The notes under the pieces: generated by a model
What the model was told of the DNA's origin: nothing
Database searches by the model: none
The model's input: only the letters and a program-made list of their open reading frames with translations
From: Eledone cirrhosa
Lineage: Eukaryota
Assembly (NCBI GenBank): GCA_964016885.1
Contig: OZ024746.1
Location: forward strand, 49,786,001-49,850,000
Reading direction: 5' to 3'
DNA: 64,000 nt
Shown here: positions 1 to 64,000 of the stretch, in pieces
How the letters are laid out: every line of letters begins with the position of its first letter
Numbering within the stretch: the stretch's first letter is position 1
Position numbers and translations under genes: made by a program

Positions 1-5
1 AGAAC

Positions 6-70
<65 letters not shown>
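1..70. repeat. Compound microsatellite (CT)n(CA)n(CTAT)n; left part of the Tx1 target
   Basis: Read directly; (CTAT)n abuts the LINE 5' end. Confidence 0.95.
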
Positions 71-71
<1 letters not shown>

Positions 72-272
72 GATAGAGTAAGACACGCTTCGCATCGGCT
101 CCGCTATTCCATCGGGATTTACCCTTACTATTGTAAGTACCGGATAAATTTTTTAGTGCAACACATTTGGAACACTAACCCCTGTTATTTAGGGAAACAT
201 TTTTGCATTTACCCCCTTTTTAGGGGGTAAAATAAATATCTATTTTTGCCGAAAAATTTCTTTCTTGGCAGC

Positions 273-2108
273 ATGGCGGAAAAGATGGCAGACATGTCTG
301 CCATTAGCTCTGCCACGCCCCCCAAGTCTGAAGAACAAAAAATAATTACAACAAAATTAGACATTGAAACAAACAAACAAAATGAAAAAACAAATGTTAA
401 GGAAAATGAGCAAACAGAAAACAAACAAACAGAAAATAATACAAATAACGACAGGGCAACTTTCGCCCAGAAAACAAAGCAATCCATTACATACACACCA
501 ATTGACCTAACTGCCGCCAGAGAAAAACTGGCCGAAGCAAAGAAACATATTGTTTTGGGGGAAAACGGAATGTTTTCCATTAACTCCCCCCCAGAATTCA
601 AGAAAGCCAGAGCAGAAAACACAGTTATATACAGAACTATACTAAACCAGTCAAGAAAGCCAGCACAGCCCAGCCAAATGGAAATAGAGTTAGTCCTAAA
701 AGACTATATGAAGAATATTCTCTTCATACGAAAGGACCGACTCTATGGCAGCATTTCGGTCCTAACAAGAGACAAAGAAACGGCGGTTCAGCTTTCCCTA
801 AGCCCACTCTCGTCGACAACATATAGCTTCTATCCCTCCTACATGGGTAGAAGAACTCAGAGAATAAAAGTAAAAACAATGCTGCCCACAATGGACTTCT
901 GGTGGGCTATTGCTGGCTTCATTGATATGGGCGAAGACACTATGCTGTCAATGGGGAAGGCAACTGGAGATGCGTTCCTGGGAATGGGCCTCGACATACT
1001 AGTCCAAATGAGGCCCGAAAGAATAGCACAAATCCCGGATCGCATCTGGCTGGATGACCTTACCCCAATAGACATAATTGTAGAGGGGAGAAGACCAGCA
1101 TGCTATTTATGCATGGAAAGGGGACACGTTAAGGCTAACTGCCCGAAACGTATCCCCCAAAAAGGACTATTGCCCACACCCACCACAAACAGTACACCAG
1201 CACCACCCACCTCCAAAAATACACTAATACCACACACAGCAAACAAAATACAGACACCACCAACCACAAACACAACACAAACATCACCACCACCAGCACC
1301 AAACACAAGCACGACACAAAAATCACCACCACCAACCACAACACAAACATCACCACCACCATTACCAACCACAAGCACGACACAAACATTACCACCACCA
1401 CCACCACAAAACCCATTCCAAACAAATAATAAAAAAAACAGTAACAAATCTACCCCTCCCGCAAAAAAAAAACAACCACACAACACGTCCCTCCCACCTA
1501 GCGCTGAAGAGTTTCCCCCAACTTCTGAAGAAGAAGGAGGAGAAGCCTTCAGACAAGTTAAAAGAAAAAAAAGAAAACACACACCCAGCACACCACAAAT
1601 AACCCACACACAAACACCAACTCCAATCAAAAACACCCCACCCTCAACAAACAAAAATAAATCTGCGCCTCCCCTCTCCGAAACATTGACAGCATCACAA
1701 AAAAAGACGTTGCAATACACATATATAAATAAAGAAAACAAAAAACTGGTTAAATTAATAAACAATAACCCTATGGTGCAGACCGAAGGGCCAAACTTTA
1801 TCTCAACAGAGAACTTCACCCATTTAAAAATGATAAAGGTCCCTCTGGACCTTTATCGTTCCTTAAAAGAACAATTTAGACGGGACGTGAGCCCCCCCTG
1901 TTTAAAACCGTTGAATCGCGTCCTCTTGAAAGATTTCCCCATAACCGCCCCTCTCCCTGACACAACTCCAAATACCCCAACCCCACCACACACGTGTACC
2001 CCCACACCACCACAAAACATCCCTCCACCCAACACACCTGATGCCATGGAAATTACGCAACCCGGAGAGGTAAGTGCTTTTCTTTCTTCACTTTCAACAC
2101 CAAAATAG
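273..2108 (+). CDS. Tx1 ORF1 (gag-like nucleic-acid binding protein with zinc knuckle and Pro/Thr-rich tail)
   Basis: Open frame 246-2108, first ATG at 273; motif CYLCMERGHVKANC; basic KRKKRK stretch. Confidence 0.85.
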   Translation: MAEKMADMSAISSATPPKSEEQKIITTKLDIETNKQNEKTNVKENEQTENKQTENNTNNDRATFAQKTKQSITYTPIDLTAAREKLAEAKKHIVLGENGMFSINSPPEFKKARAENTVIYRTILNQSRKPAQPSQMEIELVLKDYMKNILFIRKDRLYGSISVLTRDKETAVQLSLSPLSSTTYSFYPSYMGRRTQRIKVKTMLPTMDFWWAIAGFIDMGEDTMLSMGKATGDAFLGMGLDILVQMRPERIAQIPDRIWLDDLTPIDIIVEGRRPACYLCMERGHVKANCPKRIPQKGLLPTPTTNSTPAPPTSKNTLIPHTANKIQTPPTTNTTQTSPPPAPNTSTTQKSPPPTTTQTSPPPLPTTSTTQTLPPPPPQNPFQTNNKKNSNKSTPPAKKKQPHNTSLPPSAEEFPPTSEEEGGEAFRQVKRKKRKHTPSTPQITHTQTPTPIKNTPPSTNKNKSAPPLSETLTASQKKTLQYTYINKENKKLVKLINNNPMVQTEGPNFISTENFTHLKMIKVPLDLYRSLKEQFRRDVSPPCLKPLNRVLLKDFPITAPLPDTTPNTPTPPHTCTPTPPQNIPPPNTPDAMEITQPGEVSAFLSSLSTPK

Positions 2109-2113
2109 ATCAA

Positions 2114-5100
2114 TTGAGAGTTGGCTGTTTGAACGCGCGTGGCCTGAGCTCAGCTTGGAAGCAAGCAAAGCTTCTAAGTGACCTCAGGTCACAAAGTATA
2201 GATGTGATGGTTGTTTGCGAGAGTCGGATCAGCAGCGTGAGACAGCTGGCGCCCGCCTTCGATGACTTTGAGATGCACGCATCTCTCTGTCAACCCGGAG
2301 GCGGGGGGGGGAGTTGCCGTACTGCTGGATAAACGTCTGACTCTCGACGTACAGATTGTTCACTCGGACCCGGGGGGTCGATTACTGGTGCTGGACGTCG
2401 GAGGTGGTGAAGGCGGGGCTTTCAGACTGGTCGGTCTTTATGCTCCCTTCGGGGCGGAGAGAGCCGACTTCTTCCAACGTCTGGAGACTTTTCTAGGAAC
2501 GTCGCGTTCCCTGCTTTTAGTGGGGGACTGGAATGGAATCCTAGATGCGCGTTGGGACTATGCAGGGGCATGTCCCGATAGAGGGGGGTGTAGCAGCCTC
2601 AAGGGGTTACTCGATCGATTCGACCTGGTCGATAGATTTCGACTAGATTGTCCAACTGCGCCAACCTGGACCTGGGCAAACCGCAGTGGACAATCTAGAT
2701 CGTACCTAGATAGGTTTTTGGTTAGGAGTAAGGATAGGGACGTATTTAGTTGTCCAGAACTGATCATGGTTGGCTATTCAGATCACAAATTAGTGACCTG
2801 CGTGGTCAACCTTGATAGAACGCATAGACAGGGTCCCGGTTACTGGAAGATGAACTTGTCCTTACCGACAAAGAAAGATTACAGAAACCGGATTAGTAGC
2901 TTAGTTAAGATGCGGTTGACGGGAGCGATCGTCAACAGTAGGTGGTGGATATCTCTAAAGAGAGAGATTAGAGTAAGTTCGATAGGTTACAGTAAGGAAC
3001 TAGCGGCGAATAGAAATAGGAGGGAAAGGGAGTTAACAGATAAACTAGAAGAGGCGATTAGGAGCGGAGACGTAGCCAGAGTGTTAGCGACGAGAACGGC
3101 ATTGAGCCAGTTCTTTGACGCGAAGCACGAAGGCTGCGTTGTCCGAAGTAAAATACGTGCTTTAGGAAACGAGGGGACCAAAGCTGTTAGCTGGGCCCGC
3201 GTGACAGAAGCCAAGAGTGGGATTAAATCCACCATTCGGTCTTTGCGAGACCAGGATGGACGGGTGATCCTTGAACCTGAGCGAATGTGCGAGACCTTTC
3301 AAAGGCACTTTGCTCGACTGTTCGGAGGTGGCGGGGGGCCGGACGGGGATGTGGACTTCGGTCCATACCTCGACGGTCTACCGCGTCTTTCGAGCGGCGA
3401 AGCGGAGTGCTGCGAAGGGCCAATCACAGCCACTGAAATCGGGGAAGCGCTCAGCCAATGCAGCAGACGCAAATCCCCGGGTCTCGATGGTCTACCATAC
3501 GAACTTTATTTAGCTATGCCGGTCTTGTTCTCCGAACTCCTCGAGGCTGTCTATTGCAACTGGCAACAGAACGGGAGAATTCCCTGTTCTGTGACCAAGG
3601 GCGTGGTCACGCTAGTGAGGAAGGACGAGAGCAAGGGGGACGACTTAAGTAACTTTAGGCCCATAACTCTGCTGAATGCAGAGTTACAGATTTTGGCCAA
3701 GGTGTTGACGAAGAGGTTGGCGCTTGTGGTGGGTGGTTTGGTGGGAGACGCGCAGACATGCGCTATCCCGTCCAGGTCCATTCACGACAACCTCCACCTC
3801 ATGCGATACATCATAGAGAGGGTTGGCTACGAACCCGGCTTTGGTGGGGCCCTGATCAACTTGGATCAATCTAAGGCGTTCGATAGGGTCGACCATGGTT
3901 ACCTGGATGCGGTGCTAGCGGCGGCGGGCTTCGGACCCGTTTTCAGGGGCTGGATTTCTGCCATGCACAGTGGCAACATCTACTCTAGGATTAAAGTAAA
4001 CGGCTACCTCTCGGAGCCGTTTCAAATCACCCGATCCATCAGACAGGGGTGCCCCCTCTCCTCCCTTCTGTACGTATTGACTCTCGAGCCACTGCTGCGG
4101 AAGTTGGAGTTGCTGCGGGGCATACCCCTGGAACCGGGATTGCACAAAGCGGTCTCGGCCTATGCCGACGACGTAACAGTAATGGTGGCGGACGCCTCGG
4201 AAATCGGGGCGATCGCCACCCTACTGGAGGAATACGAAAGGCTGACGGGGGCTAAGCTGAACCAGGACAAGTCAGTCGGTTTGCAACTCGGAACGTGGAG
4301 GGGCAAACCGATGCCGTTAGACGGTGTCGTCGGGCGGTGGACGGAGGGCCCGGTGAAGCTGCTCGGGGTCTGGTTCGGACCGGACCTCCAGGTGGAGAAG
4401 AATTGGGGCGAGGTGACGAGCAGGGTGTTTGCGCTGACCCAGAAGTGGGCCAAGTGCAAACTATCACTGAAAGGTCGGGCGGAGGTGACGAACGCTTACA
4501 TAGCGTCCGTCATCTACTACCGCCTGACCGTCGTGCCTTGCCCCAAGGAAAAGCTCACCATCATGGAACGCATGCTCTTCCAGTTCCTCTGGAAGAAGCG
4601 GCCTCCCATGGTGAGGAGATCCATCTGCTGCCAGCACCCTTCGAAAGGAGGGCTGGGTATGCCGTGGCTGTTGATGCGTAGGCACGCATTGAGGCTACGG
4701 CATCTACAGGTATTCCTCAACGGTCAGCCGGTGTGGGCCCCGTTTGTGAGGCGAGCCTTCCCACAGCTCGTCTCGCTCACCGAACTGCAATCCTGGGTGA
4801 AGCAAAGACCGAGAAAACTGGGCAACTGGCACACTGAGTGTGCCCAGGCGCTCACGGCTATCTGGCAAGCGGACCCGACTGTCAGTGGAGAATCCACCTC
4901 GACATTCTATAGAGGGTTGGTGGCTAGCAGGGGCGACGACACCCTTGGAGAGTCGCTAGGCATGGAGGAGGACGAACTGGCCAGCCTGTTCGGTAGAACT
5001 TTCGGCCCGGGACCCATGGACAACTTCCAGAGGTCCCTAGCCTGGCAGTGTTACCGGGGGGCTCTGCCCGTTCGAGAAAAGCTCTACAGACACGGGCGCC

Positions 5101-5484
5101 CGGGCAGGGATCCCGCGAAAAAGATCTGTCCCAGATGCGTGCGCGACGAGGAAACCGTTGCGCATGCACTGGTACACTGCCCGGGCGTTGCCGATCTGTG
5201 GGGCTACGTCGAAGCCGCCTCCTCCCTTCAGAAATGAAGCAGAGGCGGTCTTTCTGTGCGTAATAGCCATGATGAAAGAGGTTGTGTGGTGGACGCGCCT
5301 GAAAGGTCTGAGGTCGGGTGACTTTCTCTCCGGCCATCACCTGGTTTACTTCTTCCGATACCACTTCGGAAGAAGAATCAGGATGGAGAGAGAAGTGCTT
5401 GGTCCCAGACAGTTTTATGAAAGGTGGGTGAAAGAAGCGAGAATGGCCCGTGTAAATGGGCCTTCTCTCTACATTGTTCTGTAG
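2114..5484 (+). pseudogene. Tx1 ORF2 (APE endonuclease + reverse transcriptase), two frameshifts
   Basis: LRVGCLNARGL, GDWN, SYLDRF, SDHK (APE); FRPITLLN, LDQSKAFDRV, IRQGCPLS, YADD (RT); CPRC..HALVHC. Extra G in G9 run 2303-2311; deletion near 5212 relative to the sister copy shifts the last exon-like piece to frame 5158-5484. Confidence 0.9.
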
Positions 5485-5717
5485 GTGAAGAAGTGAAGAG
5501 GAAAGGGGGAGCGCCTCCTCTCTGGGCTTCCCCCGCGAAAAGAGTTGCACACTTTTCGGGGGTATGTGCAATCCCCAACACGCCCCCTCCCTTTTGAGGA
5601 CTTTTTATTGTTATATTATTATTGTTATTCCTTTTTTCTTTACTCGATTTATGTAAACTCCCCCACTGTGTAAATGTCCCCTTCTTTTGTGCCCTCGTGG
5701 CAAATAAATAGAAATTT

Positions 5718-5781
5718 ATCTATCTATCTATCTATCTATCCATCCATCTATCTATCTATCTATCTATCCATCCATCCATCC

Positions 5782-5844
<63 letters not shown>

Positions 5845-5861
5845 CATCCATCTATCTATCC
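5718..5861. repeat. (ATCT)n/(ATCC)n microsatellite between the two Tx1 copies
   Basis: Read directly. Confidence 0.95.
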
Positions 5862-6633
5862 ACTGGCCAGTCAGTTCGGTAGGACCTTCCGCCCGGGACC
5901 AATGGACAACTTCCAAAAGTCCCTGGCGTGGCAGTGCTACCGAGGAGCTCTACCAGTTCGAGACAAGCTCTACAGACACGGGCGCCCGCAAAAGATCTGT
6001 CCGAGATGCGTGCGCGACGAGGAAACCGTCGCACACGCATTTGTACACTGCCCGGGCGTTACCGACTATGTAGAACGACTATTGTCGCGGGTGGGACCAG
6101 TCCAGTTGACCACCGAGTCAATGATCAAACCGCCACCCTCCTTCAAAAACGAGGGAGAGGCGGTTTTCCTATGTGTTATGGCTATGGTGAAAGAGGTTAT
6201 ATGGTGGACGAGGTTAAAAGGGCTGAGGTCAGACACCTTTCTCTCCGGCGAGCAACTGATTCGTTTTTTCAAATATCATTTTGGAAGAAGAATCAGGATG
6301 GAGAGAGAGGTACTGTACCCCAGCAAATTTTATAAAAGGTGGGTGAATGTGGCAAAGATGGCCCGAGTGGTTAGGCCTTCTCTCTATATAAGCCTGTAGG
6401 TTGAGGAAAAAGAGGAAGAGAGGAAAGGAGTACTCACTCTTGGTGCTCCTGGAGATGAGGGTTGTACATTTTTTCGGGGTGTGTACAACCCCTGTGTAAC
6501 ACCTCCCCCCTATTGAGAATTTCAATTGTTATTTGTTCTTTTATTAATAGTTTTATTTTCATATACCTGTATGTAAACTCCCCATTTGTATTTGTCCCCT
6601 TCTTTTGTGCCCTTGTGGTTAATAAAGAAATTT
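5862..6633 (+). mobile_element. 5'-truncated Tx1 copy (related subfamily), ORF2 C-terminus + 3' UTR
   Basis: FGRTFRPGPMDNFQKSLAWQCYRGALPVRDKL..CPRC aligns with 4977-5717; ends AATAAAGAAATTT then (ATCT)n. Confidence 0.9.
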
Positions 6634-7029
6634 ATCTATCTATCTATCCATCTCTCTCTCTCTCTATCTTCTTACTTATCTATCGACGGCAATTTTAAAT
6701 ATTGCAAGGCAGTCTCATAAGTCTCTGGTTATGGTAAAACGTAGAGAAAGAAAAATCGAGCTTACTATATTAAATATAATTCAGACTTATCAACTCTCCC
6801 CATCCACTTTGGGGTGGGTAAGAGATGGCTATAGCTTTCATTACGTAAAATGTCCCCCTTTTACCTCATTTCGCCCCATTTTGGGGCACTTTTTTTCATG
6901 GTACTTACCATTTAGGTTTTTAAAGGCTGGCAGGTCTGAAAATATGAAAGAAATACCTCATAAATCTCTGCAGTGACAAATATTTGTTTCAATGCATTCT
7001 CAACTCTCCAGGCTGGACTGGTTTGTCGA

Positions 7030-7520
7030 ATATCCTTTATGACAGAAGTGAAGTGCCAGGCAATTGATGGTTACATAGTGTTAGATCGGTGATTCTGAAA
7101 CGAGAGGCACTCAGCTCCCAAGGGAAGAATTTCAAATCTCACATGACGAATTGTAGCCGAGGCAGGAGTTCGGGAAGGACAGCGGAAGAACCTAAATAGA
7201 GAAAGAATAGTACACATTGAGTATATATGAAGGGAAATAGCAGCAAATCCAACTATATCACTGATCATAAATAAACAGTTAGATGATTCCATCCTCGGAA
7301 AAAAAACCAACAACAAAAAGAAACTGTTACTTCAGACTTAATCCTGTGTGCGATTATAGGATTACCGAGGTTTGAAAAGCTTCCTCATGTTAATGTGGTG
7401 TTTGGGTAAAAAATTAATAGATGGCAACTGAAAATGAGGGAAGAATTGAGGAAACTTGAGATTGCAAAAGAAAAGAATGTGACCTGGGTCATAAGAGCCA
7501 TTGTGTCAAGTGCCCCCCCC
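7030..7520 (+). mobile_element. Possible highly decayed RLE-type (R4/Dong-like) LINE C-terminal fragment
   Basis: Broken peptides WLHSV..LKRE and ELRKLE..VTWVIRAIV loosely resemble that region; no intact motif. Confidence 0.25.
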
Positions 7521-8287
7521 CCGCCGCACGCCCCACAAAAAATATATATCGAAAGAACCAAGAGGCTTATAAGTTACTTCGTAGTGTGTTCGACAGAGGA
7601 AAAAAAAAAACAATGGTTAAAGGAACTTCATCTTTTATTGGATGAAGTGCTTTCATGACTATCTAAGAGAACATTATCCAAATCCCATCTTACTATTTTA
7701 AGAGTTGAGGGAAATTTGGGTCCTTCATATAGTAGGGTCCTTCATATACTGACCACGTAGAAATCTTCCCTCATTGAGTCATGACGATGGAGATTACTAT
7801 TACTGTTATTACTGTTATGGTTGTTGTAGTTGTTGTTGTTGTTGCTTAGACTCGTAGCCAGGCTTGATCAAGTATGTATATGATTAAAGGCGCTCCAGCC
7901 GGAAACATGGTATGTTTCTTTTCCAATCTAGAATAACATTTTTCAGCGTAGCTTTATTTTTAAAAAGACAATGGTGTAAGTGATTTGAGGGAGAATTGGC
8001 TGCTATTTCTTGCAGGTCGTGTGCCTTCGTATAAGCCCTCACCTACTGGCTCGTAACGTGAAAGTTTAGTTGTAAGCCAATCGGTGCTAACTAATATGAA
8101 ATATTTCATACAACAACGTTCATACTTTTCTTAAACACATTAGAGATGATAGGGAGTGAAACAGCTCTACCTGGGATCCAAACCCAAGTCGTTGATATCA
8201 CTAATTTGAAATATAACTCTCATCTAAGAGAAAAGAAGAGGGACAGTCAGTATAAAGTGTGCTTCCAATTTCTGGTAAGAAAGAAGA

Positions 8288-8842
<555 letters not shown>

Positions 8843-9682
8843 TTATTTCATTACTTCAGCTCTGGCCTCTGGTTACATGCTAATCAATCTAAATATTTTC
8901 TGTCTGTTTAACTCTCTACAGATTCATTGGCAATAAGATAAGTGAACGAGACAGAAAGAAAAAAGAAAAACTAAGCTAAAATAAAACCCTCCCAAAACAA
9001 AGCAACATCAACAAACAAACAAATAAAGCAAAAAAAAAAAAATCCAAAGGGAGATAATTCGTCGATGACCAATGCATAGTTTTCATGTTATGTACATTTT
9101 AATGCGCCATAATAGCATCTGCATTCTTTTTTCTTTCTCTCCAGTATATATATAAACTTTCGATATTTTCTATATATTCTATATATATCCTATATAGTTC
9201 TGCACCTCTATTCAAGTTACACAAAAAAATATCTATATTTCTGCATGTATGCATTTAGGTGCACGTACATATCTATTCATTCATTCACATTGCATGTGCA
9301 TAATTCCATAACGTATTTTTGAGTATGTATTCTGATAGCGTTTACATACTGAACTCACACAGCGCATAAAATGGTAAGCACTTAAAAGTCGTAATCCTTG
9401 CTAGATATTGTAATGCGAAGAGTTGCTTTCCGAAAATAGTGGAACATTTTTGACAGACTCCTACGTTGGTTCTCGAAATGGAAATGTCTTTTTATTTAAG
9501 GTAGTCCGAAGTAGAGATTACACAAGAACCATTTGAAATTTTGCCAATAAATAAAAGTCTGTAGTGGTTTTTACTGTTGTGGCGGCTGTTGCTGTTCTTA
9601 TAACATTCCTTTCTGTCTAGGCTGAAATGTATTTTTCTCTTTCACTCACTCTCTTTCGCTTCACCCAGACACATACATACTT

Positions 9683-9964
<282 letters not shown>

Positions 9965-10327
9965 CCATTATTCGGTTTATCCTATATCCTATGAAGTGTT
10001 TATGACAAATTCTAGTGAAGTTCTTTGAGCGACACAAATTGCAGTTCAATCTACGGTGTTATTGATTTCATTTCTCAGGATTTATACGCTAAAATCACGT
10101 ATAGAAGCGTTTGTGTATTATATGCGTATACACACACACACATATATATGCGTATACAAACACACACATATATATGTGCGTATACGCATATAATATATAT
10201 ATACACGTGTTTGCGTAAGAAATTAATATATTTTTCAAAATGTTTATACCACTTCTGTGCCTAATACATTGTGCGGTAGATATGTGTTCAGTATGAATAG
10301 TATACTTCATAATTCAATTGTGTAAAT

Positions 10328-10673
10328 CAGGGGTTCTCAACCGTTTTTGCATCAATGACCACTTTCACATAGACACATTTTCCATCGTTCACCTGTACAG
10401 CAAATATTCAAAAGCATACCAAAACTGCTTGGTAAACGTTTGTTACTGGTTCGTTATTCCCATTTAGCCTCCTGTTTTTTATACAGGTTCTCTACATATC
10501 TACTTTGAATTTTCTTTTCGGGTAGCATATGTTGAAATACCTTCTTAATACTCAAAATCCTATATCGCCCACCAAAATTTCTAATCTATTATTTCCTGTT
10601 CAATTTTTCATCGCCCACCCAACAATTGAAATCGCCCACCGGTAGGCAATATCGCTAATGTTGGGAAACTCTA
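10328..10673. mobile_element. Non-autonomous hAT (Charlie-like) DNA transposon / MITE
   Basis: Imperfect TIRs CAGGGGTTCTCAAC ... GTTGGGAAACTCTA; perfect 8-bp TSD GTGTAAAT at 10320-10327 and 10674-10681. Confidence 0.8.
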
Positions 10674-11259
10674 GTGTAAATAGGTAAGTCATTCGTATCA
10701 AATAAGAACTCATAATCAAGTGGAAATGAAAACAGTTTTAAATTAATTTAAACTAATATTAAGCATATTTTTACCTTTTTTTCTTGAAATACATTCATTT
10801 TTAAATGACTTTTAAAAATTAGTGGAAACCAATAGAAATATAATCAATCTCATAACGGGTGGAAACCGGAGTACCGAAAGTTAACCCACACTTCCAAATA
10901 TTGAAACTGGCCAAGAGCAATTCTTGTATCAATACACAAATGACATTAAGAATTGTGAGGAATCTCAGTTTTGTGACATTTAGATCTGTAATCGTCAAAG
11001 CCTTAGGAATTCTTCACACTGCCATGACAGCATCATCTCATCTCAGAATGCACAATATTTCTAGTTTTACTAGTAAGTACTTAAATAAAGAGATCGGTTT
11101 GGGGTGGGGGCTTCTCATTCTTGAGCATCTTACATAAAATTGACTATGGCCAAAGTAAGATTACTGTCTATCTGCTTTTACTGTCCTCACAACTCACTTG
11201 CATTTAGCAAGTGTGGGGCATAGTTTCCATAGTATTGATAAAAACATCATTAATAAAAA

Positions 11260-11640
11260 AAAAATTAAGTTGCAAGAGAATCTTAAGAGAAGCTGTAGTC
11301 AGAAATTTCCAAAAGGTCACTTGACTGATTTGCATGAAGTCGCTCACCTACATATTCCAAACTGTGCTGTCTCCTTACTCTGTTTTTACTACAGATACTT
11401 CACCGGTCTTTGGGCATCCTGTCACTTCCACTTCAACCCACCCAACCCACTCGTCTTTTCTCCTCATTTGACCCTTACCCGTCCGTCACACTAACAATGT
11501 AAACCATCTGGAATTCTTTCCTACTATGTTTTGAGTTTTGTTGCAGTCAACTTGCAGTTGTTATAGAATAACATTAACCGAGCCAATCTAATTGGTCGTG
11601 GATGGCCTGTGAAGGCCGTGAGCACAGCTCTTTCCTCTCA
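11260..11640 (+). mobile_element. Decayed LINE 3' fragment (CR1/Jockey-like)
   Basis: Peptide CAVSLLCFYYRYFTGL resembles the conserved VASLxLFYRYY C-terminal block. Confidence 0.35.
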
Positions 11641-13227
11641 CCATGAAACCATTTTATAAAATAAAAAAAATTGTCAGTAACACATTATCAGTGATACGAT
11701 ATGAACAGCCAACCATTTAGCTTCATTTCTGTTATGCTATCAACTCTCTCTTTTCCGCTCTCAACTAAAGCATAGCAACTAAAGAACGAATAGATGCATG
11801 CAATTGAATGTTATACATTTCCAACGTACATTTAAGAAATATATCGCCGAACCATTGGATATTTTGGAGTTTTGAGAATACTGTCTGATTCGATATAATA
11901 ACATATTGATTTTATTTCACTATTTGTCGTCCGGACAGTTCTTCAAATATTTTAAAATTTAATGAAAGCCTAAAATTTGATTATTTTGGAAAAGAAAATT
12001 TGATTATTAAACATTTCGTGAATTCGTTTGTTTTTCCGTTTTCTATGTGTTTATTTTTTTTTTATTAAACAAATCTATTGTAATACCATCTTGACACGTA
12101 TTTAACTGAAGTCTGAGAAGCTTCCCGAAGTAAATATGTTTTTACCATTAAGGTGTACATGAAACCAGAAACATCGATTTTGCTGAGAGAAGGAAAGAAT
12201 CAAAATAAAGAAAAAAAAGGAAAAATAAAAATAAATAAATGGCTAACGGCAATTTAAATCTTTTGCACTTATTTGATTTTATGTATTTATTTCAAAAACA
12301 GGGAAAAAAACCTTTTTATGTTGTTTTCTGTTTCAAATTTAGCCTTGTGTTATGTAGTTACCCAGTGACATTGAATGTTACTTAGTAAAAGGTATAAAAT
12401 AAAAAGATGAAAAATAATAGGAAAAGAAATCTTTAAAACGAAACAAATGTTAAATAATTGAGAGACAGATAAACTAAATAGCTGGATTGATTGATGTATG
12501 GGTGAACAGATTGATAAACTGATAGCTAGCTAAGATATATAAGATGACAGTAAAAACAAAGAAAGAAAGAAAACTAGGAGTGGGGAGAGAAAAAGAAGTA
12601 ACGAATCAGAGAAACTAAATGTTTTCCAACTGATTCTATGATGCAAAATGGATTTGTAGATCGGAAATTGTTGTTTTAGTAAATCTTGTTCGCGTGAAAT
12701 TCGAGTAAAGCAAACGAAAACAAACAGGTCTTGGACAACATCTTGGTAAGAAGAATAAGAATAAATATAAGCATAACAAGAAGAAGGGGGAGAAGAAGAA
12801 CTTGTCAATAGCTTCATCACGTTCATTTGACTTTATGTTGATGGTAGAAGGAAGGAGAAGATGAAACAACAATGCGGAGAATTTCGAACAGAAATCAGAT
12901 GAGAAACTAACCAAACTACAAATAACGAATTTCTTCTGCAAACATCATTTAGATAACAAATAATAAATATTTACATATTCTACACATTCGTGCGATGAAG
13001 TCAGATGCTTGACCTTTCGTTAACTGGTCAGATTAATACAGTCAGTCACCGTTCTACTGTTTCAGCAATCTTCACCGTCTCAATCATAATCTCATATCGA
13101 AACAAACAAGAAATTCACTCCGACCCTCAATCTCCTAGAAACAGCAGACAAATCCTCCTTAAATCGTGGTCAACCGTTTTAAAATAGGAAGGAAGGATTC
13201 ACTGAAATATATATATATATATATATA

Positions 13228-13349
13228 GGCAGTTCGGATCTAGCCGTCGGGGTCCTGACTCTTTTCCTATTACCCACTCTACTACCTTAAGTATCGAGTA
13301 CTCTGGTGCGGTATGGTCCACCTGGTTCCTTACCACACTTTCTTTGTTA
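13228..13349 (+). mobile_element. Short dispersed element, half-hammerhead family (copy with internal deletion)
   Basis: Matches 36480-36618, 48152-48280 and 51255-51410; deleted between the two AGCCGTC direct repeats; flanked by microsatellites. Confidence 0.7.
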
Positions 13350-13376
13350 TACACACACACACACACACACACATAC

Positions 13377-13446
<70 letters not shown>

Positions 13447-13844
13447 TTATATTTATATCTTAAATTTATATAATTGATGTTCTGGCCTAAGGTCCATTGA
13501 GCTTTTTTATTGAGAAACACGATCATATATTTAATACATAATATATACAAATCTCTCTACAAATTTACACACATACACAGCTCTTGCTACGAATTTACAT
13601 ACACATATACACCTGCTACTACAAATTTATATATATGATATACAGTTGTCATCACAGATTTACATGCAGCCATACAGCTCTCTGTAAAATATTTACATAA
13701 TATAAATTTACATACACAAATGTAGCTGTCAGCACAAATTTATATGCAGACGTCTATGAGAATGAATTAATATATAGCTAATGATGGATCGATTCTCTAA
13801 TTGCTTTGACGATGAACATTCAGTCGTTCGAATAACTGAATGTC

Positions 13845-14100
13845 TTACTCATGAATTAACGTGTAAGTGGTTGAGTATCCCGCAGGTATGCGTACCCTTA
13901 ACGTAATTCTCGGACTGAATCAACGTTACACAAAATGTGAAAAGTTGAATGTTTAAATTACAGGTACAACCCTTTAGACGTACGTCTATACAATTTCCAT
14001 CTACCTGAGGTTATGGTAAAGACACTTGCCTAATATGTCACACTCCTGGTTAGAACTCCAGACCTCATGATTACGATGCGAACTTAATCACTCAGTTGTG
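13845..14100 (-). mobile_element. Decayed SINE-like interspersed repeat (second family)
   Basis: Similar to 50075-50340 (CTCATGAATTAxCGTGTxAGTGGTTGAGTAT...TTAACGTAATT); degenerate tRNA-like head at the right end. Confidence 0.5.
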
Positions 14101-14255
14101 TCGAGCGTAAATTCAAGAGATTAGGAATCCACGTATATTTGGCTTTCGATTTCGTATCTAAACACCACAAGGTTTTTGGGCATTAGACATTTCTGTCTTT
14201 GTTGGAGGTCACTAACTATTTACTCGTATAGAATGTTGTCGTTATTGTCTAGCAT

Positions 14256-14440
14256 GGTGGGTTGGCAGTATCGGTAGAGGGTCGGACGCCATGCTTTGCA
14301 GCATAAAGTTACGGCCCTTTATGGTCTGAGTTCAAATCCCACCGAAGTTAACTTTGTCTTTCATCCTTACGAGGTCGATAAAATAAAGTACCAGTAATGC
14401 ACTGGATAATTGCTGGCCTTATGCCAAAAGTAGAAACAAT
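14256..14440 (+). mobile_element. tRNA-derived SINE with Meta-domain-like core
   Basis: A-box TGGCAGTATCGG, B-box GAGTTCAAATCC, core CTTTCATCCTTACGAGGTCGATAAAATAAAGTACCAG; at least 7 more copies in the window. Confidence 0.8.
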
Positions 14441-16533
14441 TAATTAATGATCATTCGTAACCATCTCATCTTTTTTCAAACTTATATTATCCAATGTGTC
14501 TTCCATTTTTTTAAAAGACAGAAAGTGTGATTCGAGTTATGCTGAGAAATCGCATAAGAGCGTCCCCTTTGTGTTACACTTTGATGTGTTTACTGGAATT
14601 AAACAAAACGATAGAATTTAAGTTTAATAAGAGATATGTTGAATTATTTCACCGACGCAATTGTATTTTGTACACGTTATTAATGACTACTGACCGAAAC
14701 TTTCGTGGGACAGGTTGGAGGAGGAGGAGGAGGAGAAGAAGAAGGAGAGAGAGGGGGAGAGAGCGAGAGAGAGAGAGAGTGAGAGAGAGAGAATACGATC
14801 TTGACATAAACCGAAGTTAACGTAAGCTGATAAGGTATAAAATCCCAATACTCCAGCCGATGATTCTGCATAGTCTCTCAATAAATTAAATGAAAATCAA
14901 CTTCGATATTTACTCGATGTCTAGAGATGGTAATTGGTTTCATTATATTGTTTTTACTAATTTTTTCATTCATTTACAGAGTATTTAATGAATTCGATGC
15001 CAGGAGGATTTTTTTGTTGTTGAAACTGAAAATGATATATTTTATTTTAGTAATGTAAATATATTTTTAGTATTGATTTCAATCTTCTTAAAATCCATTT
15101 ATTTTGTGGCTTTGACTGGATTTCTCGTTTTGTGTTTTATTTTGCAAATATAAATGTTGTTTGTTGATCTATGTGGTTTGTTAGTCGACTGGGACGTAAT
15201 TAGTCTGTCGTCCCGCATATTCCCTCAATTAATTGACATCGGTATAGGGTAACTTAATAGCATCACTTATGTTTTAAAAGGAATCTGGGTAATTGTTTAA
15301 TTATATATAATATTACAGGTTTGTCGTTGTGTAAATTAATTTTAGCATTTAAATAATGTTACACATTGTTTTAGCGTTAAAAACATTTGAAGAGCATGTT
15401 TTCTTAACAACTGAAGTATGAAAGTTTCAACCTTATTGAATTTTATTATCTTCGATCTAGTAGTGGCGATATTCACTCCAGGAAGATCGCATATAGTCTC
15501 TAGTTATCGGTTATTAATCATACATCTGCGTAGGTGTGACATTAAGTTCTGGACTACACATATTGCAGCATGCTGCAAGGAAGGTATATAAAAATACTTG
15601 TTGAACTAGAAGTATTTTATCTTAGTAATATGAATATACTTTTGGTTGATTGTATTATATACAACATAGACGTAGCAACTGATTTCCTTTGATGTAGGCT
15701 GTTGATGAAAATGGGTTTTTGCTTGTCTTAGTTTCATCAAATTGCATTGATCCGATTTGCTTACTTTTTGGCGAAGTTTAGTTGACTGACTATTCTATGG
15801 GAAACTCAAATACTGAAGAGATTGGCGTAATGTATTATACTTTGGACTTTCAATTGTAGATGTTGGTTATTCCTTCCATATACGAGCTTGTTTGCGATTC
15901 GGTGTGGCGTTCCTAGCCTCTGTGCAGCACTATGATGGAAAGCTGTGCTATCTACACCGGTTTGCAATCTGTCATTACACTCACGTTTTCATAGGTAGCT
16001 TGCAATTTGTAAACTCCAGTTAAATGTTTAATAGACTTGAGAAACGAATTGTTTGCACATTGAGAATGCAATCACCTTCCAGCTAGTTATCCGTTCAGGA
16101 TACCGTGACTAAGTCTTGAAGAGAAGGCTAACATAGTTTCTCCTGAAAAATAGCTTTCCCCACTAATTCTATTGATCAACTTGACTTGCTAGAAATAGTA
16201 GCCAAATCTGATCAGAACTGTTGGATTTTTTGTTTGAGCTAACGCATTATCTTCATGATATTTTTGTTCTGAAGATTATGCTCTGTTGGGTTGTGTAAGA
16301 AAATTGCTTAATGATTGGTGATTGGCCATCAGGTAGAAGGTTGAAATATAGAAAATAAAATTCTGTCTTTGGGTGTGCGAATTTGGAGCAATAATGCGGA
16401 GGTTTTGCCAATGACCAGGCCTCGCTGTAGAGCGGATGTATGTTCGTGTGTGCGCGCGTTTGTAATAAGCCTGCATGGAGTTCCATGTAATATATGTATA
16501 TATATATATATATATACATGACGTTATATATAC

Positions 16534-16733
16534 NNNNNNNNNNNNNNNNNNNNNNNNNNNNNNNNNNNNNNNNNNNNNNNNNNNNNNNNNNNNNNNNNNN
16601 NNNNNNNNNNNNNNNNNNNNNNNNNNNNNNNNNNNNNNNNNNNNNNNNNNNNNNNNNNNNNNNNNNNNNNNNNNNNNNNNNNNNNNNNNNNNNNNNNNNN
16701 NNNNNNNNNNNNNNNNNNNNNNNNNNNNNNNNN
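16534..16733. other. Assembly gap (200 N)
   Basis: Run of N; fixed size suggests a scaffolding join. Confidence 0.99.
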
Positions 16734-16852
16734 GTACAAGGTCAACAATTTGAAGGGGAGGACAAAGTAGATTAAATCGACTCCAGTACTTACTGATGCT
16801 TTATTTTATTGAACCCTTAATGTTGAAAGGCAAAGCTAATCTCGGCGGGATG
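16734..16852 (-). mobile_element. SINE fragment (same family as 14256)
   Basis: TTATTTTATTGAACCC..GAAAGGCAAAGCTAATCTCGGCGGGA core. Confidence 0.6.
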
Positions 16853-17482
16853 TCTCCAAACATACACGAAGTTAAAGGTGGTGGGTTTGTAGGCTTTTAG
16901 TTATGTATACTATATAATTGTGCTTGGCTCATCTTTCTATTCAGGCCAAGGATTGTTTAAGGTGTGTGGCTATGCTTGGAAAATAAATATTCTGGCAAAT
17001 TCAGGTAGAGTACGTATGAAACCCGTAAGAGTAAATCTTTTCCGCAGTACAGACGATAAGTTACTTTCCAGCAAAAAATGGTTTTGAAGTGCTTGTTTGG
17101 TGCAGAGGTAGCACGTTGGCTTATTCCCCCTCACAAGATTTGAGCGTATCCTAAATATTCCGTTTCAAGCCACAAGGTTTCTTGGTTTTTGAGTTACCAG
17201 ATGTATTTTGATTATGGGGTCATATTAGATCTAGACGGGTTTCTGAACGTGTGTGGGAATACATTGCTTCTATAGTTAGTATATGAGTATATGTTATATA
17301 ATCTAATCTAATCTCCGCCTCTCTCTTTCTCTTTATGTATGTATGCAAACATAGATATTGCTTATCACATACCAGTGAAAATATACCTGTTCGTAGAATA
17401 AACATTATTATGTATCATTCTCATCACAATGTAATTTAATATATATCTATATATATATCACACACACACACACACACACACA

Positions 17483-17594
<112 letters not shown>

Positions 17595-17699
17595 TGCATA
17601 TACATATATATATGCATATTCATACACACACATATACATACATATGATGTGATATAAGATTGGAAGATCATCAGATTTTTGTTAAAGAGTGTATATAGG

Positions 17700-18352
17700 T
17701 ACACAGAGTATAATACAATATTTACGATTTATATTTATGAGGATGTCTGTCTGTGTGTGTGAGTTTGAATCCATAAAACTCGAGAAGTACCCAACCGATC
17801 TTTTTCAAACTTTACATGCGTATTACTGTTGTTTCAGGGAGTGTTATGCACATAAATTCAACTTTTTGATACCCTAGGGCCCGCATTAGGTGAAAAACTG
17901 CGTTTTTTCAGCTTTTTAGGGTTTTTTGAGGCGTTACGTCAGACCGATTTCCTTGAAATTGTAACTATGTATTAGTCAGTCTCTTCTTCATACCGTGAGC
18001 AAAGGAAATCCAACATTTTTATGGCCTAGATCCCACATCAGGTGAAAAACTTCATTTTTTCCAGATTTTAGGGCTTTTTTTAGGCGTTACGTCTAGCCAA
18101 TTTTCCCTAAATTTCAAGGCATATCATGCACATAAAAACATTCATTTTCTTGATCCCCTAGGGCCCGCATTAGGTGAAAACCTGGTTTTTCGTGCTTCAT
18201 CGAGGAAAATCCTAAAGATTATCCAGCCATCAGAGTATTCCGTTTATTTTCTTTACATATTGTCGATGTATGCAGTTTTTCCACGATTATGTCTGTTGGC
18301 GGCCCGCGTTCCAAAATACCTTATCCAGTGCAACGCCGGGTACCAATGCTAG
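17700..18352 (+). mobile_element. Non-autonomous Helitron-like element with internal ~150-bp subrepeats (5' end approximate)
   Basis: 3' GC hairpin CCAGTGCAACGCCGGG followed by CTAG|T at 18349-18353; TGTC/TG repeat near 5' end; three copies of CCTAGxxCCCxCATxAGGTGAAAA. Confidence 0.6.
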
Positions 18353-18410
18353 TATTATATATAATATAAATATATATGTGTCTGATGATGTATATATATA
18401 TATATATGTA

Positions 18411-18446
<36 letters not shown>

Positions 18447-18484
18447 GTTAAAAGAATAGAGGTGTAACACACAAGTTATTATAT

Positions 18485-18970
18485 ATTGGAAAACGGAATA
18501 GAAAATGCTGACAAATTGTTCACAGTTGAAAAATGGTTTAATTAGGAATAAAAGAGTATTAGTAATTGTATGGGTTAGTATTCAGTTGTAGTTTTAAGTT
18601 TTTAAGTTTTTACCGGTTGCGCATTTCTAAATGCTTTTCAAAAATAATTTTGAGATGGTGTGTCCGTGTCGTTTGCTCTGATCTGATTAGTTTTGGGAAT
18701 TCTACCTGTTTTTATGTTAAAAAACATAATTCTACCTGTTTTTAACATAAAAACAGGTAGAATTCCCAAAACTAATCAGATCAGAGCAAACAACACGGAC
18801 ACTATCTCAAAATTATTTTTGAAAAGCATTTAGAAATGCGCAACTGGTAAAAACTTAAAAACTTAAAACCACAACTGAATACTAACCCATACAATTACTA
18901 ATACTCTTTTATTCCTAATTAAACCATTTTTCAACTGTAAACAATTTGTCAGCATTTTCTATTCCGTTTA

Positions 18971-18975
<5 letters not shown>
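18485..18975. mobile_element. Palindrome of two head-to-head 3' ends of the PLE family at 54280-56692
   Basis: Arms ~18485-18726 and 18737-18975 are reverse complements with a few mismatches and a ~10-nt spacer; the arm matches 56470-56692; (TA)n flanks. Confidence 0.88.
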
Positions 18976-19024
<49 letters not shown>

Positions 19025-19028
<4 letters not shown>

Positions 19029-20004
19029 GATAAATCTACCAAGAGTTTACGGTAGTGTCCAATCCGTATGAAGAACTCAATGTAATCCGGATATCATGGA
19101 AAGAAGAGATGCAATGAAAAATCACTTTCGGTGAAAGATAAACGGAATACAGAGTCAAGATAAAATATTAAAAAAATAATGAATAAAACAATGAAACAGT
19201 TCCTTATATTAAACAAAAAAAGTTCATTATTTAACGATCGTTTCTAGGATATATATGTGTTAGAATTGGCATGCATATTCAACAGATCTATGTACAAAAT
19301 TATACAAAATTATACAAACTATCAAAATTAAATATACATACCAAACACATATATATGCCGTCTTCAGAAATAATGAAATATATTTATTGATAATAACAAC
19401 AATTCAAAATTACAGGTCTGTTTTGGAACAGAGTTCAAATTGACCAATGAAAATACAAAAAGTTTATACAGTTAGGTGTGTGTATATATATGTAAGTAAC
19501 TTCGTTCACAGATATGCATAAAGATATATGTTCACATGCATACGCATGCCAAAAAGGTGTATGTAAATACAAAAATTCAAGGCTAATGTCTCTGTATGTT
19601 TATAATCTACAGATAAAATACGTATACACATATAAAAATATAAAATAGATATATACACACATTCATATACTCACACATATACGTACATTCACACACACAC
19701 GCGCGTATACGCATAAACATACACACAACCACGAACATACATACACACATACACCCCCACACACATATATATGTGTGTATATACTATTATCATAAGCATA
19801 TGGACATTAATGCGCGCACATACACACTGCCACACATATTTAGATCCAGATACAGAAAGAAGGTGGGGGGGGGAGAAGAGGTCAGTATTCACCGGTGTCA
19901 ACAGACTGCCTATTTATAAATGTATCTATAAACTTAGAAATAAAAAGAAAAGAAAAAGAAAAAAGAAATATATCAAGAAAATATATATATATATATATAT
20001 ACAT

Positions 20005-20054
<50 letters not shown>

Positions 20055-20110
20055 ATACATACAGATATATATAAACAAGTAAAATATAAAATATACATCG
20101 ATATACATAC

Positions 20111-20147
<37 letters not shown>

Positions 20148-20304
20148 CATGCATATACATACATATACATACACATATACACAAACACATAATACACATA
20201 CATATACATACACACACCATATAAATACACATACACATACACACACGCATACATATAGAGACACATACATATACACATATAAATACATAGACATATACAC
20301 ATAT

Positions 20305-20357
<53 letters not shown>

Positions 20358-20377
20358 TATATACATTCACAACACAC

Positions 20378-20447
<70 letters not shown>

Positions 20448-20658
20448 CTACACACATATATAAACACACTCATGTATATACACACATACACATACATACC
20501 CACATATAAATATATATATATATACACACACATATACACACATATATATATATATATATATATACATATATATACACACACATATAAAGATACACACACA
20601 CACACACACACATACACATATATAAAAAGATATATATACACACACACACCCACATATA

Positions 20659-20695
<37 letters not shown>

Positions 20696-21023
20696 CACAC
20701 ACATACATATATATACACACATACATACACACACATACATACTCATACATAGACATACATATATACACACACACACATACACACATACATATACGCATAT
20801 ATACACATACATACACATCCATGTATGCGTATATACATACAAACAAACACCACCACACGCTCACACAACTCAGACATACATAGATAAAGGGATATACATA
20901 CACATATATACATATTTAAATAGAGATACAAATACATATATAAATATATACACACGTACACACACAAACACACATACATATGCATACATACATACATACA
21001 TACATATACACACACATACACAC

Positions 21024-21108
<85 letters not shown>

Positions 21109-21310
21109 CATATATACATATATATAAAAAAATAAAGAAATAAGATAAATAAATAAATAAATTAATTAATACACACAGTCAGACTAATATGCACACACAT
21201 ACATATACATATATATATACACATACACATATATATATACATATATATATATACATATATACACACATACATACATACATATATATATACACATACACAC
21301 ATCAACTACA

Positions 21311-21360
<50 letters not shown>

Positions 21361-22263
21361 CAATATATATATATATATATACTCACACTCACATATACAT
21401 GCGCACATACGTACACATATACACATACACACATATACACATAGACATATACATGTGCATACATATACATACACACATATACCCACATAAATACATAGAT
21501 ACATATATATATACACATATATATACACATATATATATACACACATATATACATATATATATATATATATATACACACAATCATACACCCTTATTTACAT
21601 GCGCACATATGTATTTTTATACTCACATACAAACACCCAAACATAGATACCTACCTACATATACATACATACATACACGCTTACAAATACAAATAATAAT
21701 AGTAGGGGGGGAGGGGGGGATTATAGTAAATATAGGTTTCAAGAAACATAGAATATTAATCTGCATTTAGATCATAATATGTGTTTACATAGTTTCAGTA
21801 TTAGGAAATGTAAGAAAGAAGGCAAAATTATGCATTTCAATATAAGTATACCATTAATTATAGGTTAACTAAACTAAAGATAGTTAATATATTGATTTCT
21901 AAGGTGTATACTACTTAGGTTTATAATATTTGAAGCGGAATTTTGAAGTTAAATAGTAGTAGAGTATTAATTATAGTATAACTAAATTAAAATTATTAAC
22001 GTTATGGTATCAATATTAGGAAATGAATTTAGTAATAGGGAAAAACAAATAAAGTATTACATCGGTAGTAGAATATAAATTATAGGTTAACTAAATTAAA
22101 AATTATATATTAATTTCTATAGTATATGTTAATTAGGTTTATAATAATTAAAATAGATATTGTATTTTATCTATAGTAGAATATAATTATAGGTAAACAG
22201 AAATTAAAATTAAAATTAAAATTAATACATACACATATACATATACATATATATATACATATA

Positions 22264-22297
<34 letters not shown>

Positions 22298-22835
22298 CAT
22301 ATTTTTTCAAAAATTGCAAAGAATATATTAACTAGGTATACATCCAAAACCTATCTCAGTCTATGATTACATGACACTCTGCAATCCATCTGTATTAGGA
22401 TATTAATTTTAAGCCAATTAAATTAAATTTTTAGGTTGACCAAATTTAAAACCAAATTATAAATATATTTCTAAAATGTACATTAATTAGGTCTATAATA
22501 CTAAAAATTATTTCTCTGTCATTGAATACACGATATTTTGCTATATTTTATCTGTAAAGGAATTTAAATAAAAGGTTAAATAAATTAAAATTAATCTATA
22601 AATTAATTTACGAAGTATATATTAGTAATATTTAAAAGTTTTTCACAATTTATGATTACGCAATATTTTATAATCTCATCTGTAGTAGAATTTTAATTAA
22701 ATTAAATTTATAGGTTCACTAACATTTAAATTAAATTATATATTAATTTCTAAAATAATGTTATTAATTAGGTTTATAATATTTAAATGTTTTTCTTAGT
22801 TTATGATTACACGATATAATTAATTTTTTTAATAT
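19025..22835 (-). mobile_element. PLE (Naiad-like) 3' region: end of GIY-YIG, long microsatellite-filled UTR and HHR
   Basis: 19025-19450 matches 60082-60490; 22780-22830 matches 62490-62555 (SCNHKLRK end of endonuclease). Confidence 0.75.
19223..19377 (-). ncRNA. Type I hammerhead ribozyme with 116-nt stem II region
   Basis: Minus strand: UUCAUUAUUU-CUGAAGA-[stem II]-GAAA-CGAUCG-UU/AAAUAAUGAA; 10-bp stem I; palindromic stem III. Confidence 0.7.
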
Positions 22836-23151
22836 TTTATATATATATATATATATTATATAATTGGAGGTTTAGTAAAATCGAATCTTTGGCGGTGTGC
22901 AAGCAAATTCGACCTACTATATGAATGAGTTAGCAAAGCACTCGACAAGGTAGGTCCTCAGAGTAATAACATACGTTTAAATAGCTTAACAAATTGAATA
23001 TTGTGGTAGGCAAAATCTAACACACAATACCAAAGTAACGAAAGAACTAACAGGTTGAAAAAATACACCTGGACAAATCAGACATTATACGTTTAAAGTG
23101 TTTCTATGAATCCGAAATCAAATATCAGACTTACGTAACTGGCAAGCTCGT

Positions 23152-23187
<36 letters not shown>

Positions 23188-23307
23188 TATAGACATAGGA
23201 TATTCGAAAATATTCTGTATGTTTATAATAAACATTTTGAAGACCTAATCGCTATAGAATAGAATACGTCACGTATTACAATTAGATTCTCGATAAAAGC
23301 AAGGGAA

Positions 23308-23350
23308 GTAATCTACGCGTTTCATTCTCGTTAGAAATCATCAGGACTAC
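23308..23350 (-). ncRNA. Minimal type I HHR of the 310-bp unit (first of 8 minus-strand copies, every 310 bp to 25478-25520)
   Basis: Reverse complement of the 25860-25902 motif. Confidence 0.85.
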
Positions 23351-25859
23351 ATATCCAGTGCTTTTATCGAGAATGACACAGCTAGAGACTTATAGAATAC
23401 TTAGCTGTGTACAGGAACTGGTTTGAAAGAGCGGTTGCCGGTCCGGCAGAAATTAGAAATTGGAATAAATGCTCTGAAATAGCGATATATATGTGAATAT
23501 AGACATAGGATATTCGAAAATATTCTGTATGTTTATAATAAACATTTTGAAGACCTAATCGCTATAGAATAGAATACGTCACGTATTACAATTAGATTCT
23601 CGATAAAAGCAAGGGAAGTAATCTACGCGTTTCATTCTCGTTAGAAATCATCAGGACTACATATCCAGTGCTTTTATCGAGAATGACACAGCTAGAGACT
23701 TATAGAATACTTAGCTGTGTACAGGAACTGGTTTGAAAGAGCGGTTGCCGGTCCGGCAGAAATTAGAAATTGGAATAAATGCTCTGAAATAGCGATATAT
23801 ATGTGAATATAGACATAGGATATTCGAAAATATTCTGTATGTTTATAATAAACATTTTGAAGACCTAATCGCTATAGAATAGAATACGTCACGTATTACA
23901 ATTAGATTCTCGATAAAAGCAAGGGAAGTAATCTACGCGTTTCATTCTCGTTAGAAATCATCAGGACTACATATCCAGTGCTTTTATCGAGAATGACACA
24001 GCTAGAGACTTATAGAATACTTAGCTGTGTACAGGAACTGGTTTGAAAGAGCGGTTGCCGGTCCGGCAGAAATTAGAAATTGGAATAAATGCTCTGAAAT
24101 AGCGATATATATGTGAATATAGACATAGGATATTCGAAAATATTCTGTATGTTTATAATAAACATTTTGAAGACCTAATCGCTATAGAATAGAATACGTC
24201 ACGTATTACAATTAGATTCTCGATAAAAGCAAGGGAAGTAATCTACGCGTTTCATTCTCGTTAGAAATCATCAGGACTACATATCCAGTGCTTTTATCGA
24301 GAATGACACAGCTAGAGACTTATAGAATACTTAGCTGTGTACAGGAACTGGTTTGAAAGAGCGGTTGCCGGTCCGGCAGAAATTAGAAATTGGAATAAAT
24401 GCTCTGAAATAGCGATATATATGTGAATATAGACATAGGATATTCGAAAATATTCTGTATGTTTATAATAAACATTTTGAAGACCTAATCGCTATAGAAT
24501 AGAATACGTCACGTATTACAATTAGATTCTCGATAAAAGCAAGGGAAGTAATCTACGCGTTTCATTCTCGTTAGAAATCATCAGGACTACATATCCAGTG
24601 CTTTTATCGAGAATGACACAGCTAGAGACTTATAGAATACTTAGCTGTGTACAGGAACTGGTTTGAAAGAGCGGTTGCCGGTCCGGCAGAAATTAGAAAT
24701 TGGAATAAATGCTCTGAAATAGCGATATATATGTGAATATAGACATAGGATATTCGAAAATATTCTGTATGTTTATAATAAACATTTTGAAGACCTAATC
24801 GCTATAGAATAGAATACGTCACGTATTACAATTAGATTCTCGATAAAAGCAAGGGAAGTAATCTACGCGTTTCATTCTCGTTAGAAATCATCAGGACTAC
24901 ATATCCAGTGCTTTTATCGAGAATGACACAGCTAGAGACTTATAGAATACTTAGCTGTGTACAGGAACTGGTTTGAAAGAGCGGTTGCCGGTCCGGCAGA
25001 AATTAGAAATTGGAATAAATGCTCTGAAATAGCGATATATATGTGAATATAGACATAGGATATTCGAAAATATTCTGTATGTTTATAATAAACATTTTGA
25101 AGACCTAATCGCTATAGAATAGAATACGTCACGTATTACAATTAGATTCTCGATAAAAGCAAGGGAAGTAATCTACGCGTTTCATTCTCGTTAGAAATCA
25201 TCAGGACTACATATCCAGTGCTTTTATCGAGAATGACACAGCTAGAGACTTATAGAATACTTAGCTGTGTACAGGAACTGGTTTGAAAGAGCGGTTGCCG
25301 GTCCGGCAGAAATTAGAAATTGGAATAAATGCTCTGAAATAGCGATATATATGTGAATATAGACATAGGATATTCGAAAATATTCTGTATGTTTATAATA
25401 AACATTTTGAAGACCTAATCGCTATAGAATAGAATACGTCACGTATTACAATTAGATTCTCGATAAAAGCAAGGGAAGTAATCTACGCGTTTCATTCTCG
25501 TTAGAAATCATCAGGACTACATATCCAGTGCTTTTATCGAGAATGACACAGCTAGAGACTTATAGAATACGAGAATGAAACGCGTAGATTACTTCCCTTG
25601 CTTTTATCGAGAATCTAATTGTAATACGTGACGTATTCTATTCTATAGCGATTAGGTCTTCAAAATGTTTATTATAAACATACAGAATATTTTCGAATAT
25701 CCTATGTCTATATTCACATATATATCGCTATTTCAGAGCATTTATTCCAATTTCTAATTTCTGCCGGACCGGCAACCGCTCTTTCAAACCAGTTCCTGTA
25801 CACAGCTAAGTATTCTATAAGTCTCTAGCTGTGTCATTCTCGATAAAAGCACTGGATAT

Positions 25860-25902
25860 GTAGTCCTGATGATTTCTAACGAGAATGAAACGCGTAGATT
25901 AC
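25860..25902 (+). ncRNA. Minimal type I HHR of the 310-bp unit (first of 5 plus-strand copies: 25860, 26170, 26480, 26790, 27100)
   Basis: GUAGUC-CUGAUGA-UUUCU AACG AGAAU-GAAA-CGCG-UA/GAUUAC; predicted cleavage after 25896; closed by a 16-bp helix 25836-25851/25909-25924. Confidence 0.85.
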
Positions 25903-27295
25903 TTCCCTTGCTTTTATCGAGAATCTAATTGTAATACGTGACGTATTCTATTCTATAGCGATTAGGTCTTCAAAATGTTTATTATAAACATACAGAATAT
26001 TTTCGAATATCCTATGTCTATATTCACATATATATCGCTATTTCAGAGCATTTATTCCAATTTCTAATTTCTGCCGGACCGGCAACCGCTCTTTCAAACC
26101 AGTTCCTGTACACAGCTAAGTATTCTATAAGTCTCTAGCTGTGTCATTCTCGATAAAAGCACTGGATATGTAGTCCTGATGATTTCTAACGAGAATGAAA
26201 CGCGTAGATTACTTCCCTTGCTTTTATCGAGAATCTAATTGTAATACGTGACGTATTCTATTCTATAGCGATTAGGTCTTCAAAATGTTTATTATAAACA
26301 TACAGAATATTTTCGAATATCCTATGTCTATATTCACATATATATCGCTATTTCAGAGCATTTATTCCAATTTCTAATTTCTGCCGGACCGGCAACCGCT
26401 CTTTCAAACCAGTTCCTGTACACAGCTAAGTATTCTATAAGTCTCTAGCTGTGTCATTCTCGATAAAAGCACTGGATATGTAGTCCTGATGATTTCTAAC
26501 GAGAATGAAACGCGTAGATTACTTCCCTTGCTTTTATCGAGAATCTAATTGTAATACGTGACGTATTCTATTCTATAGCGATTAGGTCTTCAAAATGTTT
26601 ATTATAAACATACAGAATATTTTCGAATATCCTATGTCTATATTCACATATATATCGCTATTTCAGAGCATTTATTCCAATTTCTAATTTCTGCCGGACC
26701 GGCAACCGCTCTTTCAAACCAGTTCCTGTACACAGCTAAGTATTCTATAAGTCTCTAGCTGTGTCATTCTCGATAAAAGCACTGGATATGTAGTCCTGAT
26801 GATTTCTAACGAGAATGAAACGCGTAGATTACTTCCCTTGCTTTTATCGAGAATCTAATTGTAATACGTGACGTATTCTATTCTATAGCGATTAGGTCTT
26901 CAAAATGTTTATTATAAACATACAGAATATTTTCGAATATCCTATGTCTATATTCACATATATATCGCTATTTCAGAGCATTTATTCCAATTTCTAATTT
27001 CTGCCGGACCGGCAACCGCTCTTTCAAACCAGTTCCTGTACACAGCTAAGTATTCTATAAGTCTCTAGCTGTGTCATTCTCGATAAAAGCACTGGATATG
27101 TAGTCCTGATGATTTCTAACGAGAATGAAACGCGTAGATTACTTCCCTTGCTTTTATCGAGAATCTAATTGTAATACGTGACGTATTCTATTCTATAGCG
27201 ATTAGGTCTTCAAAATGTTTATTATAAACATACAGAATATTTTCGAATATCCTATGTCTATATTCACATATATATCGCTATTTCAGAGCATTTAT

Positions 27296-27301
<6 letters not shown>

Positions 27302-27339
<38 letters not shown>

Positions 27340-27378
27340 GTATATATATATATGTATATATATATATACATATATATG

Positions 27379-27427
<49 letters not shown>

Positions 27428-27462
27428 GTATATATATATGTATATATATATACATATATATG

Positions 27463-27513
<51 letters not shown>

Positions 27514-27552
27514 GTATATATATATATGTATATATATATATACATATATATG

Positions 27553-27591
<39 letters not shown>

Positions 27592-27632
27592 TTATGTATA
27601 TATATATGTATATATATATATACATATATATG

Positions 27633-27664
<32 letters not shown>

Positions 27665-27733
27665 TATATACATATATATGTATATGTATATGTATATATA
27701 TATATATTTATGTATATATATATGTATATATAT
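27302..27733. repeat. (TA)n-based microsatellite separating the two arrays
   Basis: Read directly. Confidence 0.95.
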
Positions 27734-28038
27734 ATAAATTGAAACAAAATGAAAACGAAATTTCATTTCTCACTCTTAGTATGGCACTTACTTAAATGTA
27801 AGTATGCATGTATACGTACATACATATATGTATACAGACGTACAGTAGCATGCACATATATATATATATATATACATATATACATACATATGCATACAGG
27901 TACACATACATATATGCACGTATCAGTTTAGCGGCGCTAACGTCGCTTTGTTCGTTTGTAAACAAACTGAACAGCCTGAATTTATGCCATACGGTGTTAA
28001 GGCAACCACGTCACCTTTTTGTTCAACACTGACACAGG

Positions 28039-28083
28039 AACGATGTACTAGTTTCAAGCTTGTTAGCTATCATCAGCACCGTT
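28039..28083 (-). ncRNA. Minimal type I HHR of the 468-bp unit (minus copies at 28039, 28507, 28975, 33412)
   Basis: Reverse complement of the 29462-29506 motif. Confidence 0.85.
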
Positions 28084-29461
28084 TACCCATCTGCCAGATA
28101 GTTGAACGTTCGAAAGTATATACTTTCCTTATGAAAATTAACGGCTGAGCAGCCTAATTTGCATATTGAGTGAGTTAAATCGGTCAGGCATACCGAAAAC
28201 GATAAATTGAAACAAAATGAAAACGAAATTTCATTTCTCACTCTTAGTATGGCACTTACTTAAATGTAAGTATGCATGTATACGTACATACATATATGTA
28301 TACAGACGTACAGTAGCATGCACATATATATATATATATATACATATATACATACATATGCATACAGGTACACATACATATATGCACGTATCAGTTTAGC
28401 GGCGCTAACGTCGCTTTGTTCGTTTGTAAACAAACTGAACAGCCTGAATTTATGCCATACGGTGTTAAGGCAACCACGTCACCTTTTTGTTCAACACTGA
28501 CACAGGAACGATGTACTAGTTTCAAGCTTGTTAGCTATCATCAGCACCGTTTACCCATCTGCCAGATAGTTGAACGTTCGAAAGTATATACTTTCCTTAT
28601 GAAAATTAACGGCTGAGCAGCCTAATTTGCATATTGAGTGAGTTAAATCGGTCAGGCATACCGAAAACGATAAATTGAAACAAAATGAAAACGAAATTTC
28701 ATTTCTCACTCTTAGTATGGCACTTACTTAAATGTAAGTATGCATGTATACGTACATACATATATGTATACAGACGTACAGTAGCATGCACATATATATA
28801 TATATATATACATATATACATACATATGCATACAGGTACACATACATATATGCACGTATCAGTTTAGCAGCGCTAACGTCGCTTTGTTCGTTTGTAAACA
28901 AACTGAACAGCCTGAATTTATGCCATACGGTGTTAAGGCAACCACGTCACCTTTTTGTTCAACACTGACACAGGAACGATGTACTAGTTTCAAGCTTGTT
29001 AGCTATCATCAGCACCGTTTACCCATCTGCCAGATAGTTGAACGTTCGAAAGTATATACTTTCCTTATGAAAATTAACGGCTGAGCAGCCTAATTTGCAT
29101 ATTGAGTGAGTTAAATCGGTCAGGCATACCGAAAACGATAAATTGAAACAAAATGAAAACGAAATTTCATTTCTCACTCTTAGTATGGCACTTACTTAAA
29201 TGTAAGTATGCATGTATACGTACATACATATATGTATACAGACGTACAGTAGCATGCACATATATATATATATATATACATATATACATACATATGCATA
29301 CAGGTACACATACATATATGCACGTATCAGTTTAGCGGCGCTAACGTCGCTTTGTTCGTTTGTAAACAAACTCACTCAATATGCAAATTAGGCTGCTCAG
29401 CCGTTAATTTTCATAAGGAAAGTATATACTTTCGAACGTTCAACTATCTGGCAGATGGGTA

Positions 29462-29506
29462 AACGGTGCTGATGATAGCTAACAAGCTTGAAACTAGTAC
29501 ATCGTT
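29462..29506 (+). ncRNA. Minimal type I HHR of the 468-bp unit (first of 8 plus copies, every 468 bp to 32738)
   Basis: AACGGUG-CUGAUGA-UAGCU AACA AGCUU-GAAA-CUAG-UA/CAUCGUU; predicted cleavage after 29499; stem I extends via CUGGCA/UGUCAG and GUUCAAC/GUUGAAC. Confidence 0.85.
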
Positions 29507-32500
29507 CCTGTGTCAGTGTTGAACAAAAAGGTGACGTGGTTGCCTTAACACCGTATGGCATAAATTCAGGCTGTTCAGTTTGTTTACAAACGAACAAAGC
29601 GACGTTAGCGCCGCTAAACTGATACGTGCATATATGTATGTGTACCTGTATGCATATGTATGTATATATGTATATATATATATATATATGTGCATGCTAC
29701 TGTACGTCTGTATACATATATGTATGTACGTATACATGCATACTTACATTTAAGTAAGTGCCATACTAAGAGTGAGAAATGAAATTTCGTTTTCATTTTG
29801 TTTCAATTTATCGTTTTCGGTATGCCTGACCGATTTAACTCACTCAATATGCAAATTAGGCTGCTCAGCCGTTAATTTTCATAAGGAAAGTATATACTTT
29901 CGAACGTTCAACTATCTGGCAGATGGGTAAACGGTGCTGATGATAGCTAACAAGCTTGAAACTAGTACATCGTTCCTGTGTCAGTGTTGAACAAAAAGGT
30001 GACGTGGTTGCCTTAACACCGTATGGCATAAATTCAGGCTGTTCAGTTTGTTTACAAACGAACAAAGCGACGTTAGCGCCGCTAAACTGATACGTGCATA
30101 TATGTATGTGTACCTGTATGCATATGTATGTATATATGTATATATATATATATATATGTGCATGCTACTGTACGTCTGTATACATATATGTATGTACGTA
30201 TACATGCATACTTACATTTAAGTAAGTGCCATACTAAGAGTGAGAAATGAAATTTCGTTTTCATTTTGTTTCAATTTATCGTTTTCGGTATGCCTGACCG
30301 ATTTAACTCACTCAATATGCAAATTAGGCTGCTCAGCCGTTAATTTTCATAAGGAAAGTATATACTTTCGAACGTTCAACTATCTGGCAGATGGGTAAAC
30401 GGTGCTGATGATAGCTAACAAGCTTGAAACTAGTACATCGTTCCTGTGTCAGTGTTGAACAAAAAGGTGACGTGGTTGCCTTAACACCGTATGGCATAAA
30501 TTCAGGCTGTTCAGTTTGTTTACAAACGAACAAAGCGACGTTAGCGCCGCTAAACTGATACGTGCATATATGTATGTGTACCTGTATGCATATGTATGTA
30601 TATATGTATATATATATATATATATGTGCATGCTACTGTACGTCTGTATACATATATGTATGTACGTATACATGCATACTTACATTTAAGTAAGTGCCAT
30701 ACTAAGAGTGAGAAATGAAATTTCGTTTTCATTTTGTTTCAATTTATCGTTTTCGGTATGCCTGACCGATTTAACTCACTCAATATGCAAATTAGGCTGC
30801 TCAGCCGTTAATTTTCATAAGGAAAGTATATACTTTCGAACGTTCAACTATCTGGCAGATGGGTAAACGGTGCTGATGATAGCTAACAAGCTTGAAACTA
30901 GTACATCGTTCCTGTGTCAGTGTTGAACAAAAAGGTGACGTGGTTGCCTTAACACCGTATGGCATAAATTCAGGCTGTTCAGTTTGTTTACAAACGAACA
31001 AAGCGACGTTAGCGCCGCTAAACTGATACGTGCATATATGTATGTGTACCTGTATGCATATGTATGTATATATGTATATATATATATATATATGTGCATG
31101 CTACTGTACGTCTGTATACATATATGTATGTACGTATACATGCATACTTACATTTAAGTAAGTGCCATACTAAGAGTGAGAAATGAAATTTCGTTTTCAT
31201 TTTGTTTCAATTTATCGTTTTCGGTATGCCTGACCGATTTAACTCACTCAATATGCAAATTAGGCTGCTCAGCCGTTAATTTTCATAAGGAAAGTATATA
31301 CTTTCGAACGTTCAACTATCTGGCAGATGGGTAAACGGTGCTGATGATAGCTAACAAGCTTGAAACTAGTACATCGTTCCTGTGTCAGTGTTGAACAAAA
31401 AGGTGACGTGGTTGCCTTAACACCGTATGGCATAAATTCAGGCTGTTCAGTTTGTTTACAAACGAACAAAGCGACGTTAGCGCCGCTAAACTGATACGTG
31501 CATATATGTATGTGTACCTGTATGCATATGTATGTATATATGTATATATATATATATATATGTGCATGCTACTGTACGTCTGTATACATATATGTATGTA
31601 CGTATACATGCATACTTACATTTAAGTAAGTGCCATACTAAGAGTGAGAAATGAAATTTCGTTTTCATTTTGTTTCAATTTATCGTTTTCGGTATGCCTG
31701 ACCGATTTAACTCACTCAATATGCAAATTAGGCTGCTCAGCCGTTAATTTTCATAAGGAAAGTATATACTTTCGAACGTTCAACTATCTGGCAGATGGGT
31801 AAACGGTGCTGATGATAGCTAACAAGCTTGAAACTAGTACATCGTTCCTGTGTCAGTGTTGAACAAAAAGGTGACGTGGTTGCCTTAACACCGTATGGCA
31901 TAAATTCAGGCTGTTCAGTTTGTTTACAAACGAACAAAGCGACGTTAGCGCCGCTAAACTGATACGTGCATATATGTATGTGTACCTGTATGCATATGTA
32001 TGTATATATGTATATATATATATATATATGTGCATGCTACTGTACGTCTGTATACATATATGTATGTACGTATACATGCATACTTACATTTAAGTAAGTG
32101 CCATACTAAGAGTGAGAAATGAAATTTCGTTTTCATTTTGTTTCAATTTATCGTTTTCGGTATGCCTGACCGATTTAACTCACTCAATATGCAAATTAGG
32201 CTGCTCAGCCGTTAATTTTCATAAGGAAAGTATATACTTTCGAACGTTCAACTATCTGGCAGATGGGTAAACGGTGCTGATGATAGCTAACAAGCTTGAA
32301 ACTAGTACATCGTTCCTGTGTCAGTGTTGAACAAAAAGGTGACGTGGTTGCCTTAACACCGTATGGCATAAATTCAGGCTGTTCAGTTTGTTTACAAACG
32401 AACAAAGCGACGTTAGCGCCGCTAAACTGATACGTGCATATATGTATGTGTACCTGTATGCATATGTATGTATATATGTATATATATATATATATATGTG

Positions 32501-33020
32501 CATGCTACTGTACGTCTGTATACATATATGTATGTACGTATACATGCATACTTACATTTAAGTAAGTGCCATACTAAGAGTGAGAAATGAAATTTCGTTT
32601 TCATTTTGTTTCAATTTATCGTTTTCGGTATGCCTGACCGATTTAACTCACTCAATATGCAAATTAGGCTGCTCAGCCGTTAATTTTCATAAGGAAAGTA
32701 TATACTTTCGAACGTTCAACTATCTGGCAGATGGGTAAACGGTGCTGATGATAGCTAACAAGCTTGAAACTAGTACATCGTTCCTGTGTCAGTGTTGAAC
32801 AAAAAGGTGACGTGGTTGCCTTAACACCGTATGGCATAAATTCAGGCTGTTCAGTTTGTTTACAAACGAACAAAGCGACGTTAGCGCCGCTAAACTGATA
32901 CGTGCATATATGTATGTGTACCTGTATGCATATGTATGTATATATGTATATATATATATATATATGTGCATGCTACTGTACGTCTGTATACATATATGTA
33001 TGTACGTATACATGCATACT

Positions 33021-33823
<803 letters not shown>

Positions 33824-33877
33824 AAATATATATATATAAATATATATAAATATATATATATACATATATATATATAC

Positions 33878-33932
<55 letters not shown>

Positions 33933-34214
33933 ACGAGCTTGCCAGTTACTTACGTAAGTCTGATATTTGTCCATCTGCCCATGATTGGATTGAGGCGGCC
34001 TCTGTTCAAATGCGATTTGGTGCAGGAAAATAGGGGTTTATCCTATTATTTGTTTCCGCGTATTTATCCTGCCAAAAGTTACTATTATGTCCGTCCAGTG
34101 TAAGGGGTTTCCATCCCCATGGTAGAGGGAATTTCCCGGCTAGCTTATGGTTGGTTCCTCTCTTCTCCACCATATCGGTTACATCGTAGAGCGCTCAACT
34201 AATTGGAGCTTTTT

Positions 34215-34291
<77 letters not shown>

Positions 34292-34317
34292 ATATATATA
34301 TATACATACATATATAT

Positions 34318-34455
34318 CGTTTCTGAATTTGTTTCGCAAGATTCTTTATCTGAAAACGTGTGTTGAAACTGATATTGTTATACTTTGGGAGGGTCATTTG
34401 CTAATAAGAAACACACGCACCAGTTGCTTTCACTTCAATTTATTATAATAAATTT

Positions 34456-34459
<4 letters not shown>
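34318..34459 (-). mobile_element. Extreme 3' end of the Nematis-like PLE family
   Basis: Matches 36634-36780 and 44268-44410; follows (TA)n. Confidence 0.8.
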
Positions 34460-34505
<46 letters not shown>

Positions 34506-34569
34506 CATATATTATATATAAATACATATTATATATATAATATATTTATATGCATTATATATATATATA

Positions 34570-34752
34570 ATTGTTTCTACTTTAGGCACAAGGCCAGCAA
34601 ATACCCAGTGTATTACTGGTACTTTATTTTATCGACCCCGTAAGGATGAAAGGCAAAGTCAACCTCGGCGGGATTTGAACTCAGATCGTAAAGGGACGTA
34701 ACTATGCTGCAAAGCATGGCGTCCGACCCTCTACCGATACTGCCAATCCACC
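34570..34752 (-). mobile_element. tRNA-derived SINE (family of 14256)
   Basis: Reverse complement match including A/B boxes. Confidence 0.85.
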
Positions 34753-34784
34753 AATTATATATATATATATATAATGCATATAAT

Positions 34785-34818
<34 letters not shown>

Positions 34819-34849
34819 ATATATATATATATATAATATATATATATAA

Positions 34850-34908
<59 letters not shown>

Positions 34909-35130
34909 TATACACAAAAGTAAAGTGTATATTAAGAGAACTTCAATATGTTTAAAGATCCTATCGCATGGTAATGTGATATTTTTCTCCTTCTAATTTC
35001 ATAATCGACCAACTCTTTCGCATGTAGTTCACTTTAGTTGTACTTTGCTGTATACTTATCAGTTTGATTATCACTCATAATGTAATATTTGCTCACTTAT
35101 CTCATTCACTCATTCACTTTCTACTTTTGG

Positions 35131-35164
<34 letters not shown>

Positions 35165-35167
<3 letters not shown>

Positions 35168-35351
35168 GTTTCTACGTTAGGCACAAGGCCAGCAATTACC
35201 AGTGTATTACTGGTACTTTATTTTATCGACCCCGTAAGGATGAAAGGCAAAGTTAACCTCGGCGGGATTTGAACTCAGAATGGCAAGGGCCGTAACTCTA
35301 TGCGCCAAAGCATGTCATCCGACACTCTACCAATACTGCCAATCCACCGCC
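35165..35351 (-). mobile_element. tRNA-derived SINE (family of 14256)
   Basis: Reverse complement match including A/B boxes. Confidence 0.85.
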
Positions 35352-35542
35352 TATATATATATATATATAATATACACACATATATATGTATGCTTATAAA
35401 ACATGCACACATATAGAGATATAATATGTGTTCAACTTGTTTTGCATACACACACACACATATATATATATATATGTATAAACACATACACACATATATG
35501 CACCTATCTATCTTTCTGTCTATCTATCTATCTATCTATCTA

Positions 35543-35594
<52 letters not shown>

Positions 35595-35615
35595 GGGGAG
35601 AGAGAGAGAGTGAGA

Positions 35616-35681
<66 letters not shown>

Positions 35682-36397
35682 ATGTCATCGGGTCTAATCT
35701 ATTCTATGACACCACACACACATACATCATCCTCATCAACGTACGTACATATGTATACATATGAATATATATAGATACACACACACATACACACACACAA
35801 ATATACACACACACGCACATATTTATCATGAAGGAAAAACATACCCATACTCACATGCGTACATATATGTAAACTGCAGTTCAATGCAATATTTTCACAG
35901 ATTCGATAATAATATCTAGAAATGTATAATATTTACTGACAGTACAGCAAGATGTCGTATGCAAATAGTTGTGATGGCATTTTATAATAGATTAATATTG
36001 TTACATCTCTGCTACAGATTGAAGTAATCGTCTCTCCTGTGTACGTTGGAAGATCACAGAAAATAATATACTTTGAAAATAATCTATTGATCACATGCAC
36101 AGCAGGAGATGAGGTGGGAAGAGAGAAGATGAGAGTGGGCCAGTGTGTATGTATGTATGTGTGTGTGTATGTGTGTATGTATGTATGTGTGTGTGTGTAT
36201 GTATGTGTGTGTGTGTGTATGTATATGTGTGTGTGTATGTGTGTATGTGTGTATGTATGTGTGTATGTATGTATGTAAGTATGGATGTATGTGTGTGTGT
36301 GTATGTGTGTGTGTATGTGCCTATATATGTGTATGTATGTATACGTATATGTATGCAAATATCTATATCTATGTATGTACATATATATATATATATA

Positions 36398-36618
36398 GGA
36401 ACGAGTAGGACCCCGACGGCTGAGCTCAAGCCGTTTCGACGGCTAATTCTGGACTCAGTCAGACGGCTAATTCTGGACCCAGTCCAGAATTAGCCGTCGA
36501 AATGGCTTGAGCTCAGCCGTCGGGGTCCTACTCGTTCCTATTACCCACTCTACTACCCTAAGTATTGAGTACTTTGGTGCGTTATGGTCCACCTGGTTCC
36601 TTACCACATTTCCTTCGT
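36398..36618. mobile_element. Half-hammerhead short element with head-to-head inverted 5' arm
   Basis: 36398-36456 is the reverse complement of ~36481-36539; (TA)n both sides. Confidence 0.8.
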
Positions 36619-36633
36619 TATATATATATATAT

Positions 36634-38804
36634 CGTTTCTGAATTTGTTTAGCAAGATTCTTTATCTGAAATCGTGTGTTGAAACCGATATTGTTATACT
36701 TTGGGAGGGTCATGTTGCCAATAAGAAACACACGCACCAGTTGTTTCACTTCAATTTATTATAATAAATTTATAATAAATTTATAAATTTATAAATTTCT
36801 GGTTGGTTGGTTCCACAACCAGATAGTTGTTTATATATAGTCATGGTTCTTTCGTCACACACTCTGTGACCTCTTCAGTGACTGGGGATTCCTTTCTTTG
36901 TTTCTGTGCCTTTCCTTTGTTCTGTCCTACGACATTTTGTTTCTGTGTGTGTCTTGTGTGCTCAGTCTGCGCATGCGCCACATCCGGGTGTCTGTGTGTG
37001 TTTATGTTCATTTATTTATTTGTTTATTTACATGTTACTGGTTGGTTGTTTGTTCTATGTGTGTGTTTTCATTTTGTCCTTAATTGTAAGTTGTGATGTT
37101 GCTGTTCCACTCATATTTTCTATTTAATTTTGGTTGTAATTCTTTTATGTTTATTGCCTCTGTAATTTGTCTAAACATTGCGTCTTTTCTGTTTGTAGAT
37201 TCTATTTTTATTTCTATGTTCTCTAATTTACCCTTGTGTTCTATTTTAGCATGTTGGTAGTGTACAGATGATTCTTTATTATCTTGAAGGTCTCGCCAGT
37301 GTTCATTTATCCGTTCCCCTACACTACGATCTGTCTCACCTATGTACACTATATTTTTGTCTCTACATTGTCCTTCAGTACATCTTATGCTATACACTAC
37401 ATTTCTAGTTTTACAGTTAATATGGGGGCTTATTTTACAGGTTATACATTTCTTATGTATCGATGAACATTACACTCTGGTATTTATTGCTATCATACCA
37501 TGAGTTTATTCTATTAGCCTTGTTCCTAGTTCTTTCTATTCTATTCCAAAATTTGCTCCTATACAAGGGGCAGGTCCCATTTATGTCATTATTTACCATT
37601 TTTTCCCATTTGGTTCTGGCTCCTCTATACACTCTGATTTTATCTCTCTGATTGTAGCCAGAGAACTGCATACGGTGGATGAAGTGTTGTATGTGTCTCT
37701 CTAGTTCTTCGGGGTTGCACATACGGGACACATTTCTCATCACCCGTACCAAATCCGCAATGAGTATGTTGATTTTGGTATGGTCCGAAACGGCCGAGTT
37801 TCGGTGGATCAGATGTTTGGAAGTCATGGGTTTGGCATAATGGGAATGGAGGATTTGTTTTTTGTTGTTAATGGTATCTAACCAGAGCTCTGTGTCTAGT
37901 ACAGGTAATCGATGGTTGGGGTGTTTACTTGGGTAGTCTATAGTAACTCTAATGCTCTGGTGGATGGAGTTTGCTATTTGCTGGATGCTTTCCATTGTGT
38001 TTTTCTCTAGTTCCTGACTGTTCTCTAGTGGGGGTGTCTTAACTACGATGTTTATATCATCTACGTAGCGGGAGTACATTATCAGGGTTAAGGGGTCTTC
38101 TAATTGTTCTTTAAGTTTAAGTTTAAGTCTACTGTCCCACCATACCATGAATAAGTTAGCTATGTCGCCTGCAATGCTAACGCAAATGGCTGCTCCTTCC
38201 TCTTGGGCATATGTTTTTCCATTAAATTTGAACATATGTTCCTTAAGGGTTAGTTTTATGCTGGCCCCTACCGCATGTGCAATCATTTTCTTCAGTTCAT
38301 CGTGGTTTTCGGGTGTCCGTATGGCTCTGGTCCACCCGTTCCATCTATCTGTGTGGGTTTTCTTGGCCATTGAGGTAATGGTAGGTGGTCTGCCTCTTGC
38401 TGGTCTTGTAGGGCACAGGTTGCTAAGGTCATATGTGTCTAGGTAATTATTACTATAGGTAAGCTTAAGTAGGAGTCCCAGCTCACTGGTATCAATCCCA
38501 CGGAACTCAACCTTGCTCTCACTGATCATTTCTACGCAATTCTCCACAGCAAAATCCACGTCAATATATGGATACAGGGACACAACATCCATACTGCCTA
38601 TTATGCAGTTTGTTAGGTCCCCAGATCGGTTACTCACGCCGATTCTGCTGAGGAGGTCCTCCGTGCTGTCACATACATCTGGGGACATTTCAATGATGGG
38701 GCGTATGATTAGAGAGAGGAAGTAGGACAGTCTGTAGTTACTAGCAATGTTAGCTCCACAGACTGGCCGTGTTGGTGGTCCCGCGACAGGGTCACAGCCC
38801 GTTT
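36634..38804 (-). mobile_element. 5'-truncated Penelope-like element (Nematis-like), RT + GIY-YIG + 3' UTR
   Basis: RPVCGA, SMDVVSLYP, AGDIANLFM, RYVDD (PLE RT); VVYSIRC..YIGET..RINEH..LNRKYEW (GIY-YIG); (TA)n both ends. Clade assignment is inference. Confidence 0.9.
37080..38804 (-). pseudogene. PLE RT/GIY-YIG ORF with ~145-bp frameshifting deletion near 37458
   Basis: ORFs 37453-38850 and 37080-37397; the missing linker is present in the copy at ~45198-45343. Confidence 0.85.
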
Positions 38805-38865
38805 TATATATATATATATACATATACATATATAAAGTATATATATACATGTATACATGTATACA

Positions 38866-38937
<72 letters not shown>

Positions 38938-39454
38938 ACCTATCTATCTATTTATCTATCGCACAGACACGCGAATACATGTAACTATAACTGTATATGC
39001 TTTAACATAAAACACATACACACAAAACCAAATCGTTTATCTACTCTGACGCTAGCCAGAAACTATCAAAATGTCGTCCAAACACCTAATCCTGGCGTCA
39101 CTTACCATATAAATCTCACTACACAAAAGATAGAGTAAAAAACAATACAAAATAAAACAATCCCTCCTATCAGTAACATAAACACACTTCTATGCATAAC
39201 AAGAGCGAAATCCATTACGGAGGCGACAGAAGGATGTCATGAGGCTCTAGTCGCCATATTATGTGACGTTTGGTTGTGCAAGGGGGAGAAACAAAATTCA
39301 ATACGTAGCTGGTAGAGGGATGACCCGAGTGCCAGAAATTATGGTCTTAAGTGTACTAAAGCACGAGATTCTTTACTCAAGTGTTACTGATATAGCTCTA
39401 AGCTTCAATAATAATAATTATAACAACAACACCAATAACAACAATAGTAATAAT

Positions 39455-39641
39455 GATTTCTACTATAGGCACAAGGCAAGGAATGGGAATGGGAAATGCG
39501 ATTAAATCGACCCCAGTGCATTAGTGGTGCTTTATTTCATCGACCCCGTTAGGATGAAAAGCAAAGCTAACTTCGGCGGGATTTGAACTCAGAACGTTAC
39601 AAAGCGCAGAGTGTCCGACACTTCACCGATATTGCCAATCC
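39455..39641 (-). mobile_element. tRNA-derived SINE (family of 14256) with (AAT/AAC)n tail
   Basis: Core ATCGACCCCGTTAGGATGAAAAGCAAAG, B-box GGATTTGAACTC. Confidence 0.75.
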
Positions 39642-39649
39642 AATAATAA

Positions 39650-40029
39650 TACCGCTTGCGACTGCTGTTTTCTCGTCTGTGTAAATGAGGTGATTAATCT
39701 CATTTGCATATGAAGCTGCATAAGTTGGCTCAACTTATAACAGAAAAGAAATAAGATTTCGCTTCAAGCTTTATACAATATATATATATTCTCGGCTGTC
39801 TTCTAGTCCAACAGTCGCAAGCGGTGGGAGGGATCGTCCTGACGAAGGCCAGTTCAGCCTGAAATGCATAGACGGTTGTCCCCCTTGCTTCTGCTGGACA
39901 TCACCAGAGGACATTAGCCCCCCGGTGTTTGCATAGCTACGGCTTCCTAAAACCGTATTTCTTTGGAGATACGAAATTTCTATACATATTGTATAAAGCT
40001 ATGCTTGAAGCGAAATATTATTTCTTTTA
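39650..40029 (+). mobile_element. Solo HHR element (39789-40029) with inverted rearranged partial copy on its left (39650-39780)
   Basis: ACCGCTTGCGACTG vs CAGTCGCAAGCGGT and TTTCGCTTCAAGC vs GCTTGAAGCGAAA are reverse complements. Confidence 0.7.
39832..39877 (+). ncRNA. Minimal type I hammerhead ribozyme
   Basis: GAUCGUC-CUGACGA-AGGC CAGUUCA GCCU-GAAA-UGCA-UA/GACGGUU; stem I extends via GCAAG/CUUGC, GUCCA/UGGAC, UGUCUUCU/AGAGGACA. Confidence 0.85.
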
Positions 40030-40137
40030 TATATATATATATATATATAAAGGTTTACATATACATAAAGTTATATATGTTACAACTGGGCACTTTGTGG
40101 CTCTATGAAGAATTAATAAATTAAATAATCAGAGCAA

Positions 40138-40520
40138 TATATCATAAATCATGTCTATAGAATTATTAGATAAATAAAATATATACCATTTCCTCTGCCA
40201 ATCAGCATAATTAACCATGGTAGAGATATAGTTACGGTATGTACACATTTCTTCTAAGTTTGAATTTACACCAAATTGTGTATGGTTGATTGTATATTTG
40301 GTCAGTTTCTACATGCTGTCGAAATGTTGGATAAATACTCTATTGAGGCCACCGCGAAGAGGCCACTTTCGCTTGTTTGTCGGAGATTTCTTCATAGGAG
40401 CCTTTATCCTTATAGCTTGGTCTAATTGATTTTTTATATGGTTAATTATGGTGATTGGCAGAGGAAATGGTATATATTTTATTTATCTAATAATTCTATA
40501 GACATGATTTATGATATATA
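40138..40520. repeat. ~80-bp inverted repeat (40138-40218 / 40438-40520) around a ~220-bp spacer
   Basis: ATCATAAATCATGTCTATAG...TTAACCAT vs ATGGTTAA...CTATAGACATGATTTATGAT. Confidence 0.8.
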
Positions 40521-40574
40521 TATATATATGTATATAAGCATCCATTTCTCTCTCTCTCTCTCTCTCTCTCTCCC

Positions 40575-40688
<114 letters not shown>

Positions 40689-40719
40689 TTTATATATATA
40701 TATATATATAATATATATT

Positions 40720-40786
<67 letters not shown>

Positions 40787-40790
40787 TATG

Positions 40791-40951
<161 letters not shown>

Positions 40952-41619
40952 ACAAATATTCCTACAGGACTAGGACTGTTTCATTCGTATGAAATTATTT
41001 CTGTATAAAATATATATGCTTCTTATCTTCTAACGTATTGAGTTCCATAATTAACTGTTTTTTCCGGTACCTTTCGCAAAATCATGCTTGATTACATATA
41101 TATAAACTTACGACTGTGTGTTTATTAGTACACATATTTTTAGTTTCATTTTCACTTTGACGAGTTGATACCGTGGTTAAGTCACAGGTTTTCTTGTCAG
41201 TGGCCAGACAAAAACATCAAACTAGTTTCAGCATTTAGTAACACCTTATCAGAGATTGGTTAACTAATCCTCACAAAGATTATAGTTATTTATAGTAAAC
41301 ACAAACTCAGATAGAATTAAATTGGTCTGCTTAATTCACAAAACAGTGACTTGAACTCTAATAATTTTATGATCTGTATTAACATGCAATGGGGATTACT
41401 ATAAAACTAGTACGTAATTACTCTCTTGAGCGTAACCTGAAAGCTGAAGCGTATCACAGCTATACATATAAGCATCAATTCACATAATAATTTCCATATG
41501 ACAGCTATCATCAGAGTCTAAGTTTCATAATCTTAATAGTAGAAACTGAGTCGTGAATACAAATTATTGAAATCTGTTTTCTACCCCAGAGAATGATATA
41601 TATATATATATACATATAT

Positions 41620-41670
41620 GAAAAGAGTCAGGACCCCGACGGCTGAGCTCCGGCCGTTTCGACAGCTAGA
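41620..41670 (-). mobile_element. Half-hammerhead short element fragment
   Basis: GAAAAGAGTCAGGACCCCGACGGCTGAGCTCCGGCCGTTTCGACAGCTAG after (TA)n. Confidence 0.7.
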
Positions 41671-41732
41671 ATATGTAGGATATCCGTAGTTGTAAGGTAA
41701 AGGAAAAAAGTGTTCAATCCAGTACAAGCGAT

Positions 41733-42090
41733 TGGCGCCACTGCTCTATCTCGCGGAAGACGAATCTCCGTATCTACAACGCGTCGGTCCTCTCAGTTCT
41801 CCTCTATGACGCAGAAACGTGGCCCCTCACCACGACCCTGGCAAAGAGGATCAATGGCTTCGATAGCATAGCTCTGTGGACCATCGAGAACATTAGATGG
41901 TACCACCAAGAGTTGCGTGCGCGCATGCATCAGACCGCAGCCACACGCCACATAGTCATCCACCGCAAGCACTGGTACAGAACTGTCTTACGCCTACCGC
42001 CAAATCATCCAACCAGGGCCTTACTCTTGTTCGACACAGCAGCTACAGGCTAGGAGGAGGCCCCAGGGCAGGCCTCGCACCAGAGGGCTT
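41733..42090 (+). mobile_element. RTE-clade LINE C-terminal fragment (decayed)
   Basis: Translates WRHCSISRKTNLRIYNASVLSVLLYDAETWPLT..., the typical RTE TKLRIY..VLLYGxETW block. Confidence 0.75.
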
Positions 42091-42347
42091 CTAACGAGCG
42101 AATTACTGGCTCACCGCATCTATGTGTATGTGTTGTATTTAGGTCGAAGTCAATCATGATCAACTAAACATGTGATCAAAGGCGTTCGATCCGTGACAAT
42201 CTCGTATTAAGAGTACGAAAGACTCCGTTATCTAAAATTTTTCCTTCTCTGTTTTCAGATAGTAGGGTGAAATTTAAAAATGTTTTGACTGCTATATATA
42301 GCAAGTCGAGTGACTACTGGGCTCTTGCATAGGCTCGCACATATACC

Positions 42348-42427
<80 letters not shown>

Positions 42428-42450
42428 GGTGGTGGTGTTAATGTTGTTGC
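42348..42450. repeat. (TTG)n(GTG)n microsatellite
   Basis: Read directly. Confidence 0.95.
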
Positions 42451-44095
42451 TTAGCTCCAGCAGACCCACCATCAAACCACTTATCCCTTCCTTTGAAGGA
42501 TTAGGTGGAGCAGATGATCCAGTGTTTCTCCCCTGTATTAAGATGACATAGTGTGATTTCAGGGAATTCTGGCTGCTAGTTCTAGCAGGTTGAGCGACCG
42601 AGTAGAGACTCCTTCATCGGCTCGAGTCTATGTGCTGATGTTGTTGTTACATAGCTCTAGGTCTAGTTTGATTGAATACAATCAAATACGCTCCAACTGT
42701 AGCCCTTCTGTTGTTTATGTACATCAAGGTCTAAATTATCTAATAAGCTCTTTGTTTTTTTAAGAAGGTAGACTAAGATTTAAAGAATTATCTGCTATGT
42801 AGGTCATCGAGCGACCATATCGATGTAGCCTTGTTGGCCTGCATGATATTATATAGTTATTGTTTGTGAAACATGGAAATGTGAAATAGTGGAATAGTAG
42901 AATAGCTGAAAGGCAGAATGCTAGCAATATTGAAAGGATCGATGTGGTGCAATGCGGTATACGCTATAACTTAAATACATCATCATATCTGGATATGTTA
43001 TGATGTAATATCATACTTTATTAACTTGGCATGCTGTGGCATACGGAATTTATTTCAATGATTTCGCCAAAACTGAAAGGATAGCACCCATGGCCTTTTC
43101 CAAGTCCCTCGAACCTGATGGGTGGGGTGGAAGCGAGGACGTCCCAACGATTCATTGGTTGGCAAATTTAGAAGCTCTGCATCAAAATATCGATTTATTT
43201 ATCTTTAAATCAGAGGCCTGATCCAAATGCTTGCAGCAAAGTGAACTCCACTAAAGGCACCCAAAAGCCAGGTGATGGTGTAAATATAAATCGTAAATAT
43301 CGTATATATATAATGGGTGGATTCCTGATGGGTATCGGGAGGTGATCTCGGTTAAAAAAAAAGGTACTCAATACGTTAGTAGAGTAAAGGCATCTTCATT
43401 TCATATATAAATGACATTTACAGGACTAGAACTATTTAATTTGAAAAAGTTAAGTGTGCTCTTTGAATGCTTCAGGGAATCTGATCCCCGCTGATTTGCG
43501 AACAAAAGAAGACTGTGTATGCTGTGCGGTTTGTGTGCGAAGGACCATGGGAAGAAGAGAAAGTCATAAAAAAAATTAATAGTATATAGCAAAAAGATAA
43601 AAAGAAATCACCAATTAACACTGAGTGTAATAATATAATATTGATGAATCTCAACGAATTGCTATAGACTACTGATTCATTGTTTATATCCCAAAACGAT
43701 AAATTGACAAAAATTTGCTTTAAGGCTGTAAAGCTGTAAAGTGTTATTTTGTAAACAATAGAAGTATGTGCCTCCTTCGGGGATACAATGGTTATACAGA
43801 AGTTGATTATTCTGGAGTGAATAACATGCTTCTTAGTCTACAATTTTACGTATAGGATAACACAGCATATTGATCTGTTTATTTATGAAAACTTAGGTCG
43901 ACTATAGAGTAACTTTCTAGTATATATTAGCAAAAACAACAACAAAACAATAAACATGCAAACAAGAAACATGCACACATGCACAAAAAGCAAAAACAAA
44001 AACAAAGGGTAGAGTCGACTTTATGAGATCAACTTTTACGGTTGAATACACACATATATATACATATATGTATATGTACGTATACACACACACTC

Positions 44096-44213
44096 ATCCG
44101 AGCAAAGAAGGAGGCCTACAAAGCTTGGCTTGGAAATAAGTCACCCCTCTTGTACTTGCGGTACAAGCAGGCATGAAGAATCGCCGCAGAGATAGTAAAG
44201 GCGTTCCAAGTTA

Positions 44214-44219
<6 letters not shown>
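44096..44219 (+). mobile_element. Short RTE-like LINE linker fragment
   Basis: Translates IRAKKEAYKAWL..RYKQA*RIAAEIVK. Confidence 0.4.
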
Positions 44220-44267
<48 letters not shown>

Positions 44268-44268
<1 letters not shown>

Positions 44269-46120
44269 CGTTTCTGAATTTGTTTAGCAAGATTCTTTAT
44301 CTGAAATCGTGTGTTGTAACCGATATTGTTATACTTTGGGAGGGTCATGTTGCCAATAAGAAACACACGCACCAGCTGCTTTCACTTCAATTTATTATAT
44401 ATTTATAAATTTATAAATTTACAAACTTATAAATTTCTGGTTGGTTGGTTGGTTCCACAACCAGATAGTTGTTTATATATAGTCATAGTCCTTTCGTCAC
44501 ACACTCTGTGACCTCTTCAGTGACTGGGGATTCCTTTCTTCGTTTCTGTGCCTTTCCTTTCTTCTATCCTACGCCATTTTGTTTCTGTGTGTGTGCTGTG
44601 TGCTCAGTTTGCACATGCGCCACATCCAGGTGTCTGTGTGTGTTTGTGTTCATTTATCTATTTGTTTATTTATTTATTTATTTATTGTTGGTTGGTTGTT
44701 TGTTCTATGTGTGTGTGTGTTTTCATTTTGTCCTGTGTGTGTTTGCATTTTGTGTGTGTTTTCATTTTGTCCTTAATTGTAAGTTGTTTGTTCTATGTGT
44801 GTGTGTGTTTTCATTTTGTCCTTAATTGTAAGTTGTGATGTTGCTGTTCCACTCATATTTTCTATTTAATTTTGGTTTTAATTCTTTTATGCTTACTGCC
44901 TCTGTAATTTGCCTAAACATTGCGTCTTTTCTGTGTGTGGATTCCATTTTTATTTCTATGCTCTCTAATCTACCCCTGTGTTCTATCTTAGCATGTTGGT
45001 AGAGCACAGATGATTCTTTATTATCTTGGAGGTCTCGCCAGTGTTCATTTATTCGTTCCCCTATACTACGAGCTGTCTCACCTATGTACACTATATTTTT
45101 GTTTCTACATTGTCCTTCAGTACATCTTATGCTATACACTACATTTCTAGTTTTACAGTTAATATGGGGGCTTATTTTACAGGTTATACATTTCTTATCT
45201 ATACATGAGGGTCTTTGGAACGGGTATGTCTTGCTAATAAGTGTTTTTACGGAGGTACCAGGTCTTTCTACTATCTTAATATTGAGATTATGTTTATTTA
45301 GGGCCCTTCTAAATTTGTAGGCTAGTTCGCCTCTAGGGGTTGTATTGATGAACATTACACTCTGGTATTTATTGCTATCATACCATGAGTTTATTCTATT
45401 GGCCTTGTTCCTAGTTCTTTCTATTCTATTCCAAAATTTGCTCCTATACAAGGGGCAGGTCCCATTTATGTCATTATTTACCATTTTTTCCCATTTGGTT
45501 CTGGCTCCTTTATACACTCTGATTCTATCTCTCTGATTGTAGCCAGAGAACTGCATACGGTGGATGAGGGTGTTGTATGTGTCTCTCTAGTTCTTCGGGG
45601 TTGCACATGCGGGACACATTTCTCATCACCCGTACCAAATAGGCAATCAGTATGTTGATTTTGGTATGGTCCGAATTGGCCGAGTTTCGGTGGATCAGAT
45701 GTTTGGAAGTCATGGGTTTGGCATAATGGGAATGGAGGATTTGTTTATGGTTGTTAATGGTATCTAACCAGAGCTCTGTGTCTAGTACAGGTAATCGATG
45801 GTTGGGGTGTCTACTTGGGTAGTCTATAGTAACTCTAATGCTCTGGTGGATGGAGTTTGCTATTTGCTGGATGCTTTCCATTGTGTTTTTCTCTAGTTCC
45901 TGACTGTTCTTTAGTGGGGGTGTCTTAACTACGATGTTTATATCCTCTACGTAGCGGGAGTACATTATCAGGGTTAAGCTGTCTTCTAATTGTTCATTAA
46001 GTTTTTGTTTAAGTCTACTGTCCCACCATACCATGAATAAGTTAGCTATGTCGCCTGCAATGCTAACACCAATGGTTGCTCCTTCCTCTTGGGCATATGT
46101 TTTACCATTAAATTTGAACA
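44268..46120 (-). mobile_element. Nematis-like PLE, left arm of a head-to-head inverted insertion (partial RT, GIY-YIG, 3' UTR with HHR at 44481-44525)
   Basis: ORFs 45525-46121 and 44822-45556 (frameshift ~45567); closely similar to 36634-38235. Confidence 0.92.
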
Positions 46121-47483
46121 AACTCGGCCATTTCGGACCATACCAAAATCAACATACTGATTGCGGATTTGGTACGGGTGATGAGAAATGTGTCCCGCAT
46201 GTGCAACCCCGAAGAACTAGAGAGACACATACAACACTTCATCCACCGTATGCAGTTCTCTGGCTACAATCAGTGAGATAGAATCAGAGTGTATAAAGGA
46301 GCCAGAACCAAATGGGAAAAAATGGTAAATAATGACATAAATGGGACCTGCCCCTTGTATAGGAGCAAATTTTGGAATAGAATAGAAAGAACTAGGAACA
46401 AGGCCAATAGAATAAACTCATGGTATGATAGCAATAAATACCAGAGTGTAATGTTCATCAATACAACCCCTAGAGGCGAACTAGCCTACAAATTTAGAAG
46501 GGCCCTAAATAAACATAATCTCAATATTAAGATAGTAGAAAGACCTGGTACCTCCGTAAAAACACTTATTAGCAAGACATACCCGTTCCAAAGACCCTCA
46601 TGTATAGATAAGAAATGTATAACCTGTAAAATAAGCCCCCATATTAACTGTAAAACTAGAAATGTAGTGTATAGCATAAGATGTACTGAAGGACAATGTA
46701 GAAACAAAAATATAGTGTACATAGGTGAGACAGCTCGTAGTATAGGGGAACGAATAAATGAACACTGGCGAGACCTCCAAGATAATAAAGAATCATCTGT
46801 GCTCTACCAACATGCTAAGATAGAACACAGGGGTAGATTAGAGAGCATAGAAATAAAAATGGAATCCACACACAGAAAAGACGCAATGTTTAGGCAAATT
46901 ACAGAGGCAGTAAGCATAAAAGAATTAAAACCAAAATTAAATAGAAAATATGAGTGGAACAGCAACATCACAACTTACAATTAAGGACAAAATGAAAACA
47001 CACACACACATAGAACAAACAACTTACAATTAAGGACAAAATGAAAACACACACAAAATGCAAACACACACAGGACAAAATGAAAACACACACACACATA
47101 GAACAAACAACCAACCAACAATAAATAAATAAATAAATAAACAAATAGATAAATGAACACAAACACACACAGACACCTGGATGTGGCGCATGTGCAAACT
47201 GAGCACACAGCACACACACAGAAACAAAATGGCGTAGGATAGAAGAAAGGAAAGGCACAGAAACGAAGAAAGGAATCCCCAGTCACTGAAGAGGTCACAG
47301 AGTGTGTGACGAAAGGACTATGACTATATATAAACAACTATCTGGTTGTGGAACCAACCAACCAACCAGAAATTTATAAGTTTGTAAATTTGTAAATTTA
47401 TAAATTTATAAATATATAATAAATTGAAGTGAAAGCGACTGGTGCGTGTGTTTCTTATTGGCAACATGACCCTCCCAAAGTAT

Positions 47484-47489
<6 letters not shown>
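46121..47489 (+). mobile_element. Nematis-like PLE, right arm (thumb, GIY-YIG, 3' UTR)
   Basis: Reverse complement of 44323-45687 with a few differences; ORF 46289-46984; ends in (TA)n ~55 nt short of the left-arm 3' end. Confidence 0.92.
47281..47325 (+). ncRNA. Minimal HHR in PLE 3' UTR (also 44481-44525 minus; 36839-36883 minus is mutated)
   Basis: AGUCA-CUGAAGA-G-GUCAC AGAGUGU GUGAC-GAAA-GGAC-UA/UGACU. Confidence 0.7.
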
Positions 47490-47554
<65 letters not shown>

Positions 47555-48118
47555 TGTATATATGCATATCCATTGATTGGTTAATTATTTATGTTTGTTT
47601 AATAACGTCTAGTCAAGATCTTTTCATTCGGAATGTGGAACGGAATTGATTTCCTTCGTTCACACTTTCAATTTGCGCACCAAAAACCGGGGGTTACTTC
47701 CCTTGTTTCAAATAACATGTGACAGTGAAACAATGAGGGCTGCCAATGGTAGCAGTTCAGCGTTACATTCCACACCGGCTTGAGGCATAGAATGAAATTT
47801 TCTGTTGATGACGTGAATCCTCTGTTCGATCATGGAATACCACAGGCCTACATATTACGTAATTTGGATGGATGATTTCGTTTTCATAGAAACCTATCGG
47901 ACGTATTGCAAAATATCGTTCGATATGTCCAGGTCAGTTGTCTAACCTGATTAGTCTTTTCGCTGTTTTTGGTATTGTGCAATTTTCAATTTGTCAAGCT
48001 CTCTAAACGTATGTTATTACTCTAAGAGCTACTACCTTATTGAGTGCTTTGCTGCTCATTCCTAATTGTAGGTCGTTAGCTTGGCCATAGCCAAAGCTTC
48101 GATTTTACTAAGCTTCCA

Positions 48119-48151
<33 letters not shown>

Positions 48152-48154
<3 letters not shown>

Positions 48155-48281
48155 AAAAGAGTCAGGACCCCAACGGCTGAGCTCCGGCCGTTTGGACAGC
48201 TAGATCCGACTCTACTACCCTAAGTATCGAGTACTCTGGTGCGTTATGGTCCACCTGGTTCCTTACCACATTTTCTTTGTT
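48152..48281. mobile_element. Half-hammerhead short element with twin-priming-like inversion/deletion
   Basis: 48152-48209 inverted relative to 48210-48281; TTACCCA missing at the junction; (TA)n both sides. Confidence 0.8.
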
Positions 48282-48322
48282 ATATATATATATATACACG
48301 TGCACACACACTCACACACACA

Positions 48323-48417
<95 letters not shown>

Positions 48418-48622
48418 ACAAAGTGAGCAGCAAAGTCATATATTGTAAATGCGGCTTAAGATCACACTTAGAAACAATACTTCTTGGTGGTAAAAGTGGG
48501 TTTTGTTTGGCCACTAATTACATCCGAAGTAATTCTCTGTGCTTGTCAGTTTCGGTTCAAATCTCACAAACTGTATGTCTGTATCAGATAAACTGAAGAA
48601 ACAACAAAAATATAAAAATAAT

Positions 48623-48808
48623 AATTGCTTCTACTTTTGGCACAAGGCCAGCAAATCACCCCAGTGTATTACTGGTACTTTATTTTATCGACCCCGTTAT
48701 GATGAAAGGCAAAGTTAACCTCGGCGGGATTTGAACTCAGACCGTAAAGGGCCTTAACTCTATGCTGCAAAGCATGGTGTCAGACGCTCTACTGATACTG
48801 CCAATCCA
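48623..48808 (-). mobile_element. tRNA-derived SINE (family of 14256)
   Basis: Full match including A/B boxes. Confidence 0.85.
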
Positions 48809-49135
48809 ATAATAATAATAATAAACGATTTACAAACAGAAAACAACAACAGCAACATCAAAGAAAAATAAAAAAAATTGAAATTTGAAAATGCGCGAAT
48901 ATTGTCATACTTTTGCAACTCGGTGGGCGGATAACTCTTCTTTTCCTTTCGGCTTTATTATGGTAATAGAAGCACAACACGGATAGATAGAGATGTAAGG
49001 TAAATTTATGAGTTTGTGTATTTTTAGTAAACACATGTTTAACCTCATTATAAAGTGTAGATGAAAAGTATTATCTACATTTAATAGCGAAGCTGAGACT
49101 GCGGATTTAATATAAACACATGTTCGTAAATTTAC

Positions 49136-49167
<32 letters not shown>

Positions 49168-50074
49168 TTACATCACATCACACATACACACACATACACA
49201 CACATACACACATCACATCACATCACACACACACATCACATCACACATACACACACATACACACATCACACATACACACACACACATACGCACACACATC
49301 ACACATATCACATCATATCACATATATCACATCACATCACACATAGGATGTGTAGTTGGTTAGCCACGTTGATTTCAATTTCTAGTGATAGATTAAACTT
49401 AATATTTATTTTCTATCTAATTATTTCCATGGAAACCCTAGAAGATAAAACTGTAGAAGATAAATGGATTATGAAGTGGAGTTTCGAGAAAGATAACACC
49501 GTATCACCAAAATATGTCTCATCAACGATCTGTGGAATGAAATGAAAAAGTTGATCGCTAACAGATTTGAACTCAAAATATAAACGGATGAAACTAAATG
49601 CTCAAATACATTTAGTTTGGCCCTTTATCACTTTTGTTAACTCGCACTCAAATTTTGTTTTCAAATTTTTTAATAATTGAAGCGAATGAGGTTGTGTGAT
49701 TGTCATGTCTTTCTGAAAGTTTTGTTTTAAGCTGCATACTGAATTAGTTTCAATCGTGATGTTAAACCAAGTTTCTTCGAAACCAACCCTATGACTTCTT
49801 CGCTTGGAAGCTAGCATTTTATTCATAACATTCACTATCAAGAGAACATATTGGGGAATCTGTGGATCCTTAATCGGTTTAATTGCTAAGAGTTTTAGGT
49901 GCCATGCAGTAGCGAGCAGACACAGACACTCATGATCTTCACTCCTTTGATCCAGCGGAACATCCAGGATATGACAGCTGGAAGTAGAAGGATCTGCACC
50001 AGCACATGACTGGTATGTTATTTACCAAGCTCAAAAGGATTAAAATCAAACAGTTGTTTGATTAACTGAACGTC

Positions 50075-50340
50075 CAACTCATGAATTAGCGTGTGAGTGG
50101 TTGAGTATTCCGTACACACACGTATCATTAACGTAATTCCCAAGGCAAATCATATGTGACAAGGCTGAACTTTTGAATTGCAAGTATAATCCATCCAACT
50201 CACTTCTACCAAATTTCACTCATAAGGATTGGGTCGACCCAAGTGTATGGTCAATGGGCTTTCCCTAGGTGTCATGTAGTAGCTTTGAGTCCGGGATCTC
50301 ATGGTTGCGAAGCGAAAGTTTAACCACTCATACATGCCTG
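50075..50340 (-). mobile_element. Decayed SINE-like repeat (family of 13845)
   Basis: Similarity to 13845-14100. Confidence 0.5.
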
Positions 50341-51252
50341 CGTCAAGTGAAGCGAAATTACTTCAGTTAAAACTAGAAATTATCCCATTGACTTATTGTT
50401 GTTTAGACCAAAGCCAGAACTGAAAGTGTAGACCCATAATTAAAAACATTCGAACAATAACCATCCCATAATTTTCATTTTTTTTAGTATATCTATATTG
50501 TAGATCCATATTGTACCAATGTCACCTCCATTTAAGATGATAGAGAACGATTTGCGGGGACATAAGCCTGCTATTTCTAAAAAGGCAGGCAACAACCTCA
50601 AAGGAAGTTAAGTTTTGTTCAAAAAATTTCACCCATATATGGAGAACAGTACAACCTATTGAATGGGTGGTAGTATACATTTGTTTCTATTTCATCAAAC
50701 TGTAATCATACAATTTGCTACGTTTATATTTGTTAATGTAGTACAATAGCCACGTAATTCCCCCTCCCCCTCATCCAGAAAATAGCTGAAACATCCTACA
50801 CATTATCTGTCGTTCCACGATCTAATAATTCTGACAATTCACTACCCTGGACTTGCTTTATAATTTATAATGAGTATAAATGTAATTCATATATATATCC
50901 ATATAAGGCAGGATATATAAATATATAACGTGAATATAATTACTAATAACTGATGCTTATGTAGTTTAACTTGTACGTTCGTATATGACCTTTGGGCTGA
51001 CAGCATGCAATTGATTGGTAATTATGTAGAATGTTTGCTTACAATGAAATTTCCATAAATGGATTTTTGCACTAACCAATGAGAGATGAACATGTATGGA
51101 TTTTTAGCGGTAGTTAATCATAAACAAGTAGGTGTTTTATCCACATCACAACAAAGAGCAACGGACATCGTTTTAGGGAGACAATTGTAAGTTAACATAT
51201 AGCTTATATACCATAAGAACGTGATATACATATATATACATGAACAATTCAT

Positions 51253-51412
51253 ACCCCGACGGCTGAGCTCCGGCCGTTTCAACAGCTAGATCTGAACGCT
51301 GTTGAAACGGCCAGAGCTTAGCCGTCGGAGTCCTGAATTTTTCATATTACCCACTCTACTACCCCAAGTATCGAGTACTCTGGTAACTAATGGTCTAACT
51401 GGTTTTTACCGC
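51253..51412. mobile_element. Half-hammerhead short element with inverted 5' arm
   Basis: 51253-51297 inverted versus 51298-51332; followed by a SINE fragment 51414-51545. Confidence 0.7.
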
Positions 51413-52203
51413 CTCCATTCTGAGTTGAAATCCCACCGACGTCGATAAATATGTACCAGTCTAGTACTGGGGTCGATTCTTCCTCTCTCTGGAAGAAATC
51501 TTTCACAAAAACACCATACCCAGATTTGTGCCTCGGAAAGAAATTTTCTAGGTACAAATCCATGGCTATATATGTATACATTAAACCACACAGAATACAA
51601 GGCAATCTATTACGTAAACATGTTTAACATTTTCGTGTGACAGTTAAGATTAAGAAAACATGTATCAACAACTGAGCTATCTGGACTTCGAGATCCCTTA
51701 GATTTCTTTCGAGTAAACAAGATTTATTTGCTAGCAGATTCGATCGCAGATAATTCTTAAGTATTCTGTTACACAGAAAAAGTAATATTATTTCGGTAAA
51801 AATCAACCACCGCTAATTATGCATTACTCAAAACAGCATATGATGTGATCTGTCATATGTATGTAAATCTATCTTATAAATATTTATAGATTTCACGACA
51901 TAAATAGAGTCAAATATTTGATCTTTCGTAGTCATTTAATCAATATCTATAGGTCAATGGCAACAAGAATAGAAAACGGGACTCTGGTCGTCCAAATGCT
52001 GGCAATAGAGTAAGCTCCGTTAAAAGTTACACAAAAGTCAAATGTTATCTATAGAATATTCCACCACTTACTCCAAAATGGCCAAACATTTTAGAGAAAA
52101 GCAGAGTCGACTAGACTGGACTTCATGATTTTACTAGTATTTATTTTATCGACGCCAGAAGGATGATAAACGAAAAGCAAATCTTTTGATATATGTGTGT
52201 GAG

Positions 52204-52281
<78 letters not shown>

Positions 52282-52292
52282 CATGTGTGTGA

Positions 52293-52364
<72 letters not shown>

Positions 52365-52721
52365 CAACATCAGTGGTGCTTTTTCAAGACACGTAAATTT
52401 GAAGTGAGCATGAGGGATTGTTAATCAGCTCTAATTTCTCTAGGAAATTACATACTTCAAAAGGTGCGTTATTTAACAGGCGATGATTGCAATTTTTGTA
52501 TATTTCCTCGAAGGAGAATTAACAGCGTTGTGTAGAGCAATGTGAAGTTGCACGATCAGTAATCAATACTACGATGCGGTGTGGATTTACCGGGAGCTTT
52601 CTTGCTTACGATTGTTACCACTAGAGAGACAATAATGAGCCAACCAGGGAGATGGTATGCAATCATTTTAAAGGATAATGGAATCCTGCTTATATATATA
52701 TATATATATACATATACTTAT

Positions 52722-52787
<66 letters not shown>

Positions 52788-52802
52788 TTAAATATATATA
52801 AT

Positions 52803-52992
52803 AATTGTTTCTACTTTTGGCACAAGGCCAGCAATTATCCAAGTGTATTACTGGTGCTTTATTTTATCGACACCATAAGGATGAAAGGCAAAGTTAAATT
52901 CAGCGGGATTTGAACTCAGACCGTAAAGGGCCGTAACTCTTTGCTGCAAAGCATGGCGTCAGATCCTCTACCGATACTGCCAATCCACCGCC
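52803..52992 (-). mobile_element. tRNA-derived SINE (family of 14256)
   Basis: Full match including A/B boxes. Confidence 0.85.
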
Positions 52993-53048
52993 CTTATAAT
53001 AAAATAAAACAAGGACGATTGGTTACTCCTTCATTACGTTTATTGGTT

Positions 53049-53133
53049 GGTGACGCGCATTTCGCCACTGATCAGCTCAAGGTTCGATCTGTATCGATCT
53101 AGCCCGACTCTGTAACCCACGGCTCGTCAGACC
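53049..53133 (-). ncRNA. Candidate type I HHR with 60-nt stem II region
   Basis: GGU-CUGACGA-GCCG...UGGC-GAAA-UGCGCG-UC/ACC; core perfect, stem I only 3 bp. Confidence 0.55.
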
Positions 53134-53272
53134 GCTTTTAATGGTTATCATTCCTCCTTGTTTTATTTTATTATAATACACTCTGTCTAGCTCTACACAT
53201 CGACACAGAAGTGAACCTAAACATTGAGTGCTCACCCGGGTGAACCTACATAAACTCCACGTTACACTCCCG

Positions 53273-53301
<29 letters not shown>

Positions 53302-53303
<2 letters not shown>

Positions 53304-54268
53304 ACTGATAAGTTTCAAAAAGCTGGTATAAGGCAGTAGAAATATATAAAGAGCAAAGGATGACAAATAAAACAAAGCAATGTAATGTTTTACCCAGCAT
53401 ATTTCAACATGATATTTCAGGACTAACACCTGCTTTTCAAATGTGAAGCAGAAACCGTTAAAAACGTATCTGAAATACAGATGCGATAAATCATTATAGT
53501 AGTCAATCTGCTTCGTGTATGTCCAATCTATTATTTATCTGTGTTTTTTACTCTGGCTAATGATTATAGCCTCTTTGATTCTTAAATTGCCCACTTTCAT
53601 TTCTGTCATCTCCATAGTGACCTCAAAGTCTTGGCTGCGGCATCTGTCAAGATGTTTTTTTGACAGAACCTCTTGTCGTTTTGTGCTGCTTGAGTCGTAT
53701 GTGCAGCATCCGGACAATATTTCCGATGTACGAAGAGTTATAATTTTTACATGTAACCTTGTAGACCACATACGCTCTCCTGCGCATTTCGGCGTTGTTG
53801 ATCGGAAAATTTGGAAGTGTGCTTATGTCGTTGTATGCAGGTCGGTGTCCGCGGAGCAGTCTCTTCAACGGGGGTTTCGAGTACGGCAGCTGTATATCCA
53901 GGCCCTCCCTACAGATGACTTGCCTGATAGAATTCCACAGTGCTGGTATGTTTGTCCCTACCTTCGCTGAGCCTGTTAAGCACCCGGAAGATGTCATTTT
54001 GGCTCTGTAGGGAAGGGCAGAATCATGGTGCACAAAAATGTCTCTGCAGGCATCCTTCTTGTAAAATAGGGTGTATAGGGATCCCTCCTCTGTGACTCTT
54101 AGTGTAAAGTCACGCAGAGAGAGGGATCCAGTGTTGTCTGGGTCTTCAACCTCAAAGTTCACTTTGTGTGTCTACGTCTTCGAAGATATTGTAAATCTTG
54201 ACTGCTTCTTCGTGTGATGAAGTGAGCATAAGGATAGCACAATGCTTCGTATTAACTGTACTACTTTA
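53302..54268 (-). mobile_element. Decayed PLE 3' fragment (thumb + GIY-YIG + UTR with degenerate HHR at 53403-53447)
   Basis: SLSLRDFTL..FYKK..FVHHDSALP; VVYKVTCKN..SYIG..LHIRLKQH..LRIKEAIII. Confidence 0.8.
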
Positions 54269-54279
54269 TATATATATAT

Positions 54280-56200
54280 AAACCCACCACCTTAGCAACT
54301 TCATTGATACCCTTCTCAAGCCTTTTCTCAAACATATCAAAAGCTATATAAAGGACGAACTAGATATGCTCAATGTGGCTGGATAATTACCACAATGAAC
54401 TCCCTCAACGCATCAAAAAAGAATTCGTGATAGAGGGACTCAAATTTATCTTGGAGAACAATTACTTCGTTTTCAATAACAAACCCTACAGGCAGAAATC
54501 TGGGACAGCTATGGGAACGAAAACAGCCGCCACTTATGCCAACCTAGTCATGGGATACCTGGAAATCACCCTCTACACTAAAGTCCTAAACAAATTTGGA
54601 AACACTCTCCACTTACACATAGAAAGGAACTGGAAGCGATATCTAGATGACTGCTTCATCCTTTAGCACGAAAACATCGAGAAACTTAAAGAATTTCACA
54701 CCCTTATAAATGGGCTCAACAAGAAAATTAACTTCACGATGGAATACAGCCATCAACAACTCCTCTTCCTCGACATCCTCATTAAGATTCATAACAAAAA
54801 AATAGAAACAGACATATACTACAAGCCCACAGACTCCAAGCAATATCTCCCTTTCAACTCTTGCCACCCTAGACACGTTAAAATTAATATTCCCTAGAAC
54901 TTAGCCAAGAGAATCTGTACTATAGTCTCCAATAAAAACACCTGCTACTTACGGCTACAAGAACTAAAGGACACACTCATAGGCAGGGACTACCCTGCAT
55001 CACTAATTGACAATGGAATCCAACGTGCCCCAAAACTCAGTACCCAGGATCTTAGACAGCCTAAAGTAAATCAATCTAAACTAAAAGCTCTTCCATACAT
55101 CTCCACACACAAACCCTCAACAATGAGGCCTTTGACACCATCCTCCAGAACATCCCTGTGTTGAAAAAGGACCATAGAATGAACCAAATCCTACGAACAC
55201 ACGATATCATAAATAGCAAAAGACAATCTAAGTCAATGAAAAACATCCTAACACATGCCAAAGTACTGCCAACCACAACAACGAAACTCACAGTAAAAAA
55301 ATAAGATAGAACCAACTGTGGCATATGCATCAACCTAATAGAGGGTTCGGAATTCTATTTCAAAGAAGGACAACGTTTTATAGTAAAACACAATTTCACA
55401 TGCGCATCAGAAAATCTAATATATGTATTAACTTGCTCAGGTTGTCGAGAACAATACATAGGCCAGACCAAAAACATGACTGTCCATAGATCCCAAATTA
55501 AAATACGGGAATACAGGAAAATACCACTGAGTGAACACATTGATACCTGTGCCGCCCCAAATCATCCCAACTTCAGAATCTTTCCCCTCTACAAATTTAA
55601 AGATAATGCCACCCACACCCAGCGCATCAGCAAGGAATCTCACTTTATTAACAAATACGGACCCCGTCTAAACACTTCTCCCTAAGACGAACCCACAACA
55701 TACACACGTCAACATAGATACCTATATCAGCATACATCTCTATCCACATATAAACACAATGACATACGTAAACACACATGTTCTATGGTGCAACACAAAT
55801 ATACACAAATTTGCATACCTTTTGATGTCTATAGATATAAACGTGCCCACACACACACATGCATAAACGCACACATGTATTGCACACTGATGGGCACATA
55901 CATATTTGTACACAAGTATTCCAATACGGCAAGGCCTAATGGATTCCCCTTGCAGTACGTACAATCTGGACACTCACACACACCTTGGTATTATGCCAAT
56001 ACTATATATCATTTCACACCTTTTATTATTAAGGTTTTTTATGTTGTATTGAGAGAATCGTTTTTACTGAAAACATCGAATAATGTATACCATTTTACCA
56101 GTATCACAAAAATACTGGTCCACCCCCACACACACACACACATTATCACACACACACATATATACACACACACATACACACGCGTACATTAACATACAAA

Positions 56201-56282
<82 letters not shown>

Positions 56283-56692
56283 TATTTGTTTTGAAAGACT
56301 TATTTTTTAGTGACTTCTCAATCAGCCTACACAAACCTACATTTGGCGCAAAATCAATTTTTAACATTCACATGACCTCTAACGACCAATCAAAATTGTT
56401 TTGACCACAAGAATTTTTGCAACACGAATTGGCGCGAAACTTATTTTAATACATCTGGAGCCACTTTTTTCACATAAAACAGGTAGAATTTCCAAAACTA
56501 ATCAGATGAGAGCAAACATCACGGGCGCTCTATCTCAAAATTATTTTTGAAAAGCATTAGAAATGCGCAACCAGTAAAACTTAAGACCAAAACTGAATAC
56601 TAACCAATACTATTACTAATTTTCACTTATTCCTAATTAAACTATTTTTCACTGTGAACAATTTGTCAGCATTTTCTTTTCCGTTTACCAAT
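54280..56692 (+). mobile_element. 5'-truncated PLE (Neptune-like): RT, Cys linker, GIY-YIG, long 3' UTR
   Basis: GTAMGTKTAATYANLVMG, RYLDDCF, YKPTDSKQYL..SCHP, CGIC, FTCASENLIYVLTCSGCREQYIGQT; several stops and frameshifts; (TA)n both ends. Confidence 0.9.
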
Positions 56693-56783
56693 ATATATAT
56701 ATATATATCCAGGAAGCTCCAACCGCCTAGGTTGTCTTTTTTCAGGGTATGTTAATATTTATTTATAAAACTAATCTGTATTA

Positions 56784-56849
56784 TATTTTATCTGATGAAA
56801 GCGCACCATAATTTGCCTTGGCGGCCCTTGAAATATGTATAATAAAATA
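56784..56849 (+). ncRNA. Type I HHR in a ~185-bp solo element (56708-56892) between (TA)n tracts
   Basis: UAUUUUAU-CUGAUGA-AAGCGC...GCG(GCC)CUU-GAAA-UAUGUA-UA/AUAAAAUA. Confidence 0.7.
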
Positions 56850-56887
56850 AATATGGTTCGATAAATGTAGTTTCCATTTATTAATAT

Positions 56888-56965
<78 letters not shown>

Positions 56966-57054
56966 GGAAAATTTGAACAGGAACAAAACAGAATGTTTAT
57001 TAATTTCACGAATGTTTATTAATTTCACGAATGTTTATTAATTTCACGCTCTTG

Positions 57055-59680
57055 AGAGTGGGGTGGTGGTGGGGAACGACGTTTAGGGCATAAGCCCTTC
57101 TTCAGGTGAAAAGTGTGTGGGAAGAGAGTTCAAAGGGTGTGTAGGGGAGTGGTGGAGAGACATATAGCGAAAAGGGGTGGGAGGAAACGGTGCGAATGAA
57201 ATTAAAAATAAAAGCATGATCAAAATAAAATTAAAATGGGGTAAAACAGGTGGTGGAAGGGTGTGGGGCGTGTAGGGGTGGTGGCGGCTGGAGTGGGGAG
57301 AGGGAGACGGGGTGTCCAAGCGGGGAGGGCTGAAGGTGGTGTGTGTGTAGGTGTACGTGTGTGTGTGTGTGTGTATGTGAAAGCAAGGGTTGGGGGAAGA
57401 ACGGGGTTGCATGTTCAGGAAGAGGTGTGTGTGGGGTGGGGTGTAGGGTGGAGTGTGTGTGCGTGTGTGGATAGAGAGGGGAGAATCAGGAGGCTGAATG
57501 TGTAAATATGTGGTGGAATGCACGTGTGTGTGGTGTTTAAGCGTGTTGTGGGTGTAGGCGGCGAGTGGCAAAAAACATTTTTTTGGGGTATGTGTTTGGG
57601 TGAGTCGTAAAGGTGATTCCGTAAGATGTGGTGGAAAGGTTGGTAAAATCCTTGGATGGTAGTTGATTCCGCGGTCAAGGTCCACATACGAGTAATCCGT
57701 GAAGAGATTGGTCGGAAGAGGGGAGATGTGGGGGTGCGCGCGCAACAGGAAGTGGTCAAGGCAGTAGGAGTGCTGTGTGTCTGTGTGTGCTGGGAGGTGG
57801 TCAGAGGGCTAGCAGCAGGAGGGTGGAATGGTAAAGGGGCGAGGATGGGTAGGTGTGAAAGTTGGAGTGAGAAGGGGGTGTGTGTGTGTATTAGTAGAGG
57901 TGTTAGTGGGATGAGTGAGTGTTAGAGAAAGGGTGTGATTGGAGCGGGGAGAGAAGGGTGTGGGAGTCGATGGAGGGAGTGTGGTGTACTGGTGTGTCTG
58001 TAGTTTCATGAAGGGGGTGTTAGTGGGTGTTAGTATACGGGAGGTGGAGAAAGGGTTGAATGCGGGTGTGAGTGGGGGTTAGTGGTGTTAGGATGTGTAG
58101 AGTTGGTGGTGTAAGAGGGTGTGTGCGTACGTGTGCGTGGGGTTGGGGGGTGTTAGTGATGTTAGTGGCGTGTATGGTGGGTGGTGTTAGTGGGTGCGTG
58201 TGTTCGTGTGCTTGGGGTCAGGGGGTGTTAGTGATGTTAGTTGCGGGGTGGTGGGGTGGATGTGTGTGGGTGAGGGTTAGTGGTGGTAGTAGGGTGTGTG
58301 TTTAGTGGGAGCGCGTGTATATATGTGCCGGTGGGTGTGTGCGTGTGATAAGGAGGGGGAGGAGAAGAAAGGAGGGATGTTAGTGTGTTAGTTGGGGAAG
58401 AGTGGTCGGATGAGGGGTGGAGTGGAGGTGTTAGTATTGTTAGTTGTGGGGTGGGCGGTGAAAAGGAGGGGTGTGTTAGTGGTGTTAGTGGGGGATACGT
58501 GTGGGGGGAGGGGCCGGTCGAAGGCGAAAGGAATAAGGGTGGGGAGTTCAGGCCGGGGGGAGTGTGGGTCTGTAAGATGAAGATGGTTCCGCCAGGCGAC
58601 GTCCCGTCTGTCCGACGTAAGTCGCGCTGCGCCTCGTGGACAGTACGGGCGCAGGTGAGAGCGGTGTGGACGAGAGAGGAGGGGTAACCTCTGCGGATGA
58701 AATGGCTGACTAGGGAAAGGGCCTGGGACTCGAAGTCAGCATCTCGGCTACAGAGACGGCGGTTCCTGAGGAGTTGGGAGTAGGGAATAGAGTGTTTAGT
58801 GTGTGTGGGGTGGGAAGAGGTGAAGTCGAGGTAAGAGTGGGAGTCGGTGGGTTTGAAGAAGGCGGAGGTGACGAGGGAGTGGTGGGAGGGGTCGAAGGCG
58901 ACGGAGATGTCTAAGAAGTGGACGTGGGTTGTGGAGATAGAGGTGGTGAAGTGGAGGGAAGGGTGGAAGGCAGAAGAAGGAGAGAAAGGAGTCGAGCTGT
59001 TCTCGGGTGAGGGTCGTAGCTCCGATACAGACGTCGATGTAACGACCGTACAGTTCGGGCGTGGGGCCGGTGTACTGGGCAAAGATTTGGGCCTCAACAT
59101 GGCCAACAAAAAGGTTGGCATAGTTCGGGCCCATTCTTGTACCCATGGCTACCCCCGTGACCTGTTGGTAAAACTCACCCGAAAAGGAGAAACAATTGAG
59201 GGTGAGGACCAGCTCGGCGAGGCGAAGGAGGGTGGGGTTGGAGGGAATGGGGGAGGGACGAAGGTCAAGGTAGTGTTTGAGGGCGCGTAGGCCGTCAACG
59301 TGGGGGAAGACGGTATAGAGGGACTTGATGTCTAGGGTGAAGAGGAAGGGCTGTGGGCCGGGTGGGTAGGTGAAGGAGTCGAAAAGGCGCAGGGCGTGGT
59401 TGGTGTCGGAGATGTGGGAGGGGAGGGTGGTGACAAGGGGGGGCGAGGATGGAGTCGAGAAAGGCGGAGATGAGTTCGGTGGGGCAGTTGCAAGCGGAGA
59501 CGATGGGGCGGCCGGGGTTGTCGGGTTTGTGGAGTTTGGGAAGGAAGTAGATGGTGGGGGTGCGGGGGGTGCGGACGATGAGGTGGGAAGCGGTGGGGGG
59601 AAGGAGGGAGGAGGAGACAAGGTGTTGGATGGTGGAGGAAACTTGTTGTTGGTAGAGGGGTGTGGGATCGGAGGGTAGAG

Positions 59681-59683
<3 letters not shown>
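57055..59683 (-). mobile_element. 5'-truncated PLE (second Neptune-like family), RT with internally deleted endonuclease and C-rich 3' UTR
   Basis: PGRPIVSAC, LDIKSLYT, GVAMGTRMGPNYANLFV, RYIDV, KPTDSHSYL, IPYSQLLRNRRLCS, then a jump to EAQR..IFILQT..PPGLN; degenerate HHR CUGAAGA-AGGGC UUAU GCCCU-AAACGUC at ~57078-57112. Confidence 0.88.
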
Positions 59684-59739
<56 letters not shown>

Positions 59740-60274
59740 GATGGACTTCCCCGTCGATAGCCGACGTATGAGTGTCCAACAAAAGTTAAATGTGAGAAAG
59801 TGAACTGATATGGAACTACCCACACAAAGTTTTGTTTTAAGTGGTGAAGGCTTGTGTAGGACCAACCACACTTTTTGGAACTGACGACACATATCTTTGG
59901 TGCAAATGTTTGCCACGGAAAATACAACGACAGCCCTCAGCTTTTTATGTCTCGGAGTTTAATCTCTATGTATATATATATATAATTGAAATAGCATTTC
60001 GCTTCAAGCATAGCTATATACAAGTATGTATAGAAATATATATTCTTCTCCCCATTTTTTCACATATATATATATATATATGTAGATAAATCTACCAAAA
60101 GTTTACGGTATTGTCCAATCCGTATGAAAAACTCAATGTAATCCGGATATCATGAAAAGAAAAGATGCATTCAAAAACTACTTTCGGTGAAAAATAAACG
60201 GAAAACAGAGTCAAGATAAATTATTAAAAAAATAATGAATAAACAAAGAAACAATTCCTTATATTAAAAAAAAT

Positions 60275-60416
60275 TCATCATTTTACGATCGTTTCTAGGA
60301 TATATATGTGTTAGAGTTGGTATGCATATTCTATAGATCTATGTACAATATTTATACAAACTATCAGAGGGAATATACATACCTACACATATATATGCTG
60401 TCTTCAGAAATAATGA
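60275..60416 (-). ncRNA. Type I HHR with 105-nt stem II region
   Basis: UCAUUAUUU-CUGAAGA-[stem II with AUAUAUAUGUGU/ACACAUAUAUAU and GGUAUGUAUAUUC/GAAUAUGCAUACC]-GAAA-CGAUCG-UA/AAAUGAUGA. Confidence 0.75.
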
Positions 60417-61110
60417 TATTTGTTTATTGATAAGAACAAAGATTCAATACAATAGGTCTGTTTGGAAACAGGTTTTGAATTGACCAATCAGGAGATATTG
60501 AGGGTGAAGATAGTATTATAGTAGTAAGAGAACCTTAAATTATGGGTAGAGGAAGGTAGATTTCAGTTTTGGATGGAATCCAAATATTATGAATGAAGGA
60601 TTATTTTAGGGAAGAAATAGGTCATATGCTGACCTCAGAAATAATTTCATTTGTTCATTGAATAAAACCAACAAAGATCTAATATATTCTGTCTGTTTGG
60701 TAAGAGGTTTAGAATTAACCAATAGAAAGTTAATAATTGGCCAAATGGTAAAATAGTAGTAATTGAAGCTTATTTTAGGGGTGAAACTAGATCAGGTGGT
60801 CAGTAAAAGGTATACAAGCAGTTGCTGTTATAAAATAGTAATGCCAATACAAATATCTAAGGTGACCAAAGTTTTAAGATAAGAATGTTAGTGAAAAAAT
60901 ACATCTATGAAAAGAATATAAGATTAATTTAATTGATGGGTATATTAATATTGATAAAATTATACTAATACATATAGATATGATAAATAAGAGTTAGATG
61001 CAGTTGAAAAGTGCTGTTAAAGATGAGAGGGGATTAAAAGAATATAAAAATAATATATATATATATATATATATACCCACATATATATATATACACATAC
61101 ATATACACAT

Positions 61111-61181
<71 letters not shown>

Positions 61182-61280
61182 TACACCCATATACACATAT
61201 ATATACATACATGTACATATATATACACACACACACATACACACATATATATAGATACATATACATACACACATATACAC

Positions 61281-61313
<33 letters not shown>

Positions 61314-61429
61314 TACATACACACATACATACATACACACATATATACACACACATACACACTTATATATGCATATAATTATTGGGGGGGGGGATTACAT
61401 TTATTAGTGGGAAATAATAAATATATATA

Positions 61430-61722
61430 AAAACAAATAACGAAACGAAATTAAATTTCGTTTCGTTTGTAACTCACTTTTGTATGACTGACGCTTAAAC
61501 AATTAAGCTATTCTGTATGTAAACACACAGACAAACCGGTTTTTAGAGTCATACTGGTTTTTGAGGAAACACCTTTCCTCTATTCTCCAGAAAGCCAGAC
61601 AAGGAATATTGAACTAGTTTCGATGTTGTTACATCTCATCAGCAATATTTACCTATCTTCCGGCCTTTCTAGAGAATCGTAACTTAATAAATCGTAACTT
61701 AATAAATCGTAACTTAATAAAT
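61430..61722 (-). mobile_element. Solo retrozyme-like monomer nested in the Naiad-like UTR, distantly related to the 468-bp unit
   Basis: Begins AAACAAATAACGAAACGAAATT..CTCACTTTTGTATG, like the 468 unit; carries an HHR; short TA runs at edges. Confidence 0.65.
61605..61649 (-). ncRNA. Canonical minimal type I HHR
   Basis: AAUAUUG-CUGAUGA-GAUGU AACA ACAUC-GAAA-CUAG-UU/CAAUAUU; closed by AUUCUCUAGAAAGGCCGGA/UCUGGCUUUCUGGAGAAU. Confidence 0.88.
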
Positions 61723-61774
61723 ATATATAGATTTCAAGGAACATAGAGTCATAACCTGAAGTTAAAGCATTATA

Positions 61775-62515
61775 TATGTTAACTTAATGGTATCAGTTTT
61801 AGGAAATGATATTTGTAAGAAGGAAAGCCAAATTATGTAGTTCATTAGTAGTAGAATATTAATTATAGGTTAACTAAATTAAAAATAGTTTATATATTAA
61901 TTTCTAAAGTGTATATTAATTAGGTTTTTAATATTTAAAGCAGAATTATGTAGTTCATCAGTAGTAGAATATTAATTATAGGTTAACTAAATTAAAAATA
62001 ATTATATATGTTTACTTAATGGTATCAGTTTTAGGAAATGATATTTGTAAGAAGGAAAGCCAAATTATGTAGTTCATCAGTAGTAGAATATTAATTATAG
62101 GTTAACTAAATTAAAAACAGTTTATATATTAATTTCTAAAGTGTATATTAATTAGGTTTTTAATATTTAAAGCAGAATTATGTAGTTCATCAGTAGTAGA
62201 ATATTAATTATAGGTTAACTAAATTAAAAATAATTATATATGTTTACTTAATGGTATCAGTTTTAGGAAATGATATTTGTAAGAAGGAAAGCCAAATTAT
62301 GTAGTTCATCAGTAGTAGAATATTAATTATAGATTAACTAAATTAAAAACAGTTTATATATTAATTTCTAAAGTGTATATTAATTAGGTTTATAATATTT
62401 AAAGCAGAATTATGTAATTCATCAGTAGTAGAATATTAATTATAGGTTAACTAAATTAAAAATAATTTATATATTAATTTCTAAAGTGTATATTAATTAG
62501 GTTTATAATATTTAA
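61775..62515. repeat. 232-bp (dimeric) tandem repeat in PLE 3' UTR, including duplicated ORF stop region
   Basis: AGGAAATGAT at 61801, 62033, 62265. Confidence 0.85.
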
Positions 62516-62897
62516 AGGTTTTTCTCAGTTTATGATTACACGATATTATTAATTCCTGTCGCTTATTTAATAGGATATCCTTAGATTTCATTATTTCGAA
62601 AAGTTCTTGGGAACACAATCTACATTCATTTCTACTATTTTGATAAAGGGTGGCCCTTTTGAGCACACTCCAGGTCAGGTCATATTCTATATTCCTCTTT
62701 CTATAACTATTAATTATTTCAGCTAGAGATGTTGTATTAGCTAGTGCGGCATTTTTAAAACTATGTTTGTGGGTATTAAATCTTACCTTAAAATTGTTAG
62801 AGGTAGCTCCTAAATATGAATAAATAGAGTCCTTAGTGTTAACTTTACATTTATATATTATGTTATTAACAAGGCAATTTCCTTTTAATGGACAGTT
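62493..62897 (-). CDS. PLE GIY-YIG endonuclease domain (Naiad-like), 134 codons open, 5'-truncated
   Basis: Hand translation: NCPLKGNCLVNNIIYKC..SYLGATSNNFKVRFNTH..CRLCSQE..LLNKRQELIISCNHK; absent from the ORF track because it has no start codon. Confidence 0.85.
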   Translation of the reverse strand, partial: NCPLKGNCLVNNIIYKCKVNTKDSIYSYLGATSNNFKVRFNTHKHSFKNAALANTTSLAEIINSYRKRNIEYDLTWSVLKRATLYQNSRNECRLCSQELFEIMKSKDILLNKRQELIISCNHKLRKTFKYYKPN

Positions 62898-62985
62898 TAT
62901 ATATATATAGTAACTATATATATATAGTAATAATAATAAATTTGAAGACTAAAATCCAAAGAGGGTTCGATAATCTGTTATTTTA

Positions 62986-63016
<31 letters not shown>

Positions 63017-63018
<2 letters not shown>

Positions 63019-64000
63019 ACTCTGATACTGGTTCAGTCTGGTTCAAACTGAATTGGTCTGTCCCAGTCATTCATTGAGCAACATCGGTGAAGTTGGCACC
63101 CTTAACTCACAGTTGGGTGCGGATGCATTCATGTATATATGTGTGTGTCCGCGTGTATCTGTGTGTTTCTAAATATATTAATAACTCCCTCTGGTCGAGC
63201 AATCTTTGAAGTGTGGGGACAACTGGAAAGCTTCCATTACTCATACTTCTCGCCTTCTTCACTACCTCTTCTGCGGCCTCGATGTGAATACCCCCTCCGC
63301 CTCCGTGGTATTTTCTTCGTGGTTATAAGAGGCTTAGCTCTGTTTCTCGACCGTTGTATCGCGTGACTATCTCCCCCTCCGCCTTTTGGGATTCTTTCTC
63401 ACGTCGTGTAGACGCGTTCTTGAGACTAGTAAAATGAGGTATCCTCTTGATAAGTCGGCAGACCTCGCAAGGACTCTATATCTTTGATATATTGTTTTTG
63501 TTTATGCCACGAAACTACGTAGTCGAGGAATTTAGGAACAGTTTAGGTATGATACATTTTATTACTAATTATATCTAAATGTTTCTTCTCTCTTCATAAT
63601 GTATTTTTAACTCTGATACTGGTTCAGTCTGGTTCAAACTGAATTGGTCTGTCCCAGTCATTCATTGAGCAACATCGGTGAAGTTGGCACCCTTAACTCA
63701 CAGTTGGGTGCGGATGCATTCATGTATATATGTGTGTGTCCGCGTGTATCTGTGTGTTTCTAAATATATTAATAACTCCCTCTGGTCGAGCAATCTTTGA
63801 AGTGTGGGGACAACTGGAAAGCTTCCATTACTCATACTTCTCGCCTTCTTCACTACCTCTTCTGCGGCCTCGATGTGAATACCCCCTCCGCCTCCGTGGT
63901 ATTTTCTTCGTGGTTATAAGAGGCTTAGCTCTGTTTCTCGACCGTTGTATCGCGTGACTATCTCCCCCTCCGCCTTTTGGGATTCTTTCTCACGTCGTGT
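63017..64000 (+). mobile_element. Retrozyme-like tandem array, 591-bp unit (1.66 units visible, runs off the window)
   Basis: 63017 repeats at 63608 with no visible difference; starts at (TA)n; contains an HHR. Confidence 0.88.
63442..63529 (+). ncRNA. Type I HHR, U3:A8 core variant, 57-nt stem II region
   Basis: UCCUC-UUGAUAA-GU(C)GGCA...UGCCAC-GAAA-CUACGUAG-UC/GAGGA; predicted cleavage after 63524. Confidence 0.8.

Follow-up and report, generated by a model that had tools for sequence, protein, structure and literature searches.

The two opposed 310-bp tandem arrays described here lie in a 64,000-nt stretch of Eledone cirrhosa DNA (contig OZ024746.1; called the window below), and together they are estimated to be one of roughly 2,000 recent insertions of the same element. 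The two-armed layout, in which one arm ends at a site A and the other at a site B, is a family-wide rule and the main signal of the locus, and it was absent from the earlier note on this DNA. It is very probable that the locus is a retrozyme with the insertion footprint of Penelope-like elements. The account we favour, and hold to be fairly probable, is a young non-coding retrozyme insertion, in which a Penelope-like reverse transcriptase/endonuclease likely opened a TA microsatellite and the copying of one small RNA, probably a 310-nt circle, was primed from either side of the break.

The locus consists of two head-to-head 310-bp tandem arrays in opposite orientation between TA microsatellites. 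Unit positions are counted from 25897, the first base after the predicted cut, which is position 1. The parts of the locus are as follows.

23154..23183, no strand: left (TA)n target flank
23184..25570, minus strand: left arm, 7.70 identical 310-bp units with 8 cores, ribozyme sense on the minus strand; its RNA 3' end points outward, at unit position 130 (site A)
25569..25570: central head-to-head junction, a 2-nt microhomology joining unit position 224 to 293
25569..27301, plus strand: right arm, 5.59 identical units with 5 cores; RNA 3' end outward, at unit position 165 (site B)
25897..26206, plus strand: a single monomer from predicted cut to predicted cut, the putative 310-nt RNA circle
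27267..27301, plus strand: the 35-nt "tail" between sites A and B, at the right end only
27302..27736: right TA-rich microsatellite flank, common to the neighbouring 468-bp element

The units are 310 bp long with a GC content of about 35%, and they are 100% identical, both within each arm and between the arms. Both arms abut (TA)n directly, without LTRs; no ORF of 100 aa is listed inside either arm, and an RT and GIY-YIG ORF is absent from them. The earlier note had described a 310-bp array at 23184..27301, and it turned out that the array is present with every named motif but is actually made of two inverted arms. Its left end, which had been placed at the unit's own TA run, does meet (TA)n, but the join is at position 130, just before that run, and the (TA)n target replaces the unit's own TA run with one mismatch. 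The right arm was said to begin in the stem II loop (25569), and its start is indeed unit position 293, in loop II.

A GTGACGT motif and a TATA-like run are located at unit positions 43-49 and 86-92 (window 25939-25945 and 25982-25988), which are a possible internal promoter; GTGACGT is also found 33-39 nt after the cut in the 468-bp unit of the neighbouring element. Among the listed contigs of sequencing runs X1, X3, X4 and X5, none spans the central junction of the locus, and the gap there is uninformative. In runs X1 and X2, the unit is one self-closing 340-base contig each, and a tandem array would look alike.

Each unit contains one type I hammerhead, and 13 complete cores are present at the locus. 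One copy on the plus strand is laid out below.

25860..25902, plus strand: type I hammerhead with stem I, CUGAUGA, stem II (U.U at its base), GAAA and the ACGCGU helix III
25860-25865, GTAGTC; 25866-25872, CTGATGA; 25873-25886, stem II region; 25887-25890, GAAA
downstream parts, plus strand: CGCG, TA, predicted cut after 25896, and GATTAC at 25897-25902
25836..25924, plus strand: extended stem I, a 3-bp helix past an internal loop and then a 16-bp helix that pairs 25836-25851 with 25909-25924

The motifs that had been named for the ribozyme (GUAGUC, CUGAUGA, stem II, GAAA, CGCG and UA/GAUUAC) are all at the positions given for them, and the perfect 16-bp helix does extend stem I, with a mean pair probability of 0.97 in a predicted circular fold. 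Stem I has 6 bp, stem II has 4-5 bp with a U.U pair at its base and a 4-nt loop, and helix III is the palindromic ACGCGU with 1-2 bp. In the available text of PMC4209133, the canonical hammerhead is described with 6 bp in helix I, 4 bp in helix II, and 1-2 bp with a palindromic loop in helix III, and the minimal hammerhead of Penelope repeats with a helix II of 7-8 bp, a helix I of 4-5 bp and a poorly defined loop 1. Compared with this minimal form, the unit has a helix II of 4-5 bp and a helix I of 6 bp with a conserved extension; the term "minimal" used in the earlier note is therefore replaced, as the anatomy matches the canonical type I of that source.

A search of one unit against Rfam gave no hammerhead match at E up to 10, and the assignment rests on motif anatomy and covariation, not on an Rfam library match. 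Twelve copies drawn from three families of this genome were aligned; 96.3% of the cells in the alignment pair, and 11 of 16 named pairs change on both sides, the three families being three lineages with few independent events. The covariation score of this alignment was not reached by any shuffled or slid structure. Over the 97 analysed loci, 5 of 10,688 core letters differ from the majority. The commonest variants are at N7, at 10.1 (where an A-U pair is restored) and in loop II. Judged by these features, the putative ribozyme is a canonical type I hammerhead.

The proposal that cleavage is dimeric, through the palindromic ACGCGU stem III, is probable, as predicted folding energies favour the dimer. 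Closing helix III within a monomer is predicted to cost +6.0 kcal/mol, and an ACGCGU duplex to yield -7.5; a nested double hammerhead (-122.6 kcal/mol) is predicted to be 7.7 better than two monomer folds (-114.9), and the predicted free fold (-128.3 kcal/mol) is lower than the nested double hammerhead. In the predicted circular fold, stem I has a probability of 0.86-1.0 and stem II only about 0.14, so that the active fold would not be the lowest-energy fold. The hammerhead probably needs a dimer to cleave, and a double hammerhead would free one monomer with its ends already paired.

In the 3.0 Gb of genome searched, the exact 43-nt core has 4,033 matches against 0 for the reversed control, so the array motif is not due to chance. 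Genome-wide, exact (TA)n junctions number 1,208 at unit position 130 (some of them internal variants) and 1,022 at position 165, and a rough mark-recapture estimate, based on hand-tallied counts over the initial 258.6 Mb of contig C1, puts the number of insertions at about 2,100. We analysed 97 insertions, nearly all from contig C1 and not a random genome sample, including 87 complete two-armed insertions, 1 two-armed insertion leaving the fetched DNA and 9 that are one-armed or cut. Among these 9, one lies at an assembly gap, one is too long and one has a second arm below the 70-bp cut-off. Besides, a more diverged 312-bp subfamily of the same element was seen (L227 and L230), as well as older non-coding relatives (L115-L144), which hold the unit's 60-170 end module with different and often decayed hammerheads.

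For all of the complete insertions (87 of 87), the minus arm is on the left and the plus arm on the right, and thus the RNA-sense 3' ends point outward into (TA)n. Every one of them (87 of 87) has one A-side end and one B end, where 27 were fetched as known A/B loci and the remaining 60 had been picked without regard to at least one of their ends, 13 of these without regard to either. Site A covers unit positions 128-139 (about 114 in L031) and site B covers 163-172, with modal ends at 130 and 165, about 35 nt apart. When simple pairs were formed by coordinates alone, with 85 single and 7 complex clusters set aside, 36 of 37 were A/B, one was A/A and none was B/B; the lone A/A pair (L049) turned out to be B/A on inspection. 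The B arms are longer (median 4.8 vs 3.3 units, p 0.015), and the homology to (TA)n is about 8 nt at site A and only 2-3 nt at site B. Direct matches of 12-45 nt occur in some imperfect flanks (L031, L036, L049, L053 and L205) and are inseparable from the microsatellite periodicity.

Where the two arms meet, the position is free. The start of the right arm in the stem II loop had been ascribed to a structure-induced stop of the RT, which the family contradicts: the 144 inner ends of 72 mappable junctions are uniform over the unit (chi-square p 0.86), and 6 of 144 fall in stem/loop II vs 6.5 expected. The cut site shows no enrichment either (3 of 144 vs 3.3 expected), and 22 of 144 inner ends are in the arms of the 16-bp helix vs 14.9 expected. 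Of these junctions, 49 are clean and 23 contain filler, and microhomology of at least 2 nt is present in 31 of the 49 clean ones, compared with 18.5% by chance. Such junctions are consistent with two cDNAs having been end-joined and do not fit a structural stop.

Both arms share the haplotype of their locus, with 32 haplotypes over the 97 loci, which indicates one template for the two arms. To find what this template was, sample-private fixed variants are informative, and 4 of 16 (216G, 232C, 158G and 210A) were searched genome-wide. 216G is present throughout L193 (18 units) and 232C throughout L214 (8 units); elsewhere each turns up only in single or scattered units, and neither fills another array in the assembly. 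158G fills three arrays on two backgrounds, and a possible source array exists for it, while 210A is a widespread subfamily marker with 325 matches. Two of the four tested variants are thus unique, and a source array could be missing from the haploid assembly. A variant that fills both arms without a source array indicates that one unit was copied many times during insertion, as a circle provides. Repeated jumping between linear monomers is disfavoured, because the approximately 900 crossings of the cut site are all clean and without scars. On balance, a monomer circle is the more credible main template, and we give this good but not strong confidence.

The same two-ended Penelope insertion might have used an uncut linear multimer from an existing arm, with both RTs starting in one unit and running toward the RNA 5' end, and with the array length restored by DNA-level duplication and not by rolling. 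Three loci speak for this. In L187, L215 and L082, non-fixed variants are shared in register from the outer ends of both arms: the outer two units of both arms of L187 have one haplotype and the inner units another, while L215 and L082 each have one variant in the same unit of both arms. Such sharing favours a multi-unit template at these loci, since a single monomer circle cannot give it. It follows that one multi-unit template can serve both arms, or that the arms can switch in step, and these loci are the strongest evidence for an origin of the two arms in one complex. Higher-order periods in L053, L054, L068, L211 and L223 likewise show DNA-level growth of long arms, and according to the available texts, uncut RNA was the main in vitro substrate of a Penelope enzyme (PMC11167929) and multimeric RNAs are present in axolotl (PMC7229834). 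However, 216G and 232C would need a single-unit bottleneck and then amplification in the insertion itself. In-register sharing is also rare, with 3 events against 77 discordant cells, and about 32 shared events are expected for multimer templates with an average load of sporadic variants, although this expectation assumes the average load in source arrays, yet 37 of 97 loci are fully uniform and carry no variants. We consider the linear multimer unlikely as the general template, and it likely explains a minority of loci.

The fixed variants also differ from the sporadic ones in spectrum. A>G makes up 11 of 33 fixed changes vs 7 of 93 sporadic ones (p 0.0008), and among fixed variants A>G and T>C stand at 11 to 6 (p 0.14). 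Fixation of 276G, a stem I variant in a UAG context, is seen at 8 loci that represent 4 backgrounds with markers less than about 20 nt away. ADAR prefers the UAG context, and A-to-I editing of the template RNA is no more than suggested by this spectrum. L058 (contig C1 near 61.29 Mb) has 276A in four outer B-arm units and 276G in two inner B-arm units and all seven A-arm units.

The favoured circle-based mechanism may be put together as follows. An arm would be transcribed outward into a multimer, from which paired hammerheads are predicted to excise monomers with ends held by stem I and the 16-bp helix, and a host ligase may close these monomers, by analogy with PMC7229834 as far as its available text goes. 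An enzyme, likely a dimer, would then begin the two cDNAs at different sites, one at A and one at B, with about 35 nt between them. Each cDNA, presumably by rolling, runs round the template for the observed lengths, which range from a fraction of a unit to about 30 units. The two cDNA ends would be joined at short microhomology, which the junctions place anywhere in the unit, and some long arms may later grow by DNA duplication, as the higher-order periods suggest.

Two further explanations do without such an RNA. In one of them, the element is DNA only: a satellite or a small circle of DNA is amplified and inserted at breaks, or the element is of the foldback type, and the hammerhead is simply carried along. 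Private variants would reach every unit from a DNA circle too, the long arms do show DNA-level duplication, and no fixed variants occur at 12 core positions, which is not significant alone (about 1.3 expected). But this leaves unexplained why ribozyme-sense 3' ends are always outward, at two fixed sites with one each per insertion, and why the same layout is found in coding Penelope-like copies; moreover, the arms are not mirror images about the centre, with unequal lengths and phases, and the helices covary across the three families. We regard a DNA-only origin as very unlikely. An artefact of assembly or library, namely a fold-back chimera of a perfect repeat, would suit the complete identity of the units at this locus, but 87 loci, including this one, differ in junctions, arm lengths and haplotypes and yet share patterned outer ends, and their arms are not mirror copies, which makes it the least credible explanation.

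The link to Penelope-like elements comes from the form of the insertions. These elements are described as inserting with an inverted 5'-truncated copy, often with a 30-40 bp tail at one end, into (TA)n targets, by a mechanism that the available text of PMC8557442 calls unresolved. The 310-bp family is like them in all three respects: 88 of 97 insertions are two-armed, the modal ends 130 and 165 occur one per side in 87 of 87, giving a one-sided tail, and the targets are (TA)n. It differs from them in having no ORF and in that both arms are many-fold tandem copies of the 310-nt unit. For Poseidon of Anolis, PMC11167929 (available text) reports that in vitro both strands are cut and extended, that two adjacent internal RNA start sites bound the tail, that an enzyme dimer is predicted, and that insertion was not blocked by ribozyme mutations, which counts against the circle account. 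The 310-bp element resembles Poseidon in its two adjacent internal start sites with a hammerhead upstream of them; no strand difference in the start site was reported for Poseidon in vitro, whereas the 310-bp insertions use each site once.

Coding copies with such a layout are present in this genome. The Penelope-like copy at window 44218-47564 has two arms in (TA)n and a one-sided tail of 58 nt, and its GIY-YIG match (E 0.00026) is below the cut-off of Pfam. The repeat of this element holds a different hammerhead, and a second coding Penelope-like copy was seen at window 36619-38943. In the Hydra-type loci L107 and L149, opposite arms end about 140 nt apart. An abundant family has open frames of 830-834 aa with Hydra-clade motifs (L145-L149) and 61,626 first-look candidates, and this Hydra-type family looks very abundant and recently active.

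The Penelope family that drives the 310-bp element was not found by these searches. The unit and the Hydra-type repeat have no significant alignment (score 54, with shuffles up to 57), and in 1.14 Mb of fetched DNA, none of the Hydra-type ORF starts detected is preceded by the unit's end module. A coding copy that carries the end module was absent from 30 loci read from 4,500 exact matches of a 21-nt probe, and from 30 loci read from the 27,663 matches of the closest core. The best lead is another, frameshifted Hydra-type ORF (L170/L224), the second of its type, which has a sense ribozyme with a very similar core and different ends and tail. The hammerhead with 27,663 matches (L151-L180 and L224) sits upstream of this second ORF, and many copies at these loci are short and two-armed, with ends 5-29 or 85-99 nt past the cut. 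An antisense hammerhead lying upstream of the Hydra ORF was rejected as part of that element, being found only in L147, and the hammerhead at 61642 was rejected as part of the Hydra-type element 62496-62948, being absent from L086-L114.

The window holds several neighbouring elements. A second two-armed hammerhead array lies in the same microsatellite at 27734-33022, with a 468-bp unit and an ACUAGU helix III, and ends at unit positions 312 and 247, 65 nt apart; a diverged partial copy of this element is at 33135-33769. On the minus strand at 61578-61676 (within 61400-62948), a hammerhead of a roughly 469-bp family is located in the 3' region of a Hydra-type Penelope element, and it is closed by a helix similar to the 16-bp one, in which the changes compensate each other. 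An Rfam search of the whole window gave one weak HH9 match, at 61589-61660. A two-ORF non-LTR retrotransposon with endonuclease, RT and zf-RVT domains occupies 231-5237.

Non-LTR retrozymes were defined in coral, mussel and axolotl, with circles and dimer cleavage shown, and tandem cDNA made from the circles by Penelope enzymes was proposed there (PMC7229834, available text). A vertebrate survey (bioRxiv 10.64898/2026.07.22.740005, available text) linked retrozymes to Penelope repeats by phylogeny and found that only 1 of 9 predicted dimers cleaved, which likewise counts against the circle account here, and both sources propose Penelope-like elements as the retrozyme mobiliser. The insertions studied here have the marks of this class: tandem units within 150-450 bp, non-coding and low in GC, a hammerhead per unit, no LTRs and dispersed insertions. 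They resemble the animal non-LTR retrozymes of those texts in their ~300-bp non-coding tandem units with low GC and a canonical type I hammerhead each; two axolotl ribozymes share details with them, HHR_Amex1 the one-pair helix III with a palindromic tetraloop and HHR_Amex2 the U.U pair at the foot of stem II (PMC7229834). Unlike those, for which plain tandem arrays are described, nearly every insertion here is two-armed with fixed A/B ends in (TA)n; and expression and cleavage, shown for the animal retrozymes, are proposed for the 310-bp element.

The words "inverted" and "head-to-head" are absent from the main text of PMC7229834, and the two-armed layout was not seen in the available text of bioRxiv 10.64898/2026.07.22.740005. 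In the searched literature, with most subscription papers outside its scope, we found no description of two-armed retrozyme insertions. The element is very probably an animal non-LTR retrozyme, a known kind, with a two-armed layout for which we found no retrozyme precedent in these texts. New here are the test for uniformity of the junctions, the genome-wide checks of whether variants are unique, and the loci with sharing in register. In the twin priming of L1, two nicks prime on one RNA, and the inverted 5' segment is joined at a microhomology. The RNA of L1 is linear, with priming at its poly(A) end and at an internal site that varies. Unlike this, the 310-bp element has both sites fixed and internal, and both products are tandem.

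How retrozymes spread is stated as open in the available texts of PMC7229834 and bioRxiv 10.64898/2026.07.22.740005, and the origin of tandem and inverted Penelope insertions with a one-sided tail is stated as open in that of PMC8557442; the 310-bp family links these two questions. It offers about 2,000 near-identical recent events, a strict rule of one A and one B end, and variants telling a circle from a linear template, and it supplies the existing in vitro Penelope assay with a defined 310-nt substrate and two precise start sites. Tentatively, with slightly less than even confidence, the family may be read as the direct fossil record of a ribozyme-made circle rolled simultaneously by both halves of a Penelope dimer, each from its own start site, with A-to-I edits of that one RNA copied into all of its DNA units. 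If this reading is true, L058 would be an edit or a template change in mid-synthesis. If the circles are confirmed, the family would show that rolling-circle reverse transcription, coupled to integration into the genome at two ends, occurs in nature.

Follow-up and report, generated by a model that had tools for sequence, protein, structure and literature searches.

A 591-bp tandem unit with a U3:A8 hammerhead in Eledone cirrhosa, probably a high-copy non-autonomous Penelope-like element

Background

Retrozymes have been described as non-autonomous derivatives of Penelope-like elements with units of 51-972 bp, and in Xenopus 24 of 57 families are related to the terminal repeats of autonomous elements, while cleavage was found for one of nine retrozyme dimers (bioRxiv 10.64898/2026.07.22.740005). 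The first-described non-LTR retrozymes measured 170-400 nt (PMC7229834). Natural U3-A8 hammerheads have been reported, such cores having earlier been shown to be active in vitro, and pseudoknots are present in about 40% of hammerheads (PMC3088659). The Cercyon Penelope-like elements of Schistosoma carry a U3-A8 core (about 1,300 matches) and a palindromic helix III, for which a circle model was proposed and low activity was observed in vitro (PMC4209133). More generally, Penelope-like elements possess a 30-40-bp tail, often at one end only, and use (TA)n targets (PMC8557442). In the green anole Poseidon element PAc, the tail lies between two internal start sites, extension occurs on both strands and a dimer is predicted; in vitro, its ribozyme cleavage is protein-assisted and dispensable for insertion, with uncut RNA as the main substrate (PMC11167929).

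The window analysed here is a stretch of 64,000 nucleotides from Eledone cirrhosa (GCA_964016885.1, contig OZ024746.1, 49,786,001 to 49,850,000, forward strand), in a genome of 3.0 Gb. Extended positions continue the window numbering into neighbouring DNA.

Results

The 591-bp array and its locus

A preliminary description had reported a 591-bp array, and the period is exact, since 393 of 393 positions match in the window part of the array. Followed into the neighbouring DNA, the array ends at extended position 64951, is flanked by (TA)n on both sides and lacks any inversion at this locus. It consists of three full copies plus 162 bp (3.27 copies, 100% identical, 63017-64951 in extended coordinates), and only its first hammerhead lies inside the window. 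The features of the locus are as follows:

62986-63016 (no strand): 5′ flanking (TA)n microsatellite, the target
63017-63607 (+): unit 1, 591 bp, 42% GC, no open frame beyond 86 codons (stop to stop)
63017-63178 (+): ‘tail’ segment (unit 589-162, 165 nt in all), + strand folded, z -3.9
63178 (+): family 3′-end site B, last base of the tail, a putative reverse-transcription start; loose ends of run X4 lead into (TA)n
63596-63604 (+): nine unpaired bases ending at site A
63604 (+): family 3′-end site A (unit 588), a putative reverse-transcription start; loose ends of run X4 lead into (TA)n
63608-64000 (+): unit 2, truncated at the window edge; the array continues to extended 64951, ending at unit position 162
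From extended 64952: second (TA)n tract, 3′ of the array

The earlier reading of a retrozyme-like unit with a type I hammerhead is supported. As in non-LTR retrozymes (PMC7229834; bioRxiv 10.64898/2026.07.22.740005), the unit is tandem and non-coding with a single type I hammerhead, which is present in each of the three complete identical units, and the likeness extends to a GC content below 50%, thousands of copies, a strongly self-paired monomer (z -6.2 for the whole 591 nt, 30 shuffles) and co-occurring autonomous Penelope-like elements. No open frame for a reverse transcriptase plus GIY-YIG was found in the 591-bp unit. Note that an apparent coding remnant (an endonuclease C-terminus and an ATG in stem II) was rejected, neither being kept in an older subfamily. 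The unit had also been called unusually large, which does not hold, given the published 51-972 bp, even though 591 bp is above the 170-400 nt of the first examples. Further differences from these retrozymes are the U3:A8 core, the 57-nt stem II region with its predicted pseudoknot and a circular RNA that is here only predicted.

The hammerhead core and stems

The motif as previously drawn (UUGAUAA core, stems I to III, GUC and a 57-nt stem II region) was confirmed in place, and two predicted elements adjoin it:

63435-63440 (+): 5′ strand of a predicted 6-bp pseudoknot, pairing with 63462-63467 in the stem II internal loop
63442-63446 (+): stem I, 5′ strand, 5 bp, pairing with 63525-63529 (7 bp in the older subfamily)
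63447-63453 (+): catalytic core U3 U4 G5 A6 U7 A8 A9, with the U3:A8 pair at 63447 and 63452
63454-63510 (+): extended stem II region, 57 nt, with a base of 5-6 bp and one bulged C, an internal loop, then a 13-bp interrupted hairpin at 63468-63500
63511-63524 (+): G12 A13 A14, palindromic stem III and C17 (GAAA 63511-63514, palindrome 63514-63523, GUC 63522-63524)
63525-63595 (+): downstream hairpin, a predicted off-switch, whose base (63525-63529 with 63591-63595) excludes stem I

The G10.1-C11.1 pair corresponds to 63454/63510, the cut site is predicted after 63524 (C17), and the palindromic stem III can, as modelled, pair between two copies. The structure was assessed on an alignment of 72 distinct copies, in which the younger ones had been chosen by patterns containing the core. 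The U3:A8 pair is present in 71 of these copies and U3.G8 in the remaining one, G10.1-C11.1 and C17 in all 72, and A15.1-U16.1 in 70. The three helices, with helix I open, are paired in 96.9%, 98.3% and 97.7% of cells, helices I and III showing little covariation. For the segment alone, the nested ribozyme fold (-21.5 kcal/mol) lies 1.1 kcal/mol from the lowest-energy fold (-22.6 kcal/mol), and its stability is not unusual (z -0.06 and z -1.06 in two computations).

Rfam gave no match at the gathering threshold across the window, and on the unit, at E up to 10, six matches with no hammerhead family among them. This silence says little, because Rfam also failed to report the canonical-core hammerheads at other places in the window. 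In addition, the earlier warning that CUGANGA searches overlook a U3:A8 hammerhead is justified. In practice, a minimum of two families in this genome, each with about 6,000 copies, escape such searches. A close described layout is that of Schistosoma mansoni Cercyon (PMC4209133), which shares the U3-A8 core, the long bulged helix II, the short helix I and a palindromic helix III for dimer action.

Predicted pseudoknot, stem II and downstream hairpin

The complete named structure is 97.1% paired on the 72 copies, compared to 34-55% for slid controls, and 24 double-change cells were observed against 3.3 in shuffles. Two-sided change is nevertheless confined to 3 of 33 pairs, a value reached by 139 of 500 shuffles, and the copies are related. 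Most of the variation in the inner stem II hairpin keeps the pairing, as an example with C-G in 32, U-A in 19 and U.G in 19 copies at one pair. The pseudoknot is 94.9% paired, and two-sided change is absent in five of its six pairs. Its outer pair is U-A in 41 copies, U.G in 27, C-G in 2 and otherwise in 2, and genome-wide G stands opposite in 166 of 173 copies with C. This variation amounts to two single steps on one lineage, making the support for the pseudoknot suggestive and short of proof. Pseudoknotted hammerheads such as the human C10orf118 type I (PMC3088659) likewise have base pairs linking the sides of stems I and II; in the 591-bp unit the partner is the internal loop of a long stem II, an arrangement for which figures or supplements of that paper may hold an exact match.

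The downstream hairpin starts directly 3′ of the cut site and is folded on the + strand (z -4.0), in contrast to the minus strand (z 0.0). It was present, on the + strand only, in 7 of 9 copies tried across subfamilies, the other two not being parsed. When it is included, the off fold reaches -44.3 kcal/mol and the nested ribozyme -39.3 kcal/mol. On modelled energies, the pseudoknot (-6.9 kcal/mol) and the stem III dimer helices (-12.9 kcal/mol), both computed as duplexes, could offset this advantage. Altogether, the predicted pseudoknot and off-hairpin provide a compact, testable model for switching an animal type I hammerhead.

Family size, conservation and the U3:A8 pair

A pattern of the core plus stem II found 6,322 exact matches genome-wide (none for the reversed control), dispersed in short tandem and inverted sets, and 6,889 when C or U was allowed at position 3 and A or G at position 8. 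The same genome-wide patterns gave no match for a C3:G8 relative of the 591-bp family. Beside the 6,889 family matches, single mutants at positions 3, 8 and 7 number 14, 14 and 11; they are equally rare, position 7 being a normally free core position, and such counts represent decay after insertion and do not single out the 3:8 pair. The preliminary description held that C3 and G8 had changed together. Our results support the fixed U3:A8 pair and leave the joint change unsupported, given the absent C3:G8 member and the equal single-mutant counts: a step from C3:G8 to U3:A8 is not witnessed in this family, and ‘changed together’ could be deduced from the general consensus only. Nor is a U3:A8 core surprising, as had been hinted, since natural cases are published (PMC3088659, PMC4209133) and this genome holds a second family with 6,196 matches.

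The proposal that the motif is under selection fared better. An older subfamily was fetched by the tail sequence, hence without selection for the core. Its copy L036 is identical to the window unit at 437 of 601 columns (73% overall). Agreement reaches 53 of 55 when the core, stem I, stem III, the base of stem II and the pseudoknot are taken together, and is 113 of 166, 192 of 252 and 49 of 75 (65-76%) outside the motif. U3 and A8 are kept in all 33 aligned older copies, which had been chosen by another part of the unit. The motif is thus under selection, with U3:A8 fixed and the core and stems nearly unchanged in a subfamily whose overall identity is only 73%. In the contigs of four public runs (of an unrecorded kind, contigs only), 1 of 29 common variant sites falls inside 63430-63530, and that variant keeps a pair.

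Insertion footprints

The family has two fixed 3′ ends, separated by 165 nt: insertions stop either at unit 588 or close to 162 and then continue into (TA)n, whereas their 5′ ends are variable. The (TA)n follows nearly all 3′ ends at both sites, as for an AT-rich or microsatellite target, and Penelope-like footprints were found, namely 5′ truncation, partial tandems, an inverted 5′ copy and a tail at one end. This matches PAc (PMC11167929) and the general Penelope-like architecture (PMC8557442), which likewise have a ‘tail’ lying between two internal start sites and present at one end only, targets rich in AT, partial tandems and an inverted 5′-truncated copy. Unlike these elements, the 591-bp family has a tail of 165 nt, not 30-40, and no open frame. 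It adds genomic counts to them, namely a rule of one site per arm and a haplotype common to both arms.

Among 24 inverted insertions of the younger subfamilies (distinct loci, overlapping or duplicated ones counted once), 22 have one arm ending at each site (160-170 and 581-589), two have one odd end and none uses the same site twice; the hand-computed chance of 22 mixed arms out of 22 at even odds is about 2e-7. In the older subfamily, 19 of 22 are mixed, two same-site and one odd; this set was chosen for having the tail, so that the null is two thirds mixed and the hand-computed p is about 0.01. The 14 single-arm insertions end at 588 (8), near 162 (4, the window locus being one of these) or elsewhere (2). 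Full units differ by a median of one base within a locus (range 0-12, 32 pairs) and of 13 bases between young loci (293 pairs). Of 20 loci, 18 were usable, and in all of these the two arms differ from each other by less than the median difference to other loci; in 15 the value does not exceed the minimum. On these comparisons, both arms share one haplotype. They would come from a single RNA molecule, or a single source locus, with more than one unit, and the simplest such template is a circle. Fold-back copying of the first cDNA was rejected for L018 (arms of 1243 and 936) and L068 (1196 and 1465), since at neither locus is an arm short enough to have been copied from the other.

Most insertions run through intact cut sites. 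At L020:830-1210, a young member of the family interrupts an older, inverted one, so the same AT-rich sites have been used more than once. Minus-strand counts of 5′ ends beside (TA)4 gave 53 in unit 508-525 (2.9 per base), 47 in 480-507 (1.7), 68 in 432-477 (1.5) and 34 in 525-543 (1.8), to be read with the caveat that the anchors differ between intervals and that TA microhomology makes hot spots. Starts at unit 509-510 account for 7 of 44 distinct loci among the matches listed. The mild bump just 3′ of the cut site, with no sharp pile, is a weak hint that cleavage, stalling of the reverse transcriptase or microhomology would each fit. Runs X1 and X2 contain one-turn contigs of 620-621 bases, fitted equally by a circle, a tandem transcript or trace DNA. 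Being large and young, with its two ends far apart, the family offers countable footprints of the Penelope-like insertion mechanism, namely one site per arm, two arms that each exceed a unit, and one haplotype.

Autonomous Penelope-like elements

No autonomous element with a similar terminal repeat was found in 30 of 150 scored GIY-YIG loci and 12 further loci with long frames. An autonomous Penelope-like element at L115 (G000:C1:145869500-145877500) has a 938-codon frame with RVT_1 and GIY-YIG; the terminal repeats of its family carry their own compact U3:A8 hammerhead, with 6,196 matches genome-wide. This family, too, ends in (TA)n, and its two end sites are separated by about 66 nt. Likeness to the 591-bp unit is limited to short end motifs, and we regard the family as a candidate mobiliser and no more. 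Within the window, a broken reverse-transcriptase remnant at 54376-55425 (-) is 66% identical to the L115 frame. Another one lies at 58500-59678 (-), which we take by its motifs to be Penelope-like. A U3:A8 hammerhead candidate was also noticed at L109:2205, 3′ of a GIY-YIG match.

Discussion

We consider it likely that the window array was inserted recently and belongs to a high-copy non-autonomous Penelope-like element, that is, a non-LTR retrozyme, arising by the mechanism proposed below. The sequence, copy number, conservation and ends were observed, and point to a real, selected hammerhead in an abundant element. Strand-specific folding suggests that the + strand is the transcribed one. 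The type I U3:A8 hammerhead would cut after 63524, aided by the pseudoknot that joins the leader of stem I to the internal loop of stem II, and pairing of the stem III palindrome between two copies would probably aid cleavage. Once about 70 further bases are transcribed, the hairpin would capture the 3′ strand of stem I and turn the ribozyme off, so that a monomer circle, or a multimer left uncut, would be protected. An autonomous Penelope-like element would supply the RT/GIY-YIG protein that nicks (TA)n DNA and starts copying at unit 588 or 162, writing tandem copies as it goes round a circle or runs along an uncut multimer. Inverted forms, whose ends are as observed, would be produced by priming from both target strands, with one site each.

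How much of this depends on a circle is where the most serious competing explanation departs. It retains the element class, with a weak or protein-dependent ribozyme, copies derived from uncut linear multimers without circular RNA, and a hammerhead that serves mainly as a conserved fold or trims read-through transcripts; we see it as possible but rather unlikely. The intact cut sites read through in most insertions speak for it, as do the advantage of about 5 kcal/mol for the off-hairpin, the mainly uncut RNA used by the anole element (PMC11167929), the weak in vitro activity of animal Penelope-type hammerheads (PMC4209133) and 5′ ends that form only a mild bump, not a sharp pile, at the cut site. 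All catalytic positions are nevertheless kept across 27% divergence, and the pseudoknot and stem II changed in pair-preserving ways, both as expected if catalysis matters. Arms of more than one unit on both sides sharing one haplotype are also simplest on a circle, though not exclusive to it.

In a less probable explanation, the unit would be the terminal repeat of an as yet unfound autonomous Penelope-like element and the copies merely truncated. Published retrozymes are often related to such repeats (24 of 57 Xenopus families; bioRxiv 10.64898/2026.07.22.740005), and our partner search covered 42 loci of the 10,596 first-look GIY-YIG candidates in the genome. We hold it improbable, as units abut one another without a gap, as many as five in an array, and at the loci read the open frame of an element continues from neither end, the frames of the unit itself not exceeding 86 codons. 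A minisatellite of the usual kind, which DNA recombination has spread and which resembles a hammerhead by chance, could explain the ordinary stability of the ribozyme segment and the lack of a hammerhead match in Rfam. This is highly implausible in view of the fixed 3′ ends into (TA)n, the ragged 5′ ends, the one-site-per-arm inversions, the thousands of dispersed loci, and a conservation that is selective for exactly the hammerhead positions.

Within the preferred reading of a non-autonomous Penelope-like insertion, we tentatively put forward a more specific proposal, on balance doubtful: a regulated ribozyme switch (pseudoknot on, hairpin off) would make a stable 591-nt circle, and each inverted insertion would be the product of a dimeric Penelope reverse transcriptase copying one RNA from two sites 165 nt apart, one per nicked strand. 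If this is true, the tails, tandems and inversions of Penelope-like elements would reflect one mechanism, different from L1 twin priming and from fold-back copying.

As for novelty, the U3:A8 pair and the unit size are already known, and what distinguishes the family is the combination of pseudoknot, long stem II, off-hairpin, 165-nt tail and arm statistics. No count of a one-site-per-arm rule and no such ribozyme layout was found in the literature covered, outside which most subscription journals lie, and a matching ribozyme architecture may be present in figures or supplements of the cited papers.

Other hammerheads and repeats in the window

Several other repeats of the window carry hammerhead motifs. 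The 310-bp array at 23175-27301, with an inversion at about 25570 and (TA)n at both ends, has one CUGAUGA hammerhead per unit (13 found) with U.U at 10.1-11.1 and a palindromic stem III, and on these motifs we classify it as another retrozyme-like family. A 468-bp array at 27734-33022 shows the same layout, with an inversion at about 29370 and a CUGAUGA hammerhead once per unit; 11 were found, and a further copy lies near 33449. Just upstream of the 591-bp array, an AT-rich 232/113-bp array (61769-62517) contained no hammerhead by motif scan. Single canonical-core candidates occur at 39839, 56792 (+) and 61642 (-). Finally, a hammerhead-like motif at 53440-53410 (-) has the U3:A8 core UUGAAAA, lies about 137 bases before a (TA)n tract and is distinct from both the 591-bp and the L115 families.
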